This document shows, in pieces, positions 1 through 64,000 of a DNA stretch of 64,000 nt. The stretch is from IMG/VR virus record IMGVR_UViG_3300014043_000277. One strand, given 5' to 3'. How positions within the stretch are numbered: position 1 is the stretch's first letter; each line of letters starts with the position of its first letter. Below the pieces are notes generated by a model. It was not told where the DNA came from, did no database searches, and was given only the letters and a program-made list of their open reading frames with translations. The stretch is from a virus. Its lineage: Duplodnaviria > Heunggongvirae > Uroviricota > Caudoviricetes. Position numbers and translations under genes: made by a program.

Positions 1-2
1 TG

Positions 3-536
3 GAGCTATCAGTTGATGATGAAACAGGTTTGATGGATGTCGGAGTGAATTCACATGTTATCATAATCGGTTCTCATGTTCTCATTGTTGACACGAAATA
101 TGTGAAACCCGGTAAGGATGAGGATCATATTGTGAATTTCATTCAGGATGATGATGGGAACATTTGCCGTGGTTCAAGAATCATGCCTGGAGGTCATGTT
201 GATTTGGATGCCGATTTACGTGCATGGTTCTCATATTTGCAGTCAAATCAGGAAACTGAGCCGTTGAATCTGCTGGGAATGATTTATTTGGATGCGGATT
301 ACATTAAAGTGAATCGTTTCAAATCATGGTGGGAAACATTGAAAACGAAATTCTGGTATCTCATTGAGAAGGATAAATTCACGGAACAAATGGATAAATG
401 GTATGAGCAGATACCGGAGGATGAACGGACATTCATTTCAACGGACATTGTCACTCAGATTGTCATGAAAATGTGCAAACCATATGACAGGCGAGCGCAT
501 GTCATTAACATGAAACCATTGATGACGAATAAATGA
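3..536 (+). CDS. NERD/PD-(D/E)xK nuclease-related protein, 5'-truncated by the window edge
   Basis: Frame is open back to position 3; VNSHVIIIGSHVLIVDTK resembles the NERD DHV-x-IG-xx-V-x-V-[DE]-TK motif. Confidence 0.5.
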   Translation, partial: ELSVDDETGLMDVGVNSHVIIIGSHVLIVDTKYVKPGKDEDHIVNFIQDDDGNICRGSRIMPGGHVDLDADLRAWFSYLQSNQETEPLNLLGMIYLDADYIKVNRFKSWWETLKTKFWYLIEKDKFTEQMDKWYEQIPEDERTFISTDIVTQIVMKMCKPYDRRAHVINMKPLMTNK

Positions 537-556
537 AAACATGGAATAATCACATT

Positions 557-602
557 AAAAAAGGCATGGAAACATCATATTTCGTTCCGTGCCATTTTTT
601 TA
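557..602. terminator. Bidirectional intrinsic terminator
   Basis: GGCATGGAA/TTCCGTGCC stem flanked by A and T tracts between convergent ORFs. Confidence 0.65.
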
Positions 603-614
603 ATTTAATCATGA

Positions 615-755
615 TTATTCATGTGAATGCCGTGTCGTCCAATCATTATGAGCGCAGGATGAGCATAAACCATGAATGAGATTGGATGCAAGTATTGTCG
701 CATGACATCCAATGCAATTCGCATAATCGCGAGTATCATATAATTGTGTTATCAT
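615..755 (-). CDS. Small putative zinc-finger protein (46 aa, CxxC...CxxC)
   Basis: ATG at 755 with an AAGGAAG SD upstream; CIGC and CSSC motifs; upstream TTGACA-17-TACAGT promoter. Confidence 0.5.
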   Translation of the reverse strand: MITQLYDTRDYANCIGCHATILASNLIHGLCSSCAHNDWTTRHSHE

Positions 756-785
756 AATATTATCTTCCTTGATTCCATGTCCGAT

Positions 786-814
786 ACTGTACATGATGAA
801 TGCGTTGTTGTCAA
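786..814 (-). promoter_or_regulatory. Sigma70-type promoter TTGACA-N17-TACAGT
   Basis: -35 at 814-809, -10 at 791-786, 17-nt spacer. Confidence 0.55.
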
Positions 815-920
815 TTAGGGTTGGCATGATAATTCCGATTAATTTTTAATTGAATGTTTTCATGCGAACAGGGTTGTTTTCATGCTTATTTCAGTATGAT
901 GATTTTTCACCAGAATCTAT

Positions 921-1040
921 GCCGTCCACAGAGCGCGTAATCTTGCGGCCTGTGGACGGCGAACGTAATTTGAAATGTGGAAAACCCGGTTTTCGATGCG
1001 TTGCTCATAAAACACGGAAAATCGCTGTCAGAATTGAAAT
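921..1040 (-). repeat. Dispersed 120-bp tripartite repeat, copy 1
   Basis: On the minus strand ATTTCAATTCTGACAG ... GAAAACCGGGTTTTC ... GCCGTCCACAG-N18-CTGTGGACGGC, colinear with 18257-18376 and 38586-38705. Confidence 0.8.
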
Positions 1041-1138
1041 TGACGATTTAATTGCCATATGATGATGAACCAAAAATCAGATTTGATTTCAATGAAAATA
1101 TGGTGATTGATGTTTACATGTATTCAATGCGAATATGA

Positions 1139-1173
1139 AAGAACGCGGAGCCAAAAAATTGTTCCGCGTTCTT
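1139..1173 (-). terminator. Intrinsic terminator after the cpaE-like gene
   Basis: AAGAACGCGGA/TCCGCGTTCTT inverted repeat. Confidence 0.6.
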
Positions 1174-1206
1174 GTTGGTTGTTTCCGTTTTTTCAGGATG
1201 CTCGAA

Positions 1207-2709
1207 TCATCGCGCCTGCGGTTGTTGTTTTGATGTCATCACGAGGCGTTTCGCTACTTCCGTTGGAACAACCGCCTGAGCGAGAATAAAGAATGATTGT
1301 TCCAACTGAGGAACTTCTATTATCGCGCCGAGGTTCTGGTTGTTTGATGCGCCTGTTATCAGTTTCGGGAAACTTGGAACAGTTGTAAGCACATGAGGAA
1401 TCGGCAGATCATCAATCGGAACTGTCTTATCAATCAGCTGATAAATCTGATGCGTTGCGACACGCAGGATTTTAGTGATTTTCTTAGGTCCCATTCCGAC
1501 ATCTTTCATGCCTTTGTTAATGACGATGCCTACTTTTTCCAATGGGATTCCGAAACCTGATGATTCCTCTGGCGTGCATACATTCTGCATCCATTTAGTA
1601 GTATCCAATATTGATTTCAAATCCAAATCGGTAACATACAGGATTTTGTCCGCGATTGGATATATGACATCATAGATGACAGGATCAAGGAAGTACATCA
1701 CGGAAGTGTCAAGTATCACAATGTCATACATTGTAGCAAGAATGCTTATTACGCGACGATACATATCCGGTGGTGTATCCTCAACATAACGCGGGCTTTT
1801 CGGTGCGAGCAGCGCATCAAAAGCGATGAAATCGCCTTCCTGTCGTTTTGATTTCTGAACGATGTCATTGGTGATAAGGTTCCTTGCGACGGATTCCTTA
1901 TTAATATGAGGTTCCTGAGCGATGTTAATCATTGTCGGTTTGCTTGCGCCGAGAACATAGCCTAACTGTCCATCATAGATATCGCAATCAACAAGGCATA
2001 CTTTCAATGGTTGCTTTATTTTGCCTTGGCGAGCCGCCTCACGGGTTGATTTGCCGATTTCCTGAGCGAGGCTGAATGCGACGGTTGATTTACCGGAGCC
2101 GCCTTTCGCTGATGTAACGGTGATTATCGTTCCGCGTTTACCGAGCGTGTTAGTGAATGTGTCATCATCATCTTCATCTTCCGTGTCAAAATCAAAATCA
2201 TCACCTCGTTTATTTTCACGGACAACATCATTGATTGCTTCTTCCGGTGGAGTCAAACCGAGTTCATTAATGAAAATCTGAACGACATCAGGTGAGCTAT
2301 CACCTGAATTCACATAATCCTCAATCGCTTCATCAATTGAGCGCAGAATGTCATCAGCATCAATCCAATACACATGAGCGCCCTGATCGTTTTGCGCGTT
2401 CTGCGCTATCTGGCTTTCAATTTCATCTTTCGGTGTCGTATCGTCCGGGTCATTGAATGAAATGATTGCAACGAGTGCATATGGTGCCATGTCGGCACAG
2501 AACTGTTCAAATGTCTGATCGTGATGACTGGAATCATATAATGCTGGATCCAATATTAGCATTGGCGTCGTGTCATCAATGTTGCCATTGTCAAGATTAT
2601 CATAGAAATCCGCTATTTGCTCTGATGGAATCTGCCAATCCCAATCAGGCTGATTATCCTTGAAGAAATCATGATAATCCGGGCTTCCAATAACTGCTAC
2701 TTTTAACAT
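1207..2709 (-). CDS. CpaE/TadZ-like MinD/ParA-family pilus assembly ATPase with an N-terminal receiver-like region
   Basis: Deviant Walker A SAKGGSGKST, VCLVDCD and YDIVILDT; directly downstream of the CpaB-like gene. Confidence 0.75.
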   Translation of the reverse strand: MLKVAVIGSPDYHDFFKDNQPDWDWQIPSEQIADFYDNLDNGNIDDTTPMLILDPALYDSSHHDQTFEQFCADMAPYALVAIISFNDPDDTTPKDEIESQIAQNAQNDQGAHVYWIDADDILRSIDEAIEDYVNSGDSSPDVVQIFINELGLTPPEEAINDVVRENKRGDDFDFDTEDEDDDDTFTNTLGKRGTIITVTSAKGGSGKSTVAFSLAQEIGKSTREAARQGKIKQPLKVCLVDCDIYDGQLGYVLGASKPTMINIAQEPHINKESVARNLITNDIVQKSKRQEGDFIAFDALLAPKSPRYVEDTPPDMYRRVISILATMYDIVILDTSVMYFLDPVIYDVIYPIADKILYVTDLDLKSILDTTKWMQNVCTPEESSGFGIPLEKVGIVINKGMKDVGMGPKKITKILRVATHQIYQLIDKTVPIDDLPIPHVLTTVPSFPKLITGASNNQNLGAIIEVPQLEQSFFILAQAVVPTEVAKRLVMTSKQQPQAR

Positions 2710-2730
2710 GCTGGAAAATCAACCTTCCTT

Positions 2731-3951
2731 TCATTCAGTTGTTCCGGCGTTGTCAACGGAATCATCTGTTCGCTTGTTCGCCGCGTCATCAGTATCCTGA
2801 GCAGTGCTCTTCTTATTACGCTCTTTCGCTTTGTCAAGTGAGTCGTTCCATTTCTGAATAGTTTCCTTATCGTTTCCTGCCTGCTTAATACAATACTGCT
2901 TATCGGCATCCCAGCGTGAACCGAGATAATATGGTTCACTGAACAGGCTGCTGCACCATGTGATTTCAGCATTAGTCAGCTTAGGAGCACCATTCTTGTA
3001 TTTGATGGTTCCATCATCATTAAGTTCGCTTGCTGAAACATCATAAGGAACGCCGAATTCATTACGACGGACATCAAGGAATGTGTTATCAGTGCAATCA
3101 GCGGAATCAGCGTTCGCATCATCGCATAATGACGCGTTACGAGGCTGCATTTCATCACCGTTATAGGTGAATGTGCTGAACGCATACGCTTGCGCGTTCG
3201 GTTGTTGATACATGTTCTCACGTGGAGACATAACCAGTTTTATCTGTAATGATTGCAATGCTGCATGCAGCATTGCAATGTCTTTCGGTGGCATTGCAAC
3301 GAAATATTCCAATGATTGCCCAGTTGTTACAGTGGTTCCATCCTTTGCCGTCTCTGATGTTTTCTGGCTTGTAGTGAACAGGCACATGACATTGTAATAA
3401 ACGTAAGTGCCGCCCTGTCCCATGGTGACAGCGCCTTCCACTTCGTTACCGTCCTTGGATTCTTTCGCACCCATGCCGAGGATGTCGAAATAATCGCCAC
3501 GCATGATGTTGCCGTCAACTGCATCAGATGAATCCACGGTGAATGATGTTACTGCCCATTGATCGGAAACGCCATTATACAGGCTGGCGCGTCCGCCCGT
3601 ATTTGAATTGGTCAGGACATCTCCTGCGAGAAGATCATATTGCGCGTAAACCTGACCTGATTGAACATCAGATAATCCGATTGATTTCGGAGCGGTACCT
3701 TTCCTTGTTTTCACCGCTTGCATGTCATCAGCCGTTATTTGCGAATGCGCGGGAACATCTGTTCCGAGGACATAATATGTTTCAGTGGCACTGATGCTGC
3801 TGAAAAAAGAATATGTCAATCCAATGAGGACAACGCCGAGAATGACGATGATGAACAGGATTGGATTGCTGAATTTGCCTTTTTTGCCTTTGCCGCCGAC
3901 GCTTGAGCCGGATGACAGTTTATTTTTACTACTTCCGAGAATACTTGCCAT
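2731..3951 (-). CDS. CpaB/RcpC-like Flp pilus assembly protein (TM + SAF domain)
   Basis: N-terminal TM; SAF-like DVPAHSQITADDM...YAQYDLLAGDVLT; RcpC-like AVDGNIMRGDYFDI. Confidence 0.7.
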   Translation of the reverse strand: MASILGSSKNKLSSGSSVGGKGKKGKFSNPILFIIVILGVVLIGLTYSFFSSISATETYYVLGTDVPAHSQITADDMQAVKTRKGTAPKSIGLSDVQSGQVYAQYDLLAGDVLTNSNTGGRASLYNGVSDQWAVTSFTVDSSDAVDGNIMRGDYFDILGMGAKESKDGNEVEGAVTMGQGGTYVYYNVMCLFTTSQKTSETAKDGTTVTTGQSLEYFVAMPPKDIAMLHAALQSLQIKLVMSPRENMYQQPNAQAYAFSTFTYNGDEMQPRNASLCDDANADSADCTDNTFLDVRRNEFGVPYDVSASELNDDGTIKYKNGAPKLTNAEITWCSSLFSEPYYLGSRWDADKQYCIKQAGNDKETIQKWNDSLDKAKERNKKSTAQDTDDAANKRTDDSVDNAGTTE

Positions 3952-4040
3952 GATTCTGTAATATCATCCTTTCATTTATAAAAACGGATTCAAAATGTTA
4001 TCAGAATAATGAATATCCATTGATACAGGTATTCATTATA

Positions 4041-5114
4041 TTATTTATCATTTCTAACGGCATTATATTCAACAATGTTATCAAAAGTCCTGATTTCATC
4101 AAATGCAGGTTCAAGTGAATCGGATGATGGCTTCCACCATGCAATCAATGGCTGCAATCCATCATGACCACGATTATCCTTGTTTTTGCATGCTTTGCAA
4201 TCATTTGAGCATGACATTGGAATGACTTGTTTCAAACCATCCATCTGCCATGTGTTCCATGAAACCGCTGAATACAATTCACGGACATATGTAATCGATG
4301 GTTTCTTTTTGAATAATTCCTCATGCCATTCAATGATATCATTCACAATGTTCATTCTTGCGATGAGCAGGTTATCGCCTTGCCATTCATAAGCATAAGT
4401 TGCTTTCAATACAATCATTGCCAGCATCCGCCAGATTTCAGGTTTCAGCCATTCCTTGTTTTCGCTTATTACGCGCAGTTTCCTGTCCAATAATCCTGAC
4501 CGCATGAAACCATTGTTTTCATCATATACTGGAATGATTTCACCGGATGTCGTGTCATAACGCTGAGCGACATATGGCGCTTCCCCGCAGGTGATTTCCA
4601 TTCGTTTTGATAGGATGAATCTTATGCGTTCATTATCATCATTGAATGGCACTGGTTTCATGTTCGGAATCCATGATGTTCCATCAACATGTCCGAACAC
4701 ATGTTCTTGTCCGAGAATCCTATCATCCGCGAGATCATTCTGATATGAGCACACCCATGATGGCGTGAAAACCTCGGCTTTTGTTTTCGTCCGCGATTTC
4801 CGCGCTTCCTTGCTTTTCATGACACGGGTTTCAATATTAGTCAAATCATTGATTGTAATGGCATCATTGAACGCATTCCCATCATCATTCCCTGTCGCCC
4901 ATATGATTGGTTTCACGGTTATAATCGGTTTGATTTCAGGTGATTGCATGATGCCATTATCATCCTCATCATCGAATAATCCTTCTGCTTTCACATAATC
5001 ATTCATTTCATGCCATGATTTCATGTAATCATCATGATTACCAAGAACATGCGTTGATAATAATGATTCAAGGCATTTCTTATCGTCAGGCCATTTCATA
5101 ATAGTGTCAGTCAT
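4041..5114 (-). CDS. R-M 'subunit M'-like DNA methyltransferase N-terminal module
   Basis: AEVFTPSW, motif-I-like EITCGEAPY and YAYEWQGDNLLIAR; no NPPY motif seen. Confidence 0.6.
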   Translation of the reverse strand: MTDTIMKWPDDKKCLESLLSTHVLGNHDDYMKSWHEMNDYVKAEGLFDDEDDNGIMQSPEIKPIITVKPIIWATGNDDGNAFNDAITINDLTNIETRVMKSKEARKSRTKTKAEVFTPSWVCSYQNDLADDRILGQEHVFGHVDGTSWIPNMKPVPFNDDNERIRFILSKRMEITCGEAPYVAQRYDTTSGEIIPVYDENNGFMRSGLLDRKLRVISENKEWLKPEIWRMLAMIVLKATYAYEWQGDNLLIARMNIVNDIIEWHEELFKKKPSITYVRELYSAVSWNTWQMDGLKQVIPMSCSNDCKACKNKDNRGHDGLQPLIAWWKPSSDSLEPAFDEIRTFDNIVEYNAVRNDK

Positions 5115-5151
5115 ATGTTAATCCAATCTTTCCATGCTGAAACGCATACTG

Positions 5152-6264
5152 TTATTTTTGTTCTCTGTGGATGAGCGCGCGTTTCCATTCCGCCATCATC
5201 TGAGGTCCGCGATACATGAATGCAGTGATTCCAGATACAAGATCGGCTCCCTCATCAAGTTTGCGCAAAGCGTCATCCGGCGTTATCGTTCCACCGATTC
5301 CATTGATGACGAACCTGTCATCATAGTTTTTACGAACGAGTTTTATCGCGTTTTCATTGCATTCCTGTGTCGGCAGTCCGGAAATGTTACCGAGCCAATC
5401 ATCAGGTATTTGCAATCCTGTCCTATCCCTGCGCAGATTGCATACACTGACTCCATTGATGAATGCATGTGCTGCGAGAACATCAAGTATCGGAATGAGT
5501 TCATTCGCGTTCATGAAACTTGGACATTTCACCATGACGGGTTTATTGATTTGCCTTTTAGCGATTTCGTCCATGAGTGTGTTCACATTGTGCGCATCAG
5601 TGAACGGTTCACCGAATTGTAGGTTCGGGCATGAAATGTTGATTTCAATCCCATTGAAACCAACATCTGTGTTAATGACATCAAATGCTTTCAGATAATC
5701 ATCAATCATTCCATCCAATTGATTCTCATATTGTTTATTTGACGGTCCAACGCTTCCGAATAGCAGCATTCCATGTTTGCGTTTAGCGGATGATGCGCGT
5801 TTCGCGACTATTTCCGCGCCTTCGCTGGGAAGTCCGGCATGAACCATGAGAGCGGTTTGTTCAGGCAGACGATGATACCATGGACGCGGATTTCCTTTTG
5901 AATAGGTTCCTGTCATTGTTCCCACTGTTTCAAATCCCCATCCTGCTGAATCCAGGCATGTGGTGAGATTGCCTGTTTTATCCAATCCGGCTGAAAGTCC
6001 GAATGGATTCATAAAATGCAATCCCATGATGTCACGTTCCAATGAACCTGATTCCACTTCCGTGAACAAATGCAATAATCCCATTAAACCGGGGATTTTC
6101 TCAGCGACTTTACAGAATGAAACCATTTGCTCATGCAGTTTATCAGGTTCAGTATGGAAAACATATGGTTTCACAAGATGCATGTATGTCCATCCCATGA
6201 GACCAATGCCAGCATTATGAATCACCGGTTTCCTTTCAGTGTTTGTATTATCAGTTGTTGTCAT
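5152..6264 (-). CDS. pyrD: Dihydroorotate dehydrogenase (class 2, quinone)
   Basis: NPFGLSAGLDK, GNPRP, EINISCPN, GNISG, INGIGG and YRGP motifs; start 6264 chosen from TGATATCAT-N7-ATG. Confidence 0.88.
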   Translation of the reverse strand: MTTTDNTNTERKPVIHNAGIGLMGWTYMHLVKPYVFHTEPDKLHEQMVSFCKVAEKIPGLMGLLHLFTEVESGSLERDIMGLHFMNPFGLSAGLDKTGNLTTCLDSAGWGFETVGTMTGTYSKGNPRPWYHRLPEQTALMVHAGLPSEGAEIVAKRASSAKRKHGMLLFGSVGPSNKQYENQLDGMIDDYLKAFDVINTDVGFNGIEINISCPNLQFGEPFTDAHNVNTLMDEIAKRQINKPVMVKCPSFMNANELIPILDVLAAHAFINGVSVCNLRRDRTGLQIPDDWLGNISGLPTQECNENAIKLVRKNYDDRFVINGIGGTITPDDALRKLDEGADLVSGITAFMYRGPQMMAEWKRALIHREQK

Positions 6265-6277
6265 GTCATCAATGATA

Positions 6278-7444
6278 TCATCTGCGGAATGGTTTCGGTT
6301 CATTGGAACCATATCGGATTGGTTGTTGAACCGGATTATTCATGTTTGATGCTTGCGTTGGATTCATTTGGAATTGCCTGTATTGTTGTATTTGAGGTTG
6401 ATTATTCTGTTGTAATGGTGTTTCCATTCTGTCAGCGACGCTCAAACCATAATCATTTCGAATGACGGCTCCCATTCCTTTAAGCGTGTTGATGCGTTCT
6501 TCCAATGGCGGATGCGTCGCGTTCAATGATTTCAAGCCTTTTATTCGCGGAATCCAGAATGCGAGCTGGCCTGCTTTCTGATTGAATGATTGTGCGGCGT
6601 CCGGATTGATGCTACCATCATCCATTGCGAGCTTATTCAATGCGTTCGCGAGAGCTGATGGATTTCGGGTGTAATCAACTGACATCATGTCAGCATTGGA
6701 TTCGCGTGTACGACTCATGTATAATTCTGTGATTTTCGCAAGTATCGGCGCGATGAGAAGGAACAGGAATGCGATTATGATTATGATCAACGCGATGGGA
6801 TTTGAACCGGAATTTGAATCATTGTCTTTTTTCTGTGAACGATGCGAACCATAACCATTCCCTGTTAAACGCAATGCCATTCCTGATATCGCTGCGGTGA
6901 ATGCAGTCAATGCCACCAGTGTTGTCATTGCCTCACTGTCGCCGGATGCGATATGTCCTATTTCGTGTCCGACAACACCTTGTAATTCCTCGCGTGTCAT
7001 CATGTTCAACAGTCTGTCCGTGATTATTATCCGGTTCCGTTCTTTATCGGATACGGCATAAGCATTGGATATCGGACTGTTCAACACTATCCATACTTCC
7101 GGCATTTTCACTTTCGCCGCGATTGCCATTTCCTGAACGACATCATATACAATGCCGTTATTCACGCGAATCATATTGCCATCAACGGCCCCCATGAGGG
7201 TTTTGCTTGCGCCTTTTTTGATTTTCATTGTTATCAATGCGGATAATACGAATGATATGATTCCGGTGATGGCAATGAAAACCGCTATTTCGCCATTACT
7301 TGAATTCACCACCATGAACAACACGATGAGAGCCGCTTCTATTGTCAATGCGAGAACCATGAAATTCATGAACCATGCTATTGCAATCGCTTTTTTAAGA
7401 TTCGCTATTTCCTGTCTGAAATCAGATGATGCCATTGTTCTCAT
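6278..7444 (-). CDS. htpX: HtpX-like M48 zinc metalloprotease
   Basis: TM segments, HEIGH (HExxH), SRTRE..AD and THPPLEERI; downstream of lemA. Confidence 0.88.
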   Translation of the reverse strand: MRTMASSDFRQEIANLKKAIAIAWFMNFMVLALTIEAALIVLFMVVNSSNGEIAVFIAITGIISFVLSALITMKIKKGASKTLMGAVDGNMIRVNNGIVYDVVQEMAIAAKVKMPEVWIVLNSPISNAYAVSDKERNRIIITDRLLNMMTREELQGVVGHEIGHIASGDSEAMTTLVALTAFTAAISGMALRLTGNGYGSHRSQKKDNDSNSGSNPIALIIIIIAFLFLLIAPILAKITELYMSRTRESNADMMSVDYTRNPSALANALNKLAMDDGSINPDAAQSFNQKAGQLAFWIPRIKGLKSLNATHPPLEERINTLKGMGAVIRNDYGLSVADRMETPLQQNNQPQIQQYRQFQMNPTQASNMNNPVQQPIRYGSNEPKPFRR

Positions 7445-7542
7445 TGCCTTTCATTCAACATTATGGAAAACCGGATGAGGGATGCTGTTCTCATAAGTGT
7501 TATCCCATCATCCGGTTCATAATATTTTTGATTAAAATTATG

Positions 7543-8106
7543 TCAGAATGACACTTTCGGTGCTGTGCGCGCTTCTTCATTGTCAATTTCAAACATGTCG
7601 CCTTCATGGAAATTCAATGTGTTCGCTATTATTGAACTTGGGAACATTTGAATCGCGGTGTTATATGAACTGGTTGACTTGTTATATGTTTGACGGGCGA
7701 ATGCAAGCTGGTTCTCGGTTGTTGTCAATTCCTCCTGCAAGGCAAGGTAATTCTGGTTCGCCTGTAATTGCGGATATGCTTCCGTCAATGCGTTCACGGC
7801 GACGGTCAATGCCTTGTCCGCGTTCGCTGCTTCTTTCACATTGCCTGATTTCAATGCGTTCATGCCTGCATTGCGAGCATTGATGACGGCAGCGAGAGTG
7901 CTGGATTCATGTTTCGCGTAACCTTTCACTGTTTCAACGAGGTTCGGAATGAGATCGAACCTGCGTTGCATTTGAACATCAATGTTGCTCCAATCTTCCT
8001 TGCATTGTTGTTTTAAACGGACGAGATTGTTCTGGACTCCGACAACCCATGCTATACCGCCTATGATAAGCGCAAGAATTATTACGAGAACTATTATGAT
8101 AGCCAT
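7543..8106 (-). CDS. lemA: LemA family protein
   Basis: WSNIDVQMQRRFDLIPNLVETVKGYAKHE and EAYPQLQAN; GAAAGGA SD before ATG 8106. Confidence 0.92.
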   Translation of the reverse strand: MAIIIVLVIILALIIGGIAWVVGVQNNLVRLKQQCKEDWSNIDVQMQRRFDLIPNLVETVKGYAKHESSTLAAVINARNAGMNALKSGNVKEAANADKALTVAVNALTEAYPQLQANQNYLALQEELTTTENQLAFARQTYNKSTSSYNTAIQMFPSSIIANTLNFHEGDMFEIDNEEARTAPKVSF

Positions 8107-8150
8107 TTTATTTTCTGTCCTTTCAAAATATCCAATTGCTATCTGAAATA

Positions 8151-8777
8151 TCATTTCATGTTCGCAATGAGTGAATGCAGGCTCAAATCATGATTCCAAT
8201 CATATGATGCGAGGTCATTAAGATAATTGCGTTTCAATTCACCTGATTGCTTATATATAGTGTAATTGAACGATTCATGAGTTATAGTGTAATTGAATGA
8301 TTTATGAGTGAACGATGGCGCAAGATTTGCCGCTTCCCGTTTCGGGTCCTCCAATCGTGCGCATTGCCTGCATATCGGCTGAATCCATTCGTCATTTGCT
8401 ATGTTTTGAATGTTGCCGCATTTGATGCATGCATGATATGCAATGATTTCATAAACGGATGCGACAGCGGACATGGCATCAGTCATTCCATCGGCATAGA
8501 ATCTTAATGAACCGAATTTTTCCTTGATTTGAACAAGTTTGAATTTTGAATCAAATGAATGATCCTCATCGTTTTCATCAGGTGGAATATAAGTGTTCTT
8601 TTTTGCGATTTCCATGTCATTGATGAGTTCAGCGCCGAATGCTATCGCCCATCCTGCATCCAATCCGCATATTGTCGCGTCAATCCAATCATAATCATCC
8701 ATGAGAGATTCATACACATCGCACATGTTCCCGTTATGCTCATGAATGAGTTTTCGCAAATCAGTTGTTCTAATCAT
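8151..8777 (-). CDS. Hypothetical protein with a QIKEKFGSLRFY motif and CxxC pairs (motif typical of phage/plasmid proteins)
   Basis: ORF; start 8777 from TGCTATCAT-N7-ATG. Confidence 0.6.
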   Translation of the reverse strand: MIRTTDLRKLIHEHNGNMCDVYESLMDDYDWIDATICGLDAGWAIAFGAELINDMEIAKKNTYIPPDENDEDHSFDSKFKLVQIKEKFGSLRFYADGMTDAMSAVASVYEIIAYHACIKCGNIQNIANDEWIQPICRQCARLEDPKREAANLAPSFTHKSFNYTITHESFNYTIYKQSGELKRNYLNDLASYDWNHDLSLHSLIANMK

Positions 8778-8815
8778 GCATTCAATGATAGCATATGAGT
8801 ATATATACAATAAGA

Positions 8816-8855
8816 ACAGGCATGAAATTGATGATGGATTCAATTTCATGCCTGT
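8816..8855 (-). terminator. Hairpin/terminator
   Basis: 16-bp inverted repeat ACAGGCATGAAATTGA/TCAATTTCATGCCTGT. Confidence 0.55.
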
Positions 8856-8913
8856 GAATGATTCTAACGCGGGTCTGACGCGCTTAAACAATAATCATGA
8901 ATAAGGTTTCATA

Positions 8914-8949
8914 TTCATGTGTTCATGCCGTTTCATGTGTTCATGCCGT
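8914..8949. repeat. 18-bp tandem duplication TTCATGTGTTCATGCCGT x2
   Basis: Exact direct repeat at 8914-8931 and 8932-8949. Confidence 0.8.
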
Positions 8950-8960
8950 CAGAACGGCGT

Positions 8961-9350
8961 TCAGATGGCACAGCGCGGGTCTTTTTCAACGACGCATTTC
9001 TGATTGACGAGATTCTGAACTTCATCATAGCGATCACCGAGCAGTTTCCTGCGTTCCTCGCCGGTCGCGTATTTGCCTTCAATGACTTCCTCGACTATCA
9101 CGTTGATGTCACGGCTGTCCCGTCCCTGTGCGTCCAGAACCGGCTTATCTGATTTCGATGCCGTGTCATTACCGGGTGCCTTGTCAGTGCTTTTCTTCTG
9201 ATAACGGTATTGGCTGTCAGGATTGAACACATCCGTAGCGCCGGGCTGATCAGTTTCATTGCCTATCATTGACGGCGCTGAGCATGATGCCAATGAAACC
9301 AGCATTAATGTGCTGATTGCGATTACAATGATTTTCTTTAATGTTTTCAT
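8961..9350 (-). CDS. Lipoprotein with a CW_7 (Cpl-7-type) cell-wall-binding repeat
   Basis: Lipobox LASC; IVEEVIEGKYATGEERRKLLGDRYDEVQNLVN matches the CW_7 pattern. Confidence 0.7.
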   Translation of the reverse strand: MKTLKKIIVIAISTLMLVSLASCSAPSMIGNETDQPGATDVFNPDSQYRYQKKSTDKAPGNDTASKSDKPVLDAQGRDSRDINVIVEEVIEGKYATGEERRKLLGDRYDEVQNLVNQKCVVEKDPRCAI

Positions 9351-9368
9351 GTAATCATTAATATCTCA

Positions 9369-10076
9369 TTAATATCCTATGTGCGAACCATGATCCAATG
9401 GTTCAAGCAAATAACCGGTTCTTCTGTTCGAATCATGAATCCATGCAAGCATTTCATCATATTGCGGACGGCTGATTCCAATACGGTCATCAGGTCGAAT
9501 GAACAGGCATGATGCGGGTGTCGCGGTTTCAATAATGCTGATTGTCCAGTTCAACACCATTTCATCATCAATCCAGATTATCGGTGTGAGATACGGAATG
9601 AGTTCGTCATCCGGTAATCCGGGATGAGCATGTCTCGCGTTCATGTAATCGTTTCGTGCGAAAGATTCCAACCAGTCGATTTTATGCGTTTGATTCGGTA
9701 TAAGATTAGTGTCATACCATTCAGCGGTGCCGACATTCCGAAAACCGAGAACCCTATTCAGCGTATCGGTGTACGGTTGCCATGTTGACAGCCATGTGCA
9801 GTCAATGGAACCATTTGAAACCAATGATGAAATGTTGCAGGCGAGTTCCATGGAATAATGAATTCGCAGTTTCATAAGTTCCATGTCTGATGGTCGCATG
9901 ATTTCAATGCGTTCATTGCCATCCAATGCGAATGCGTTCGATGCGTCATACACTGGTTTGCGCGGATCATTGTCTTTCATCCAATCAGTATGTCCGATGC
10001 CGCCACGCCTTAATACTTTCTCCTCCGGGAAAGCATTCAAAACGCCATCAAAATCAATGAAAACATGTGGTTTCAT
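9369..10076 (-). CDS. HAD-superfamily protein (RNA-repair 'Swiss Army Knife' HAD-like)
   Basis: FIDFDGVLN, WLSTW and WIDDE motifs. Confidence 0.7.
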   Translation of the reverse strand: MKPHVFIDFDGVLNAFPEEKVLRRGGIGHTDWMKDNDPRKPVYDASNAFALDGNERIEIMRPSDMELMKLRIHYSMELACNISSLVSNGSIDCTWLSTWQPYTDTLNRVLGFRNVGTAEWYDTNLIPNQTHKIDWLESFARNDYMNARHAHPGLPDDELIPYLTPIIWIDDEMVLNWTISIIETATPASCLFIRPDDRIGISRPQYDEMLAWIHDSNRRTGYLLEPLDHGSHIGY

Positions 10077-10181
10077 ACTATTCCTTTCAATAAATCAGTA
10101 TTCGTATGCGCGTTCGCGCGGTTTCATTATCCTGCGTTGTTCCGCATTGTTCATCGTGCTATATTTTTCATATGGATTCTG

Positions 10182-10991
10182 TTATTCATTATCATCAAAT
10201 AATGAACTTGAAACCGGTTCCAAATCATTCGCATCGGTTCTCGTGGCGTATTTGTTCACATCCTTGCGAGCAACGCTGTTCGGCACCGTGTCATGTCGCC
10301 ATTCCGTTCCGGTGCATACGAATTTGACTCCATGCTGTTCGCATTCGTTCTCAACGCCACGGCTGACGGATTCAGCGGCAAGAATCAAATGCGGTTTATC
10401 AAACATCGACAGCGAATAATCGCCTGATGGTATCTGATCAAGAATGCCATGCTTACGTTCAACGGCGGCTTTCATGACGGCATCCCTGTATCGTAATACC
10501 TGATACACATCCTTTTTCACGGCCTTGCGTTTCACCTCAATGAGAACAGCGCGTTTATGAACCGTGTCATAACCGAGTAGATCACATGAACCGTCACCGG
10601 TTTGGAATTCACGCATGATGTAAACATTGGATTCACCGAAAACCTCATGGAAATGCCTTGACAGCCATTCCTGCTGCTGGCGTTCCGTTCCGACATTATT
10701 GAAATCAGCATCATCAGGGATTTTCGGCATGCGAACATCAACAACCATGTTGTAATTGATTATCATGAGCTGTTCCTTTTTGGATTTAGCAAGAATCACA
10801 TGCCTTTCACCGTCATCATATTCATCAAATGAAACCACTGAACCCATGTAATTAGTAGGTTTCACACCGGTTGTCCTATGGATTATGACAGTTCCATCAT
10901 CCTTAATGAGAATAAGCCTGATTCCACGGGCAAGTTCAGTATGTCCGCGTCCATCATAAATAACCTCACAATCAGATTGTATTATCCTCAT
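10182..10991 (-). CDS. nucS: Mismatch-specific endonuclease NucS/EndoMS
   Basis: CEVIYDGR..L..GIRLILIKDDGTVIIH...KPTNYM, REF.T..G..DL, IEVKR and QVLRY; start 10991 from TGATATCAT-N7-ATG. Confidence 0.85.
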   Translation of the reverse strand: MRIIQSDCEVIYDGRGHTELARGIRLILIKDDGTVIIHRTTGVKPTNYMGSVVSFDEYDDGERHVILAKSKKEQLMIINYNMVVDVRMPKIPDDADFNNVGTERQQQEWLSRHFHEVFGESNVYIMREFQTGDGSCDLLGYDTVHKRAVLIEVKRKAVKKDVYQVLRYRDAVMKAAVERKHGILDQIPSGDYSLSMFDKPHLILAAESVSRGVENECEQHGVKFVCTGTEWRHDTVPNSVARKDVNKYATRTDANDLEPVSSSLFDDNE

Positions 10992-11556
10992 GATTACAAT
11001 GATATCAGAATATTTGTATTTATTGCATCCGCATGATATACTGGTAATCATAAGTGAGAACATTATTATTAAAAATTTTGATGAATTGCGTTTCGCTGGT
11101 TCGGGAACGATTCGCGGCATCCACATGCTGTTGAATGCATGCGATGATGATTTCACGCCGCGCCTGTCCACGCGGCATGACTGCCATCATGCTGATTTCA
11201 ATGATGACACTGGAAACATGACTGAATTCATGTATTCATTGATGCGCGAACATGCCATGATAGCATTCGTGAACGGTAATGTCGCGGCATTCGCGGCGTA
11301 TGATGACATGGATGATTGCTCATATCTTGCGTTGATTCTCACGGGACATGAGTATCGCGGTTTGAAACTGGCATCCAGATTATATGACGCCATTGAATCC
11401 AATGCTTTCAATAACACTGTGAAATTGCGGATAAGCAGCGGGAATGAAACGCAGAAGGCAATATTGGATAAACGCGGTTATGAACAATATGATGTTCATG
11501 AGAATCATCGTGGCGATGGATTGCACACGTTGTTTTATGTGAAACATGTTGAATGA
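10990..11556 (+). CDS. GNAT-family acetyltransferase (start uncertain)
   Basis: EYRGLKLASRL acetyl-CoA loop and C-terminal N...L.KRGY. Confidence 0.7.
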   Translation: MITMISEYLYLLHPHDILVIISENIIIKNFDELRFAGSGTIRGIHMLLNACDDDFTPRLSTRHDCHHADFNDDTGNMTEFMYSLMREHAMIAFVNGNVAAFAAYDDMDDCSYLALILTGHEYRGLKLASRLYDAIESNAFNNTVKLRISSGNETQKAILDKRGYEQYDVHENHRGDGLHTLFYVKHVE

Positions 11557-11644
11557 TAATCGCGCGCCGATTGGACATTATCCTGTATTCATGTTATCAT
11601 GGTTCCATCAAACAAAGAACGAATGAAAGGTGAAACTGATAATA

Positions 11645-12127
11645 ATGCGTAAGGCTCCGATGACTGATAAGGTTGAAATCGCCGGTTCGTCGCCCGTGTG
11701 GGCGAATAATGAAAATAAGGAACTGGAAAATCGAGTCATCAAACTATCCAAACAGGAACGTAAATACCTGGGTTATGCAATCACCGCCGCTAACATGTCC
11801 ACTTGCAAAACACGTCATGGCGCGGTACTGGTTAAGAATGGCAACGTGCTTGCAATTGGCGTGAACGCATTGAAGAACGATCCTCATATTGTCGGCCCGG
11901 ACAAACCGAATGTCCTTGCGCCATCCGTTGATGTTAAGGACATGATGTCTGTCCATGCCGAGGAATCCGTCATCCGAGCGAACTCGGAAGAAGCCGATAA
12001 CGCGGTTGTTTACATTGCACGCCTTGCTGCCGATGGTGAAATCGCATTGAGCAAACCATGCGAGGCATGTCAGAGAATGCTGAAAAAATATGGAGTGAAA
12101 AAAGCAATCTGGACAATCGCGGAATAA
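11645..12127 (+). CDS. Cytidine/dCMP deaminase-family protein
   Basis: HGAVLVKNG, HAE and PCEAC zinc motifs. Confidence 0.8.
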   Translation: MRKAPMTDKVEIAGSSPVWANNENKELENRVIKLSKQERKYLGYAITAANMSTCKTRHGAVLVKNGNVLAIGVNALKNDPHIVGPDKPNVLAPSVDVKDMMSVHAEESVIRANSEEADNAVVYIARLAADGEIALSKPCEACQRMLKKYGVKKAIWTIAE

Positions 12128-12132
12128 AAATG

Positions 12133-12171
12133 GAAAACGGATAGGAAATGATTCTTTTCCTATCCGTTTTC
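12133..12171. terminator. Bidirectional intrinsic terminator
   Basis: 16-bp inverted repeat GAAAACGGATAGGAAA/TTTCCTATCCGTTTTC between convergent genes. Confidence 0.75.
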
Positions 12172-12193
12172 TTATTTCATATTATGTGAAATA

Positions 12194-12979
12194 TCAGGAT
12201 TCCGATCCCTCATGCTCATTCCGTTCATCAACGCCGATTTCGTCATAATCCAAATGCTCATCATGCAACGAATCCCAAATGTGAACATTGTCGGCAGTGG
12301 AAGCATGGACATCAATTATGCGCTGGTTTGCCGAACCACGGAATTGCAGCATCGGATCTTTCAACGGCTGCATGAAACGTCCATCAACAAGAACATCCAC
12401 CATTGATAATAATTCCAGTTTATCCGGTGTCTCACCATCACGATGCAGTTCCTCCCATGTGTAACCAGTCCAACACCAGATTGTCTTATCATCACCATAG
12501 GTTTCACGTATGCGTCGAGCCAATGGAATGAGTATTGGTGTGTTCAGCATTGGTTCGCCACCGAGGAAGGTTATCCCATCAACATAGGAATAATCCAAAT
12601 CATTGATAATCCTATCCTCCAATTCCTGAGTGTATTCAAAACCTGTATGGAAATCAAAAATGGATGGTTGGAAACAGCCTTCACAACGGAACGGGCAACC
12701 GGACACATACAATGAGTTCCTGACTCCAATGCCGTCAACGACGCCGAACCGTTTGTAATCCGCAACCATATGCCGCGACATGACACGGCCATCCCATTGT
12801 CCCGCGCGTGGATTATTCGAACCCGCGTATGGAATATGCGGGCCACGGTTAATGACGGCATTATCATTGGATGCATTGTTGCCATTAGTGCCGGTTGCGC
12901 AGAAATCATGTTTCGGCTGTTTCTGCATTCGTTTGATTTCATCCTGTGTTTTCACATGAGTCCATTGCTGATAAGTCAT
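12194..12979 (-). CDS. nrdG: Anaerobic ribonucleotide reductase activating radical-SAM enzyme
   Basis: VDGIGVRNSLYVSGCPFRCEGCF (CxxxCxxC), LGGEP and FRGSANQRIID. Confidence 0.92.
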   Translation of the reverse strand: MTYQQWTHVKTQDEIKRMQKQPKHDFCATGTNGNNASNDNAVINRGPHIPYAGSNNPRAGQWDGRVMSRHMVADYKRFGVVDGIGVRNSLYVSGCPFRCEGCFQPSIFDFHTGFEYTQELEDRIINDLDYSYVDGITFLGGEPMLNTPILIPLARRIRETYGDDKTIWCWTGYTWEELHRDGETPDKLELLSMVDVLVDGRFMQPLKDPMLQFRGSANQRIIDVHASTADNVHIWDSLHDEHLDYDEIGVDERNEHEGSES

Positions 12980-13095
12980 GATTGGTTTTTCTTGTCCTTC
13001 CGAATATGTTGGTTATGTTGATTACAATGATATCAATGAGGGCATGGATGTCATTATTATGAATGTTATATAATTAAATACATTGCTATGATTAT

Positions 13096-14898
13096 TTATG
13101 ATTTCATGATAGCATGACCGCAATCAAACATTGAAAAATAACCAATGTTATTATCCATTGCATGCGGGAGTTTCGTTTCAATCAATCGTATTGCTTCATT
13201 CTCATCATTAATATGTTCATTCATGCGTTCGTTAATGATGTCAACTGGGTTTCCCATTATCCAATCCGCATCCGTTTTATAATTTGAAAACCATCTCATT
13301 GGATTAACATAATCAATGAAATGCAATCCTGCTTGTTCAAATGCATCAATGATTTCAAACCTGTTATCAACAAGAACATTACAATTCGCATAATTATCAC
13401 GAACATAATCAATCGCTTTAATAATAGTATTGCAATCAGGAACAGAATCTTTGAACGCGAATTCCAATGAAACACTATTATTCTTTTCCATGCGAACATT
13501 GAAAACACATGAAATCATATCATCATAACCAATCGCATGAATGTCATCATGATGTATTCCAATGAATGAATTCAAACCAATGAATTTCAGCATGTCATGT
13601 TCATCAGTATTTATGATGCTCATTTTGGAATTGCGTTCATTTCCTATTAATAATGATTTTAAATAGCGTTCCAATATATAATGTTTGCCAAACATTATAT
13701 TATCCAATGTAATCAGATTATATCCATTCTGTTTGCATTTAAGAAATTTATCCATGTGATAGTTGCATGGTTTTTCACTGCCAATCATGGTTTTGACTAT
13801 CTGAAACCCTGAAATATTACTATTATGGGTGAATGACGGGCTGCATTCAATGCATACATTATGCTTATTATCGTCAATAACAATGTCGATTTCATGACCG
13901 TCATTCATTATATGATAATCATGCATATGGTATTTCACATTCAATGCATCCAATATGTCCATTATTTTCTTCTCATACATGGATGGTTTCGCATGGCCTG
14001 AATCAGATAAGGATTTCTGTATTTTATCCAATATTTCCGGCGATTTAGATGGATTATCGGTTCCATATTTCGCCATATATGTTTTCGTTGCCTTGTCACG
14101 GGCGTCTTTCGACGTGAATGGCGTTTCTGAACCATATCTGTCGATGTTCGTTTTTCGTATTTTCCTTTTTATTGTTTCGTTCTTATTCGGATTTGTAACA
14201 CCATAATTATTAATGAACGTATTTGTCTGCAATGATTTCATGTATTCAACCATCGCGTCATGGTATTCCTTTCCTCTGTCATTAGGGCGTGGTAAGCCAT
14301 AGAAATATATAAGCTCATTTACATTTTGCGGTTTCAAATCATGATTTTTTGCTATCATGCTGGGAGACATGTTCTCATCCATGTATTCATGTTTCAAATC
14401 CTCATATGACATCCAATCCAATTTTTCAATAGTTGAATTACCGATGAATCGAATATTTTCGTTTGATAAAACTTGCATGATAATGGCGCGTTCCGGCGAT
14501 TTGCGGTTCCATCCATTCCGTTTCAGGAAAACCGTGTATTTTGTGTTATCATATGAATCCAATACTTTCTGTTTTATTTCTTCATATGATATTTGAGGCT
14601 GTTCAATGAATTGGCTTATTCCATATCCAATGCATGCGCGACTTATATCAACTGGTAGAACACTTATTTTATCTGCTGTTTCCTTCAGGTTTAAACCATT
14701 GTTTTTGCATGCAATGATGTCATCATATTTGCATTTGATGATATAATCAGGAGTTCCAGTGAACATCAGATTGTTCTGGGACATTATTTTTCTTACTTCC
14801 ATACGTTCATAATGGTTATATCTATTCATTAAGATTTTATATGACATTTCTGTTTTATAAAACGCTTTTATTTCATTAGACAATGATTCATTATCCAT
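13096..14898 (-). CDS. Putative free-standing homing endonuclease (YG-x-x-NP repeats, Vsr/PD-(D/E)xK-like domain, degenerate GNAT/Mom-like tail)
   Basis: YGVTNP/YGSETP/YGTDNP repeats; SMYE...EIDI...IECSPSFTHN...YHMDK; sits between nrdD and nrdG; AT-rich. Confidence 0.6.
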   Translation of the reverse strand: MDNESLSNEIKAFYKTEMSYKILMNRYNHYERMEVRKIMSQNNLMFTGTPDYIIKCKYDDIIACKNNGLNLKETADKISVLPVDISRACIGYGISQFIEQPQISYEEIKQKVLDSYDNTKYTVFLKRNGWNRKSPERAIIMQVLSNENIRFIGNSTIEKLDWMSYEDLKHEYMDENMSPSMIAKNHDLKPQNVNELIYFYGLPRPNDRGKEYHDAMVEYMKSLQTNTFINNYGVTNPNKNETIKRKIRKTNIDRYGSETPFTSKDARDKATKTYMAKYGTDNPSKSPEILDKIQKSLSDSGHAKPSMYEKKIMDILDALNVKYHMHDYHIMNDGHEIDIVIDDNKHNVCIECSPSFTHNSNISGFQIVKTMIGSEKPCNYHMDKFLKCKQNGYNLITLDNIMFGKHYILERYLKSLLIGNERNSKMSIINTDEHDMLKFIGLNSFIGIHHDDIHAIGYDDMISCVFNVRMEKNNSVSLEFAFKDSVPDCNTIIKAIDYVRDNYANCNVLVDNRFEIIDAFEQAGLHFIDYVNPMRWFSNYKTDADWIMGNPVDIINERMNEHINDENEAIRLIETKLPHAMDNNIGYFSMFDCGHAIMKS

Positions 14899-15010
14899 AA
14901 TAATATTCCAATCTTTTTGTATCCTATGTATGCAATGATATCATTATTTTTTTATAATATGGTTGATTATTAAATGTAATAGAATGTTATTTTATTAATT
15001 CTTTGTCTAT

Positions 15011-15049
15011 GAATGATGGCGGCGCGCATTTTGCGCGCCGCCATCATTC
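15011..15049 (-). terminator. Strong hairpin after nrdD
   Basis: 18-bp perfect inverted repeat. Confidence 0.7.
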
Positions 15050-15068
15050 TCATAGCTTCATACTAACA

Positions 15069-17591
15069 TTATTGCTTATGTGGATATTTTGCCCTATCGT
15101 CATAAAACACTTTAGCATTTCCATTAATTTCAATGCGTCCGGTTTCGCCATTTATTTCCTTTACACGAGATTCCAACTCTGAGTGACGACCATGAATCAT
15201 CGGACGAATCTGTGGTTCACCGAGGTAGCCGCACGTCCGTTTAGTGACAACGCATTTTGACGGATCATCGTTTCCGCATACAGGGCACTGATATCCCGTC
15301 TCAGTCGGCGCAAAATCACCTTTATATCCACATACATGACATTCATCTATTGGAGTGTTGGTTCCGAGATAGTCAATACCGATTTCATGCGCATAATCCC
15401 ATATTGCTTCCAGTCCTTTCAGGTTCTGTCGCATTGATGGATATTCCACATAAACGATATGTCCGCCTGCGCTGTATTTCAGGAATGGCTGTTCAAACTC
15501 TAGCTTGCTTGCGGCACCTCCATTTTCAGCGGTATGGAAATGTTCCCTGCCCATGACTTCTTTAATGGAATCTGATGGTTCACCATCAGGGTTTCCTGAT
15601 ATCCATACAGGGCGATGGAATGAATTGGTATAGAAATCCTTATCTGTAATACCATCAATTCTTCCGAATTTCTCACGATCCATTCTGTTGAACTTATCAG
15701 TTAGCGATTCAGCCGGTGTACCATATACTGAATAATGATAACCTTCTTCCTTCTCCCATTGCTTGCATAGTTCAGTCATTTTTTCGACAATGGACAGGGC
15801 AAATGAGCGAGCATCTTCATCCCATCCCCAGTTGTTAACCCAGTCTTTTCCATAGAATCTCGCTGTTGTTTCATACAGTCCGATATATCCGAGTGATATG
15901 GTTGCGCGGTTGTTCTTCATGAGTGAATCCACGCTTTCATCTGGATTCAAACGACCTAATGCACCATATTGCCATAGAACAGGAGCATTCAGTGGCGATG
16001 CTGTTTTAGTCCGTTGTATACGGAATTGCAATGCATGATGAGCCACTTCCATACGCTGATTGAAAATGCGCCAGAACCTTTTAATGTTTCCATTGCTTTC
16101 AATTGCGATGCGGGGAAGGTTGACTGATACAACTCCGAGATTCATTCTTCCATCATCGACAAGTTTTCCTGTTTCAGGATCGCGCCATGCTTGCAGGAAT
16201 GAACGGCATCCCATTGGTGCTTTGAAATCACCTGTTACATTAACAATGTTTTCATAGAAGAGGATGTCTGGATACATTCTCTTGCTGGAGCATTCCAGTG
16301 CGAGCTGTTTCAGGTCGTAATTAGGATCTGATGGTTCGCTGTTCACTCCATGTTTTATGGTGTATGTTAGTTTCGGGAAAATAGCGGTGCGGTGGTCTTC
16401 TCCGAGTCCTGCAATGCGTATGAGGAATATTGCGCGTGTTATCTCACGGGCGAACCAATCGGTTCCGAGTCCAAACCCTACTGTGATAAATGGCGTCTGA
16501 CCCGTGCTGCTGAAACACGTGTTGCATTGATATTCGAAAGTCTGCATTGCGTCATAAATATTCTTTCTGGTAAGTATTTTTGCATACAAACAACGGAGTT
16601 TGTCCAGTTCTGTTGCATTCTCATCGAATGGTTCGTCTTGAATGGCTGGACGTTCTGGAATATGCAAACGAGTGTTTTCATTTGCTTTCAATGAATCCAC
16701 TATTTTACGAGCCTGTTCTATATCCATTCCATCAGCGAGAACCATTGTAGCCATATCATAATTCTTACGATAGTTCTTTTCCGCGAACGGAGATAATATT
16801 TCATCGGCTCTGTTAACTGTTTGCCCGCCATACTGGTTGCTTGAAATGTTCTGAATTATTTGCGTTATTTGCGTCGCTGCTATTTCAATGCTTTTCGCTG
16901 GACCCATTGTGGCGTTACCGAGTTTGAATCCATTCTCTAGCATGTCTTTGAAATTAGGCAATGAGCAATTTGTCATTTTTGACAATGAATAGTCTGCGTC
17001 ATGGAAATGAATATCGCCTTTTGTATGAGCATTGGAAACATCTTTTGGAGCAATACGATAGAACGATGCTTTACTTATGGCACCTGCAAGCAGATCGCGC
17101 TGTGTTGCATAAACGTTGCTGTCCTTGTTCGCATTCTCATTCATAATGCCGGCATCTTTGCGCAGGAATCGTTTCACGGCTTCGTTGGCATCAGTCGCTT
17201 TCGCCCTTTCTTTCATGCGTTTCATTCTGTATTCACTGTAAGCATCGAACACATCTTCCAGATGGTAGTCCTCCAATAGTGTTGATTCCACGATTGATTG
17301 GATTTCCTCGATGTTCACACTGTGTTCATAGCGTCCACGGATTTTTGATGTCGCGCTCATGGCGATGCCATGGATGAGTTGTTTATCATCCGCATCCAAT
17401 GATTCTCCGTTCTTGCGGCGGATGTCCTTGATTGCGCCTGTTACCGCGTTCTCAATGGCTTCCGGATCGAAATCAACTATCCTTCCGTCGCGTTTCTCAA
17501 CTTTCAGCATGTCCTCAATGTTGTCATTGTATGCATTGTCCATGGTGTTCGTGATTCCTGCGCATGGTGTCAATACCGCTGTTCCTTCCAT
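15069..17591 (-). CDS. nrdD: Anaerobic (class III) ribonucleoside-triphosphate reductase
   Basis: ATP cone (VEKRDGR), MGCRSFL, YGTPAESL, zinc CxxC pairs and the glycyl-radical motif RTCGYLG. Confidence 0.95.
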   Translation of the reverse strand: MEGTAVLTPCAGITNTMDNAYNDNIEDMLKVEKRDGRIVDFDPEAIENAVTGAIKDIRRKNGESLDADDKQLIHGIAMSATSKIRGRYEHSVNIEEIQSIVESTLLEDYHLEDVFDAYSEYRMKRMKERAKATDANEAVKRFLRKDAGIMNENANKDSNVYATQRDLLAGAISKASFYRIAPKDVSNAHTKGDIHFHDADYSLSKMTNCSLPNFKDMLENGFKLGNATMGPAKSIEIAATQITQIIQNISSNQYGGQTVNRADEILSPFAEKNYRKNYDMATMVLADGMDIEQARKIVDSLKANENTRLHIPERPAIQDEPFDENATELDKLRCLYAKILTRKNIYDAMQTFEYQCNTCFSSTGQTPFITVGFGLGTDWFAREITRAIFLIRIAGLGEDHRTAIFPKLTYTIKHGVNSEPSDPNYDLKQLALECSSKRMYPDILFYENIVNVTGDFKAPMGCRSFLQAWRDPETGKLVDDGRMNLGVVSVNLPRIAIESNGNIKRFWRIFNQRMEVAHHALQFRIQRTKTASPLNAPVLWQYGALGRLNPDESVDSLMKNNRATISLGYIGLYETTARFYGKDWVNNWGWDEDARSFALSIVEKMTELCKQWEKEEGYHYSVYGTPAESLTDKFNRMDREKFGRIDGITDKDFYTNSFHRPVWISGNPDGEPSDSIKEVMGREHFHTAENGGAASKLEFEQPFLKYSAGGHIVYVEYPSMRQNLKGLEAIWDYAHEIGIDYLGTNTPIDECHVCGYKGDFAPTETGYQCPVCGNDDPSKCVVTKRTCGYLGEPQIRPMIHGRHSELESRVKEINGETGRIEINGNAKVFYDDRAKYPHKQ

Positions 17592-17812
17592 GTTTTTTCT
17601 GCTCCTTTACGATGTTTGTTTTGACTGTCGTATCATGGTATCTAACATGTTTTTCATGCTGTCCTGATTCAATGTTATCATCATCACATTAATCATGATT
17701 TATTTTTTCAGTCGGACTATCATAATATCCGAACCACTAAATACGCCGTCCATTGGAATTAATCGGACGACACATGTAGTATGCATGAAAATGTTCACAA
17801 TTTTTTCACATT

Positions 17813-18220
17813 TTACATTCCATATAGTGTTTTCAGTTCGTTTTCGGATGGTTCCGGGAAGTCCAATGTGAACACGCCGCCAGTGTATTTAATGTTCAAA
17901 CTGACACGTGAAACCATGAGGGAATCAAAACCGTTGACCTTTTCATCCTCCTCGTTCCAGTCAATGTTCTCATGGTTTCGTGTGAGCATTGTACTCATGC
18001 TGATAGGCGAGTGGAATTCAATCGGCATCGCGAATAACGTTGCATACATGTTCTCATCACCGCATGTTGACAGACTGACCGCATCTGCTGTTGTCATGCC
18101 GTCAATGGCCATTGATACGACATCATTAATTGAACCGTCAGGTTTACGATAATTGACCATGATGGCGGCTGTCCTCATGTCATCGGGTGTCAGCCGGAAT
18201 TTTCTATTATTGAATCTCAT
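17813..18220 (-). CDS. Hypothetical protein
   Basis: 135-aa ORF with TGATATCAT-N6-ATG upstream. Confidence 0.55.
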   Translation of the reverse strand: MRFNNRKFRLTPDDMRTAAIMVNYRKPDGSINDVVSMAIDGMTTADAVSLSTCGDENMYATLFAMPIEFHSPISMSTMLTRNHENIDWNEEDEKVNGFDSLMVSRVSLNIKYTGGVFTLDFPEPSENELKTLYGM

Positions 18221-18256
18221 GTGAACATGATATCAGCATGAATCCATGGAACTCGG

Positions 18257-18376
18257 ATTTCGATTCTGACGGCGATTTTCATCATTTCATGAGGAACATA
18301 TCGAAAACCGGGTTTTCATCGTTTTGGATTATAATAGTCATCCACGGAGCCTATTATTCTGTGCTCTGTGGGCGGC
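18257..18376 (+). repeat. Dispersed 120-bp tripartite repeat, copy 2
   Basis: ATTTCGATTCTGACGG ... GAAAACCGGGTTTTC ... GTCATCCACGGAGC/GCTCTGTGGGCGGC. Confidence 0.8.
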
Positions 18377-18483
18377 ATCGAAATTCAGCGTTTTAATATT
18401 GCTGGAATCAGTATGAAAATCATATGTTTTTGATATGCCGGTTTTTATTGTATTCATGTAATCTGAAATATGTTCTCGTTCCA

Positions 18484-18801
18484 TTAATTGCATGCATTGG
18501 TTTCAAGCGTTGTTTTCATGTGTTTAATCGCATATTCCCCCGGATAACCATGTTCAATATTCTCAATGCTTTCATTGAACGCATTGCAGGCGGCACATTT
18601 AACGGCACGATATGAGGAATGCATACATGAAATCAAATTCATATGAGTCTCAGTTCCATGGCTATGAATCATATATCTCATGGTTGCTTGATGCATGATA
18701 ACAGCGGCAAGCATAATGTCATGTTCCGATAATTCCGATAATGAAACCAGATTGTATTCAGGCATTGAGAACATCAGGAACCAATGAAGAATGCAATTCA
18801 T
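18484..18801 (-). CDS. Hypothetical protein (possibly decayed)
   Basis: 105-aa ORF, co-oriented with neighbours, no recognisable motif. Confidence 0.3.
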   Translation of the reverse strand: MNCILHWFLMFSMPEYNLVSLSELSEHDIMLAAVIMHQATMRYMIHSHGTETHMNLISCMHSSYRAVKCAACNAFNESIENIEHGYPGEYAIKHMKTTLETNACN

Positions 18802-19118
18802 GTTTGATTACCCTGCCATACTGAACCTCATATTTAAAAGCGATAATAATATTCCGTAATACGATTGCATCCGTTCATGATTGCAATGATAATATATGAG
18901 AATCCGATAATTCAATGCTGCTGCTGCTGTCAATGATTGTATGGAATTCATATGTAATCAGCATTGATTGAACATGCTGCTTTCCATTTTCATGTGCTCC
19001 CTCACATATTCAATTTCAATCGGATGACCATCAGGAATGAGTCCAATGTGTTCAATGAGCCATATTACAGAACATTCCGGTGTTCATACGCATTATATTC
19101 ATAATGGAACCTGTGTAA

Positions 19119-19478
19119 TCATGCATTATCAATCTCGCATGCATATGATGACGGCCTCGAACATATTATCTTAGTGACTTCGTTTGAATGACGCGGGAAT
19201 GAATGAGCATAATCCATCATGTCGGAATCATCATAACGAATTTCAACAGGCGTATTGGCGTAAGTATTCATCACATGGATGATAACATTGACCGCATCAT
19301 TCATGTCATCAGGAGCAACATCATCCGATATCATATTGTATGACATTATTTCATCATATATGGATGTCAGAAGTTCACGTTTTATGTTCACAGTGAATAC
19401 ATGGATATCGGGATGGCCTTTCCTGATATCATAAGCACGTTCAATCAAACCATTCAATATTATCCTATCATTAATCAT
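19119..19478 (-). CDS. Hypothetical protein
   Basis: ORF with TATCAT-N7-ATG at 19478. Confidence 0.5.
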   Translation of the reverse strand: MINDRIILNGLIERAYDIRKGHPDIHVFTVNIKRELLTSIYDEIMSYNMISDDVAPDDMNDAVNVIIHVMNTYANTPVEIRYDDSDMMDYAHSFPRHSNEVTKIICSRPSSYACEIDNA

Positions 19479-19500
19479 GTTCACAATGATAGTATGAAAA

Positions 19501-21498
19501 TCATTGAATCCATGAGAACACACGATTCCCGGACGTGCCGACGCGCAGATAACCTTCCAGCATCATAATCTGATTATTAGTGAGTCCACATGCATCCATG
19601 CTTCCATAATGAGTTCCGAGCAACCTGTCAGCACCCTGCCGGATGAGTGATGAATCCCTCACATGATTTAATGAACCGGGTTGTGACCAGCATACGCTGG
19701 CTCCGGTAGGTTCAAGTTCAATGAAACCACATGAACGCATGAAAGAATCGCGCATGGTCGAATGATCGAAATCCACATAGGAAATAACAGAGGATGGATG
19801 CATGTCAGCATTGAATGCATTGAATAGTTTAACTGCCGCTCCACGAATAATCAAATCCCTGCGAACCGCATAACGCAGCCATTCCCATTCATAATTCGCA
19901 TTATAACGCGGTTTGCCGAAAGAAGCGACGGCAATGATTTCACCTGCATGCATGAGAGCATAACAAGCGGATTGGCCACGAACATCACCTTGCACATGAT
20001 TCTCACGCAGGAACGCATTGATATCACGGGATTCAACTTTCACCACATTGCAATCATGTGCGGATAGTTTACATGTGATCGGCATGATATGCGATGCAAC
20101 CAGCCCACGCATGGTTTCATAGGAATCCCAATCATAGAACTGCAGATATGGTGTATTCAATGAATCCAAAGCGCTCATAGCCCTCTGATAATGATAATCC
20201 CGTGATACCGGCTTATGCTCACCGCAGGGTTGTGTGCATGAGTTCAGAATGCATTGGAACGGGACATCCATGTTATGAGTAATGGTCGGGTTGATGTCAA
20301 TGATAACATGCCGGTCATTAAGAATGCATTCAATGTCCGCATTCATTCCGTTCCCGATTGATGGTTCAAAATGAATGTCGCAATTTAAATCATTATTAAG
20401 TTTCTCAGCGATATCCCGGTTCAGTTTGCTTATCCTATGATGCGACATGTAATCAGGATCATTCGCCGCCCGCTCCGCTATCGTCTCTGATTTCCTCTGT
20501 TGGATTTCCGGAACCTTGCTTACATTGTCCACACCGTACTCATCAATGAGCGTTTCACGGATGCGCGCTTGTATTTCAGGTGATGAGAACGGATTCTCAA
20601 CGCCGTACCTGTCAATCATCGTAGCGTTTATCTTATCCTTGACTTCCGGTGCCTGCAATGACCAGTCCACGCCGTATTTCTCGCGGTTGGTCGCCATTGC
20701 CTTCTCCTTGTATTCATCAGTCTGCGTATACCAGTCCACGCCGTATTTCTCCTGATTTTGCTTACGTAGATTTTCACGGAACTCTTCTGACTGCATTGGA
20801 TGTTCAACGCCATATTTCTGTTTGCATGCCGACAATGCAGCCGCGCGAACAGCTGGAATATCCAATACGCTATCAACGCCATATTCTTTTTTCACAGTAT
20901 CATGAATCTTATCTTTCACTTCCTGTGATTGCATAGGATAATCAGTGCCGTAATGCTCACGTGATGTTGCTTTCTTCTTCTCCTTGACATCATCCAATTG
21001 GCTTACATTATCGACATCATACTTGTCTTTTATCAGCTTCTTGAAATTCTCGGTGCCGAACTGATAATTCTTATCCGGATTCTCCTCAAATGTTTTCTTG
21101 ATTTTAGCTTTCACCTCATCAGATTGGAATGGATTATCAACACCATATTTTTCCTGCGAATTCCTGCGGCGTGCTTTTTTATCCTTGCCACCGGCATGGG
21201 ATAAAGTCGCCGCGCATTTAGTCGAACAAGTCCGGACAGCCGCTTTCCTGCCATTGGATGTGTCAACAATGAAATCATGACCGCATACAACACAATTGCG
21301 ATGATGTTCCTTAGAACAGAATTTCTGCTGCGCGTATGTAGCCTCAAAATGCTCACCGCATATCACGCATGCCTTATCATAGGTCTTCCTGTTTTTCGCG
21401 CGCGCTTGACGGACGCATTCTTTTGAACAACATGCCTCATGTCCTTTCGGTGTGAACAGCTTACCGCAATTCCTGCATTTCTTCTGTTTCTTAGCCAT
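19501..21498 (-). CDS. Putative homing endonuclease: Zn-finger repeats, YGVD repeats, PD-(D/E)xK-like domain, Mom/GNAT-like C-terminus
   Basis: CxxC...CSxxC repeats; about 10 KYGV-D/E repeats; IDINPTITHN; FLRENHVQG...FGKPRYN..EWEWLRY...ISYVD...GF...GY.RV..SG. Confidence 0.65.
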   Translation of the reverse strand: MAKKQKKCRNCGKLFTPKGHEACCSKECVRQARAKNRKTYDKACVICGEHFEATYAQQKFCSKEHHRNCVVCGHDFIVDTSNGRKAAVRTCSTKCAATLSHAGGKDKKARRRNSQEKYGVDNPFQSDEVKAKIKKTFEENPDKNYQFGTENFKKLIKDKYDVDNVSQLDDVKEKKKATSREHYGTDYPMQSQEVKDKIHDTVKKEYGVDSVLDIPAVRAAALSACKQKYGVEHPMQSEEFRENLRKQNQEKYGVDWYTQTDEYKEKAMATNREKYGVDWSLQAPEVKDKINATMIDRYGVENPFSSPEIQARIRETLIDEYGVDNVSKVPEIQQRKSETIAERAANDPDYMSHHRISKLNRDIAEKLNNDLNCDIHFEPSIGNGMNADIECILNDRHVIIDINPTITHNMDVPFQCILNSCTQPCGEHKPVSRDYHYQRAMSALDSLNTPYLQFYDWDSYETMRGLVASHIMPITCKLSAHDCNVVKVESRDINAFLRENHVQGDVRGQSACYALMHAGEIIAVASFGKPRYNANYEWEWLRYAVRRDLIIRGAAVKLFNAFNADMHPSSVISYVDFDHSTMRDSFMRSCGFIELEPTGASVCWSQPGSLNHVRDSSLIRQGADRLLGTHYGSMDACGLTNNQIMMLEGYLRVGTSGNRVFSWIQ

Positions 21499-21609
21499 GA
21501 TTATAATCGTCTTTTTCTATCCGAATTCGTTATTTGCTTACATTTGCAATGATATCATTTAAATGTAAACAGGATGATTTTAAGCATGTTTTTTGAAATT
21601 TTTATATGA

Positions 21610-21649
21610 AAAACAACCATCAGAATTCCCATTATCCGATGGTTGTTTT
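21610..21649 (-). terminator. Intrinsic terminator
   Basis: AAAACAACCATC/GATGGTTGTTTT inverted repeat. Confidence 0.6.
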
Positions 21650-21681
21650 AATTCTATTTCATTCATGCATGCATTATGCGT

Positions 21682-21870
21682 TCATCGTCCGAACAATTGA
21701 TGAGCGCCGGGTGTTATCGTATCGGCAAGCCGGGTTATGGTATATAATGTCGCATCCCATATCCAGCTGACAACACCGAACGGATCCCATCCGAACACAC
21801 GCAGCACGGCAATCAGCACGGCTGCGCTGATGATGAAAATGAGCAGCCCCTTGAAAAACTTTCCAATCAT
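21682..21870 (-). CDS. Small membrane protein
   Basis: Hydrophobic N-terminus; GAGGT SD; promoter-like TATAAT upstream. Confidence 0.6.
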   Translation of the reverse strand: MIGKFFKGLLIFIISAAVLIAVLRVFGWDPFGVVSWIWDATLYTITRLADTITPGAHQLFGR

Positions 21871-21942
21871 GACAGATACCTCACATTAAAACGATTAACC
21901 TTATAATACATTATATCTATCAGTTATATGATATGAGTCATA

Positions 21943-23169
21943 TCAATCCACAAGTTCCTCCATGTCCTCATCCCAGTCATTACGAGGATCATGCTTGATA
22001 CCAGCCTCGCCTTTCAGTACAGGCTTGTCAAAGCCGGATGAATCACCTGGTGCCTGCAATGCCTGCACTGCCTCCGCGTGCGCCGCAGCCTGCTGTTCGC
22101 GTGCGGCGGCGATGGCTTCAATGTCATCATTGTTATCATCCAATGTCATGTTCTGCAAACCGGCGACATCAGCTGAATTTGTATTCACTGATGGTCCTGT
22201 GGACAATGGCGTCAAATCAGGGTTCAATCCTTTCTTGGCAAGCCAATCGACCATCCATGTGTAATCCTTCGTGAAATACACTTGAATGCGCTGCGGTTTC
22301 TGTCCGACATTCATGACAGCCGCACGGCCTTTTGGTGCCGCAGGTGTTTGTGTTCCTGTTCCATCATCGAACAACATGCTGGATGCAGTTGATGTCAAAT
22401 GTCCACAGCCCGCCCTGAACATAAGATTTTCCTTTAATTCTCCGGGCACTAGTTTCGCGTCTGGTCGCTGCGTGGCGATTAGCAAATGGACGCCCGCAGC
22501 ACGTCCCAGTCGGGCTATGGATCCAATGATTGACTGAGCCTGTCCTTTCAGCTCCATTTCCTTTTTGGCTTCATCGCTTCCCTTGCCGCCACTCATGTCC
22601 AACAATTGTCCACATTCGTCCACCATGATGAGCAATGCGGGTCCGTGGTTCGGCAGGTCCGCGAAATTGTTCACGCCTGCCTTCTGCATCTGATCGTAAC
22701 GGCTCATCATCTGGTCATTGCCGAATTTCAGTATTTCAACTGCGTCCTCCAGTGTCGTTGCGATTCCGAGCACGGTATCCGAGAAAATCGTATACGGCGA
22801 AAGCTCCACGCGCTTCAAATCGATGCCGAGGAATTTGATATCTTTACTGGCCGCTATGCAATGAAACACGCAAAGACGTTGAAGAACCGATTTACCGCCG
22901 CCCGTATTATGCGTCAAAACATTACTATTGACCGCATACAGATGGTCGCATGCATCCACTTTAATGCATCTCACTGGTTCTTTTTCTATTTCCGTGCTGT
23001 TTTTGATGCGATACCATCCGCCTTTCGCACCGGGAATGAGGAAATTGTCCACACCTGCATTCAAAATGTCCTCATATGTAAGATTCTTTATTTCGCTGTC
23101 GCGTTTATCCTTGACTGTCCAGATGTGCCTTCCGTCGCATTTAACTTTCATTGTGTTCATTGTATCCAT
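21943..23169 (-). CDS. FtsK/TcpA-like ATPase, C-terminal half, fused to the C-fragment of a split intein
   Basis: 88-aa intein fragment ending LTHN, then TGGGKS, IDLKRVEL, MVDE and RLGRAAGVHLLIATQRP (FtsK motifs); start 23169 from TGATATT-N8-ATG. Confidence 0.9.
   Translation of the reverse strand: MDTMNTMKVKCDGRHIWTVKDKRDSEIKNLTYEDILNAGVDNFLIPGAKGGWYRIKNSTEIEKEPVRCIKVDACDHLYAVNSNVLTHNTGGGKSVLQRLCVFHCIAASKDIKFLGIDLKRVELSPYTIFSDTVLGIATTLEDAVEILKFGNDQMMSRYDQMQKAGVNNFADLPNHGPALLIMVDECGQLLDMSGGKGSDEAKKEMELKGQAQSIIGSIARLGRAAGVHLLIATQRPDAKLVPGELKENLMFRAGCGHLTSTASSMLFDDGTGTQTPAAPKGRAAVMNVGQKPQRIQVYFTKDYTWMVDWLAKKGLNPDLTPLSTGPSVNTNSADVAGLQNMTLDDNNDDIEAIAAAREQQAAAHAEAVQALQAPGDSSGFDKPVLKGEAGIKHDPRNDWDEDMEELVD
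22906..23169 (-). other. Split class-3 intein, C-fragment (blocks B, F, G)
   Basis: CDGRHIW (block B His/Trp), PVRCIKVD (block F Cys), LTHN followed by +1 Thr. Confidence 0.85.
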
Positions 23170-23240
23170 GTTCATTGAATATCATGTATTTTTCATGGTT
23201 TTCTGTCATGTTTGAACCGATGAATGGTATCATTGCATAT

Positions 23241-24847
23241 ATGGCCGGACATTTGAATATTATGATGACTTCGGATGAGAATCTTATGATGTTGTTTGAT
23301 GTGTCGTTGAATCCGGGTGTGAATCCTGATTCAATCGCGGCTGGTTCTGCTAAAAAGTTAAATTGGCGTTGCGTTCATGATAACAGGCATGTGTTCAGCA
23401 TGTCGCCGTCGAATCTTGTTAATCAGGGATATCGTTGCCCTGCTTGTCTGGGAAACATGTGCATTGCAGGCGTGAATGATCTTGCGACTGAGCATCCGCG
23501 TTTGGCGCGGTTGTTTGATTCCAATGCTAACAATGTGAAGCCATCAATGATCACATCGCATGGACGCGCCGCCACAATCCATGATGAGCATGGCAGGAAA
23601 ATTAACCCGTCATGGATTTGCCGTAACGGTCATTCTTTCAAACGTGCGTTGAAAGACATGGCTTCATTGGATGATTCCGGGAAACTCATGGATTTTGATG
23701 GTTGCCAGTATTGTTCAGGCAGGAAGGTTCTTCCTGGTTTCAATGATGTCGCCACGATGCATCCTGAATTAGTGCCTTATTGGTCGCCTGCGAATAAGTT
23801 GGAACCGACTGATGTTACCAGTGGTTCCAATGAACACATAATATTGCGTTGTCCGAAAGATGGCCATGAATGGACTACGACTGTAAATCGTGCGTGCATT
23901 AAAGGTTTCACTTGCGCTGATTGTGCTGGGAAAGTGTTGCATCCTGGTGTTAATGATGTGGCGACATTGTGTCCATGGCTTGTGAAACAATGGACGCCAT
24001 CAAATGATAAATCACCATCTGAGGTTCGTGCGAATGACAGTACGTATATCGCGGATTGGATTTGCGATGAATGTGGTTACGAATGGCGTGTGAAGGTGTC
24101 ATCACGATGCTATTTCAATTCCGGTTGTCCTGCTTGTTCGGTATTCAATGCAACGGTTAATAAGAATAATTCATTGGCTGCGAAACGGCCTGATATTGCG
24201 AGATTCTTCGATCCTGAGTTGAACAATGGCGTGACAGCGGATGAAATCAGGGCTGGTTCCAGCAGAATATTCAATTGGCGTTGTCCGAATTATCCTGATC
24301 ATGTTTTCACCATGAGCGTATATGCGCGCTGTAAGATGAAAGGCGATTGCGTGTATTGTTCGAATGATCGTGTTCTCATTGGGTTCAATGATCTTGCCAC
24401 GACGCATCCGGGATTATGCTTGGATTGGTCGCCATTGAACACATTGAATCCAACTGATGTTGTCGCTGGTTCTGATATCACTGTGAAATGGAGTTGCCAT
24501 GTTTGCGGATGGGATTGGGAAACCCCTGTGTATAAACGGGCGACGGCAGGGCGCGGCTGTCCGAATTGCGCTCGAATATTGTTGAATTCGGGTTCGAGTA
24601 ATTTTGAGCGTGAAATTCATGATTTCATGCAATCATTGTGTCCGGATATTGGTTTCATTTCGAATGACAGGAAAGTGTTGAATGGCAGGGAATTGGATGT
24701 GTATGCTCCGGATTTGCATATCGCATTGGAATTCAATGGTTTGAAATGGCATTCATTGGATGCATTGCAATCAAGGACTTCGGATGCGTTCAATTATCAT
24801 CAGTGTAAAACAAAGGATTGTCTGGATGATGGTATAATGCTTGCTAT
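23241..24847 (+). pseudogene. Zinc-ribbon repeat / Vsr-like endonuclease gene, 5' part, interrupted by the IS
   Basis: Repeated W.C..GH/CP.C..ND.AT.HP units; SNFE...ELDVY...ALEFNG.KWHS; frame restored (GIMLAMLYEPDW) by removing 24848-26306. Confidence 0.8.
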
Positions 24848-24959
24848 CAATCATGTGAGAGAACACCGCACTTCAGGGCGGTGATGAATCACGCACACAT
24901 AACCAACTCTCTATATGGTGCTTTCAATCGAGAATTATCTGGTATTTTTAAATCAAACT

Positions 24960-24988
24960 TTGCATTATCCAAGAGAATATGATATCAT
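24960..24988 (+). promoter_or_regulatory. tnpB promoter TTGCAT-N17-TATCAT (likely leaderless)
   Basis: -35 at 24960-24965, -10 at 24983-24988, ATG 7 nt downstream. Confidence 0.55.
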
Positions 24989-24995
24989 AGTAAGC

Positions 24996-26258
24996 ATGAG
25001 TTCATACAGGCGCTATAATTATCGTGCATACCTCACGCAAGGTCAACGCGCGGCTTTAACGCGCCTGTATGGAGCGTGTAGGTATGCTTACAACTGGGTT
25101 ATAGACCAACGTGAGATCATGCGCACCCGCCATGGTAAGATGCAGACTTACGCGCAGCTGAGTAGCATGTTCACACAGTTGAAACAAGACCCTGACCACC
25201 AGTGGCTTCAGAAGATGTCATCCACACCGTTGCAACAAGCTATCCGTCATGCTGACACAGCGTATAAGAACTTCTTCAGGCTATATAATGCTGGTAAAAC
25301 CAAGATCATTGTTAATAAGCGCACTGGTAGGAAACGCATCACAGGTAAACCGCGCTTCAAGAGTCGGAGGGACGGCGAGCAATCCGCTGAGTTCACCAAA
25401 GCTGCACGATTCAAGGTCGAGCATGTGAATGGATGCAAGTGGGGTTTTCTAACATTGCCTAAAATCGGACGCATTAAGATTCGTTGGACACGCGATATGC
25501 CGTCAATGCCGAATAGTGTGAGCATGATGAAGCATGCTGATGGCACGTACGAGGTTAGTTTCGTTGTGCAGGTCGATGACATTATTATCGCACCAGAACC
25601 GCTGCATGATTCGTGTGGTATCGACATGGGATTGGATTCTCTCATGAGCATCGTTTACACGGACGGAACCCGTGAGAAAATACCGCATCCTCGCACGCTT
25701 AAGAAACATGCTCACAAACTACGCAAGCTTGATAAACAAATGGCACGGCAGAAGAAAGGTTCAAACAATCATGCGAAAACACGGACACTGAGAGCAAGAG
25801 AATACAGTCATATCAAGAACCAGCGCAAGGACATGGCGTTCAAGCTGGCTTCTAAGGTGGTGGGCGAGAACCAAGCCGTCGCTTTGGAGACACTGAATGT
25901 TAAGGGTCTTGCACGCACCTGTCTGGCGAAAAGCCTGTTGGATGCGAACTGGACTCGCATTATCGACCGCATCCAGCAGCTCGCCGCGCAGTCTGGCAGG
26001 GATTTTCATCAGATTGACCGCTGGTATCCCAGCAGTCAGATATGCTCCGTGTGCGGGCATCGTGATGGTAGGAAACCATTGAATGTGCGCGAATGGCAGT
26101 GTCCTAATTGTGGCGCGTATCTGGATCGTGATTGGAATGCTGCTTTGAATATTCTTGACGCGGCTGGACTAGCCGAGTCATTAAACGCCCTGGCTTGCGC
26201 CAGTCACAACGCTGACGCCAATGAAGCGGGAACCCACCGAACCGCAAGCCTCCATTAA
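24996..26258 (+). CDS. tnpB: RNA-guided endonuclease TnpB
   Basis: HTH N-terminus, RuvC-I GIDMG, RuvC-II LETLN, zinc finger CSVC...CPNC, RuvC-III DRDWNAA; catalytic D-E-D intact. Confidence 0.93.
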   Translation: MSSYRRYNYRAYLTQGQRAALTRLYGACRYAYNWVIDQREIMRTRHGKMQTYAQLSSMFTQLKQDPDHQWLQKMSSTPLQQAIRHADTAYKNFFRLYNAGKTKIIVNKRTGRKRITGKPRFKSRRDGEQSAEFTKAARFKVEHVNGCKWGFLTLPKIGRIKIRWTRDMPSMPNSVSMMKHADGTYEVSFVVQVDDIIIAPEPLHDSCGIDMGLDSLMSIVYTDGTREKIPHPRTLKKHAHKLRKLDKQMARQKKGSNNHAKTRTLRAREYSHIKNQRKDMAFKLASKVVGENQAVALETLNVKGLARTCLAKSLLDANWTRIIDRIQQLAAQSGRDFHQIDRWYPSSQICSVCGHRDGRKPLNVREWQCPNCGAYLDRDWNAALNILDAAGLAESLNALACASHNADANEAGTHRTASLH

Positions 26259-26326
26259 GGCGACCGGCGTAGGAATCCCACACCTTCATGAGTGGGAGGA
26301 AGTCAAGTTGTATGAACCGGATTGGT
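26115..26326 (+). ncRNA. Putative TnpB omegaRNA/reRNA with flanking guide (GTTGTATGAACCGGATTGGT)
   Basis: TnpB reRNAs overlap the tnpB 3' end and the right end; this is the segment retained in the mini copy; 5' boundary uncertain. Confidence 0.55.
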
Positions 26327-26820
26327 TGTCCCATAGTGAGATAACAATGGATTGGCTGCGGCGCTGGTTGGATGTGCCTGCTGTGAGTGCCATGGATGCA
26401 TCATGTTTGCATGTGAAATCATTGAATGCGGGTGATGATGGTTGGAATGATGCGGTTTCATGGTTGTCCGGGAATTCAATTCATCAGCGGATTGGTTCAC
26501 GGACGGTCATGCTCATTGATGATGATTCATGCATCCATGCGTGCATGATGCTGGATGGGAATGTCATTATCGGTTATGCGGAACGGTTGGATGAGAATGT
26601 GAATAATGGTTTCAATATGCTTGTGTCCTATGCGGGTGCCGTGTCCATGCGTTCAATGTTGCCGCCGTTGTCCTGTATGCATGTCGATTCGGTTGCGTTG
26701 GATGGTTCTCCGGTTGCGTATGAGGTTCACGGGAAATCATTGGAACGTGTTGATTGCATTGATGGCAGAGATTCAGTGAATATTATCATTGGTTCCGGTG
26801 ATTATATGTTCCGGTTATGA
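26307..26820 (+). pseudogene. Zinc-ribbon endonuclease gene, 3' part
   Basis: In-frame continuation LYEPDW... of 23241-24847 after IS removal (706-aa reconstruction). Confidence 0.75.
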
Positions 26821-26844
26821 TTCGGATGCGATATAATTGATTAT

Positions 26845-27846
26845 ATGGATACATATTATGATATTGTTAAGAGCGTCATTGAGTCAACTGGCGTTGATTA
26901 TGTTGAGAATGACAAGTCCGTGTGGCTTGACGGGTTGGATTTCGCTGTTCCTTCCAGGAAACTTGCGATTAAGATTAATCGTGTAAGCATTGAGAACAAT
27001 GATGTCACTGCAACCGTTCCTATCCGTGAGCGCGGTTATCATAAGAAAATGCATGATACGGTTGAGAAGGCAGGATGGGAATTGTTGTCATTGGATGACA
27101 GGCAGCTTGTTGATCCGAGCTGGTCGAACATCACGAAACCGTTTATTCTGATGAAAATCGCCGGAACAGCCGAGCATGTGATTTATGGGCGTGATGTTTC
27201 CATTATGCGCGCTGAGGTTTCGGCTGATTTGCGTTATGCGAATGATTTCCTGAAAAGGTATCATTTCGCGGGGCATGCATCCGCACAGGATACTTTCCTT
27301 ATTCGTTGTGAGAATCCGCGTAATGGCGTGCATGTCGGTGATGTCGTTGGCGTGTTCTCATTGCGTAATGTCCGTAATAAACCGGACATGATTGAAATCG
27401 CGCGTGTCGCATGGCGTCCTGGTTATCAGGTTCGTTATGGCTTGTCGAAAATCATCGATGTGATTAAAGAGACTCATCCTGAACGTCATCGTATTCTTTC
27501 ATTCAGCGATAACCGAATGGGTAACGGTCAGTCATATGGCAAGGCTGGCTTCCGTTATGATGGTGATACTTCCCCTTCCCTGTGGTTCATTAATCCGGAT
27601 GATCCGAATGATTCCTATTCATGGCAGGTTGCGACAAGCTGGGGTGCGAAACAGGGTGTGATTGCGAAATCATTCGAGAAGCATGGGTTGACCGTCCCGC
27701 CGAACTGCACGAATCAGAAGGCGCGTGAAATCGTTGAAACCACTCTTCCGCATCGTCATGATGGAGGCAATGGTTACAGGTCATATGTTGATTGCGCGAA
27801 TAAACGATGGCTATTGGATTATGATATGAGCGCAGATAAGAAATAA
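26845..27846 (+). CDS. Degenerate nuclease + Mom/GNAT-like domain protein (paralogue of 19501-21498)
   Basis: LDFAVPSRKLAI; FLKRYHFAG...EIARVAW...LSFSDNRMGNGQSYGKAGF...GYRSYVDC; TATAAT-N7-ATG. Confidence 0.6.
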   Translation: MDTYYDIVKSVIESTGVDYVENDKSVWLDGLDFAVPSRKLAIKINRVSIENNDVTATVPIRERGYHKKMHDTVEKAGWELLSLDDRQLVDPSWSNITKPFILMKIAGTAEHVIYGRDVSIMRAEVSADLRYANDFLKRYHFAGHASAQDTFLIRCENPRNGVHVGDVVGVFSLRNVRNKPDMIEIARVAWRPGYQVRYGLSKIIDVIKETHPERHRILSFSDNRMGNGQSYGKAGFRYDGDTSPSLWFINPDDPNDSYSWQVATSWGAKQGVIAKSFEKHGLTVPPNCTNQKAREIVETTLPHRHDGGNGYRSYVDCANKRWLLDYDMSADKK

Positions 27847-27886
27847 TGTTATCATTTGTTCACATTTACGGACAAAAAGATGGTTA

Positions 27887-27926
27887 AAAATCCGTGGGAA
27901 TGTTTGATTATGTTCCCACGGATTTT
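27887..27926. terminator. Bidirectional intrinsic terminator
   Basis: AAAATCCGTGGGAA/TTCCCACGGATTTT between convergent genes. Confidence 0.7.
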
Positions 27927-28085
27927 GCATGTTTGATAATCGTAATCATTGGTTTGACGATTCATCATTATGACGCAATCAGGATTTGATGATAATGATG
28001 TCGAACCAGGGTTCCGAAAGAATATATGAAATTTCGTAGCGGTGATTATGCCAGCATGGGATTCAATCTATTTTTTATCATCTAA

Positions 28086-29846
28086 TCATTCATCAACCGG
28101 TTCCAATTCCAGTTCATAAAGATGTTCAGGGTTCATTATCCGTGAAACGCCTGTAACCGTCGTGTAAGCGCCGTTTGAACCGAGAATGCGTTCTCCTTCA
28201 TGTATGTCCATTAACGTCGTTTGTGAGCCATCCTCGCGCGTTATAACGGTATCCAAAGCGAGAGGCGAACCGCAATTATGCGTCGGAATGCCATGATGAC
28301 ATGCATTCAACTTGTTCGCAGTGGTTTCGGCATCATGAGTCGCTGCAATCAGGAACGTGTGCGTCGGGTCATCCACACGAATGCATTTCACTGGCTCCGG
28401 TGTCATGAATGCGATTGAATACACCTGCCAGTTAATGAGTCGTTCACCATCATGCACGGGTGATAATACAGGACGTATTCCATGTTGGACAAGTTCATAT
28501 ATTTCCATGCTTGTCATTTCCTTGACCGGTTCGCCGGTGTCATAATCGCCTGACTGCATTGCATGCGCTGTCGCGTTCACATCGACAGGCCAGATATGTT
28601 CCGATGCTGCTTTCACAGTATGCATCCTGTCTTTGTCATCGTTGCGATCAATGAAAACAATGCGGAACATTTCATCCGGCGTATGTGTTTCCGTGAGTCC
28701 GGTGATTGTTGTTTCAACTCCCATTTCCGATAGCACGACATCATCTTTCCGTAATGCGTCCATTCTGACTGCATTGTATTCATCAGCGGCGTTCTTGTTC
28801 TTACGCCAGATGAGAGTGTCAACCGATAATGGAACCAACGCCATCGGGGTGACTTTCAAATCCCAGTATGCTTCGCCGGAAACGGTTCGCCCGAGTTTGA
28901 TTTGATTCCATGGGCCTTTATCGAAATCAACTGGTAATGATGCCATTGTCGGCAATGGCGGCACTGTTCTCAGATAAGCGGTATGACCGGGGAAATCCCA
29001 TCCGCTTATTGTTTTCATTTGACCTGGGTGTTTCTTATCCGGGACATCTCTTTCCGCGACCCATTCCGTTACATGCCCGAATGCCTCATTCAAATGCATG
29101 AGCGTATCATCGGTTCCCGCTTCACGGAATGTAGCCGGGAATGTAACCTGCATGTCCAATGGCGTTGTTCTGAATTCAGCGATGCGTGGTTGTTTCACAT
29201 GTCCGCGTTTATCAGGTTTCGGGATGTCCTTTTCAAATTCTTCCAGTTCACCATCCTCCATGGCTTTCGTGCGTCCATCAGCGATTAACTGTGGCTCCTC
29301 TGATGTTGTCCATTGCCCTATTTTAATGATTTCACGTGGATTCATGTTCGCGTCAGTTCCCATGTGCGCTTTCACGACAGTGAAAATCGTATCATAAATA
29401 TCCTTCTCCGCTTTTATTCTTGCTGAACCCTGCTGAGCCGCGACAACAGCCCATGACATTCCAATGAGAATGCCAATCACTGTCAATGCGGTTTGGCTGG
29501 TGTTAATTCCCATGATTCCGATAATGGATCCAATTGCAATCAGGATTACATACAGTTTCCGCCATGTCATCGCGGCAGGACCTGGGTCAACGGCGATTCC
29601 CCATTTGTTCCGTTTCTCCTGCTTTTTTGAAATCAATCTGGTGTCAGTTAATGCCTGTTTGATTTTCAATGTGAATTCAGGGCGTTTTGGTTCGAATAAG
29701 TCAGTTGATTTCAAACCTTTCGCACGACGTTTTTTCGGATCATTGAATGATGACTGTCGAATCATGTCGATTATCCATAGGACTAATTCCGCAAGGATAA
29801 GCGGTCCTATGGAACACGCGGCTATAACGCCTATTATCGTCATCAT
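28086..29846 (-). CDS. FtsK/TcpA-like ATPase, N-terminal half (TM segments), with one complete intein and the N-fragment of a split intein
   Basis: TM helices; IKLGRT...WDLKVTPMALV, then intein 1, CGS, then the intein N-fragment to the stop. Confidence 0.88.
   Translation of the reverse strand: MMTIIGVIAACSIGPLILAELVLWIIDMIRQSSFNDPKKRRAKGLKSTDLFEPKRPEFTLKIKQALTDTRLISKKQEKRNKWGIAVDPGPAAMTWRKLYVILIAIGSIIGIMGINTSQTALTVIGILIGMSWAVVAAQQGSARIKAEKDIYDTIFTVVKAHMGTDANMNPREIIKIGQWTTSEEPQLIADGRTKAMEDGELEEFEKDIPKPDKRGHVKQPRIAEFRTTPLDMQVTFPATFREAGTDDTLMHLNEAFGHVTEWVAERDVPDKKHPGQMKTISGWDFPGHTAYLRTVPPLPTMASLPVDFDKGPWNQIKLGRTVSGEAYWDLKVTPMALVPLSVDTLIWRKNKNAADEYNAVRMDALRKDDVVLSEMGVETTITGLTETHTPDEMFRIVFIDRNDDKDRMHTVKAASEHIWPVDVNATAHAMQSGDYDTGEPVKEMTSMEIYELVQHGIRPVLSPVHDGERLINWQVYSIAFMTPEPVKCIRVDDPTHTFLIAATHDAETTANKLNACHHGIPTHNCGSPLALDTVITREDGSQTTLMDIHEGERILGSNGAYTTVTGVSRIMNPEHLYELELEPVDE
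28089..28265 (-). other. Split class-3 intein, N-fragment (59 aa, Pro1)
   Basis: PLALDTVITREDG..T.MDIHEGERILGSNG....V...S.....LYELEL is block A plus following strands; the ORF stops before block B. Confidence 0.85.
28275..28832 (-). other. Class-3 mini-intein (186 aa, Pro1)
   Basis: PLSVDT start, AASEHIW, PVKCIRVD, PTHN followed by +1 Cys. Confidence 0.85.
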
Positions 29847-29850
29847 GAAT

Positions 29851-30417
29851 TCATTCCTTTCCGGATAGTTTTTCAGTTAACGTTCCCAGCCCGATACTGC
29901 CTTTAACATGCAGTTTTACACTATCATATGATATGAAATATCGTTTATTTTCATGTTCGCAATACATATAACGGCTATCCCTGCTGTTATTCAGGTTATC
30001 GCCGCGAACAAACAATGAATTCGCCGGTATTGTGAACTTATTGGATTCAATGTTTCCATTCATCCTATCGCATCCTCCGGTGTAACCGGTTTCATTATCT
30101 GCGAGAACGCCATTAACGCGGATTCTTCCATTCATGTCAATGCTTATTTCATCACCGGGGATTCCGATTACCCGTTTAATGAGATATTCATCATCGCCTG
30201 TCCATCCGTCATCATCATGGAAAACGATGATGTCATTGCGTCCAATGTCATCATGTGATGTGGAGCCATAAACAATATCACCATCATGCAATGCTGGCAT
30301 CATGCTTTCACCGGATACATGAGCGAGATTATCCGTCATGCTTAAACCGGCACCGCAGCTTATGATTATCACTGTTATTATAAGTATTATGCTTATTGTT
30401 TTCTGTCTTATTGTCAT
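29851..30417 (-). CDS. Signal peptidase I (S26)
   Basis: VSGESMMPAL, LIKRVIG and GDNLNNSRDSR. Confidence 0.9.
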   Translation of the reverse strand: MTIRQKTISIILIITVIIISCGAGLSMTDNLAHVSGESMMPALHDGDIVYGSTSHDDIGRNDIIVFHDDDGWTGDDEYLIKRVIGIPGDEISIDMNGRIRVNGVLADNETGYTGGCDRMNGNIESNKFTIPANSLFVRGDNLNNSRDSRYMYCEHENKRYFISYDSVKLHVKGSIGLGTLTEKLSGKE

Positions 30418-31739
30418 GATTTCATGTCATCATCCCCGACTTTTTCAAATACGTTGAAACCGCTTGCACCGAGAAGTTCCACGTTGCTTGTCTGCATGAA
30501 TGACCGTTCGCGTATTTTATCGCCAGGCATGCTTTCCAATAATAAATCCTGCTGATCACCTTTTGTCCATGTGAGTATGATTCCGGCGCTTGAATAAGCA
30601 TTACGGACGATTTCAACGGTTTGTTTCAAATCCTCAACATCATAGGATGTTACAACCATGCGATACACGCCTTCCAGCCATGGATTGTCGTTCTTATTAG
30701 TGTAAGCCTCCAATTCCATTGCTTTCTGATAATCCTCCTGTAAATCCAATGAAATATTATGACCTCCTGATGCCGCGTTGCCGCCCTCATCTTCCAAATC
30801 CATTTTCTGATGGGTTACTTCCTTTTTCATTTTCTTATTCGGAATAAGATCGAACCTGCCATACATGTCAAATGGCAATCCCATTTTCTGCATCATGTAA
30901 ATCCATGGTGTTCCACCTGGAACCTGCATGTTCTCAGGGAATTTACTGAATGTCAATGTCGCCCTGTATCCAGTGAGTACATGACCCATCATTGGTTGTG
31001 AGATTTCCGTCCATAGTTTATTTTTGATGAGAATTCCGCCGAGTTCGCGAACCATGTCTCCCTTGCCCCATCTTCCATTCGCTGGAACGTCAAGATACGG
31101 TGTCGGCATTGACGGATAGAATGTGCGCTTCATGACAAGCGCGATTTCCTCGGCTTCCGGGCGCGTCGCCATCATTTCGCTGCTATGGAAGAAATTATAA
31201 TAATCCTCCTCCATTGCTTTCGCGTTTTTGATTTCCTTATCACTGATTGAATAATCATCGATACCAGCCGGAACGAAAATAATGTCCTTCACATATTGCA
31301 ATGCCTGATCGAAACCGGCTTCCAGTTGACGCATGAATCCTTTCATGCTGACATCATGCCTGTCGGCCATTTTCACTCCGACGTAAATTTTACGGCTCAT
31401 GTATTCACGTGATTTCAAATATTGGACTTGATTCGCGAAATATTTATTGAAACCGGGTTTCCTATCCCAGCTTTCCGTCGTGCGTAGGAATTGATCCTCC
31501 CAGTGATCAATGTCCACTGGCGTGTTCGTGATGATGAGATGCATTGGAATGCGTTCATCCTTATTCGCCATCATATCAGCGAATGCTTTCGTCATGTTGT
31601 TAAGCATGTTCAATTTGGAACCGTCATCCATGAAATCATAGCTCTGTGTATTCACGGTGAAATACGCCCATATTTCATTTTTGCTGAATACAATGTTGTC
31701 AACGATTCCGCGCATCTGAATATCTAATTTCTCTGCCAT
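30414..31739 (-). CDS. VirB4/ConE/TcpF-like protein, N-terminal half only
   Basis: IVDNIVFSKNEIWAYF...YDF resembles the Tn916 Orf16/ConE N-terminus; ends LGASGF...VGD just before the ATPase domain; no Walker A. Confidence 0.65.
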   Translation of the reverse strand: MAEKLDIQMRGIVDNIVFSKNEIWAYFTVNTQSYDFMDDGSKLNMLNNMTKAFADMMANKDERIPMHLIITNTPVDIDHWEDQFLRTTESWDRKPGFNKYFANQVQYLKSREYMSRKIYVGVKMADRHDVSMKGFMRQLEAGFDQALQYVKDIIFVPAGIDDYSISDKEIKNAKAMEEDYYNFFHSSEMMATRPEAEEIALVMKRTFYPSMPTPYLDVPANGRWGKGDMVRELGGILIKNKLWTEISQPMMGHVLTGYRATLTFSKFPENMQVPGGTPWIYMMQKMGLPFDMYGRFDLIPNKKMKKEVTHQKMDLEDEGGNAASGGHNISLDLQEDYQKAMELEAYTNKNDNPWLEGVYRMVVTSYDVEDLKQTVEIVRNAYSSAGIILTWTKGDQQDLLLESMPGDKIRERSFMQTSNVELLGASGFNVFEKVGDDDMKS

Positions 31740-31751
31740 GATAATGTAATA

Positions 31752-33503
31752 TCAGTTTTCGCGTTCCATGATTTCCCTGAATTTTTCAGCATAGGCACGG
31801 GTGTTATCCGATGATATCCGTGAATCCATTGCGGGCATGTGTTTGGCATGGAACGCAGCGGCTGTATCCATACGGCGTTTACTATTCAATAATGTGATTT
31901 GATCCTCAAACAGGCCATCAATGTCAACAACAGGCGCATAACCCTCAAACTGCCTCATCATTTCCGTCGCTGTCTGCAAACGGTTCAATGTCAATTCCGA
32001 CAGGTTCAGATTATCATTTGCTATTTTCTCCTGAATTATCCTGTATCTTTTCGCCATTGGCAATCCAATCAATCGCGGACGCAATTCCTTCTGTTCGATT
32101 GCAAGCGCAAGAATGTAATCCTCCGGTTGCAGATCCTTCGCATTGCCATCAATGAACACATCCGATGGTTTACGGTTATTCTTATCCTTGCCATGCCATG
32201 CGCTGCGTTTCAATGATGATGAATCCGCGCCTGATTTCAATGACACGTACGCGATGAAATTATCCGCGAGAATCGGATCGCTGATGGTTTTATAAGCATC
32301 CATGCATTCATTTATGAATACACGGCGACCATTATCATCCGCGAGATTATGTTTACTTGCAAGCCAGTCAATGATATGATGATATAACGGATGCACGTTA
32401 TCCAATTGTCTCAGCAGCGCCTGCGGATCATCACGATACATGTCGCTTGCATCCTTATCACCGAGCGGAATCGTTGCATATGATTGCGATTGAATCACAG
32501 GAACCGCTTTGAATGTCCTTAAAGCGGCTTTCTGACCTGCTTCATCCGCATCGAACATGAATACAATGCGTCCATCCGGTGTAACCATTCGACGCAGCAG
32601 ATTAGCATGCTCCGTTGTGAACGCCGTTCCGCTTGATGCGACAGTGTTCAATTTACCGGCATGCTGGCATGCAATCACATCAAATTGTCCCTCAACGACA
32701 TACACTGTCTTATCAACGTTTGCTTGTTTACGGGCGATATCCTCACAGAACAGGACATTGCTTTTATGGAATACAGGATTATCAGCGGAATTCACATATT
32801 TGCCTTTTGATTTATCATCATCATAAACAATGCGTCCAGTGAAACCAATCGGATTACCGCTCATGTTACGAATGACGAACATGAGACGCGCGCGCCATGG
32901 GAAATGCAATGAACCATCCTCCCATTTATGGGCGACACCCGATTCAATGAGTTGCTTTTCAGTGAATCCTTTTTTCATGAGCGCATTGACGACATATTTA
33001 TCATCCTCCGGTGCCCATCCGAACAAATCATGATTGCATGCGTTATCAACAGGAATGTTTCTTTTGGAAACCTGACGTTTCGCCGCATGATCATCAGGAA
33101 GCCGGTCATACAGGTTTTTCAATGCTTTCGATGTTAACAATAGGATTTCACGGATTGTCTTACGAGGTGTCGCATCAGTGTCATAATCATCATTATGATA
33201 ATCAATGTTAAGTTCCTCCGCAAGCATTTCCACGCCATCCATGAATGGGATTCCCTCTGTTTTCTCCATGAATGAGAAAATGTCAAATGATTCGCCGCAA
33301 CCGAAACAATGACATGTTTGAATTCCTTCCGGTGGTGGAACCATGCATGATGGTGTTTTCTCCGAGTGGAACGGGCATAGCATTTTGAATCTGTTCGGAC
33401 CGGATGGTTTCACATCATAACCGTGCCGTTCAAGGAACGTGAGCATCGGCATTCTCATTTTAATCTCATCAGCAACATTACGCAGCTTATCATTATTCAC
33501 CAT
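31752..33503 (-). CDS. dnaG: DNA primase
   Basis: CHC2 zinc finger CPFHSEKTPS...CFGC, KYVNS, TOPRIM VEGQFD and FDADEAG; start 33503 from TGATATCAT-N7-ATG. Confidence 0.92.
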   Translation of the reverse strand: MVNNDKLRNVADEIKMRMPMLTFLERHGYDVKPSGPNRFKMLCPFHSEKTPSCMVPPPEGIQTCHCFGCGESFDIFSFMEKTEGIPFMDGVEMLAEELNIDYHNDDYDTDATPRKTIREILLLTSKALKNLYDRLPDDHAAKRQVSKRNIPVDNACNHDLFGWAPEDDKYVVNALMKKGFTEKQLIESGVAHKWEDGSLHFPWRARLMFVIRNMSGNPIGFTGRIVYDDDKSKGKYVNSADNPVFHKSNVLFCEDIARKQANVDKTVYVVEGQFDVIACQHAGKLNTVASSGTAFTTEHANLLRRMVTPDGRIVFMFDADEAGQKAALRTFKAVPVIQSQSYATIPLGDKDASDMYRDDPQALLRQLDNVHPLYHHIIDWLASKHNLADDNGRRVFINECMDAYKTISDPILADNFIAYVSLKSGADSSSLKRSAWHGKDKNNRKPSDVFIDGNAKDLQPEDYILALAIEQKELRPRLIGLPMAKRYRIIQEKIANDNLNLSELTLNRLQTATEMMRQFEGYAPVVDIDGLFEDQITLLNSKRRMDTAAAFHAKHMPAMDSRISSDNTRAYAEKFREIMEREN

Positions 33504-33717
33504 GCCAACAATGATATCATCATGAGCGCACAATTGGATGGTTCTTATTTGAGTCTTAATAATGTGCATGATGGCATTGCATTCAATGATTGAATTCTGT
33601 CATCAATAAACTCAATAAGACTGTTTAGAATCATATTATGTCAGTTAATCCAATCATCTTCCCATATGAATACAAGTGCTATTCCAAGGTGTTCATATAT
33701 TCAATGATATCAATAAT

Positions 33718-33767
33718 TAATGATAATGGGAACAGAAATGTTGTTGATTCTGTTCCCATTATCATTA
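33718..33767 (-). terminator. Terminator after recA
   Basis: 20-bp perfect inverted repeat. Confidence 0.7.
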
Positions 33768-33781
33768 AAAATCAAATTTAA

Positions 33782-34909
33782 TTATTCTTCTGTGTCATCA
33801 TTTGATGACTTATTAATTGCCTTCAATGCATCATCATCACCGCGTTCCAATGCTGCTTGCAGGATAGTCTGCGTATCGGCGGAACCAGTACTGTTCAAGC
33901 ATGCCAGCATGAGAGGTTCGTACTTGTCATACAGCCCGTTTTCATTCTCGCGCAGCATGGCAACTACTTTTGCTTTTCCTTGTGCAATTGTCTCGCCGGT
34001 TTCAGCATCCTTAATGAATGAACCTGATTTTTTCAGAATACCGAATTTAACACACAGGTCGAAAAGTTCATTTATTTTATCAACGCCGATACCATTCATA
34101 ATCCAGAATTCACCCTCACGCAAAGGCGGGGCAATTTTATTCTTCTTAACAACAACTTTCACTGGTGTTCCAATGAGTTCACCGGTTTTTGAATCTATTT
34201 CCGGCTTCTGCCGCGACACGCGAATACGTTGAGATGCAAAATACTTGATGGCATTTCCACCCATAGTGATATTTGGATTACCATACATTACACCGACATT
34301 AACTCTCTCTTGGTTAATGAGAATACATGTGGTTCCTGTTTTAGCAAGAGGCGATAGAATGCGCGTCATCATCCTTCCGACGAGTCTTGCCCTCAAACCA
34401 ATCTGATCCTTGTCAATTTCTCCGGCGAGCTCTTTCTCTGAAATCAATGCTGCCACTGAATCCAATACGATTATGTCCACGACACCGGATAGAATGAATT
34501 TCTCCATTATTGTCGCGGCCTGTTCACCTGATGTCGGACGACATACAATGAGTTTATCGATGTTCACGCCGAGTGTCGCGGCATAACGAGGATCAAGAGC
34601 CTGTTCCAAATCAATGAACACGGCATTGCCGCCATGTTTCTGGACATCCGCGATTGCATTCAATGCAAGTGATGTTTTACCTGACGCTTCCGGTCCATAG
34701 ATTTCAATGATGCGTCCACGCGGGAAACCGCCTCCCAACATGGAATCCACAACCCATGAACCGGTTGAAATTGTTTCCACATCAATGTTTCCATTTGCAA
34801 CCACAGCCGCGTCATCACCGAATTCCTTCTTGACATCCGCGACAATGGAATCGAATAGTTTCTGCCTGTCCGGTGTTGTCGCAGCAGTTGTTGATTTCTT
34901 AGCAACCAT
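33782..34909 (-). CDS. recA: Recombinase RecA (divergent)
   Basis: GGFPRGRIIEIYGPEASGKT, FIDLEQALDP, LDSVAAL, INQ and KNKIAPP. Confidence 0.95.
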   Translation of the reverse strand: MVAKKSTTAATTPDRQKLFDSIVADVKKEFGDDAAVVANGNIDVETISTGSWVVDSMLGGGFPRGRIIEIYGPEASGKTSLALNAIADVQKHGGNAVFIDLEQALDPRYAATLGVNIDKLIVCRPTSGEQAATIMEKFILSGVVDIIVLDSVAALISEKELAGEIDKDQIGLRARLVGRMMTRILSPLAKTGTTCILINQERVNVGVMYGNPNITMGGNAIKYFASQRIRVSRQKPEIDSKTGELIGTPVKVVVKKNKIAPPLREGEFWIMNGIGVDKINELFDLCVKFGILKKSGSFIKDAETGETIAQGKAKVVAMLRENENGLYDKYEPLMLACLNSTGSADTQTILQAALERGDDDALKAINKSSNDDTEE

Positions 34910-35001
34910 GAAATTTGACTCCTGTCCTGTTTCCTATTTTGGTTTTTATTGATGTGTACAATGATATCAATTGCATTCATAAACGGGACGGGATAATATA
35001 A

Positions 35002-35040
35002 AAGGAACCATGAATGATTTCTTTTCATTCATGGTTCCTT
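35002..35040 (-). terminator. Intrinsic terminator
   Basis: AAGGAACCATGAATGA/TCATTCATGGTTCCTT inverted repeat. Confidence 0.65.
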
Positions 35041-35062
35041 ATCTTGCTTGCGTTACATGCAT

Positions 35063-35203
35063 TCACTGCTGGTTTTCGCTGCTATTACGGCGATGCAGTG
35101 CATGTTCGAGCTGTTCGGTTTTCTTAACCAGCTCCTCATATTTCGCCTGACGGCGCTTCTTAGCCGCGATGCGGCGTTTAGCCATTCCGGATGATTTGCT
35201 CAC
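35063..35203 (-). CDS. Small basic protein (46 aa), below the ORF-track cutoff
   Basis: GTG overlaps the upstream TGA (GTGA), GGAGG SD, followed by a terminator; MSKSSGMAKRRIAAKKRRQAKYEE... Confidence 0.55.
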   Translation of the reverse strand: MSKSSGMAKRRIAAKKRRQAKYEELVKKTEQLEHALHRRNSSENQQ

Positions 35204-35586
35204 TTGGTTTCACCTCCTTTGCGTTCCTCCGCGATTTCAGCGAGACGGGCACGCAGTTTGGCTTCTTCCGTGTCCAGTTTCGCCTGACGCTCCATTTCTG
35301 CAAGGACAGCAGCGTCATCAGCCGCAGTATCCTTATCTTCCTCATTGGAAGCATTCTTGTATTCATTGTATTTACGCTGGAATTCATCTGATTTCGCGGA
35401 AGCGTATTTTGATGCGTCATCAGCGGCTTTGCTTAAAGCATCAATTGTCTTGCCCGCACCGGTTTTCGCAGCTTCGAAAGTTTCAGTTGCGAGTCCCTGT
35501 ACTCCACCATGCTTCTCAACTTCATCGGTTATTGCCTTGCCGATGGTTTTCAGCGAATCTACCAATGATGGTTTGTTATCTGCCAT
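35200..35586 (-). CDS. Hypothetical Ala/Lys/Glu-rich helical protein
   Basis: ORF with AAGGAG SD and TATAAT upstream. Confidence 0.65.
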   Translation of the reverse strand: MADNKPSLVDSLKTIGKAITDEVEKHGGVQGLATETFEAAKTGAGKTIDALSKAADDASKYASAKSDEFQRKYNEYKNASNEEDKDTAADDAAVLAEMERQAKLDTEEAKLRARLAEIAEERKGGETK

Positions 35587-35659
35587 TTTATTTCAACTCC
35601 TTTAATGTTTCCATGTTGTCATATTCTATTATATCTCATTATCTATCCGCATGGGAATT

Positions 35660-36979
35660 TCATTTGGAAATTTGCTTCTTCTCAGCATCTGCCGCTTCTC
35701 CCATGAGAGCATTGATTATGCGTTCATTGCGATTACGGACAGACTTATCTATTATAACCACGCCAGTTGCAACTGCCTGTTCAACCTCAGCGCGTTTACG
35801 TGTTCCTTCCTCAATGGCCGCAATGACTTCATTGTTCTGCGCGACAAGTGATTTCGCGGTTGCAATGATTTCCTCAGCGCTTGTTGATGGCGATTCCGCT
35901 ATGTTCATGACATAACGAGTATTTTCCATTGCGGCATGGTTCAAATGAGCGCGGGCTGTCCGTTTCGCGTTCTGAACGGCTTCAATGGTTTCAGCTGAGC
36001 GTTTCGCATCCATTGTCGCCGCTATCTGCACTATCACTTTTTTCATTTCCGGGATGACATTATTAATTGTGTCATGCGATTTCTGCTTCACTCCCTGTGA
36101 AATGGCTATGATGTTCCGGATTTGAGCGTTCGTCGCATGAGCATCAAACAGTTTAGTAACATATTCAGTGTGTTTAATGTCCAAATCATGAATGACAACA
36201 GCGAGCGCGGCGCGTTCATCATCAATCACATGCCAGTTCGGATCGCTGATGTCAGTTTCTTTTAGTTTCTTTTCAAGTTCATGAGCACGGTTCGCGGCTT
36301 CATCGCGAATGCTTTCAACGCTTGCAGTCAATGTAATCAGATGATCGATTGCCTGATTGTTCGCGTCAATCAGCTGTTGTCCCCATTCAATGTTTTGGGA
36401 TAATGCCGCGTTATTACTGGATAGTTTCGCTTTCACATAATCAAACCTGTCCAATAATGGTTTAGCGTCGAAGGATTCGCGTTTGAATGTTTCAATTTTT
36501 TCACGGAACCATCGTTTCAGTTTGGTTTCGTTCTCCTGAACAAGATCGAATGATGTGTTTTTCTCATATTTTGTGACGGATTCATCAAAATCACCTGTCA
36601 TGTCCCGAATCATTTTATTGATTTCAGGATAATCAATTTCCTTTGATACTTGTTCCAGTTGACGGTCAACGACACGGTTCACTTGCTGGATTATCTTATC
36701 ACCGAAATGATTGATTCGGTTCTCATTTTTCAGGAAATTATCCAATAACACCGGGGCTTTTGAAACAAGATCGCTTTTCTTATCATCATCCATCCTGTCA
36801 AGGAACCTGATTGCGTTCGCGTTCTCATCGTTCACATCCTCTGGTTTTTCAATGTCAGTGTTGGATTCAGTTGGAACCAATGCGGAGGCATCCGGTTTCA
36901 CTGGTTCCGTTATATCACCGATGTTCAGCATTGCGCTGATGTCATCACTGGTTTCATTCTTATCAATAGCGTCGCTCAT
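35660..36979 (-). CDS. TelA/KlaB toxic anion resistance family protein
   Basis: Long coiled coil, I..FG..., QIR.I.......I...IP and late A...Q motifs typical of TelA. Confidence 0.7.
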   Translation of the reverse strand: MSDAIDKNETSDDISAMLNIGDITEPVKPDASALVPTESNTDIEKPEDVNDENANAIRFLDRMDDDKKSDLVSKAPVLLDNFLKNENRINHFGDKIIQQVNRVVDRQLEQVSKEIDYPEINKMIRDMTGDFDESVTKYEKNTSFDLVQENETKLKRWFREKIETFKRESFDAKPLLDRFDYVKAKLSSNNAALSQNIEWGQQLIDANNQAIDHLITLTASVESIRDEAANRAHELEKKLKETDISDPNWHVIDDERAALAVVIHDLDIKHTEYVTKLFDAHATNAQIRNIIAISQGVKQKSHDTINNVIPEMKKVIVQIAATMDAKRSAETIEAVQNAKRTARAHLNHAAMENTRYVMNIAESPSTSAEEIIATAKSLVAQNNEVIAAIEEGTRKRAEVEQAVATGVVIIDKSVRNRNERIINALMGEAADAEKKQISK

Positions 36980-37046
36980 TCATACCTGCCATGTTAGTTT
37001 TGTTCTTGATAGCAATGATATCATGTGTTTTCATGACTGTCAAATC

Positions 37047-37652
37047 TCATATCGCATAAGCGCTGATTTCACCGTATGCGCGTATTCCGACATATAATGC
37101 CGTCGCGGCGTATAACAGCATGAGGTCATCAATCAAATCAATCCATTCTGATTTCAATTCAGTGTCACGTCCGGCTTCCCATCGTATTCCCATAACATTC
37201 CTGTTGTTCATGTTCAGGATGAGCGCATCATTCCAATCATCATCCGTTGCTGCTTTCATGTCCTCATTTGAACCATAAACGGAACGCAGAATTATCATTT
37301 TCTCCGATAGGACATCATCATGTTTATGCAGCCATTCACGTTCAATGTCGTCATAGGCGTCAATGAACGGATGTAATTCAATGTAACCATCAAATTTAGC
37401 CGGGTCAGGATGATGCTGTTTTATGGTTTCATCAACCTTATTGAACCATTTAAGCATGTATTCCTCATTCATGTATTTTTTAATGACTGAACCGCATATT
37501 TCCTGAATGGTTTCCGGCGCGGTGAAATCATATGTTAATCTGTTCGCGTCCTGATTATAATTCTCCTCCCCTCCAAGAGCAAGGAAAATCTCCAATGCTG
37601 ATGTTTTAGTCGGATAAACGCTGAGTCGCAATGCAACGCTTGTTTTAGCCAT
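37047..37652 (-). CDS. Hypothetical protein
   Basis: 201-aa ORF with GAAGGA SD. Confidence 0.6.
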   Translation of the reverse strand: MAKTSVALRLSVYPTKTSALEIFLALGGEENYNQDANRLTYDFTAPETIQEICGSVIKKYMNEEYMLKWFNKVDETIKQHHPDPAKFDGYIELHPFIDAYDDIEREWLHKHDDVLSEKMIILRSVYGSNEDMKAATDDDWNDALILNMNNRNVMGIRWEAGRDTELKSEWIDLIDDLMLLYAATALYVGIRAYGEISAYAI

Positions 37653-37704
37653 GTTATAAAAAGTCCTTCCATTAAAATACGGCTTCTATTATTGATAAGA
37701 TATA

Positions 37705-38541
37705 TCAGTCATATCCTATGACTTCCGATATCGTATGTTCAGTGCGTTCAATAGCTCCGGATGGAAGATAATCCCTTCCCATTCCTGCGAGAATCCAATT
37801 TTCCATTAATTGTGTTTCACTGTCAGGTAAGGCGGTGATTATATCCTGAATGGTTTCACTATTGTTAATGAGTTCAATGCTTTTTTTGGATTTCGGGCCA
37901 TAACCGCGTATTCCCTTATATCCATCCGCTGAATCCCCTTGTAATGCGAGTTGCAATCGTATTTTTGATGGCGGGACGAGTTTCGTTTCCAATACTGTTT
38001 GTTCAGTGAAACGTATTTCATCCTTGCCTTTTCTGCGTATTGCATATATTCCCTGTGAATCGTTCACACATTGCAATAAATCCTTATCCGCGCTCCATAT
38101 TGCAGTCATGAGTCCATCCTGAGAAGCATAGTTCAATCCTATCATTTCCGATGCGTAAGCGATGATGTCATCGGCTTCCGCTCCGGGATATGCAATAACA
38201 TTGTTTCCATTTGAATACATTTGCTGGCACCATGCCTGAATCCACATGGCTTTCAATGTCGCCGTTTCATCAACTCCTATTTTCGGGCGCGTTCCCTTGT
38301 ATTCATCATCCATTTTCCTTCGATTCACTTTCGCATCGAATGGAGTGAAATCATTACGCGGTTCATCAAACACATATACCGGTGTGACTTTATTATATAG
38401 TTCATTCATTATGCGCATGCGTTTATTCACCATTCTGTCAGCCATGCGTGTATCGGTTGTTTTCAATATGTCCAATGGGATTACGCTTGCCGCTCTGAAC
38501 GCGATGTTGTTCCCATCAATAAGTAAAATCGCATCAGTCAT
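37705..38541 (-). CDS. 5'-3' exonuclease / flap endonuclease (Pol I N-domain-like)
   Basis: LIDGNN, YKGTR, EADDII, SADKD and GDSADGYKGIRGYGPK (H3TH); start 38541 from TGATATCAT-N7-ATG. Confidence 0.88.
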   Translation of the reverse strand: MTDAILLIDGNNIAFRAASVIPLDILKTTDTRMADRMVNKRMRIMNELYNKVTPVYVFDEPRNDFTPFDAKVNRRKMDDEYKGTRPKIGVDETATLKAMWIQAWCQQMYSNGNNVIAYPGAEADDIIAYASEMIGLNYASQDGLMTAIWSADKDLLQCVNDSQGIYAIRRKGKDEIRFTEQTVLETKLVPPSKIRLQLALQGDSADGYKGIRGYGPKSKKSIELINNSETIQDIITALPDSETQLMENWILAGMGRDYLPSGAIERTEHTISEVIGYD

Positions 38542-38585
38542 GTAATCAATGATATCAATGAACGCATGATGAGTGAAAATTGCGC

Positions 38586-38705
38586 ATTTCGATTCTGACG
38601 GTAATTTTTGATGTTTTATGATGAATGGGTTGAAAATCATGGTTTTGATTATTTCAATTAAAACAGTCGTCCACAGACCGCAATATTACGCATCCTGTGG
38701 ACGGC
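38586..38705 (+). repeat. Dispersed 120-bp tripartite repeat, copy 3
   Basis: ATTTCGATTCTGACGG ... GAAAATCATGGTTTT ... GTCGTCCACAG-N18-CTGTGGACGGC. Confidence 0.8.
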
Positions 38706-38822
38706 ATCGAAATTCACGAAAACAGCATGATGAAAAATATTATCAAATAATTCTGTTTTTAAAGCAATTCTAATTCTAAATAAAAAATGTCCACAATTAT
38801 GGACATTTGAACGCATTGATGA

Positions 38823-39266
38823 TTATAATAGTTTCTTGCCGCGTTCACGCAGCGCATTCTGGAATTTTTGCGCATGTTCATCGGAACCGAGTTCAATGTA
38901 GTTACCGACGCCATAGAAACTATCCTGAACATACACTCTCAATTGTCCAGAATCATCCAATGGATTCCGGTCAAGATCATCACGGATGGATTCAGGTAAT
39001 TGTTCCCATGGCGCACCATGAATCAGTTTCCTGACTCCTTTAACGGTTCTCACAACAGCAGGGCCTTCCGGCAGTCCTTTCGGATAACCATTGCTCACAT
39101 CATATACCGGCGCTTCCGGTTCATGTTGTACGCGTGCGGGTTTACGTGGCGGCAATGCATTCATGCTATCATTGTTCTGCACTGGTGGTTGAACAGGTTC
39201 CTGCGCTGGAACGTTACGACGTGCGCGTGGCATTGAACGACGGGGACGATTTGATGGTAACGGCAT
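38823..39266 (-). CDS. Hypothetical protein (Pro/Arg-rich N-terminus)
   Basis: Start overlaps the upstream stop (TAATG). Confidence 0.6.
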   Translation of the reverse strand: MPLPSNRPRRSMPRARRNVPAQEPVQPPVQNNDSMNALPPRKPARVQHEPEAPVYDVSNGYPKGLPEGPAVVRTVKGVRKLIHGAPWEQLPESIRDDLDRNPLDDSGQLRVYVQDSFYGVGNYIELGSDEHAQKFQNALRERGKKLL

Positions 39267-39706
39267 TATAGTTTGATTCCTTTCGGATTGATTACGAATT
39301 TATGCTCAACTGGTTTCGTTTGAATGTTAAGGACAGCCGGGATGGACCATTCAGGTGGCATGTTATTGGTTTTGCAGTATTCATATATTTCCTCAACGCA
39401 TCCTGTTTTAGCCTCAGAATCATATTCCGGTAACGCGGCGATTATTTCCGATACTGTTTCCATGTCATCAGGATGATTGCCAATGAGCAGCAATGATTCC
39501 ATTCCGACAAGCCAGCTTGAACGGCGTATTGCATCGCGGATTGCTTTCCGGCTGTTTGTTTTACGGATTGCCTTGCGTATCACATCCGATAACATGATGG
39601 CATTGTTTTCAATGCCGTTCAATGAATCCCAGTATTGCTCATTGTTATGTTCAATGATGTTCAAAAGTTCGCCGGGGCGCGAATCAATAGTCCTTCTGTT
39701 TCTCAT
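39266..39706 (-). CDS. Hypothetical protein
   Basis: 146-aa ORF in an operon-like array. Confidence 0.6.
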   Translation of the reverse strand: MRNRRTIDSRPGELLNIIEHNNEQYWDSLNGIENNAIMLSDVIRKAIRKTNSRKAIRDAIRRSSWLVGMESLLLIGNHPDDMETVSEIIAALPEYDSEAKTGCVEEIYEYCKTNNMPPEWSIPAVLNIQTKPVEHKFVINPKGIKL

Positions 39707-39720
39707 AATATTTTAATATC

Positions 39721-40581
39721 TTATATGAACAACCATAGGAACATTGTTATGAAAAACGGTATTGTTATTGCCGGTCCAAGCGGAATGCGTTGTTTACGCA
39801 TGGAATCAGTGTGTTCAGCGAGTATTCGCTGAGCGCCGAAAGTGGTTTCCTCCGTCATTTTCACCTCACCGTTCCGTCCATATTTCACGTTAGTTCCTGA
39901 ATAGGCGAAGAACCATACCGTGATTCCGAATCCAATGAGAATAAAACCGATTATCGGCCAAATGATTGCATATGTGAACAATGGAAACGCAGTTCCTATC
40001 ATGACTGCAAGCGCACGGCTATCCGATGCTCCCATTGGAATTAGTTTCCTATATTCACGTTCAGGTTCATTCTTACCGGTTTTCTCATTTTTCCGCATTA
40101 TGAATTTGCCGTTCTTATCTTTTTTCTTATGTGGAATTGCAAGATATGGAATGAGAAGACAGAATATTGTCAGAATGGCTTCCACGAGAGCGAAAACCCA
40201 TGCGCCATTCATGCTGGCAAGACAATATGCTATTCCGAGCGCCAATTGGATGATGTATAATGGCCGCATCATATGCCGATCGATTTTCGTGGTATTCCAA
40301 TCAGTTAAAGTGCAGCTGACAGTGCAATAACCTATTATGCTGAAACATTCCGCGACATACGCCTCGAACCATATGTTAATGTTAGCGGCTGCTGGTGTGA
40401 GAATCTGATATGCCGCCGCAGCGCCACCACATGCGATGCCGATGAGTGACGCGTAAATATTCATTCGAGTCCAATTCGGATGAGTCATTTCATCATGCCA
40501 TGCCGGTTTGCGAATCATTGCGTAAACGAAAGCGAGAACAGGGATTATAATTCCTGCGGTTATGATTATCATTGAATTCAT
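39721..40581 (-). CDS. Prepilin peptidase (A24-like, TadV/PilD)
   Basis: Multi-TM; first Asp motif TDWNTTKID; GxxD motif MGASDSR; C-terminal IPLGPAI. Confidence 0.7.
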   Translation of the reverse strand: MNSMIIITAGIIIPVLAFVYAMIRKPAWHDEMTHPNWTRMNIYASLIGIACGGAAAAYQILTPAAANINIWFEAYVAECFSIIGYCTVSCTLTDWNTTKIDRHMMRPLYIIQLALGIAYCLASMNGAWVFALVEAILTIFCLLIPYLAIPHKKKDKNGKFIMRKNEKTGKNEPEREYRKLIPMGASDSRALAVMIGTAFPLFTYAIIWPIIGFILIGFGITVWFFAYSGTNVKYGRNGEVKMTEETTFGAQRILAEHTDSMRKQRIPLGPAITIPFFITMFLWLFI

Positions 40582-40611
40582 GAAAACATTGACTCCATTT
40601 CTTCTTAATTT

Positions 40612-41490
40612 TTAATGTTGGAAAACAGGAAACATCTGTTTGTGCCCTTTGCCATCTTCAACTTCAACTGAAATATCCTGATAATCGCCTTTTGAAACTT
40701 TCATGTAATAATGATCGCCATTAAAATATGAATCTTTCATTACCGCCGCAGTAACAATGTCATCCATTAGCGGTTTGTCGCGTTTCAGTATTTCCGTTTT
40801 TATGATTCCGGTGTCAAGTGTCATAGGTGGAACGGTATAAGGTTCAAGATAATAATAAATGTAATCAGGATGCATGGTTTCAAAAACCGTTCCTGCGATT
40901 TCCTCCATTGCAAGTTTCCATTTCATTGCGCTGTCAGCAGGGAGTAACGGGTTCGAGGCATCAATCCTGCTTGTGAAAGCATTCATCATAGTTTTCGTCC
41001 TTATGATTCCAACGCCGTCAATGACATCACCGTCATTCACCATTGACACGCTGATTTTGTTCCTGTCAATGTATACGAGCGCTATCCGTGAATCAACCGC
41101 CCATCTGTCCATCCCTTTTTTGCTGGACATGGCCAAACCGAGTTTATTCCATTGCGCGTAAGCAAGCATATCCACGATTGATGACACTCTCAGATTCCGT
41201 TTTTTACGTAAAGTGAAATATTTTGAGAATTCATATAATTTATCCTCATAAATAAATGAATCATGAACCGGTTCATTCACAATGAAATGCAGTTTCAGTC
41301 CGTTCATGATTCCGGTCTCCTTACAGAATGAATCAATGCCGTTCATTATGCTTTCACGGTCATAACCGGTTATCGGATATGATTTGCGAGCGATTATGTT
41401 CATTGTTTTCATGTCCGCAAGAGCGCAATCCATTGTTGAATCAGTGAGCATGAAAACACTGGTATTCAGCAACCTGTTATTATAAGCCAA
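40612..41490 (-). CDS. Hypothetical protein (possibly a degenerate ROK/actin-like fold)
   Basis: 292-aa ORF, TTG start with AAAGGA SD; the fold guess is weak. Confidence 0.5.
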   Translation of the reverse strand: MAYNNRLLNTSVFMLTDSTMDCALADMKTMNIIARKSYPITGYDRESIMNGIDSFCKETGIMNGLKLHFIVNEPVHDSFIYEDKLYEFSKYFTLRKKRNLRVSSIVDMLAYAQWNKLGLAMSSKKGMDRWAVDSRIALVYIDRNKISVSMVNDGDVIDGVGIIRTKTMMNAFTSRIDASNPLLPADSAMKWKLAMEEIAGTVFETMHPDYIYYYLEPYTVPPMTLDTGIIKTEILKRDKPLMDDIVTAAVMKDSYFNGDHYYMKVSKGDYQDISVEVEDGKGHKQMFPVFQH

Positions 41491-41505
41491 AACAACATTT
41501 CCTTT

Positions 41506-42144
41506 TCAGATTACGAGCGCTATGATGATAACAACGATGATGCCAATCAATCCCAGTGCTTTACCTATCATTCCCAGTGGATTATCCTCAAATGCCTCCT
41601 TGATTTTACGTTTCCAATTCTTACGGCTCCAATGTTCGCGTTTCGGTTTCCCGTCAATCGGAACCGAATTATACGCACGTCGGACACGTTCCAATGCCGG
41701 GGCAAGCTGATTTACTTCCTCCCTGCCGAGGAAAACAGTGAATGGCTCCATCCCAGGACGCCTGAAAACAAGTTTCGGTGGATTATCATTCAAATATAAT
41801 GCTGAATGCTGCTTGCCATTATCCTTGATGAGTCCTTCTATCTGCCATAGGAACAGATTATCATTGCGTTTCACCGCTCCCATTGTCGCCTCATCCAATA
41901 TGACGGAACCAATCATGTGCTCATTGCCGTCAATGGATGCATCTGAATCAGAATAATCATTATCATCAGCGATATCAATGTCATTATCATTTGAATCCAT
42001 GTCATCAGGGTCATCAAATGAAATGGATTCATCATAATGAATCACAGGTTTAGTTGGTTCAACATCATTACGGGCATCCTCAATAAGCTTATCGACATTG
42101 AACGGTTCGCTCACATGATAATCATCCAATAGGTTTTTCTCCAT
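41506..42144 (-). CDS. Hypothetical protein with a C-terminal membrane anchor
   Basis: Acidic N-region and C-terminal TM; GAAGGG SD before ATG 42144. Confidence 0.6.
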   Translation of the reverse strand: MEKNLLDDYHVSEPFNVDKLIEDARNDVEPTKPVIHYDESISFDDPDDMDSNDNDIDIADDNDYSDSDASIDGNEHMIGSVILDEATMGAVKRNDNLFLWQIEGLIKDNGKQHSALYLNDNPPKLVFRRPGMEPFTVFLGREEVNQLAPALERVRRAYNSVPIDGKPKREHWSRKNWKRKIKEAFEDNPLGMIGKALGLIGIIVVIIIALVI

Positions 42145-42160
42145 ATGACAATTCCCTTCA

Positions 42161-43156
42161 TTAGTTAATCTTATTTCCGTTCGCATCGCATGCATATTGG
42201 CCTGTGGTCTCATCAATGCAATCATCGCCTGCGTTATCATTGCTTATTGTCGGTTTATCGGAACTTGATTGCGATTTCGCATCCTCATCAGCGAGATTCT
42301 TACCGTTGACTTCTTGATTATTCTCATCAGCTGGACTGATTAGCCTATCAGCTCCCTCGTCTTTCGTAACCTTATCCGAGAGGACATTCACATAACCATC
42401 AGTATCCCATTTCTGCCCTTTAATGGACGCGAGCCTCCATTTGCCGTCATCCTGTTTTTCGACATTGAAATCAATGTCCTTGAACACATGCTCTTTTGAC
42501 ATTGAATCCCATCCGGCTGGCGTCATGGATACATCCGCACCGCCATCAGGTTTTTTCACTTCCGTTGATGTTATTTTCTGATATAATCCGTTCTCCTCGC
42601 TTGTCCATGATGCGGTTACGGTCAATGATGGACGTGAATTACCATTAATGTAAAGTTGAGCATCTTTCGGATTGGAAACATCAACATCATTTGACAGGAC
42701 GGTGTATGTCATCATTGCATCCAATTGAGTCGTGGATGGAGTTTCTGATTGCAATGGTGATTTATCCGACACATAATCGTAAACGCAGGTTTTACGCCTG
42801 TCCTGTCGTGATGTAGCATAATCAAACTGTTCATTTGGCAACGCTTCCGTTCCCATTGCATATTTATATGCGGCATCCTTGAATGAATCGGCGTTATCCT
42901 TATTCACTTTCGCGGTGTTCAAGCCCCAGGTTCCGCAATCAATGACGACATTGCCGACAAGCTGTTTGATTTGCTTAGCGTCGTCATCCGTGATTACGAA
43001 AGCCGATGATTTCTGATTCTGTTCGGCTGGTTCACGATGTGTTCCTATGATAGCCATTCCAATTATTATGGTGATTATCAAGGCTCCGGCAATCCATGTG
43101 CGCGTGTCGGATAGAATGCTTTTCAGTTTATCGGCAGTGTTATCATTTGTATTCAT
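42161..43156 (-). CDS. Single-pass membrane protein, candidate VirB8/TcpC-like T4SS component
   Basis: N-terminal TM; NTF2-like ending F.VEKQDDGKWRLASI; follows the VirB4 ATPase gene. Confidence 0.4.
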   Translation of the reverse strand: MNTNDNTADKLKSILSDTRTWIAGALIITIIIGMAIIGTHREPAEQNQKSSAFVITDDDAKQIKQLVGNVVIDCGTWGLNTAKVNKDNADSFKDAAYKYAMGTEALPNEQFDYATSRQDRRKTCVYDYVSDKSPLQSETPSTTQLDAMMTYTVLSNDVDVSNPKDAQLYINGNSRPSLTVTASWTSEENGLYQKITSTEVKKPDGGADVSMTPAGWDSMSKEHVFKDIDFNVEKQDDGKWRLASIKGQKWDTDGYVNVLSDKVTKDEGADRLISPADENNQEVNGKNLADEDAKSQSSSDKPTISNDNAGDDCIDETTGQYACDANGNKIN

Positions 43157-43174
43157 GGTTACTATGTTATCCTT

Positions 43175-44362
43175 TTATTTCTTGCCCCGTTCAAAAGGAT
43201 TAGTGTTGAACGCATCGAATATTCTCTTATCATATGAATCAATGTGGACACAGGCGACATTATTATTGAAATCCTTCATTATGCAATCACCCTTATCGAA
43301 ATTAATCATGGATTGTGCGATGCCGACATCCTCCGGCAAATCGAATGATTCACGGACTTTCTCACCTTCCGCGATGGTTTTCACACGGAATGCGAATCGC
43401 GTTGAAATGCTGTTCTGCAATCCGAATTTGTCAATGTCATCCGCGTTCTGCGAAATGAGTACACATGCTGTGTTCAATGAACGTCCCAGACGGCATATTT
43501 CGGAAATCACCTGTCGTCCCATTTTGGTTGCAAGGACAGCCCAGCTTTCATCAATGATGACTGTTTTCGGCGGCGGAACACGTTTCTTGCCTTCCTCGTC
43601 ATGTCCATCATCCACACCAATCATGATGTTACGGATATAGTTCGTAACAAGGAACATGATTCCCATTCCGAGTCTGTCGTTAATCTGATAATCCTTCTCA
43701 TCCATGTTCGGATCAGGCATTTTCAAGCCGAGAAGGGTGATAATGGTTAATCCCTTACCCATTTTCATTGCACTCCCCTCATAATGATCAAAACACAGAC
43801 GTGAGAATTTCAATGGCTCAATCAGTTTCAATTGGTTGCCGAGAGCGTTAGCCTGCGGATCATTGCGGCGTGCAAGAAGCCTCTGCATGACGATTCTCAA
43901 ACTGGGTTTTTTCAATTTAAGGACATCCTCAACGATAGGTGTCAATGAGTTCCGCTGTTCACTTGTTAACGTCCCGGCGAATGTTTCAATGAGCGACATG
44001 ACAAGCAACTGCTGCTGAGCCGGTTCCTTCTCCAAACTGAACGGATCAAGAATGCCTGGTTCAACTTTCTTGTCATCAGCCAAATCCCATATGTTAATGT
44101 CTCCCAGATCGGATTGCAGGTTAAGAATGTTAACGGAATCGGCTTTCGGATCAAGATACACAGTTATTTTACCTGATAAGGTTGACTGATAAGCCATCAT
44201 CATTGAGAAGAACGATTTACCGGAACCCGGTGAACCTGAAACATACACTCCAGGCGGGTTGGATGATGCTATACTTGTATGCAAATCAAAAAACACCGGT
44301 GTATGATAACCGAGAATGGTTTCACCGATATACGGACCCATCCATTTTGTAGGTTTCCTCAT
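43175..44362 (-). CDS. VirB4/ConE-like conjugative ATPase, C-terminal ATPase half
   Basis: PVFFD, Walker A GSPGSGKS, YLDPK, Walker B IIDESW and GRSLN...ISQ. Confidence 0.8.
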   Translation of the reverse strand: MRKPTKWMGPYIGETILGYHTPVFFDLHTSIASSNPPGVYVSGSPGSGKSFFSMMMAYQSTLSGKITVYLDPKADSVNILNLQSDLGDINIWDLADDKKVEPGILDPFSLEKEPAQQQLLVMSLIETFAGTLTSEQRNSLTPIVEDVLKLKKPSLRIVMQRLLARRNDPQANALGNQLKLIEPLKFSRLCFDHYEGSAMKMGKGLTIITLLGLKMPDPNMDEKDYQINDRLGMGIMFLVTNYIRNIMIGVDDGHDEEGKKRVPPPKTVIIDESWAVLATKMGRQVISEICRLGRSLNTACVLISQNADDIDKFGLQNSISTRFAFRVKTIAEGEKVRESFDLPEDVGIAQSMINFDKGDCIMKDFNNNVACVHIDSYDKRIFDAFNTNPFERGKK

Positions 44363-44862
44363 TATTTCCTGCTCCTTGTGGTTTTCTTACGATTTTTGTT
44401 TTCAGTGCGTGCATGTGCTTTCACTTCTTTCCTCGGAAGTGGATTTCCATAATCATCAAGCCATGAATCACCGAGCCATACGCTGAAATCAGTGTCGATT
44501 TTATCCCCGTCATTGATTTTTGATACTTTCAAATCAGTGTAATATTTCGGTTCAAACAAATATTTGACTTGACAGGCGACGAATGAATAGAATGATTTAT
44601 TATTGAAAATCGCACTGGGTTTTGAAATCAGGAAACCGGCACCGATTGCCGGTCCAATATAAATCGCCGCGATTAACGGACTTGAAAGCATTGAGCTGAA
44701 ACCGAAAATGGCACATAACGGGACAGTCCATAAACCAATGCATAATAGAAGATTGCCTGCAAGTTTGAATGAAATCGGTCGTGTCAATGAAATGTCACCG
44801 AGCGCATACAATTTCTTCTCACGTTTGAAAAAGTTAGTGAAAACAATGATTTGAATATTCAT
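44362..44862 (-). CDS. TcpE/ConD-family conjugation membrane protein
   Basis: F...EKKLYALGDISL.RPI N-terminus and two TMs; stop overlaps the start of the VirB4-like ATPase gene. Confidence 0.65.
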   Translation of the reverse strand: MNIQIIVFTNFFKREKKLYALGDISLTRPISFKLAGNLLLCIGLWTVPLCAIFGFSSMLSSPLIAAIYIGPAIGAGFLISKPSAIFNNKSFYSFVACQVKYLFEPKYYTDLKVSKINDGDKIDTDFSVWLGDSWLDDYGNPLPRKEVKAHARTENKNRKKTTRSRK

Positions 44863-44935
44863 GTGAAATGAATATCATTGTAATTGAAAAAGCGGATGAC
44901 TGTTCATGCCATCCGCTTAATCAGTTATTCACGGT

Positions 44936-47029
44936 TCATAATAAACCGGCTTGTTTCAGGACTTCCTGTGCTTTATGCAGCCATTCTGAACGTTTACCGA
45001 GTTCCGCTTCACGCGCTTCCAGCCTATCAAGTTCATCACGCGCGGCATCAACTTCCGCCACATGCCTGTCAGCATCTGCTTTCATGCCATCAAGCATGCC
45101 TTCCAAACGGCTTGTCTGCGCTTTCAAATCACCGACCTGACGTTCAACTGAACGAATGCCGTTAATGCGTTCATCCTGTTCGCTTATCGTCGCGCTCAAA
45201 TCCTTTTTACGTGGTGCGATACCGGCAAGTTCATTGTCAACGGCATCCAAACCGGTTGTGAACAATGCATGCAAATCATCCATTCCGTGATCATCAGTCG
45301 CATCATATTCAGCGTCGTTCACCTCATATGGTTCATCATCAGCGGCATTCGCGATACTATCATCATGTTCCGGTAAATCATTGGATTCAATGTTGGCATC
45401 GGAATATTCAGGCGTTTCTTCCTGCTCCTGCGGTTCCTGAACATTCTCGTCCACGGAATGTTCAGGAATGAGAGGCTGAACGGGTTCCGCAGGTTCAGAT
45501 TCCTGAACAGGTACATCCAATGGCAATGATGTGATTTCCGTTGTTTCATCCTCAACGGGTTCTTTAACATCATTCACGGTATTGTCAGAATTGTCATCAT
45601 TTGAATCTGCCGAATAAACAGTATCATATTGTCCATCAGTGTAATCAGCATGCTGTTCAGTTTCTGGTTCCTGCTCATCCGCAGTTTCATCAATATAATC
45701 ATTGGATTCAACCTGTTCGGCATAATCATTCTCAACCTGTTCAGCATCATCCTGTGCAGTTTCCGCAGGTTCCACGGTTTCATAATCAACCGCAGATTCA
45801 GCGGCTGGCGTGTTCACTGAATTGAATTCACTTGTATGCAATTCAGGGACTTCCAATGACGGCAAGCTATACCGTGATTGCGAATCATTATTGGTTTCGT
45901 CAGTTGGCGATTCCTCGGTATCAACGTCCTTGTCGGCGGATTCATCATCCGCATAATCAGATTCATTGGTTTCATTAGTATCCTGAACCGGTTCATCAGC
46001 ATCCGCGTTGTCAGCAGATTCCGTTACATCCGTTGCATCATACTGAATTGGCTCCTCAGCAGGCTCCGGTTCGTTCTGATGTTCATTATTGTAATCAATG
46101 CTCACATCAGTGTCATCAGTATCAGCCTGTTGTAATGGTTGAGCAGGAACAACAGGCTGTTCAATTGTTTCATCATTATCAGCACTCAGACGGTTAACAG
46201 TGTCATTCTGAGAATCGGAAGGCACGGAATAAGAAGCCTGCTCGCTGGTGCTTGCTGTCAGCCTGTCAACAGTGCTGACATTATCATCATGCTGTTCGGC
46301 TGGCACATCGTATTGTGGGGCTTCCGCAACAGGTTCAGTGGACTGAGACTGGACATGCTCAATCGGGTTGCCTTCACGGTCAACAAGCGTTATGTCGCCG
46401 TCATCAATCGCATCCGCGATACCGGCATATATTTCCGACGTTTTGAAACCGCCTGATTTCAGAATGGCGAACCACATGTTCGCGTTCGCCTGCGATGCAA
46501 GAAGAATAAGCCTGTTCACATCGCTTTCATCATTGAACGCATTGCGGTCAGTGTCATCATTCAAATGGAAGAACACCGTATCCAACGGTTCATCTGATAG
46601 TCCGATTCGCGCGAAAGCATCCACGCACTTGCCTGCCTCATCCGTCGCCTCATCAAGGGCCTCATTGAACGGTATCGGTTCGCATTTGACAGTATTCGCG
46701 TTTTCCTGCGGTTCCAAGGTGAAATAATCATGGCGCTCAATGTCCTCGCCTTGTGAAATGATATCAGTGATTACACTAATCACATAATTGCGTTTCCATT
46801 CCGCAATGAGAGGATCGTTATCAAAATCATCCGGTGTCAATGATTTCAAACGGTCATAATCCAATGAGAACCTTGCGCGGACACTAGAGTTGAATTCAAC
46901 GCCTGATGATGCCCCAGTAATGTTCCCGTTATCCAGAAGCACAGTGTAAACAGCGCCGCTCTGAAAAGTGATATTGGCTGACTTTACATCCGGTGCAGCG
47001 CCAGTCAAAATTGTATTCAATGTTTCCAT
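44936..47029 (-). CDS. Large acidic, low-complexity protein with a C-terminal coiled coil
   Basis: 697-aa ORF; D/E/P-rich central part of about 370 aa. Confidence 0.65.
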   Translation of the reverse strand: METLNTILTGAAPDVKSANITFQSGAVYTVLLDNGNITGASSGVEFNSSVRARFSLDYDRLKSLTPDDFDNDPLIAEWKRNYVISVITDIISQGEDIERHDYFTLEPQENANTVKCEPIPFNEALDEATDEAGKCVDAFARIGLSDEPLDTVFFHLNDDTDRNAFNDESDVNRLILLASQANANMWFAILKSGGFKTSEIYAGIADAIDDGDITLVDREGNPIEHVQSQSTEPVAEAPQYDVPAEQHDDNVSTVDRLTASTSEQASYSVPSDSQNDTVNRLSADNDETIEQPVVPAQPLQQADTDDTDVSIDYNNEHQNEPEPAEEPIQYDATDVTESADNADADEPVQDTNETNESDYADDESADKDVDTEESPTDETNNDSQSRYSLPSLEVPELHTSEFNSVNTPAAESAVDYETVEPAETAQDDAEQVENDYAEQVESNDYIDETADEQEPETEQHADYTDGQYDTVYSADSNDDNSDNTVNDVKEPVEDETTEITSLPLDVPVQESEPAEPVQPLIPEHSVDENVQEPQEQEETPEYSDANIESNDLPEHDDSIANAADDEPYEVNDAEYDATDDHGMDDLHALFTTGLDAVDNELAGIAPRKKDLSATISEQDERINGIRSVERQVGDLKAQTSRLEGMLDGMKADADRHVAEVDAARDELDRLEAREAELGKRSEWLHKAQEVLKQAGLL

Positions 47030-47100
47030 GCTGATTCCAGCCTTTCGTTGTTTGTTTTAATAATTTATATCCTTGTCAATGTTATCAGGAATATCGCGCA

Positions 47101-48012
47101 TCAGAACAGCCCGTAAGTCGCGATAAGCGAAAGCATCGGTGCAAGGCACAGGATTCCGAGCGCTCCGATGAGCGTAGGTGCGAGTACAGCCATCATGTGG
47201 GACGCCATTTTAGCAATTTTATTCTCCACATAAGCATCATATTCCTCACGGTTCGTTTCAGCCCTTGCACGCAATGTCTGCGTGATGTCAGCTGATGAAC
47301 CATATTCCTCAGCCTGTTTGATTGCTTTCACGAATGCCTCGGTGTCCGCGTTCGGTGAACGCTTAGACATGTTCTCCAACGCTCCCACGATGGTATTGCC
47401 AGCCGCGACATCCTGATTCACTTTCGTCAACTCGTCCTTGACAACGCCCGGTTGCAACAATGGCACAACCTCAACCATCGCCTGTTTGAACGCTGAACCG
47501 GCGGAAGTGGAAATGACAAGCATGTCCAACGCCTCCGGCAATTGTTTCTTGAAAGCAAGATCACGTTCATCAGTTGACATTTTATACTGTAAATCCGGAA
47601 TGAAAAAACCAAACACGCCACAGAACAATGGATAAACGAACCATGGAATCAATGAACCCACAATGTCGCCAACCATCCAGAAAATGAAAAATCCCATGAT
47701 GATGCCACCGATGAGCATAGTGTATTTCAATACCGTGAATTCCATGGGTGTAACCTTCCATGGATTACCGGCCTTGTTGATGCGCGATTCCAATCTGGCA
47801 CGCGCATCCGGTTTCTTACGCAGAAGCCGTGGCGGAATGGATGGACCCAGTGCGCGGGCGGCTTGCGCTATATATTTCATGTAGCCATCTTCCTTCTGCA
47901 TGTCCGTGTAACGAATATACGGGGAGCCGCCCTGATCGCGGGCGATGAACAAATAAACTATCGCCGCGAAAAACAATCCCATTACAATAGCAATAATCAT
48001 TGGTGATACCAT
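47101..48012 (-). CDS. TadC-like (T2SS F family) pilus platform protein
   Basis: KAGNP, three TMs, QLPEALDMLVI...AG, G...AL..MS.R and AE.YG. Confidence 0.82.
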   Translation of the reverse strand: MVSPMIIAIVMGLFFAAIVYLFIARDQGGSPYIRYTDMQKEDGYMKYIAQAARALGPSIPPRLLRKKPDARARLESRINKAGNPWKVTPMEFTVLKYTMLIGGIIMGFFIFWMVGDIVGSLIPWFVYPLFCGVFGFFIPDLQYKMSTDERDLAFKKQLPEALDMLVISTSAGSAFKQAMVEVVPLLQPGVVKDELTKVNQDVAAGNTIVGALENMSKRSPNADTEAFVKAIKQAEEYGSSADITQTLRARAETNREEYDAYVENKIAKMASHMMAVLAPTLIGALGILCLAPMLSLIATYGLF

Positions 48013-48150
48013 GCAATATGAATATCATACAATGCAATAATCACATTAAGAATACAATACGTTAATATGAAAAACAAAAAATTAACAAGAACATAATCAG
48101 CATGACTACTACGAATGAATTCAATGCGAACATTTGAAAATCAATTTCGC

Positions 48151-48282
48151 GCGGATATTGCGAACTGCATCAACATGTCAACCTTATTCACTAAGACTCC
48201 GAATGTGAGTTCACGTAGTTGCAATGACAAGAACTCAACTAACAAGTCATATGTCACTGATATGAATAATACGCAATACTGA
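48151..48282 (+). other. Silent alternative pilin C-terminal cassette (inverted partial copy)
   Basis: Translates ADIANCINMSTLFTKTPNVSSRSCNDKNSTNKSYVTDMNNTQY*, homologous to the pilin C-terminus; no hydrophobic pilin N-terminus upstream. Confidence 0.8.
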
Positions 48283-48305
48283 TATGCGATTCGCATGAAC
48301 ATATT

Positions 48306-48350
48306 AAGCGGAACCGCACGGTGATTTTCCGTGCGGTTCCGCTTTTTTTT
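48306..48350 (+). terminator. Intrinsic terminator of the silent cassette
   Basis: 16-bp inverted repeat followed by a T8 tract on the plus strand. Confidence 0.75.
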
Positions 48351-48396
48351 GCTTTTTGTATTCAAAATGTATTCATGGATTCATAAGATTTTATGC

Positions 48397-48430
48397 AAAA
48401 AGGAACCTGCCGGTTAAGCAGGTTCTTTTT
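48397..48430 (-). terminator. Intrinsic terminator of the pilin gene
   Basis: GAACCTGC/GCAGGTTC stem with A/T tracts. Confidence 0.7.
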
Positions 48431-48448
48431 AATGCCATGAACTCAGTA

Positions 48449-48715
48449 TCAGTAATCCGTCTTGTTAGTGTCATATGAATGACCAGTTGAGTTCTTGTCA
48501 TTGCAAGAACGGGCGGTGACCGATGAGTTATGAGTGAATGAGGTTGACGTGTTGATGCAGTTCGCAACATCAGCACCCTTGCGTTCAGTTGATGCCATGA
48601 GCTTACCGAAAATGACCACAATGGCAACAAGCACCAGAGCGAGAATCATAACCGGACCGATGACAGATGCTTCAGCCTCATCCGAGGTGGCTTGCGCTTT
48701 AATGTAATCCATCAT
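48449..48715 (-). CDS. Flp/type IV-like pilin
   Basis: Short charged leader, 20-aa hydrophobic helix, small two-Cys C-domain; AAGGAG SD; adjacent to tadC. Confidence 0.7.
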   Translation of the reverse strand: MMDYIKAQATSDEAEASVIGPVMILALVLVAIVVIFGKLMASTERKGADVANCINTSTSFTHNSSVTARSCNDKNSTGHSYDTNKTDY

Positions 48716-48831
48716 GATGTTTTAATCTCCTTATTGTAATTGTAATTGAATGGAATATTTCGACCGCTATTTCTAGCTTAGTCTATTATATATCTATCAA
48801 ACTCGATTGTCAGTAGTAATAGTAGTAGTAA

Positions 48832-49064
48832 TTGACTTCCTCCCACGCCTGAAGGCGTGGGATTCCTACACCGTTCGCCTTAATGGAGGCTTGCGGTTCG
48901 GTGGGTTCCCGCATCATTGGCGTTAGCGTTGCGACTGGCGCAAGCCAGCCTACGGGCGTTTAATGACTCGGCTAGCCCAGCCGCGTCAAGAATATTCAAA
49001 GCAGCATTCCAATCACGATCCAGATATGCCCTGTATGAACTCACGCTTACTATGATCATGATTG
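48832..49064 (-). mobile_element. 233-bp internally deleted derivative of the tnpB IS (omegaRNA/right end retained)
   Basis: Begins CAATCATG after GCTAT; matches 24985-25010 then about 26115-26306; ends GGAAGTCAA; perfect right-end hairpin CCCACGCC/GGCGTGGG. Confidence 0.88.
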
Positions 49065-49098
49065 ATAGCGGTATTTTCCATATGACGATGCCTTAATA

Positions 49099-50853
49099 TC
49101 ATGCGGGATCATCCATCAGCAAGTCATTCAGGAAATCACGCCCATCATCAGCAAGCATGCCTTTCATATCGCGTATTTTCACTACGAAAGTACCAATGAC
49201 TTTCTCATCAACGGTTTTCTCAGCGTATGGAATATAGCACACTGAATTCTGTCCGTCACGATGGCAGCGTCCCATCTGCTGCATTGTGTCCAGCACTCGA
49301 TTCCTGACATCCGCAAGAATGGTTATTCTGTCCGCAGTGGTTGCATTGGAACCATCCGGCAGTTTCTCTCCGGCATGGAATGACACTCCGGCGACCGTCG
49401 TGCATAATACGATTTTCGCCTCTCCTTTCTGGAATCTCAGTCGTTCCTGTTCACGGTTCGTTTCATTGCGTCCGCTGTATTCAGCGAATGGTATTCGAGC
49501 TGATCTCAATTTGCTTTCAATCATGTCTATTGTTTCCATGAATTCACAGCCAATGAAAACCTGATTGCCGGATTTCACTTGTTCAATGGCGAATTCCGCG
49601 ATTCCGGGCGCTTTCAATAAACTTGCTTTCTGACGGAATCGCAATGCTTCCACCAATGGTGATTTACTGTCATTCTTAGAGGCTGCAAGTTTTAACGCGG
49701 CGCGGAATTGAGTCCATGCAAGCATGTAGTCAGTCATGCCTTTCAACCCTATGTCCATTGGAAGTTCAATGGCTTGTTGCGTCGGCCAACCCGCTATGTC
49801 GGATGGCTTACGTTGAATATATGGCGCAGAAGGCGTTTTAAGGGCGTTTCCTATGGCTTTCACGTCCATTGCGTGTTCCTGTTCAATTTTATGCTTAGCG
49901 GCTGTCTGAGAGGCGTTTTTGTCGTTTTTAGAACCATACCATGGTATTTGCGACCATGACCACCCTGTTTTTCCTTTTTTCACATGGAATCCATTGTCCG
50001 CAAGGAATTGACCCCATGCTGACGGTGCCGTGTATTTGCGGTTTGACGGATTGATGAGTGTTGACAGCCATGGTGCCATCATTGCAAGTTCCAATGGGTT
50101 TGTTCCGGGTGTCGCCGTTCCTGATATCACGAATGGTTTTTCGCCTTTACGATATGAGGTTCCCATTTGCGCTATTGTGTTCGCCGCCATGCTCACGGCG
50201 CTGTCCGGATAGTTTTTCAAATATTGCTCCTCATCGAAAATGATGACATTGAAATTGATTTTCGGTTCTCCGTTACGTGCCGTTCGCCTGTTTTTGGTGC
50301 GTTTTGTTTTCGCGGTTTTAGCATTCGCCGGTTCCTTGATGAGTTTGTTCAATTGCTGATAGTTTATCACCATGACACGTAACAGAATTGTATCCGCATA
50401 TGCACGCAATGTGTTCCTCCATGAAGGAATGACGGATTTCGGGCATACGATGAGTACTTTCATGCGTTTCATTGGCGTGAATCCTGCTTTCCGTGCAATG
50501 TTGCAGGTTCCCACTATCATGCTTAATGTTTTGCCGACTCCGGTTCCTGACGCAATGAGGAAACCTTGCCTGCCTTGTTCCCATGCTTTCAGTATGAGTT
50601 CGCCGTCCTGCTTTTGATGCGGGTGAGGCGTGAATTTCGTGGAACCCGGTGTGAACGGACGAATATGCCGGTTATGCGTATCCTCCAGCCAGCGCTGATA
50701 TGAGAAATCATCGGAACCATATCGTTCAATCGCTTTCACTGCGGATGCTGGCGCATACCAGGTTTTCCGCCTGCTGTCATATTTCGCTCCTAGGTTTGAC
50801 GCATCATACCGTTCGTCAAATGGTACGTCAAGATAACGGACATCATCAGCCAT
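49099..50853 (-). CDS. SNF2-like SF2 helicase with an N-terminal DUF5710-like domain
   Basis: YLDVPF....A..LGAKYD...TWY; GTGVGKT; FDEEQ; SGTA; QQMGRCHRDGQ. Confidence 0.78.
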   Translation of the reverse strand: MADDVRYLDVPFDERYDASNLGAKYDSRRKTWYAPASAVKAIERYGSDDFSYQRWLEDTHNRHIRPFTPGSTKFTPHPHQKQDGELILKAWEQGRQGFLIASGTGVGKTLSMIVGTCNIARKAGFTPMKRMKVLIVCPKSVIPSWRNTLRAYADTILLRVMVINYQQLNKLIKEPANAKTAKTKRTKNRRTARNGEPKINFNVIIFDEEQYLKNYPDSAVSMAANTIAQMGTSYRKGEKPFVISGTATPGTNPLELAMMAPWLSTLINPSNRKYTAPSAWGQFLADNGFHVKKGKTGWSWSQIPWYGSKNDKNASQTAAKHKIEQEHAMDVKAIGNALKTPSAPYIQRKPSDIAGWPTQQAIELPMDIGLKGMTDYMLAWTQFRAALKLAASKNDSKSPLVEALRFRQKASLLKAPGIAEFAIEQVKSGNQVFIGCEFMETIDMIESKLRSARIPFAEYSGRNETNREQERLRFQKGEAKIVLCTTVAGVSFHAGEKLPDGSNATTADRITILADVRNRVLDTMQQMGRCHRDGQNSVCYIPYAEKTVDEKVIGTFVVKIRDMKGMLADDGRDFLNDLLMDDPA

Positions 50854-50889
50854 GATTCATGATCCTTTCAAAATATTCTTATATGGCAA

Positions 50890-52182
50890 TCATTCCCCTG
50901 TTATGTGAATCACCGGACGTTCCCAGAATCCCGTAACATCCTTGCATTCCAATGTTATTTGCTTACTGTCATTCGGATTCATGTCAACATATGTGGATGA
51001 ACATGAACCTGATGGTTCCGGCGCGAACAATGATGCTGGCAGTTTTGCAAATGGTTTCCATGTTTTCACTTCCGCCGTGATTCCGGCATGTGCTATCATG
51101 TCCGAATCATTAACCGCGTTGAAAGTCAATTTGCCATCATTGTAATCAATGTTCTCAGCTGTGAGCGTTCCCTCATCAGCGTCAAAGGATGGTTGCGTGT
51201 TGTTCAATGCAGATGGAACGTTCATGATGAGCCATATGATGATGAACACCATGAGTACACTGATTGCGCTCATCGCTATCCTGATTAGCGTTGTCGCAGT
51301 GTTGAACGCGAATAGGATAAGGCGGAATGGCAACATGAACACACTGATGATTAGATTCGGTATTCCATGCGATTTGTCAACAGATGGCTTATCCTTCTTT
51401 TCATCATCGTTGTTTTCATCATCCGGGTTCTTACCGTCATTCTTTTTATTGTCATCAGGATTGTAATTCTCATCCTGCTGTTCATCGGCATCATCCTGAT
51501 TATCATCGTCGTTTTTCGCGTTATCTCCGATTTCACTTCGGATTTTAGCAATGAATGATGCGAACAATGATTTCAAATCCTTCTTGCCTGTTGATGGTTC
51601 ATCCTTATTCTCGGTGTTTTCATCAGGGATTGCAGCGTTTTCGTTTGCTATCAATGACGGGACAGCTGGTTTCGGCATGGCGGACATTCCCATTGCAGGA
51701 ATCGGTGCTGACGGCATGTTTGAATCCATTGCAGGCATGTCAGCGGATGATTCCTGAGTATCATCATAATCATCCGGCAGTTCATCCTCATCATCCTGCA
51801 ATTCGTCATCAATGTCATCAGGAACAGGATTCTCATCAATGCTATCGAAGCCTCCCTCATATTGAGGTGTTTCCCTGTCATCAATGAGATCATCCAAATC
51901 AACGACATCGCCATCACCGAAATCCAATTCCTCCGGTTGAGCATCCGTCATCATGTGATTATCATCAGGATCAGTCCGTTCAATCCTGTTTTTCAGGATG
52001 CGCGGATTCTCATCCAATGAATCCATCATCTGACGGTTCCGGCGCGGCAATGACCTGCGTTCAGATGGATGCAATGAAACATTATCATGCTCAATGGATG
52101 AGGATGGTTTCAACCTGCGTTCAGGCGCATGCCGTTCGACCGGACGCTGCGGAACGCCGCGCCTGTTACGAGGTAATGCCAT
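50890..52182 (-). CDS. Acidic membrane-anchored hypothetical protein with a C-terminal beta-rich domain
   Basis: D/E-rich N-half, TM region around residues 275-320. Confidence 0.6.
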   Translation of the reverse strand: MALPRNRRGVPQRPVERHAPERRLKPSSSIEHDNVSLHPSERRSLPRRNRQMMDSLDENPRILKNRIERTDPDDNHMMTDAQPEELDFGDGDVVDLDDLIDDRETPQYEGGFDSIDENPVPDDIDDELQDDEDELPDDYDDTQESSADMPAMDSNMPSAPIPAMGMSAMPKPAVPSLIANENAAIPDENTENKDEPSTGKKDLKSLFASFIAKIRSEIGDNAKNDDDNQDDADEQQDENYNPDDNKKNDGKNPDDENNDDEKKDKPSVDKSHGIPNLIISVFMLPFRLILFAFNTATTLIRIAMSAISVLMVFIIIWLIMNVPSALNNTQPSFDADEGTLTAENIDYNDGKLTFNAVNDSDMIAHAGITAEVKTWKPFAKLPASLFAPEPSGSCSSTYVDMNPNDSKQITLECKDVTGFWERPVIHITGE

Positions 52183-52230
52183 GTTAATAACCGCCTTTCT
52201 GACCGCATGTAGACAATGGCTTAATATCCG

Positions 52231-55200
52231 TCATTCCGCGTATCTTCCGAATTTCCTGCGACCTATCGCCTGTTCAAGTTCGAACATGAATTCATCGGAG
52301 CAATTCACTTTCAAACCGGAATCAACCTCTGATTTATAACCATCCTTATCCATGTGAATCATGAGCGGAATGTCACCGGGATGCTTTTTCGCTATTGAGC
52401 GAATATCCTTATATGCTTTCCTGTCCTGTTTGGTTAATTGAATCCATACCGGTATGCGTCCATTTGAATCCAATTCAACTTCCTCAAACGCCACTGCTTC
52501 CATGACATGATTGCCATTATAATCAATGGTGATGTTACCGACTATCACATACACATGATTCTGCTGTAATCCGGATGCCGTTCCGAACCTGGCTATCCAT
52601 TTTTCAGCAGGATAGCCTTGAATCGCGAATGGAATGGAATCCGTTTCCGATTCAATCGTGCCGCGAATCGCTTTTCTTCCTGTTCGCATTGTTTTCATTT
52701 CAATGCTGGCAATGCTTGCAATTACACGTGATGGACGGCGTTCATACCTGCCACTGCGATACTGGTTCAGTTTCATGTGCGCAGCGTCATTGACAGTGAG
52801 AATATTACCGTAATCATCATCGCTGATTTCATATGCTTTACGCATGAATTCCAATCCTTGGCCGAGATTTGACAATGGATGCCCGGAAACAGCCACTCCG
52901 AGACGCTTTTCCTCTTCCACGAGCCGTTGAATCCAATCCCAATCCTGTATGTCCGGAATATGGAATTCACCCATGCCATCATTATTGTCATCATCGTCAT
53001 CATCAAAATCAAACAGGCTTTCCTTACCTGCCGCAGATGCTTTTGATTCAGACTTGTAATAGTCAATGAGTTCATTTTCACATGCGATCATTCCGCGCCG
53101 TGAAACACCGAACTTGTCAAACGCACCCGCTCCGGCCAGTCCATCAATGAATTTCTTATTGATGAGTGATGCTGGCAATGAACGCATGAAATCATCAACT
53201 GACGTGTATTTGCCATCATGTTTCGCGCGGGCGGCGACGAATTCCTGCGCGGTTCCAATGCTGACACCTTTGATGCCGCTGATTCCGAATACGATATCAG
53301 GATCATCAGGTGATGTTTTCTTAACTGCGCTCACACCGACATCACTGTTGTCAATGTCAATCGCGCCGACTTTCAATCCTATTTCACGGACTTCCCTGAT
53401 GGCGTTCTTGACATCATCAACATCCTTGGATTTCCTGATTTTATCAGTGAGGACAGCAGCCATGAATTCAGCCGGATAATGGCATTTCAAATAAGCGGTT
53501 TCATATGAGATGATTGCATATGATGCGGCATGGGAATTATGAGACACGATTCCCTGCATGATGAAATTAGCCGGTCCGTCATGTTCCATTTCAATGTCAT
53601 ATACTGTCTGACGCATCGGTTTCCCTGATTCCAATGTTTTCGTCGGTTCAATGCTGATGATCCTGTCGCCATTGGAAACATGATGACGCATGAGCGCGGC
53701 GTCAATCGTGTCAATGTAATCCGCTGGTGTCATGTACACGAATGGAATGTCATCACCATACTTGTTATCAATGAAATATTGGCGACCGCGACGTAAACCA
53801 TCCATTTCAAAATAAATGCCATCAGCGTAGAAATCACAATATTTCACCTGCCCATCCTTATTAGTCAATGGCTTATGCAATTCAAAATCAACGCCACGGG
53901 ATAGCAAATATTCACCTGCCTGCGCTTCCACGCGGGAATCGCATACACGTCCATCGGAAAGGCGAGTCATGATTCCATAACCATGCAATGCTCCATTATC
54001 ATGAGCGTTCAAATGAGCGTAATACATCGCCTTGACGGAATTATCATTCCTATCAGGATGCAACCGCTGGATTGCCTGCTGATGAGCGCATCTGTCCTCA
54101 TATGATAAAGTTGACTGGTATTCTTTCATGCGTTCGCTGTTCACTTGCCGCGTATGCTCATCCATGCTTGCGATGAGCGCATTCTTGCGACGTGTTTCCA
54201 ATGTTTCCAATGGAAGGCGACGATTCCAATCGTCATCAATCATGAGTTCAGCGCCGACATGCAATGTTCCGTCATCAATGGTTCCATAACCTGCCGTCGT
54301 CAACAAGCGATGATTGCCGGTAACATTGCAGTATTTGCCGGATTCAGTGCGGATAGTGTAAGTGACCGCTTTCAATGGCTGTTTAGTGATTGATTTCACC
54401 TTATGCGGTTTAATGGAACCATCCGGATACATTGACAGGATGCTGATGTTCAATGGCGCACCTGATTCATGTTCACGATAAATGTCCTCAACGCGCATTT
54501 TCTCATAATCATCATCACCAATGGAAACGCAAACCAATGTCCTGCCGTCAAAACAGGAATTGAATCCGTATTCGCCAAATTTCTTCAAATATTCCCATAA
54601 TTCCGTGGTTTCCTCGCGCGGATAGCCTTTCGCGACGGCATTATTGATGAATTTTGGTTCCATTGCATTCAGGACATCCATTTTCTTATGTCCCATGCCT
54701 TTACGCAGGGCATCGGCGTCACCCCATGAGAAGTCGCTCAGAAAACGTGATATGTTCATTATCTGTTCTTGATATAATACCAAATTTTCGGTATTTTTAA
54801 GAACATCATCAACTGGACTGTTTTTGAACACTTTATCCAATCGTTCGTTGATGACATATGCCGGCGCTTTACCGGCGGCGCGATCAGCATACTGGTTATG
54901 CGCGTCCATTCCCATCGGGCCTGGACGATACAATGCGACGGATGCCTGAATGTCCTCGAATTTTTTCGGATGCATTCGTTTGAACAATGCTTGCATTCCC
55001 GCGCTGCTGAGCTGGAAGACGTTAAGCGTCTCGCCGCGTGAAAGCATGTTATAAGTCGGTTTGTCATCCATCGGACCATGCACGAGAGCGTCAATGTCCA
55101 CGGTTTTGCCATCATGTGTATGCATGATGTTCGCAAGCGTGTCACCGACAATATCCAAATCAGACAGGGATAGGAAATCCATTTTGATGAGTCCAATGGA

Positions 55201-57669
55201 TTCAAGTTCCTCATAAGTCCATTGACAGCATGATGACCCCCAGGGTTTTGATGGCTTATGCTTATAAGTCATTGGCGCGGCATCGGTTATCGGATGCGAT
55301 GACATGATGATTCCGCATGCATGCACGCCGGTTGTTTTAATGCGTCCTTCAATTGCGCGTGCCGCCGCTATCACTGGTTTCCATTTTTCCTCTTCCATCA
55401 GTTTGCGGAATTCAGCCGCTTGCGCATAGATTTTTGATTTCTCATCATAAATGTCGGATAATGACGCTCCCTGATTCGGTTTGATTTCAGGAATGAGCTT
55501 AGTCGCCTTATTGGATTCGAACACGGGAATGTTGTAAATTCTCGCCATGTCCGCAAGCGCGGTTTTGGATAGGAATTTGTTGAAAGTGATGATGTTCGCG
55601 ATGTGATCCTCCCCATACTTATCCTTGACGTAATCAACAACCTCATCACGCCTGCTTGCAGCGAAATCAGTGTCCACATCAGGCGGTGACAAACGCTCAG
55701 GGTTAAGGAAGCGTTCGAACATCAGGTTATGGCGGATGGGATCCGTATCGGAAATGTTCAAATCGAATGCTATCTCACTGCCGCCAACTGAATTATGTAC
55801 AGTGCGGTTTTCAATAGTGTAATTATGGACGCCTTCAACTTGCAAATCATACACTTTACCGGTGTAATTGAAATGACGGACTGATTTGACAATGAATGCT
55901 GATTTTCCAACATTATACACATAATCATCAGTCAAATCATCATAAGCGATTTCATCATTATTTGTATTTAATGCAATGATGCCATCATCATTAGTGAACG
56001 ACTTGATTGATGCGTCACTCTCCAATGCGTTCAATGCCATGAGTTCACGATGAGTCCTATAACTTACGAAATCGCCATTCTTATATGAATGGAATAAATG
56101 CGATGTTCCGTCATCATCAATTAGTGTGTCATCATCTGAGTGCGAGCCATCCCATGAATTATTCGCATTATCGGCAGGGCCGAGAACCACGCTGCCATCA
56201 TGCAGTTCCTGTGCCTGCATGAAACCATTGTCAGCATCGAATAGCATGTGATCGGCAGTGCAGCGAATGATAGTTCCGTCATTGAATGTTATTTCAACGC
56301 AATCCTCGTTATTCACATCATATTCGAATACTTTTTCAACCACATGATATGTGGCGTCATGAGTTTGTGCTTTTGAACCAACTTTAACTTTTTCAATTGG
56401 CGTCATGATGCCATTCCCAATACGAACACGAGAACCTGGTAGAAAACAGCCGCGTCCATATCCCACTCTGATGCCGTTATTACGCGCCCAGTCAATGTAA
56501 TCCTTGACGACAAGCATGTATTGGACGAAATTGTTATCAGTGAACACGGGGAGTTCATGATTTATGCGTTTCACCGCCTCCGCTTTTACTTCCGGCGATG
56601 CGTCCGAGCGCTTCTTTTTCAAACCTTCCTTGATTTCATGCTTGAACCATCCGATTTCATCATAACCATCCGGGATTTCAACTTCCGGACGCAAATCGGA
56701 ACGCAATTTGAATTCAATGTGCTCAACCATGTCCGCGATGCGCATGGTGTTGTCAACCGCTTCCGGATGTTCATGGAACACCGGGATTGACAGCATTTCA
56801 TCCCGTGTTTTCAAATAATATTCATTACCATTGAACGCGAAACGCTTTCCTCCCTCATCATATGGCAAGTCATACATTGTCGCTTTTGAATTGGCGCATA
56901 GCATTTCCTCATGATGCGGCGCATCCTTATGATTGCAATAATGCGAATCATTAGTCGCGAGTAACGGCAGATTCAAATCATCCGCGAGTTTCAATAGTTT
57001 CGGGATGGCGACACGTTCAATGTCCTTGCCTTGCGCCATGCTGTGATCCATGAGTTCAACGAAATAGCGACCTTCGAAAATTTCACTCATTCGACGCGCG
57101 TAATCATAAGCCTGCTCATCCTGACCGAGACGGAACCGTGTTTGGATTTCACCTGATGGACAACCAGTAGTTGCTATTAGTCCGGCGTTATGCCTTGCCA
57201 GCATGTCCAAATCCATGCGTGGTTTCATATAATAATTCCCCTCGCCATCCGGTAAGTCAAGATGATTGAACTCATTGCCTTCCATGCTTGCCTCGCGGAC
57301 AAGCGCATACAATGAATGCAATCCCTCATCATTCATCGCCCATAATGTCATGTGCAGGTAAGCGCCGTTACCGGAAACATCAATTCCCTCCTGTCCCGGT
57401 TTGCCATAACGGACAGGCTGATGGACTTTGGCCCCCATTGGATTCACTGGTGCCACATACGCCTCAATTCCCGGTATTGGCTTAATTCCGGCTTTATTGC
57501 ATTTCTGGATGAATGAGAACAATCCGCATACGTTACCATGATCGGTAAGTCCGAGCGCCGGTTGTCCCATTTCCACGGCGCGTGCAATGTATTCATCAAC
57601 TGTTCCGAAACCATCCAATAGGCTGTAATCGCTGTGATTATGCAGATTAACGAAATTATCCACTTCCAC
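52231..57669 (-). CDS. dnaE: DNA polymerase III alpha subunit with two inteins (about 1253 aa spliced)
   Basis: PHP HNHSDYSLLDG, GRG|S, FERFLNPER.SPPDVDTD, KMDFL, LYRPGPM and YGFN.|SHAASY. Confidence 0.95.
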   Translation of the reverse strand: MEVDNFVNLHNHSDYSLLDGFGTVDEYIARAVEMGQPALGLTDHGNVCGLFSFIQKCNKAGIKPIPGIEAYVAPVNPMGAKVHQPVRYGKPGQEGIDVSGNGAYLHMTLWAMNDEGLHSLYALVREASMEGNEFNHLDLPDGEGNYYMKPRMDLDMLARHNAGLIATTGCPSGEIQTRFRLGQDEQAYDYARRMSEIFEGRYFVELMDHSMAQGKDIERVAIPKLLKLADDLNLPLLATNDSHYCNHKDAPHHEEMLCANSKATMYDLPYDEGGKRFAFNGNEYYLKTRDEMLSIPVFHEHPEAVDNTMRIADMVEHIEFKLRSDLRPEVEIPDGYDEIGWFKHEIKEGLKKKRSDASPEVKAEAVKRINHELPVFTDNNFVQYMLVVKDYIDWARNNGIRVGYGRGCFLPGSRVRIGNGIMTPIEKVKVGSKAQTHDATYHVVEKVFEYDVNNEDCVEITFNDGTIIRCTADHMLFDADNGFMQAQELHDGSVVLGPADNANNSWDGSHSDDDTLIDDDGTSHLFHSYKNGDFVSYRTHRELMALNALESDASIKSFTNDDGIIALNTNNDEIAYDDLTDDYVYNVGKSAFIVKSVRHFNYTGKVYDLQVEGVHNYTIENRTVHNSVGGSEIAFDLNISDTDPIRHNLMFERFLNPERLSPPDVDTDFAASRRDEVVDYVKDKYGEDHIANIITFNKFLSKTALADMARIYNIPVFESNKATKLIPEIKPNQGASLSDIYDEKSKIYAQAAEFRKLMEEEKWKPVIAAARAIEGRIKTTGVHACGIIMSSHPITDAAPMTYKHKPSKPWGSSCCQWTYEELESIGLIKMDFLSLSDLDIVGDTLANIMHTHDGKTVDIDALVHGPMDDKPTYNMLSRGETLNVFQLSSAGMQALFKRMHPKKFEDIQASVALYRPGPMGMDAHNQYADRAAGKAPAYVINERLDKVFKNSPVDDVLKNTENLVLYQEQIMNISRFLSDFSWGDADALRKGMGHKKMDVLNAMEPKFINNAVAKGYPREETTELWEYLKKFGEYGFNSCFDGRTLVCVSIGDDDYEKMRVEDIYREHESGAPLNISILSMYPDGSIKPHKVKSITKQPLKAVTYTIRTESGKYCNVTGNHRLLTTAGYGTIDDGTLHVGAELMIDDDWNRRLPLETLETRRKNALIASMDEHTRQVNSERMKEYQSTLSYEDRCAHQQAIQRLHPDRNDNSVKAMYYAHLNAHDNGALHGYGIMTRLSDGRVCDSRVEAQAGEYLLSRGVDFELHKPLTNKDGQVKYCDFYADGIYFEMDGLRRGRQYFIDNKYGDDIPFVYMTPADYIDTIDAALMRHHVSNGDRIISIEPTKTLESGKPMRQTVYDIEMEHDGPANFIMQGIVSHNSHAASYAIISYETAYLKCHYPAEFMAAVLTDKIRKSKDVDDVKNAIREVREIGLKVGAIDIDNSDVGVSAVKKTSPDDPDIVFGISGIKGVSIGTAQEFVAARAKHDGKYTSVDDFMRSLPASLINKKFIDGLAGAGAFDKFGVSRRGMIACENELIDYYKSESKASAAGKESLFDFDDDDDDNNDGMGEFHIPDIQDWDWIQRLVEEEKRLGVAVSGHPLSNLGQGLEFMRKAYEISDDDYGNILTVNDAAHMKLNQYRSGRYERRPSRVIASIASIEMKTMRTGRKAIRGTIESETDSIPFAIQGYPAEKWIARFGTASGLQQNHVYVIVGNITIDYNGNHVMEAVAFEEVELDSNGRIPVWIQLTKQDRKAYKDIRSIAKKHPGDIPLMIHMDKDGYKSEVDSGLKVNCSDEFMFELEQAIGRRKFGRYAE
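53536..54555 (-). other. DnaE intein 2 (340 aa, class 1) with a PD-(D/E)xK/Vsr-like endonuclease
   Basis: CFDGRT start, VTGNHRL block B, VYDIEM...SHN followed by +1 Ser; internal DSRVE...CDFY...YFEMDG. Confidence 0.88.
55792..56448 (-). other. DnaE intein 1 (219 aa, class 1)
   Basis: CFLPGS start, CTADH block B, VYDLQVEGVHNY...VHN followed by +1 Ser. Confidence 0.9.
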
Positions 57670-57781
57670 TCCCTGTTCATTGAATCCTTACTGAATACAA
57701 TGATATCAACGGAACCGCATCATCTGGAACCGGAGAACGGAACGGCATTATCATTCCATGATGGCAAATGTTATCATGAAT

Positions 57782-57982
57782 TCATGATACTTTCGCGGGT
57801 TCATGCGCATGTATCCAATGCATCCATATGTTCATCGACGGAATTGGTTTCAGGAATGAAATAAATTCCGATGAGACAATGGATTGCGTGTTTTCCGGCA
57901 TGCGCTCATTGTAATCAGCATTATCAAACAATGTGTTCGAGCATGAATACGGTTCTGTTCTTCTCTCATTGGATATTTGCAT
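57782..57982 (-). CDS. Small hypothetical protein
   Basis: 66-aa ORF; no motif. Confidence 0.2.
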   Translation of the reverse strand: MQISNERRTEPYSCSNTLFDNADYNERMPENTQSIVSSEFISFLKPIPSMNIWMHWIHAHEPAKVS

Positions 57983-58109
57983 CCATCAATGAAAGGAATA
58001 TGTTTTATTCGTCATATTTTTCTTTCAAAAAACAAAATGACGACACATGATTTCATATGCCGTCATTCATGCGCCCATTGATTGCAATGATATCAATTTT
58101 ATTCACGGG

Positions 58110-60230
58110 TTAGAAATCCATAGCATCCTCGCTAATGTCATCAAAATTATCGGAAATCCACTGCTGACGAGTTTTGGAATCCTTGCCCATGGCAAGTTCC
58201 AATATGCGTTCAGCTGGCTCAATGTCATTCATTGTGATTTGTTTCATGACACGGGTTTCCGGATTCATAAGGGTTACACGGGCATCCTCCGGTTCCATGC
58301 CGCCGAGTCCCTTATCACGGATTATGCCGTATGATACGCCCTTCTTTTTCAAATCCGCCTCAACCTCATTGAGTTCACTGCGATCCAATGCATACAATGT
58401 CTCCTTGCCTCCGCGAACTGAAACCTCAAACAACGGCGGATAAGTGACATACAAACGTCCAGCCTCAATGACTTTACGGAACAATGAATAGAACAGAACA
58501 AGTAGTAGGCATTGGATTGCATACCCGTCCGAATCTCCATCGGTCGAAATTACAACCCTGCCATACCTCATTTTGTCCAGATCGAAATCATCGCCAATCC
58601 CGGCACCGAGGCAAGTGATTATGCTCTGCACTTCCTCATTTGCCATCAATGCATCCGGTGTGGCCTTGTACGCATTGATAATCTTGCCGCGAATCGGCAA
58701 CAATGCCTGATAGCGGGCGTCACGGGCGCTTTTCAATCCGCCGAGAGCGGAATCGCCCTCACAGATGTGCAATTCGCTTTTGTCATCATTAATATACTTG
58801 CAGTCAACGAGTTTTGCTGGCATGACAGTTGAACGCAATGCCGCGTTAGCCTTACGCTGAGCATCACGAGCCGCTTTCTCAGACTGTCGAATCCTGGATT
58901 CCTCGGCAACCTTGTTGCAGATGGCATCAACAACCTGTTTGTTCTTGCTGCTTGCGATGAATTCATTGAACGCATCAATGAGCGCATTCTTGATTGCCTT
59001 CTGGTTTTCGCTTCCGGACAGTTCCTCCTTCGATTGGCTGCTGAACATTGGTTCTGTCTGCTGGACGGACAGTACGACTGTTAAACCGAGACGGTAGTCA
59101 TCAATGATTGGCGGCGTGTGATCCTTCTGGATTTTGCCGCGCATGGTTTCGATGCGTCCATTGAACGCACTCACCATCGCCTGTTCGAATGCCTTCACAT
59201 GGACTCCGCCGAGTTTAGTGTGTATCGTGTTCACGAATGAATTCATCCTGTATTTCTCATCCGTGTTCCAACAGAACGCGACTTGAATCGGAACGTCACG
59301 CGGAACCGCTTGAATGTTGACTGTATCCGTTTTCTTATCCAATACCGGGGCTTCCTCAGTGTAATGTCCGACTGTTTCAACGAGCTGTATGCCGGTGAGA
59401 CGATTCATGCTGGGTGAGAGATAATCGCAGAGACTGGTGATGCCATCGGGATAATGGAATGTCTCATGGTATGAATTGCCAGCATCATCCTTCTTCTTGT
59501 CATCAGTTACTTCCACTGTCAATTGCGGAACCAGATAAGCGGTGTATTTCACGCGGTCAATGATGTCATTGTCATCAAATGGCTTCTTCTCAACGAACGC
59601 ATCATCGTCAAGCCAGAGACGGACAATGGTTCCGGTTTCATAATTCCGCTTCTCAGCGGCCTTGCGAGTGTCCTTGCTGACGCGCAGGTATGATTTGTCC
59701 TTTCCCATCTCCTGCAAGGACGTGAACGGTGCATTCATGCCCTCGCCTTTAAAGAACCCGGGTTCGAAATCCTTGAATGAGAGTTCGTATTTCTTGCCGT
59801 TGCGGAAGACTATGATATCAGCCCTACGAGAAACACATACGCTTGAACTGCCTCCGACGCCGTTAAGGCCGCTTGAATATGATTTTTTCGCAGAGAATTT
59901 TCCACCTGATTGAATCCTTCCCATTGCCATGTAAATACCGGATTCGCGTGTCTTATGGTTCACATCCGTCGGAATGCCGCGTCCTGAATCCTGTATTTCA
60001 ACGCATCCGTCTTCATACATGTGAACACGGACATGTGTTCCGAATCCGCCTCGAATCTCATCGGTCGCGTTATCCAGTATCTCGCGGATCGCGACTGTCT
60101 TCTGTGCGGAATATTCGTAGAACGGATCGCCAATGGGACCGAATGTCAGGCTCATGCGGGACAGCAGGTGGTTCCGTGGCGTCATGGCATCAATGGAATC
60201 AGCATTGTAATCATTAGTGTTTTCAACCAT
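58110..60230 (-). CDS. Type IIA topoisomerase subunit B (GyrB/ParE)
   Basis: EILDNATDE, DSGRGIP, GLNGVG, TOPRIM EGDSA, PIRGKI, TDGDSDG and KGLG. Confidence 0.92.
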   Translation of the reverse strand: MVENTNDYNADSIDAMTPRNHLLSRMSLTFGPIGDPFYEYSAQKTVAIREILDNATDEIRGGFGTHVRVHMYEDGCVEIQDSGRGIPTDVNHKTRESGIYMAMGRIQSGGKFSAKKSYSSGLNGVGGSSSVCVSRRADIIVFRNGKKYELSFKDFEPGFFKGEGMNAPFTSLQEMGKDKSYLRVSKDTRKAAEKRNYETGTIVRLWLDDDAFVEKKPFDDNDIIDRVKYTAYLVPQLTVEVTDDKKKDDAGNSYHETFHYPDGITSLCDYLSPSMNRLTGIQLVETVGHYTEEAPVLDKKTDTVNIQAVPRDVPIQVAFCWNTDEKYRMNSFVNTIHTKLGGVHVKAFEQAMVSAFNGRIETMRGKIQKDHTPPIIDDYRLGLTVVLSVQQTEPMFSSQSKEELSGSENQKAIKNALIDAFNEFIASSKNKQVVDAICNKVAEESRIRQSEKAARDAQRKANAALRSTVMPAKLVDCKYINDDKSELHICEGDSALGGLKSARDARYQALLPIRGKIINAYKATPDALMANEEVQSIITCLGAGIGDDFDLDKMRYGRVVISTDGDSDGYAIQCLLLVLFYSLFRKVIEAGRLYVTYPPLFEVSVRGGKETLYALDRSELNEVEADLKKKGVSYGIIRDKGLGGMEPEDARVTLMNPETRVMKQITMNDIEPAERILELAMGKDSKTRQQWISDNFDDISEDAMDF

Positions 60231-60282
60231 TTTACTGTAATAGTTCCTTTACTGTGTTTACTGTTATTTGTATGCAATGATA

Positions 60283-62064
60283 TCAATTGACGCATGTTAC
60301 TGGTTCGCCATCATGATAATTCACGGTCATCATTCCTGCTGGCACGACATGTAATCCGTCATCAATCACCAGTGGATGTATTGTAATCATGTTTTCATCA
60401 TGATTATCATAATAGCCAACCATACGCTTGTCGGTCATCAGGTTCAAATCAATTACTCCTGTTTTCGCGTTAACATGCTGGCATAGCAGTTTGAATGCGT
60501 TCATGTATTCACCTTGTATGCAATCGAACCCGGTTATCATGCCATCAGATGCGGCTCCTATGCATGCAATGAGCATATCATCGGCATACATTCCAGCGAT
60601 TGTCTCATGGTTCTTGTTATCATACTTATTATCATAGATGAATGGATTCACCGGGAAATCATATGATTCCAATTGTTTGAATGTCATGTTTCCTGTTATG
60701 TTCTCATGATTGCATAGTTTCATGATATAATCCGCCATCCTGTTCTCGTCATTCCAATCATATATTTGAATGAGGTTGATTCCGTGTTTCCATGCGAGCA
60801 GCGCGCGTTCGTTATGATATGCCGCATCATGTGGTTTATGCTTGTCGCATGGTTGTCCGCATTGGTTCCGCAGGCATGCGAATGAGACATCGATGTTATG
60901 CGTGACGGTAGGGTTGATTTCAATGGCGACATTGCAATCAGGTATGATCATATCGAATATGGCGGTTTCCACATGATGTTCCATTTCAATGTCTCCAATG
61001 GTTTCTATTTTCTTCTTGAATTCCTTGTTCCGTTTTGAAACCGGTGAGCCATCACCGAACAATTGCCCGTGTTTCATGTTTGATTCAATTATTCTGGACA
61101 TTATCTCGTTATTCATTGACGGGCGTGGCGCGCCATATTTTTCCGTCATTGTTCGTTCATATTTTTCTTTTAGAGTATCACTCTGCAATGTTGTAGGCGC
61201 TCCATATCTTTCAATCATGGTTGCGCGCTGCTTATCGGTGTTGAACGCGAGTTTGCCGCCATGCTTCTTTTTCTGGTTTTCAACTGCTTTTTTGACGATT
61301 TCGGGATTCTGCGCTGGACGCGCGTATCCATATCGTTTAATGTTTGTTTCTGCTTCCTTTCCTGTGTTGAACGCAAGTTTGCCATTATTATTCGCGCGTT
61401 GTTTATCCAATAATTCCTTGCATAGTGCAGGATTCTTCATGTTGCTTGTGTAACCGAATCGTTCAATGCTTGTTTGCTCATATTTCCTGCGGACATCATC
61501 TGAATGAGCCGCGCAGGTGTCCGAGCACCATTTGTGTTCCTTTCCATCGCATGGCGCAACGAATTTCTGTCCGCATTGTTCACATGCGTATTCGAAAGGC
61601 AATGAGCAGTATTGTATGCTGGATGTTATTTTCATTCTGATTACATGCTTGCATTTTGAACATTCTTTCATTTGCGTTTCTGCATCGTAATTCGGCTTAT
61701 TATTGCATTTTGGACATTCCGATAGTCCGCGTCTTTTTGAATTACCTGAGCATATTGCATCCCATTCAAATCCGCATTTATCGCAATGATGCGTTCTTCT
61801 CATTTTACAGTATTTCGCAGCGCGTTTGCTTGCCGTGTGGAATTCCTGTCCGCATACCACGCATGTGTTCAGGTATCCGTTGTTGTCCGGGTCTTTCCTG
61901 ATGCCGTTGTTCTCATTTGCATTCACGTATTCAATGATATCAATTTCATATGGTTCCAGTCTGTTTTTAACAGGGTTTTTATAATGGAAAAATAAGAATC
62001 CACGGTTGTTTTCCGTGGATTCATCATAACGTTCCGGCATTGGCATGTTCCGCCGTGTTTTCAC
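60283..62064 (-). CDS. Putative homing endonuclease (Zn fingers, YG repeats, PD-(D/E)xK-like domain), paralogue of 19501-21498
   Basis: CxxC repeats; duplicated GKLAFNT; FDMI...IEINPTVTHNIDVSFAC...QPC..HKP; GINLIQIYDW. Confidence 0.62.
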   Translation of the reverse strand: MKTRRNMPMPERYDESTENNRGFLFFHYKNPVKNRLEPYEIDIIEYVNANENNGIRKDPDNNGYLNTCVVCGQEFHTASKRAAKYCKMRRTHHCDKCGFEWDAICSGNSKRRGLSECPKCNNKPNYDAETQMKECSKCKHVIRMKITSSIQYCSLPFEYACEQCGQKFVAPCDGKEHKWCSDTCAAHSDDVRRKYEQTSIERFGYTSNMKNPALCKELLDKQRANNNGKLAFNTGKEAETNIKRYGYARPAQNPEIVKKAVENQKKKHGGKLAFNTDKQRATMIERYGAPTTLQSDTLKEKYERTMTEKYGAPRPSMNNEIMSRIIESNMKHGQLFGDGSPVSKRNKEFKKKIETIGDIEMEHHVETAIFDMIIPDCNVAIEINPTVTHNIDVSFACLRNQCGQPCDKHKPHDAAYHNERALLAWKHGINLIQIYDWNDENRMADYIMKLCNHENITGNMTFKQLESYDFPVNPFIYDNKYDNKNHETIAGMYADDMLIACIGAASDGMITGFDCIQGEYMNAFKLLCQHVNAKTGVIDLNLMTDKRMVGYYDNHDENMITIHPLVIDDGLHVVPAGMMTVNYHDGEPVTCVN

Positions 62065-62120
62065 GGTTTCATGATGCCAGCCTGTTTTGCTTATGCACCT
62101 ATTTATCTATCAAACCCGTT

Positions 62121-63275
62121 TCACTGCGTGGTTTGCGTTTGCTCCGAGCTGTTCTGTTTCAATGAATCCAATTGCGTTTTTATTGAATCCAATTGATTCT
62201 GCAATGATGTGATTTGCGTTTTCATATCATTGATTTCATTGGAATAATCCGGCGTGGCGGCATTCGTTGTTTCAGTGTCTGAATCATCAGATGATTCCGT
62301 TGATTCCAATGCGTTCAATCGTTTCTGCATGGCATCGATTTGTTGCTGTATTCCGGTGGCGCTGTCATTTGCCTTGTCCGCTTCCGATTGCGCCGCGTTA
62401 ATCTGACTGGATACTTCAGCTTTAACCTGTTGTTTGATTGCGTTCTTCTCATTATCGGACAGTTTCTGGACTTCCTGAACGGTGACGTTCGTTACATCCG
62501 GTTTTTTCACATATGTCGTAGTCGCCCAGCTCATGCCGGATGTTATGAGTGCGACAATAAGGAAGAACAATGCCGTTTTCGTTATAGGGCTTAATGCCAG
62601 GTTGATTATCCATTCGCGGAATCGCGTGATTATGCTTTTGCCTTTATGAATATTATGCACGTCGGTTTCATCCGTTGAATGAGATTCGTTATCATTCTTC
62701 TCTCCTGCATGCATGCCCGACGAATGGCCGTTTACGTGGGCTTCGTCCGGCGCGTCAATGATGTTTCCGATGGATTCATGTGATTTCACGAGGCGTGCGC
62801 GGCCAGCATCACTGGAAATCGTTTTAACGGGGTTCTCAGCGGTTTTTATTTCCGATGCGATAACTTGTTCCTGTTTGACGGTTTCGTCCGTTAAAACACC
62901 GTTTAAATGCGTTTCAGAGGCATTATCCGGTTTGACTGGTTCCAATGTTGTCGTTGTCGTCATTGCATCCAATAGTTTCGCGTCTATCCTGTCGGAAATG
63001 CTGTCCGGCAGGATTTTCTCATATGGAACCGCATTGTAAGTGATTTTCGCCGCTGTTCGTTTCGTTTTCTTGATGACGCGCGTGTAAACCTCGCTTAGCA
63101 CCGCTATGAGCATGCTGGATATGCCGACGATGAGCACACTGCCGACATATGATGTCAATCGCGTTGTTATCAATGACGCCGTGATGGCGGCGAATGCCGC
63201 TGCAAGCAGTTTCGTCGTGGACAAACCGCCTGTTTTCTTTTCCTTTTTATCCTGTTTTTCTTCTTTCTCACTCAT
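62121..63275 (-). CDS. Membrane protein with a C-terminal coiled coil
   Basis: Two N-terminal TMs, a third TM near residue 240, Gln-rich heptads. Confidence 0.6.
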   Translation of the reverse strand: MSEKEEKQDKKEKKTGGLSTTKLLAAAFAAITASLITTRLTSYVGSVLIVGISSMLIAVLSEVYTRVIKKTKRTAAKITYNAVPYEKILPDSISDRIDAKLLDAMTTTTTLEPVKPDNASETHLNGVLTDETVKQEQVIASEIKTAENPVKTISSDAGRARLVKSHESIGNIIDAPDEAHVNGHSSGMHAGEKNDNESHSTDETDVHNIHKGKSIITRFREWIINLALSPITKTALFFLIVALITSGMSWATTTYVKKPDVTNVTVQEVQKLSDNEKNAIKQQVKAEVSSQINAAQSEADKANDSATGIQQQIDAMQKRLNALESTESSDDSDTETTNAATPDYSNEINDMKTQITSLQNQLDSIKTQLDSLKQNSSEQTQTTQ

Positions 63276-63344
63276 TTTTCCGATTTTTATAATATAATGC
63301 TGATAAATTCATCATGATTATATCATTCATGACATGCTGAAAAG

Positions 63345-63382
63345 CATTGAACCGGATGAATCATCGCTCATCCGGTTCAATG
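63345..63382 (-). terminator. Hairpin after the SbcC-like gene
   Basis: 15-bp perfect inverted repeat. Confidence 0.6.
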
Positions 63383-63403
63383 AATGATTATCTGGTTTCA
63401 TGC

Positions 63404-64000
63404 TCACAATTCGGTTACAGTGTCCGCGATGCTGCGGATGATGTCATTGTGAGCGATGATTATGACTTGTCCATGTCCTGCTTCCTGAATCGTTTCAAGA
63501 ATCGACTGTGCGCGGTTGTCATCCATTGCCGTCAGCACCTCATCAAGTATGAGCATGCTTGCGTCGCCGCCTGACAGCATTTCGCTTATCGCGAGACGCA
63601 TGGAAATGGCGACTACGCTCTGTTCGCCGCCTGATAGCGCATGGACATCCAATTCCTTCCCGTTATCGTCCGTAACCGTGATGTTGTATTTCTCATCCAT
63701 GTTAATCGAGGTGAATTTGCCGTCAGTTATCGCATTCATGAGATCGCTTGCGTAATCAGTGATTCTGGGAACAGTGTCTTTCGCGAGATGCTCACGGAAA
63801 CCTGACAGCACGGAAACACCGGACTGTGCTATTTCGTTGCGTTCCAATGCGATTTTGCGTTGTTTCTCATATCTCTCCCTGCGTTCAATGCCGTCATGAG
63901 CGTTCCTCATGCGTTCATCCAGCAGGGCTTTGCGTCCTTTCAATTCCACCGCCTGCGATTTCATTTCCATGATGCGCGCAGTGCATTCATTCAGTTTCGT
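63404..64000 (-). CDS. SbcC/Rad50-like SMC ATPase, C-terminal part (truncated by the window edge)
   Basis: Coiled coil, signature LSGGE, Walker B LILDE, H-loop IIAH; frame open to position 64000. Confidence 0.85.
   Translation of the reverse strand, partial: TKLNECTARIMEMKSQAVELKGRKALLDERMRNAHDGIERRERYEKQRKIALERNEIAQSGVSVLSGFREHLAKDTVPRITDYASDLMNAITDGKFTSINMDEKYNITVTDDNGKELDVHALSGGEQSVVAISMRLAISEMLSGGDASMLILDEVLTAMDDNRAQSILETIQEAGHGQVIIIAHNDIIRSIADTVTEL

Follow-up and report, generated by a model that had tools for sequence, protein, structure and literature searches.

Two half-genes and an interrupted Walker A motif

The window, the 64,000-nt stretch of DNA analysed here and catalogued as viral, carries on its minus strand two genes that each encode part of an FtsK/SpoIIIE-like ATPase. 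The first, the N-half gene, comprises an extein, a complete intein (intein 1), a three-residue micro-extein and the N-terminal fragment of a second intein (IntN2).

28086..29846, minus strand: N-half gene, 586 aa, with a membrane-anchored N-extein, intein 1, CGS and IntN2
28833..29846, minus strand: N-extein, aa 1–338, with the C-terminal end ...VTPMALV
28275..28832, minus strand: intein 1, aa 339–524, a complete 186-aa class-3 mini-intein, PLSVDT...IPTHN
28266..28274, minus strand: micro-extein Cys-Gly-Ser, three residues of the Walker A loop flanked by the two inteins
28089..28265, minus strand: IntN2, 59 aa (aa 528–586), with Pro1, block A PLALDT and an acidic tail

The N-extein contains hydrophobic segments close to its N-terminus and can be aligned to the N-terminal portions of three unsplit relatives (P0131, P0163 and P0122). 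Intein 1 displays Pro1, His79-x-Trp81, Cys150 and Thr-His-Asn184–186 and is followed by a +1 Cys; Cys150 is invariant in the alignment. The AlphaFold2 model of intein 1 (pLDDT 90.4) finds its best PDB matches in the class-3 DnaB inteins 6riy and 6bs8 (E 1e-6, TM 0.83 by target). A sequence search with intein 1 against solved structures gave nothing significant, and the Pfam Hint models detected neither intein of the window's N-half. The CGS micro-extein is invariant in all N-halves. IntN2 is related to the N-terminal part of intein 1 (28% identity, E 5e-6) and ends directly in a stop codon (28086–28088). N-half homologs of 40–97% identity have an architecture identical to that of the window.

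The second gene, the C-half gene, begins with the C-terminal fragment of intein 2 (IntC2).

21943..23175, minus strand: C-half gene, IntC2 first and then the C-extein, with the first ATG at 23175
22906..23169, minus strand: IntC2, 88-aa C-fragment ending in LTHN and followed by TGGGKS
21943..22905, minus strand: C-extein, with +1 Thr, TGGGKS, the FtsK/SpoIIIE ATPase core and an acidic tail; stop codon 21943–21945

Four ATG codons (23175, 23169, 23160 and 23151) are candidate starts of the C-half. IntC2 is taken to be 88 aa long because, among these codons, it is the ATG at 23169 that has the recurrent motif TGATATT-N8-ATG; from the ATG at 23175 it would be 90 aa. Numbered from 23175, IntC2 contains block-B His17-Ile-Trp19, block-F Cys70 and block-G Thr88-His89-Asn90. 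Cys70 lies within PVRCIKVD and occupies the place of the class-1 Asp. IntC2 is homologous to intein 1 (E 2e-5), and the C-half matches Pfam FtsK_SpoIIIE (PF01580, E 1.3e-13) and PHROG 1358 'FtsK/SpoIIIE-like protein' (E 2.4e-39).

The Walker A motif (GxxGxGKS/T) of the FtsK-type core is complete only once both inteins are removed. The rebuilt P-loop then reads MALV-CGS-TGGGKS in a joined protein of about 661 aa. Five relatives without intein 2 (P0131, P0134, P0140, P0162 and P0163) have the contiguous arrangement THN/CGS/TGGGKS and read ...THNCGSTGGGKSVLQR..., and the intein-free P0122 reads ...MLVCGTSGGGKSVLQR... at the P-loop. Because natural relatives carry the same loop contiguously, the rebuilt P-loop is no chance fit. 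When viral contigs were searched by pattern with each extein in turn, no relative emerged, and a megablast of 21500–30500 against a phage collection returned no match. A preliminary description of this DNA had placed the two open reading frames at 28086–29846 and 21943–23169, had listed their intein motifs, had counted 12 Asp/Glu against 3 Arg in IntN2 and had predicted that intein removal yields an FtsK-type Walker A; the frames and motifs were found at those positions, the recount agreed and the six relatives carry the predicted loop.

The intervening cassette

The two halves are separated by 4.9 kb containing genes on the opposite strand and candidate expression signals.

27886..27926, minus strand: terminator-like hairpin with a 13-bp perfect stem, an A run before it and a T run after it
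26845..27846, plus strand: 333-aa homing-endonuclease-like/Mom-like gene, antisense to the FtsK halves
26307..26820, plus strand: 3' remnant of a DUF4379 endonuclease-like gene severed by a TnpB element, identified by blastn to relative L001
24848..26306, plus strand: TnpB (IS605-family OrfB) element, 1,459 bp, inside the endonuclease gene; tnpB ORF 24915–26258
23184..24847, plus strand: 5' part of the DUF4379 endonuclease-like gene, treble-clef zinc-finger, start position uncertain
23167..23184, minus strand: TGATATT-N8-ATG motif preceding the C-half start, a candidate extended -10 promoter

The hairpin is located 160 nt beyond the N-half stop, between the convergent N-half and 333-aa genes, and an automatic terminator scan made no call at this hairpin. 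The 333-aa gene matches PHROG 3339 'homing endonuclease' (E 8e-16) and PHROG 559 (E 8e-11), shows a weak Pfam Mom match and occupies the same place in the relatives L001, L012 and L013. The 5' part of the broken gene matches Pfam DUF4379 (E 3.5e-60), and its counterpart in L001 is an intact 725-aa ORF. P0258, a full-length DUF4379 ortholog, matches PHROG 559 'HNH endonuclease' (3e-34) and PHROG 3339 'homing endonuclease' (3e-19); a sequence search with the C-terminal part of the DUF4379 protein against solved structures gave nothing significant. A fractured gene is recognised by a free-standing homing endonuclease gene between its halves, and the PHROG family matches assign putative nucleases to this place. 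The DUF4379 gene adjoins the C-half in six relatives (L001, L003, L007, L011, L012 and L013) and, judged from these sequences, is likely the free-standing homing endonuclease of the fracture.

The ORF of the TnpB element matches the Pfam families OrfB_IS605, Cas12f1-like_TNB and HTH_OrfB. The element is multicopy, with a word depth 10–20 times that of its flanks. TnpB was rejected as the cause of the split, since the element is absent from the close relatives L001, L012 and L013, which have the same split; it is a later insertion in the endonuclease gene. One cassette endonuclease-like gene was later inactivated by the TnpB insertion.

Five copies of TGATATT-N8-ATG occur in the window (0.77 expected), all preceding minus-strand gene starts. 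GATATT-N8-ATG is preserved before the C-half in L001, L013, L007 and L003, divergent relatives included, and the C-half mRNA could be leaderless or have a short leader if transcribed from this candidate promoter. Both metatranscriptomic libraries, which may contain DNA, yielded low-depth contigs on the 333-aa gene and parts of the N-half; the C-half has no contigs in these two libraries, which is not evidence of absence. The terminator (as the 13-bp stem and T run at 27886–27926) and the antisense orientation of the intervening genes are both present as earlier proposed, and the hairpin after the N-half and the promoter-like motif before the C-half agree with the proposal that no single transcript spans the two halves.

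Class-3 signature, break point and relatives

Assignment to class 3 was based on the lack of Cys, Ser or Thr at position 1, on Cys F:4, Trp B:12, Thr G:5 and His B:10, and on a HINT fold. One alignment contained 11 N-fragments, including that of the window, and another 18 C-fragments. Position 1 is Pro, not a nucleophile, in both IntN2 and intein 1 and is invariant in the 11 N-fragment rows. Block-B His and Trp, block-F Cys, the His-Asn pair and the +1 Thr are invariant in all 18 C-fragments, and block-G Thr is conserved in 17, with Ser in the remaining one. The models of intein 1 and of a contiguous intein-2 ortholog match solved inteins, class-3 DnaB first.

IntN2 and IntC2 belong to separate genes, with a stop codon after IntN2 and an independent start for IntC2 4.9 kb away, and they align to neighbouring stretches of intein 1 and of the contiguous protein P0260 (L015/L016). 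P0260 is an ortholog with an unbroken intein 2 at the identical site; its residues 222–274 correspond to IntN2 (39% identity, E 6e-7) and its residues 396–475 to IntC2 (40% identity, E 1e-19). A 121-aa insert in P0260 lies exactly where the intein of the window breaks. In the AlphaFold2 model of the P0260 intein, the IntN2-like and IntC2-like parts have pLDDT values of 79–97 and 77–94, respectively, and the insert is not confident. The best PDB matches of the P0260 intein model are the class-3 DnaB inteins 6bs8 and 6riy (E 3e-7).

The break falls in the hairpin loop immediately before block B, and all catalytic side chains therefore reside on the C-fragment. The contribution of IntN2 would be limited to the scissile bond, block A and three to four strands. 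No split at this position was found among solved or characterised inteins. A break at the HINT symmetry boundary was considered and dropped: a profile–profile comparison between the two fragments fell short of significance (probability 2.6%, E 0.018), and no claim to that effect is made. In repeated MAFFT alignments IntN2 came to lie over the first half of IntC2, and a second, weak match was returned by BLAST.

The same break is present in both halves among relatives with N-halves of 40–97% and C-halves of 53–99% identity, on contigs of 139–554 kb, and both ORFs are intact across dozens of 90%-identity clusters. The halves lie more than 10 kb apart in some relatives; in L009, they are 7.5 kb apart on opposite strands, both intact. 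Against three close relatives, and with few substitutions to count, dN/dS is 0–0.10 for IntN2 and 0.20–0.23 for IntC2 and is well below 1 for the exteins too. On these comparisons, the split is old and maintained. Three allele types exist among relatives: intein-free, contiguous with an insert at the break, and split. Intein-free alleles form two groups nested among the split-bearing ones, and only a patchy distribution of intein 2 is claimed because the tree is effectively unrooted.

The order of N-half, cassette and C-half recurs in independent assemblies (ENA and Logan, several samples) of L001, L012, L013 and L003, and contigs of run X1 match 21500–24899 and 26277–30500 with zero differences. 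The layout is no assembly artefact because independent assemblies from other samples share it. The source is a giant mobile element of ruminant guts.

Fragment association received weak support from complex prediction. IntN2 and IntC2 obtained a score of 0.55, and the best of three controls 0.01; the prediction runs agree in at least 97% of contacts, with partner pLDDT values of at least 74. Of 80 solved complexes, 58 attained the mark used, as did 2 of 110 mismatched pairs, and the passing scores of 0.60 or below comprise only 7 of the 80 solved complexes plus both passing mismatches. Because solved split-intein complexes exist, the score may reflect likeness rather than binding. Electrostatic capture operates in some split inteins. 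Here every relative has an acidic IntN2 (net -7 to -13), and IntC2 is about neutral (net 0 to +6; -2 to +2 in the first 30 residues), so electrostatic capture is not evident because IntC2 is not basic.

The preliminary description had proposed a class-3 WCT signature broken atypically before block B, with the catalytic residues on the C-fragment; residue positions agree, and the signature is invariant across relatives apart from the one block-G Ser. The contiguous allele that it suggested seeking in relatives exists in P0260, alongside an intein-free allele. It had named relaxed selection and misassembly as grounds for doubt; purifying selection acts on both halves, and independent assemblies repeat the order. 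Its pairing of an acidic IntN tail with a basic IntC start holds for the acidity and fails for the basicity. Its remark that no described natural split class-3 intein was known to it is superseded by AceL NrdHF, published in 2020 (PMC7891396).

Proposed trans-splicing and its alternatives

Very probably, the ATPase is encoded by two genes whose products are rejoined at the Walker A motif by a naturally split class-3 intein, intein 2. According to this model, an FtsK/SpoIIIE-like membrane ATPase would have become a 'fractured gene' whose Walker A motif hosts two class-3 inteins three residues apart. Intein 1, being contiguous, would splice in cis. The N-half and C-half genes would be transcribed separately, and IntN2 and IntC2 would associate into one HINT domain. 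Cys70 (F:4) of the C-half would then attack the Ser(-1)-Pro1 bond and hold the N-extein as a thioester, the N-extein would be transferred to the +1 Thr, Asn90 cyclisation would free the intein, and an O-to-N shift would generate the intact P-loop of the approximately 661-aa protein. The cassette between the halves would represent the intein's free-standing homing-endonuclease-like genes.

Association of the halves through their intein fragments without splicing, giving a non-covalent two-chain ATPase or proteins of separate function, is improbable. A break point without precedent and the weak complex score of 0.55 speak for it, but a domain of about 147 aa (plus unspliced intein 1, if any) would then sit inside the Walker A motif between GS and TGGGKS, a loop that is contiguous in intein-free relatives, and the block-F Cys, His-Asn and +1 Thr, which serve only the chemistry, are invariant in 18 diverged C-fragments. 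Even less likely are two decaying remnants of an ordinary mini-intein gene broken by the endonuclease cassette. The cassette is selfish DNA, itself degraded by the TnpB insertion, and RNA-library contigs fall on the N-half only (again not evidence of absence); yet both ORFs are intact at 40–99% identity in dozens of clusters, dN/dS is well below 1 in exteins and intein fragments, the L009 halves have survived rearrangement intact, and the start-site motif of the C-half is conserved.

It is hardly credible that the halves are reunited before translation, either in the DNA, if the 4.9-kb cassette were excised or inverted, or in the RNA through splicing. The contiguous intein 2 of the distant relative P0260 indicates that a contiguous reading frame is viable. 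However, the variable acidic tail of IntN2 is closed by a conserved stop, IntC2 possesses a start and an upstream motif of its own, the genes of the cassette run antisense, and the L009 halves are mutually inverted; moreover, the DNA contigs of two runs contain only TnpB-skipping joints and none skipping 23176–28085. It is just as implausible that the halves were assembled from different strains or molecules. The contigs of the best-matching run do break at the multicopy TnpB element, but those of run X2 bridge the TnpB site, and the TnpB-free L001, L012, L013 and L003 were assembled independently with both halves and the cassette on one contig.

The trans-splicing model can be compared with known inteins. 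To our knowledge, a single natural split class-3 intein has so far been characterised, and it has atypical motifs (MCT, missing His) and the usual split site. This intein, AceL NrdHF (Hoffmann et al. 2020, PMC7891396; PDB 6zgq), comes from a phage-like metagenomic contig, totals about 146 aa and resembles the window intein in lacking a position-1 nucleophile, in Cys F:4 and Thr G:5, and in the layout of its fractured gene, whose halves flank a free-standing endonuclease gene. In AceL NrdHF the break is in the canonical endonuclease-insertion loop (98 + 48 aa, block B on IntN), whereas the window intein breaks before block B (59 + about 88 aa). AceL NrdHF has an MCT triplet, lacks two conserved His residues and is associated with a GIY-YIG endonuclease and the host protein NrdF; the window has the canonical WCT and His-Asn, DUF4379-type endonuclease-like genes, an FtsK-like ATPase host and, unlike AceL NrdHF, a second class-3 intein 3 aa upstream. 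6zgq ranks low among structural matches, at 40 for the intein 1 model and 33 for the P0260 intein model. The best matches of both models, M. smegmatis DnaBi1 (6bs8) and M. chimaera DnaB-1 (6riy/6rix) (E 1e-6 to 3e-7), share the WCT signature and insertion into a P-loop ATPase with the window's inteins but are contiguous in nature, splice in cis and have 16–18% sequence identity to them. Artificially split DnaBi1 (PMC10559147) likewise places both nucleophiles and the terminal Asn on the C-fragment, although its cut at residues 94/95 lies in the canonical loop after block B.

Natural, atypically split class-1 inteins (PolB16 OarG and others, PMC10189870) share with the window a non-canonical break, a larger C-fragment and an origin in phage-like metagenomic DNA. 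In these inteins a very short IntN (15 aa in PolB16 OarG) carries the position-1 nucleophile and the break follows soon after block A, whereas the class-3 break in the window comes about 45 residues later, in the hairpin that precedes block B. The fractured genes of Dassa et al. 2009 (PMC2677866), as outlined in the abstract, are likewise broken at a split intein in phage-like environmental DNA, and a free-standing endonuclease gene separates their two parts; the cassette of the window comprises two antisense endonuclease-like genes and a nested TnpB element. Since AceL NrdHF is already published, novelty lies not in the category but in the break point, the canonical WCT and the context near a second intein. 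That all of this comes together, as a natural trans-splicing class-3 intein with a catalytically empty N-fragment, a break loop used by no known natural or characterised split intein and a cis-splicing class-3 neighbour three residues away, is a tentative proposal and rather doubtful as a whole. In that case, with the two inteins so close together, the P-loop ATPase would gain activity only once a cis and a trans splicing event have both taken place.

Split inteins are common tools of protein ligation, and those found in nature usually perform better than engineered splits. The intein of the window has a canonical WCT and a highly acidic 59-aa IntN that is predicted to be catalytically inert, with all chemistry on the C-fragment, an arrangement that would let a reactive C-piece stay separate from a passive tag. 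From the allele series it can be seen how a non-canonical loop can become the site of a split. If the combined proposal holds, cis and trans splicing of the P-loop may be ordered or conditional, and related giant elements would offer, in this host family, a natural test bed with class-3 splits at several positions. Very large mobile elements of the ruminant gut have apparently long relied on protein splicing for a conserved motor ATPase, a dependence that persists even as the selfish endonuclease that probably caused the fracture decays.

Organization of the fractured ftsK-like gene

The FtsK-like ATPase of the window is encoded in two halves on the minus strand, and the coordinates and residues that the preliminary description gave for both open reading frames were correct. 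The parts of the halves and the signals close to them are as follows.

28086-29846, minus strand: N-half, 586 aa, in four parts
First part of the N-half, minus strand: N-terminal region (N-extein), 338 aa, ending in ...VTPMALV, with hydrophobic segments
28832-28275, minus strand: intein 1, 186 aa, PLSVDT...GIPTHN
Between intein 1 and IntN2, minus strand: tripeptide Cys-Gly-Ser, part of the N-half
28265-28089, minus strand: IntN2 (N-fragment of split intein 2), 59 aa, PLALDT...LYELELEPVDE, then a stop codon
21943-23175, minus strand: C-half, 410 aa; the first ~88 aa (IntC2, C-fragment of intein 2) end in ...VLTHN, ahead of TGGGKS and an FtsK/SpoIIIE ATPase core
27886-27926: hairpin with a 13-bp perfect stem, an A run on one side and a T run on the other, between the convergent N-half and 333-aa genes
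23167-23184, minus strand: TGATATT-N8-ATG, directly before the C-half ATG at 23169
3949-3966, 31737-31754, 44860-44877 and 48010-48027, minus strand: other copies of TGATATT-N8-ATG, directly before gene starts

The ATPase core of the C-half matches Pfam PF01580 (E 1.3e-13) and PHROG 1358 (E 2.4e-39). The 4.9-kb interval that separates the halves contains plus-strand genes only and exhibits a GC skew opposite in sign to that of its flanks. Together with the hairpin, these genes agree with the terminator and antisense genes proposed earlier for this interval. TGATATT-N8-ATG was found five times in the window against 0.77 expected, and GATATT-N8-ATG is kept ahead of the C-half in relatives as far off as contig L003. 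As judged from its sequence, the motif may be an extended -10 promoter that yields a leaderless or short-leader mRNA.

The exteins of the two halves are contiguous in related proteins. The segment ...IPTHN/CGS/TGGGKSVLQR... (slashes mark the junctions) lies within a single polypeptide in P0131, P0134, P0140 and ~20 similar proteins, with a C-extein identity to the window of 77-78% in the P0131/P0134/P0140 group, and CGS/TGGGKS is likewise contiguous in the more distant P0162 and P0163. All of these proteins contain intein 1 and lack intein 2; P0122 is free of inteins and reads ...HMLVCGTSGGGKSVLQR.... Therefore, a genuine Walker A loop results once both inserts are taken out of the proteins of the window, and the loop postulated in the preliminary description is carried uninterrupted by natural relatives. 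Sequence comparison with these relatives proves that the two exteins belong together. In P0131, P0134, P0140 and the ~20 proteins like them, intein 1 is also enlarged, directly before ...GIPTHN, by low-complexity inserts (100-300 aa) that separate block F from block G. The inserts have a high content of Asn, Thr, Ser, Asp and Ala, and their position is not the canonical endonuclease-insertion loop.

Class-3 features and break point of intein 2

Class-3 inteins are defined by a position 1 without a nucleophile and by Trp N3:12, Cys C2:4 and Thr C1:5 (PMC7891396). The AlphaFold2 model of intein 1 was obtained with high confidence (mean pLDDT 90.4), and in the PDB it most resembles two class-3 DnaB inteins, from M. 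chimaera and M. smegmatis (E 1e-6; TM 0.83 by target), with class-1 inteins ranking behind. The first 58 residues of intein 1 have their counterpart in IntN2 (E 5e-6), and residues 68-164 in the start of the C-half (E 2e-5). When the window's halves were aligned with those of diverged relatives (10 N-halves and 17 C-halves), no variation was seen at Pro1, at His and Trp of block B (DGRHIW), at Cys of block F (PVRCIKV), at the terminal His-Asn or at the +1 Thr. The block-F Cys occupies the class-1 Asp position, and 17 of the 18 C-fragments in the alignment retain the block-G Thr. The class-3 signature claimed earlier is therefore present, with every defining residue invariant except the block-G Thr, and both intein 1 and intein 2 are assigned to class 3 by their residues and the modeled fold.

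On the intein 1 model, the break of intein 2 maps to the loop between strands 55-62 and 69-76, which form the hairpin leading into block B. The break is not located in the long loop after block B (intein 1 residues 85-135). To our knowledge, that loop is the site of endonuclease domains and the place where almost all natural split inteins are cut. Because the break precedes block B, IntN2 carries only block A and the scissile Ser-Pro bond, and blocks B, F and G all reside on the C-half together with the +1 residue.

A contiguous allele, for which the preliminary description had suggested a search, was found in P0260 (contig L015, 5001-7190; also L016). This protein contains intein 2 at the same site in one frame, CGG/PLTLDT...ITHN/TGGGKS. 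Alignment to P0260 places IntN2 on residues 222-274 (39% identity, E 6e-7) and IntC2 on residues 396-475 (40% identity, E 1e-19), and the 121 residues between these matches lack a counterpart in the window. The P0260 intein, folded from a hand-checked alignment, was modeled with flanks of pLDDT 79-97 and 77-94 and an insert below 50, and its best matches are again class-3 DnaB inteins (E 3e-7). At the level of the alignment, P0260 directly confirms the break position, and the atypical break ahead of block B described earlier is borne out by this protein and the intein 1 model. The P0260 insert also indicates that insertions are tolerated in this loop within this intein lineage.

Conservation of the split and its genomic surroundings

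The split recurs across many relatives. C-halves starting 4-12 residues ahead of xVxCDGxHxW form about 40 clusters (53-99% identity), and N-halves ending in IntN2 and an acidic tail show 40-97% identity. Both halves, with antisense genes between them, are located on one contig in L001 (554 kb), L013 (277 kb), L012 (139 kb) and L003 (326 kb). In L007, the C-half is preceded by >10 kb of DUF4379 genes. In L009, 7.5 kb containing unrelated genes separates the two halves, which lie on opposite strands and are both intact. Three genes of the PF03496 (ADP-ribosyltransferase exotoxin) family, a cytosine methylase gene and an NlpC/P60 gene lie between and beside these inverted halves (L009 8576-9844, 14504-16433).

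Relaxed selection on either half, which the preliminary description named as an argument against its reading, was not seen. The dN/dS values against three close relatives, based on small counts and restricted to close relatives since more distant pairs were saturated, are 0-0.10 for CGS and IntN2, 0.20-0.23 for IntC2, 0.13-0.24 for intein 1 and 0.02-0.35 for the exteins. By these sequence comparisons, the split is conserved and is no recent accident. A tree of ATPase cores places the alleles that lack intein 2 in two groups, both nested within split-bearing alleles; the distribution of intein 2 is therefore patchy. The stretch was found in bovine, sheep and other gut metagenomes from at least 14 studies.

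The cassette between the halves comprises a DUF4379 zinc-finger gene, a TnpB element nested in it and the 333-aa gene. These and further genes of the window are located as follows.

24848-26306: TnpB element, 1,459 bp extra relative to L001 (95% nucleotide identity)
52231-57669, minus strand: PolIII alpha subunit, 1,812 aa, with Pfam Intein_splicing at aa 436-626 (E 6e-23)
43175-44362 and 47101-48012, minus strand: AAA_10 ATPase (E 1.7e-51) and T2SSF-like membrane protein
19501-21498, 13096-14898 and 60283-62064, minus strand: three DUF7487 genes

The TnpB gene encodes OrfB_IS605, Cas12f1-like TNB and HTH domains and belongs to a TnpB-only, IS605-family element. The DUF4379 gene that it interrupts is an intact 725-aa ORF in L001 and L013. 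In two metagenomes, word depth rises 10-20-fold over the element relative to its flanks, and contigs from the compared sequencing run X2 join across the site in the empty form; therefore, TnpB is a multicopy insertion sequence and a later arrival. Selfish DNA is accordingly nested three deep, as an insertion sequence in an endonuclease gene, in a split intein, in an ftsK-like gene. Among PHROG families, the intact DUF4379 protein (P0258, from a TnpB-free relative) hits one annotated as HNH endonuclease (3e-34) and one annotated as homing endonuclease (3e-19), and the 333-aa protein hits the latter as well (8e-16). Since the endonuclease gene is broken in the window, the intein copy found here has probably lost its mobility. 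L001 has an additional 369 bp (6215-6583) in the interval from the N-half stop to the 333-aa gene, and the window lacks this segment (~28050).

The intein in the PolIII alpha subunit places inteins in several replication or motor genes of the element. The window also encodes GyrB, a Snf2-like helicase, ParA, DnaG and NrdD, and an S26 signal peptidase gene adjoins the N-half. The AAA_10 ATPase, the T2SSF-like protein and the signal peptidase suggest a pilus or secretion module, which may work with the FtsK-like ATPase. Endonuclease-like paralogs are dense in the window, and the DUF7487 protein of 60283-62064 also has hits to PHROG families with homing and HNH endonuclease annotations.

Further breaks were observed in relatives. 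The more distant C-halves P0259, P0261, P0273 and P0285 begin with the same IntC2 and end inside another class-3-like intein in the Walker B region (...DEAGELLD..SAKAL...), which is contiguous in P0040, P0045 and P0047; the genomes of these four appear to encode the ATPase in three or more pieces. In L015 (4965-7190), the ORF with contiguous intein 2 starts just past intein 1 block A with no N-extein directly upstream, and P0139 is an N-half ending about 50 residues into intein 1; thus, intein 1 appears to be split near its N-terminus in some relatives. A third insertion site in the same P-loop, GK/S, is occupied by contiguous class-3-like LAGLIDADG inteins in P0052, P0057 and P0049, whereas P0167 and P0218 have short N-terminal IntC pieces (..RCI.VDS....THN/S), which imply a class-3 intein split at the canonical site. 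A DUF7487 gene adjoins the GK/S-site C-half in L014.

Fragment association and comparison with known split inteins

The complex of IntN2 (with CGS) and IntC2 (with TGGGKS) was predicted using a separate alignment for each fragment. The score of 0.55, against 0.01 for the best of three controls, lends weak support to association. In calibration on 80 solved complexes and 110 mismatched pairs, 58 and 2, respectively, reached the mark, and scores of 0.60 or below included only 7 of the 80 solved complexes together with both mismatches that passed. At least 97% of contacts agree between runs, with a partner pLDDT of at least 74. Solved split-intein complexes exist, and likeness to them may contribute to the score. 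IntN2 has a net charge of -7 to -13 in all relatives, and IntC2 is about neutral. Of the acidic-basic pairing proposed earlier, the acidity of IntN2 therefore stands and the basicity of IntC2 does not, and no zipper is evident.

The window layout corresponds to the fractured gene named by Dassa et al. (PMC2677866) and is common to AceL NrdHF (PMC7891396). The preliminary description knew of no natural split class-3 intein, but AceL NrdHF had already been published as one, with fragments of 98 and 48 aa from a canonical-site split, an MCT triplet, two conserved His residues missing and a GIY-YIG gene between its halves (PMC7891396). No split forms were found among 1,701 class-3 inteins in nr (PMC7891396). 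M. smegmatis DnaBi1 still splices when artificially split at residues 94/95 (PMC10559147), and among class-1 inteins, atypical natural splits that leave a very short N-fragment are known, for example the 15 aa of PolB16 OarG (PMC10189870). A full-text literature search with incomplete journal coverage retrieved no paper describing a natural split ahead of block B, nor any on split inteins in FtsK-like proteins.

The preliminary observation of a split intein was confirmed and its interpretation supported. Functional trans-splicing of the window's split intein 2 is considered highly probable, and the split form seems to represent the final stage of an insertion such as that of P0260.

Follow-up and report, generated by a model that had tools for sequence, protein, structure and literature searches.

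A probable two-cassette system for varying the tail of a small pilin-like protein on a giant extrachromosomal gut element

What is an inverted, partial second copy of a gene's 3' end doing only ~170 bp away from the gene itself? The question arises in a window of 64,000 nucleotides (the whole stretch of DNA analyzed here), where a minus-strand gene for a small pilin-like protein is faced, on the plus strand, by a silent tail cassette. The sequence-only reading had proposed a pilin with an inverted silent C-terminal cassette, a candidate for shufflon-like or Neisseria-like variation, and both ORFs are present as it described them. Taking these features together with related loci in other assemblies (designated by L numbers), we consider it probable that gene and cassette together form a two-cassette system, through which a small, single-helix, pilin-like protein on a giant extrachromosomal gut element varies its presumably exposed C-terminal 40 residues. 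The locus and the two genes of the element that matter most to its interpretation are laid out as follows.

48449-48715, minus strand: expressed pilin-like gene, an ORF of 88 aa with an acidic 17-aa N-terminus, one hydrophobic helix, and a 40-aa Cys-loop tail (H type)
48575-48715, minus strand: constant part of the pilin-like gene, codons 1-47, outside the recombining segment and nearly invariant in 28 relatives
48533-48574: repeat arm inside the pilin-like gene, codons 48-61 (Cys1 block), an inverted match
48151-48192: partner repeat arm at the start of the silent cassette, matching at 38/42 in the window and 42/42 in L005
48193-48532: core of the invertible segment, holding both variable tails, both terminators, and the spacer; a block reversed in relatives
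48151-48282, plus strand: silent tail cassette (K type), 43 codons and a stop, without a conserved start codon or a ribosome-binding site of its own
48219-48240: Cys2 homology block on the cassette side, 22/22 with 48485-48506
48485-48506: Cys2 homology block on the side of the expressed gene, 22/22 with 48219-48240
48403-48425, minus strand: predicted terminator T1, which goes with the H tail and lies 3' of it in the window, L005, L003, and L012
48306-48344, plus strand: predicted terminator T2 (16-bp stem), which goes with the K tail and lies directly 3' of the expressed K tail in L004 and L010/L011
48785-48813, minus strand: strong promoter-like site of the pilin-like gene, CTGACA-17 nt-TATAAT (11/12 matches), its upstream region kept in relatives
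48058-48150: non-coding stub separating the cassette from the T2SSF gene, within a 248-bp stretch (48058-48305) missing from L001/L002
47101-48012, minus strand: T2SSF (TadB/TadC-like) membrane protein, the downstream neighbor (Pfam PF00482, E 5.4e-8)
33782-34909, minus strand: RecA of the element (Pfam PF00154, E 6.7e-85)

The pilin-like gene has a Shine-Dalgarno sequence (AAGGAG) ~10 nt 5' of its ATG, and the facing plus-strand ORF runs from 48115 to 48282, its last 43 codons paralleling the tail of the pilin-like protein. In a tblastn search of the tail against the whole 64 kb, the facing cassette was recovered with 63% identity (E ~1e-13) and no further copy of the tail was found in the window. 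The reading frame and stops upstream of the cassette homology vary between relatives, so the silent cassette is not a gene of its own. The repeat counts given earlier, 29/31 for the inverted match at the first cysteine (48154-48184 versus 48541-48571) and 22/22 at the second, are exact; the first repeat extends further, to 42 nt (48151-48192 versus 48533-48574, 38/42), with a sharp start at the Ala48 codon and an equal codon register on both arms. The observation that each tail end has its own terminator likewise stands (T1 reading from 48425 to 48403 on the minus strand, T2 from 48306 to 48344 on the plus strand), as does the proposal that inversion at either repeat pair would preserve the frame: flipping the outer repeat in silico between the repeat midpoints gave an intact 90-aa ORF followed directly by T2, and flipping the inner repeat kept the reading frame and left the ORF uninterrupted.

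Several observations concern the DNA around and between these features. A (TAC)n tract at 48813-48835 (minus strand) abuts the -35-like hexamer of the pilin promoter and differs in length among relatives, comprising 2, 5, 6, or 7 units and being interrupted (3+2) in the window (compared across the window, L001, L004, L005, L010-13, L017, L019, and L022); the -35-like hexamer is also variable among relatives. Such changes in length might tune expression via strand slippage. Just upstream of the promoter, at 48832-49064, lies a 233-bp mini-IS made up of a TnpB 3' end and RNA region, which must be a recent insertion because it is missing from L019, a contig 99.3% identical on both sides of it. 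The inter-terminator spacer inside the invertible segment is an insertion landing pad in relatives, where it has received a full TnpB IS (485-493 aa) in some and a ~55-bp palindromic insert in others (inserts were seen in L010, L011, and L013-L015 at about 2380-4050, and in L012, L017, and L022).

The relatives of the pilin-like protein, gathered as 30 clusters in a word-index search, are almost invariant over residues 1-47, and their last 40 residues are hypervariable save for two Cys and a few Asn/Ser; hypervariability across the whole family is concentrated in the tails. An exhaustive profile search of 1.8 billion representatives yielded only 20 matches, which are small proteins with a short leader, one helix, a K-G-A-D...C-I motif, and a second Cys. 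A Flp-like A-S-L-V-E-Y/T motif before the helix was found in some distant members only (E 1e-4 to 1e-5), and one distant relative, P0041, lies on a 5.4-kb contig that ends just past the gene and is uninformative as to context. The earlier assignment to Tad/Flp-type pilins was not confirmed by any family model. None of the Pfam, NCBIfam, or PHROGs models scored above threshold for the pilin-like protein, with Flp1_like the best match at a sub-threshold E of 0.08 (12.8 bits versus a cut-off of 33.5); atlas leads for the protein had scores <0.9; and the G/XXXXEY prepilin-peptidase motif before the helix is absent from the protein and its close relatives. Of possible Tad machinery, the T2SSF gene is adjacent, and neither a T2SSE ATPase nor an A24 peptidase was detected in the window, the nearby ATPase being a TcpF/VirB4 C-terminal domain. 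The neighboring T2SSF gene and the sub-threshold matches lend weak support to a Tad/Flp pilin, and "pilin-like" is used here as a working label because of the architecture of the protein and its T2SSF neighbor, not to denote family membership.

The AF2 model of the protein (mean pLDDT 58) places a helix at residues 3-55, with a low-confidence fold for the tail, and the charges on either side of the helix give no clear prediction of a topology with the tail outside. A bacteriocin precursor, to which a weak YxzE-like match (E 0.05) pointed, was rejected as a lead, the invariant half of the protein being a membrane helix and not a leader peptide. N-x-S/T triplets (read in 48449-48574 and 48151-48282) occur at 4-5 per 40 residues in both tails, several of them kept across variants, and may be sites of glycosylation of an exposed tail.

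The window has a G+C content of ~43-46% and codes mainly on the minus strand. Its genes include those for Pol III alpha, GyrB, DnaG, RecA, a 5'-3' exonuclease, NrdD/NrdG, NucS, an FtsK-like ATPase, a ParA-like ATPase, an S26 peptidase, and a TnpB IS. Pol III alpha (52231-57669, 1812 aa) carries an intein and, amid GyrB, DnaG, RecA, and NrdD/G, forms part of a replication set that is unusually complete for a conjugative element. Synteny of the T2SSF gene with the pilin-like gene is kept in L001, L004, L005, L012, and L022-24, and the other neighbors of the locus are a 697-aa acidic protein, a TcpE-family protein, and a TcpF/VirB4-type conjugation ATPase domain. This ATPase (43175-44362) consists of the C-terminal ATPase domain only, its 395 aa matching positions 468-810 of an 813-position TcpF/VirB4-type model.

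A phage reading is unsupported, since PHROGs gave no match, phage structural or other, for the neighbors of the pilin-like gene. Megablast gave no match in plasmid and phage collections; against plasmids, tblastn returned no match for the pilin-like protein and distant Tad genes only for the T2SSF protein; and no relative was found in IMG/VR. The relatives are contigs from human-gut and other gut metagenomes, up to 176 kb long. Their sole cultured link is a 7.3-kb contig (44% G+C) of Bifidobacterium ruminantium DSM 6489, which carries an 81%-identical pilin-like gene in a different gene context. The host of the locus is probably Gram-positive. As a candidate for the element family, the Bifidobacterium megaplasmid pMP7017 was set aside, no search having linked it to the window and its papers describing no such locus.

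Comparison of the related loci revealed the segment in both orientations. The H tail is on the gene and K silent in the window, L005, and L012; in L004 and L010/L011 the K tail is on the gene, H is silent, and the order of the terminators is swapped, H normally traveling with T1 and K with T2. Codons 1-47 are colinear in all relatives, and window positions 48149-48576 align in reverse with L004 2140-2572 (434 nt, 85.7%) between colinear flanks. A clean flip distinguishes L005 from L003, contigs of one study whose samples have neighboring BioSample numbers: their flanks are identical at 1,686/1,686 nt, the orientation of the segment is opposite, and the H tail with T1 (159 nt, 1 mismatch) adjoins the gene in L005 but the stub in L003. 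Contig L003 ends within the segment, and L019, with 99.3% identity to the window, breaks off in the repeat arm (position 48565); contig ends inside the locus are the pattern expected where two continuations coexist. Such contig breaks, and the opposite orientations in near-identical elements, hint that both orientations may coexist in one population. Polymorphisms in the outer 9 nt go with the flank whichever way the segment points, and the innermost base goes with the loop, which places the crossovers within a 32-nt stretch, and the repeat arms are identical or nearly so in L005 and L010/L011. Of the natural inversions that had been foreseen, the one between the outer repeats is thus represented among relatives; no inversion was recognized as one at the inner Cys2 pair, and the mosaic alleles that might reflect it could equally stem from conversion.

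A different kind of change separates L011 from L013, which are near-identical and differ only at 2183-2258 (the variable tail), at 3 bases in the inserted IS, and at the final alignment base (an end effect). K is expressed and H silent in L011; in L013 both sites carry one and the same 132-nt H tail, and T2 still follows the expressed copy. From this between-sample comparison, we infer a one-way copy in which the silent tail overwrote the expressed one over a tract of 76-132 nt. The expressed side is the same in L014 and L015, which are independent assemblies, and the H-tail-to-T2 junction, which has only 5 nt in common with its alternatives, recurs in both. Mosaic alleles, anticipated from the sequence and sought by comparing related elements, are also present: in L001/L002 and L022 the expressed allele joins a K loop to an H-like end and T1, and the window's silent K loop is the one expressed in L001 (96% over 110 nt).

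The same pilin-like ORF is found on a second element (L006-L009, L026-L031, and B. ruminantium contig39, L032, at 6895-7161), where the gene order is a UvrD/Rep_1 protein of 1353 aa, a lipoprotein, the pilin-like protein, another 88-aa membrane protein, and a 405-aa protein. Only the 270-bp ORF is common to the giant element (L010/L011) and the second element, at 99.3-99.6% identity, and the window's T2SSF and TcpF proteins found no match in the B. ruminantium assembly. On these alignments, there is a gene-sized exchange of the 270-bp ORF between two different elements. Because two recombination events, the clean flip and the one-way copy, part element pairs that have 0-3 substitutions over 1.7-4 kb, exchange outpaces mutation.

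Whether the silent cassette is maintained is answered differently by different relatives, and the expectation that it would stay in frame usually holds. Eight loci (the window, L003, L004, L005, L010, L011, L012, and L013) have silent cassettes that are open through the stop despite 15-20% divergence. Values of dN/dS (Nei-Gojobori) are 0.42 for silent tails, 0.37 for expressed tails, and 0.14 for the constant part, where dN is lower by a factor of 5. The cassette is decayed in L017 and L022, which share a deletion and two frameshifts, and is missing in five related loci, namely L001/L002, where the 248-bp stretch containing it is absent, and the more distant L018, L023, and L024, which never show a cassette. 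Being absent in five loci and broken in two, the cassette is dispensable and can decay, and its distribution among relatives indicates that the tail-switching device is limited to one sub-clade and can be lost.

The following mechanism would accommodate these results. The pilin-like protein stands at the head of a Tcp-type block of conjugation genes on a giant extrachromosomal element present in gut metagenomes. Its promoter, start codon, and first 47 codons are fixed, and codons 48-88 with their terminator lie within a segment of ~430 bp bounded by the 42-nt inverted repeats, with a promoterless second tail and its own terminator facing the expressed tail from the segment's other end. Reciprocal recombination in the repeats would flip the segment and join the other tail in frame, and non-reciprocal recombination would replace the expressed tail with a copy of the silent one, the homology blocks in question being the protein-conserved Cys1 block, the Cys2 block, and the C-terminal end. 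These exchanges would take place via homologous recombination, by the RecA of the element or the host, instead of a dedicated invertase, with the element's RecA at 33782-34909 as candidate enzyme. The tail would be surface-exposed, and its variation would presumably bear on recognition by partners, phages, or antibodies.

As to the mechanism of exchange, we lean slightly toward homologous recombination over a distant site-specific enzyme, because the homology blocks are where every kind of event falls: inversion, conversion, mosaicism, deletion, and inter-element exchange. Consistent with the sequence-only reading, the element has a RecA and the ~54 window ORFs scanned (PF00589, PF00239, DEDD_Tnp_IS110, Transposase_20) include no serine, tyrosine, or IS110-type recombinase, the relatives reaching 176 kb; of the additional cassettes and invertase envisaged elsewhere on the replicon, neither was found within the 64-kb window, which has the single cassette and no invertase. 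The 32-nt crossover stretch fits a homologous or a site-specific mechanism alike, and a 42-nt repeat is short for RecA-dependent exchange, which counts against the RecA route. We regard as tentative, and on balance unlikely, a programmed inversion of the shufflon or Moraxella type, in which a tyrosine, serine, or IS110/Piv-like enzyme, supplied by the host or by another part of the element, would act on a core site in the 42-nt repeat. The sharp start of the repeat, its (nearly) identical arms in L005 and L010/L011, the confinement of crossovers to 32 nt, and the clean flip between L005 and L003 would all suit such an enzyme, and distant master invertases are known in gut Bacteroides. Yet no such enzyme was found in the 48 kb on one side or the 15 kb on the other, and the pilin and tail-fibre invertases known to us adjoin their segment. 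Conservative invertases, moreover, make neither the one-way copy of L013 nor a gene-sized exchange between elements, and the repeat is fully explained by protein conservation: coding constraint alone suffices, since the repeat starts at Ala48, where protein conservation starts, and the block is kept in the cassette-less L018, L023, and L024.

That no dedicated enzyme was found is also what one would expect had the 3' end of the pilin-like gene merely been copied in inverted orientation in one lineage, to recombine by homology without function and be in the course of loss. The restriction of the cassette to one sub-clade, its deletion in L001/L002, and its breakage in L017/L022 speak for such an incidental partial duplication; we nevertheless think it improbable, given the eight open silent cassettes with dN/dS like that of expressed tails, a correctly oriented terminator on each tail, exchange faster than mutation (two events, in pairs with 0-3 substitutions over 1.7-4 kb), and the fact that the tails are the hypervariable part of the whole family. 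Least probable by far is an assembly artefact, in which metagenome contigs wrongly joined at the inverted repeat would mimic inversions and conversions. The relatives are indeed all metagenome contigs, two of which break within the locus, but the 42-nt repeat is shorter than the read length and than the k141 of some contig names, and an opposite orientation in diverged elements (86% identity inside the segment) cannot be a one-population chimera. In addition, L010 and L011 are independent assemblies in agreement, and an L013 junction sharing just 5 nt with its alternatives would hardly recur by mis-joining in L014 and L015. A diversity-generating retroelement was rejected, no reverse transcriptase having been found and the variation being cassette-like rather than adenine-specific.

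What emerges is, as far as sequence comparison can tell, a compact, recombination-driven tail-switching locus that is not previously described in such a protein family or element type. Gram-negative pathogens and IncI plasmids provide the classic cases of surface proteins switched by inversion or by the copying of cassettes; to our knowledge, hardly any such case has been documented in mobile elements from Gram-positive commensals of the gut. The locus is very compact, with a 0.43-kb segment and 40-codon cassettes that each have their own terminator, and public metagenomes already hold natural "before and after" pairs for an inversion and for a conversion. Within an otherwise unknown protein family, it singles out the 40 residues on which selection acts, and it offers a way into the host range, or the exposure to phages and antibodies, of a family of giant, uncultured elements. 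It is also a test case for whether short, coding-constrained repeats, together with RecA, suffice for rapid switching when no dedicated invertase is involved. A bolder version of the homologous-recombination reading, which we hold to be possible but doubtful, is a recombinase-free antigenic variation on a conjugative giant element of gut bifidobacteria, in which the element's RecA would drive flips and one-way copying among the expressed gene, the inverted silent tail, and the second full copy on a co-resident smaller element. If this were true, recognition by mating partners, phages, or IgA would be retuned, and the locus would become the first example of a pilE/pilS-like system on a Gram-positive mobile element.

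Among known systems, pilin inversion in Moraxella involves an invertible segment of ~2 kb with an adjacent piv gene, unlike the segment here, which is ~0.43 kb and shows conversion in addition. No Piv (IS110/IS492-family) recombinase was found next to the segment or within the 64-kb window. The Q/I pilin inversion of Moraxella bovis and M. lacunata by Piv, as it is summarized in PMC4073114 (Marrs 1988, 1990), nevertheless resembles the present locus in having a single segment with a junction within the coding region, so that the N-terminus is fixed and two C-terminal parts are swapped. In the shufflon of R64/IncI plasmids, characterized by Rci, sfx repeats, and PilV (cited in PMC9881135), inversion sets recipient specificity. 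The likeness to our locus lies in an in-frame exchange of C-terminal segments by inversion in a pilin-like protein of a conjugative element; the parallel that had been drawn goes no further, as there is one segment with one silent cassette here, 19-bp sfx repeats are missing, neither an Rci-type recombinase nor a PilV N-terminal domain was found (among the window ORFs and by Pfam on the pilin-like protein, respectively), and the host is not enterobacterial. Since the recombinases and domains of the shufflon and Piv families were sought and not found, the locus is not a member of either.

Gene-altering programmed inversions have been surveyed more widely, with "pilin" annotations 8.4-fold enriched among predicted targets (Milman 2023, PMC9881135), and partial intergenic invertons have been described as well (Chanin 2023, bioRxiv 10.1101/2023.03.11.532203). 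As in those loci, a full gene here faces an inverted partial homologue, with repeats that overlap the coding sequence. The surveys, however, covered bacterial chromosomes and assumed enzyme-mediated inversion, whereas the present locus belongs to an uncharacterized giant element known almost only from metagenomes and undergoes conversion in addition.

In the pilE/pilS system of Neisseria gonorrhoeae and N. meningitidis, promoterless silent copies without the N-terminal constant region supply variants, and Cys blocks flank a hypervariable loop. The locus described here differs in having one silent cassette where Neisseria has many, in that the cassette is inverted and lies ~170 bp from the gene, in that the protein is not a type IVa pilin, and in its location on a mobile element of a probable Gram-positive host; with the cassette so close and inverted, reciprocal inversion also occurs, unlike in pilE/pilS. 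The Neisseria-like layout with conserved Cys blocks around a variable loop, which had been pointed out from the sequence, is real. The silent partial copy has no promoter, start codon, or N-terminal region, its homology beginning at codon 48; conserved Cys1 (38/42) and Cys2 (22/22) blocks enclose the variable loop; transfer from the silent to the expressed site appears to have been one-way, judging from L011 versus L013; and a RecA-type mechanism would be the favored one. Because the one-way conversion in L013 is not something that a conservative invertase makes, the comparison with Neisseria fits better than that with the shufflon, and it is pilE/pilS that, by layout and apparent conversion, comes closest to the tail-switching locus among known systems.
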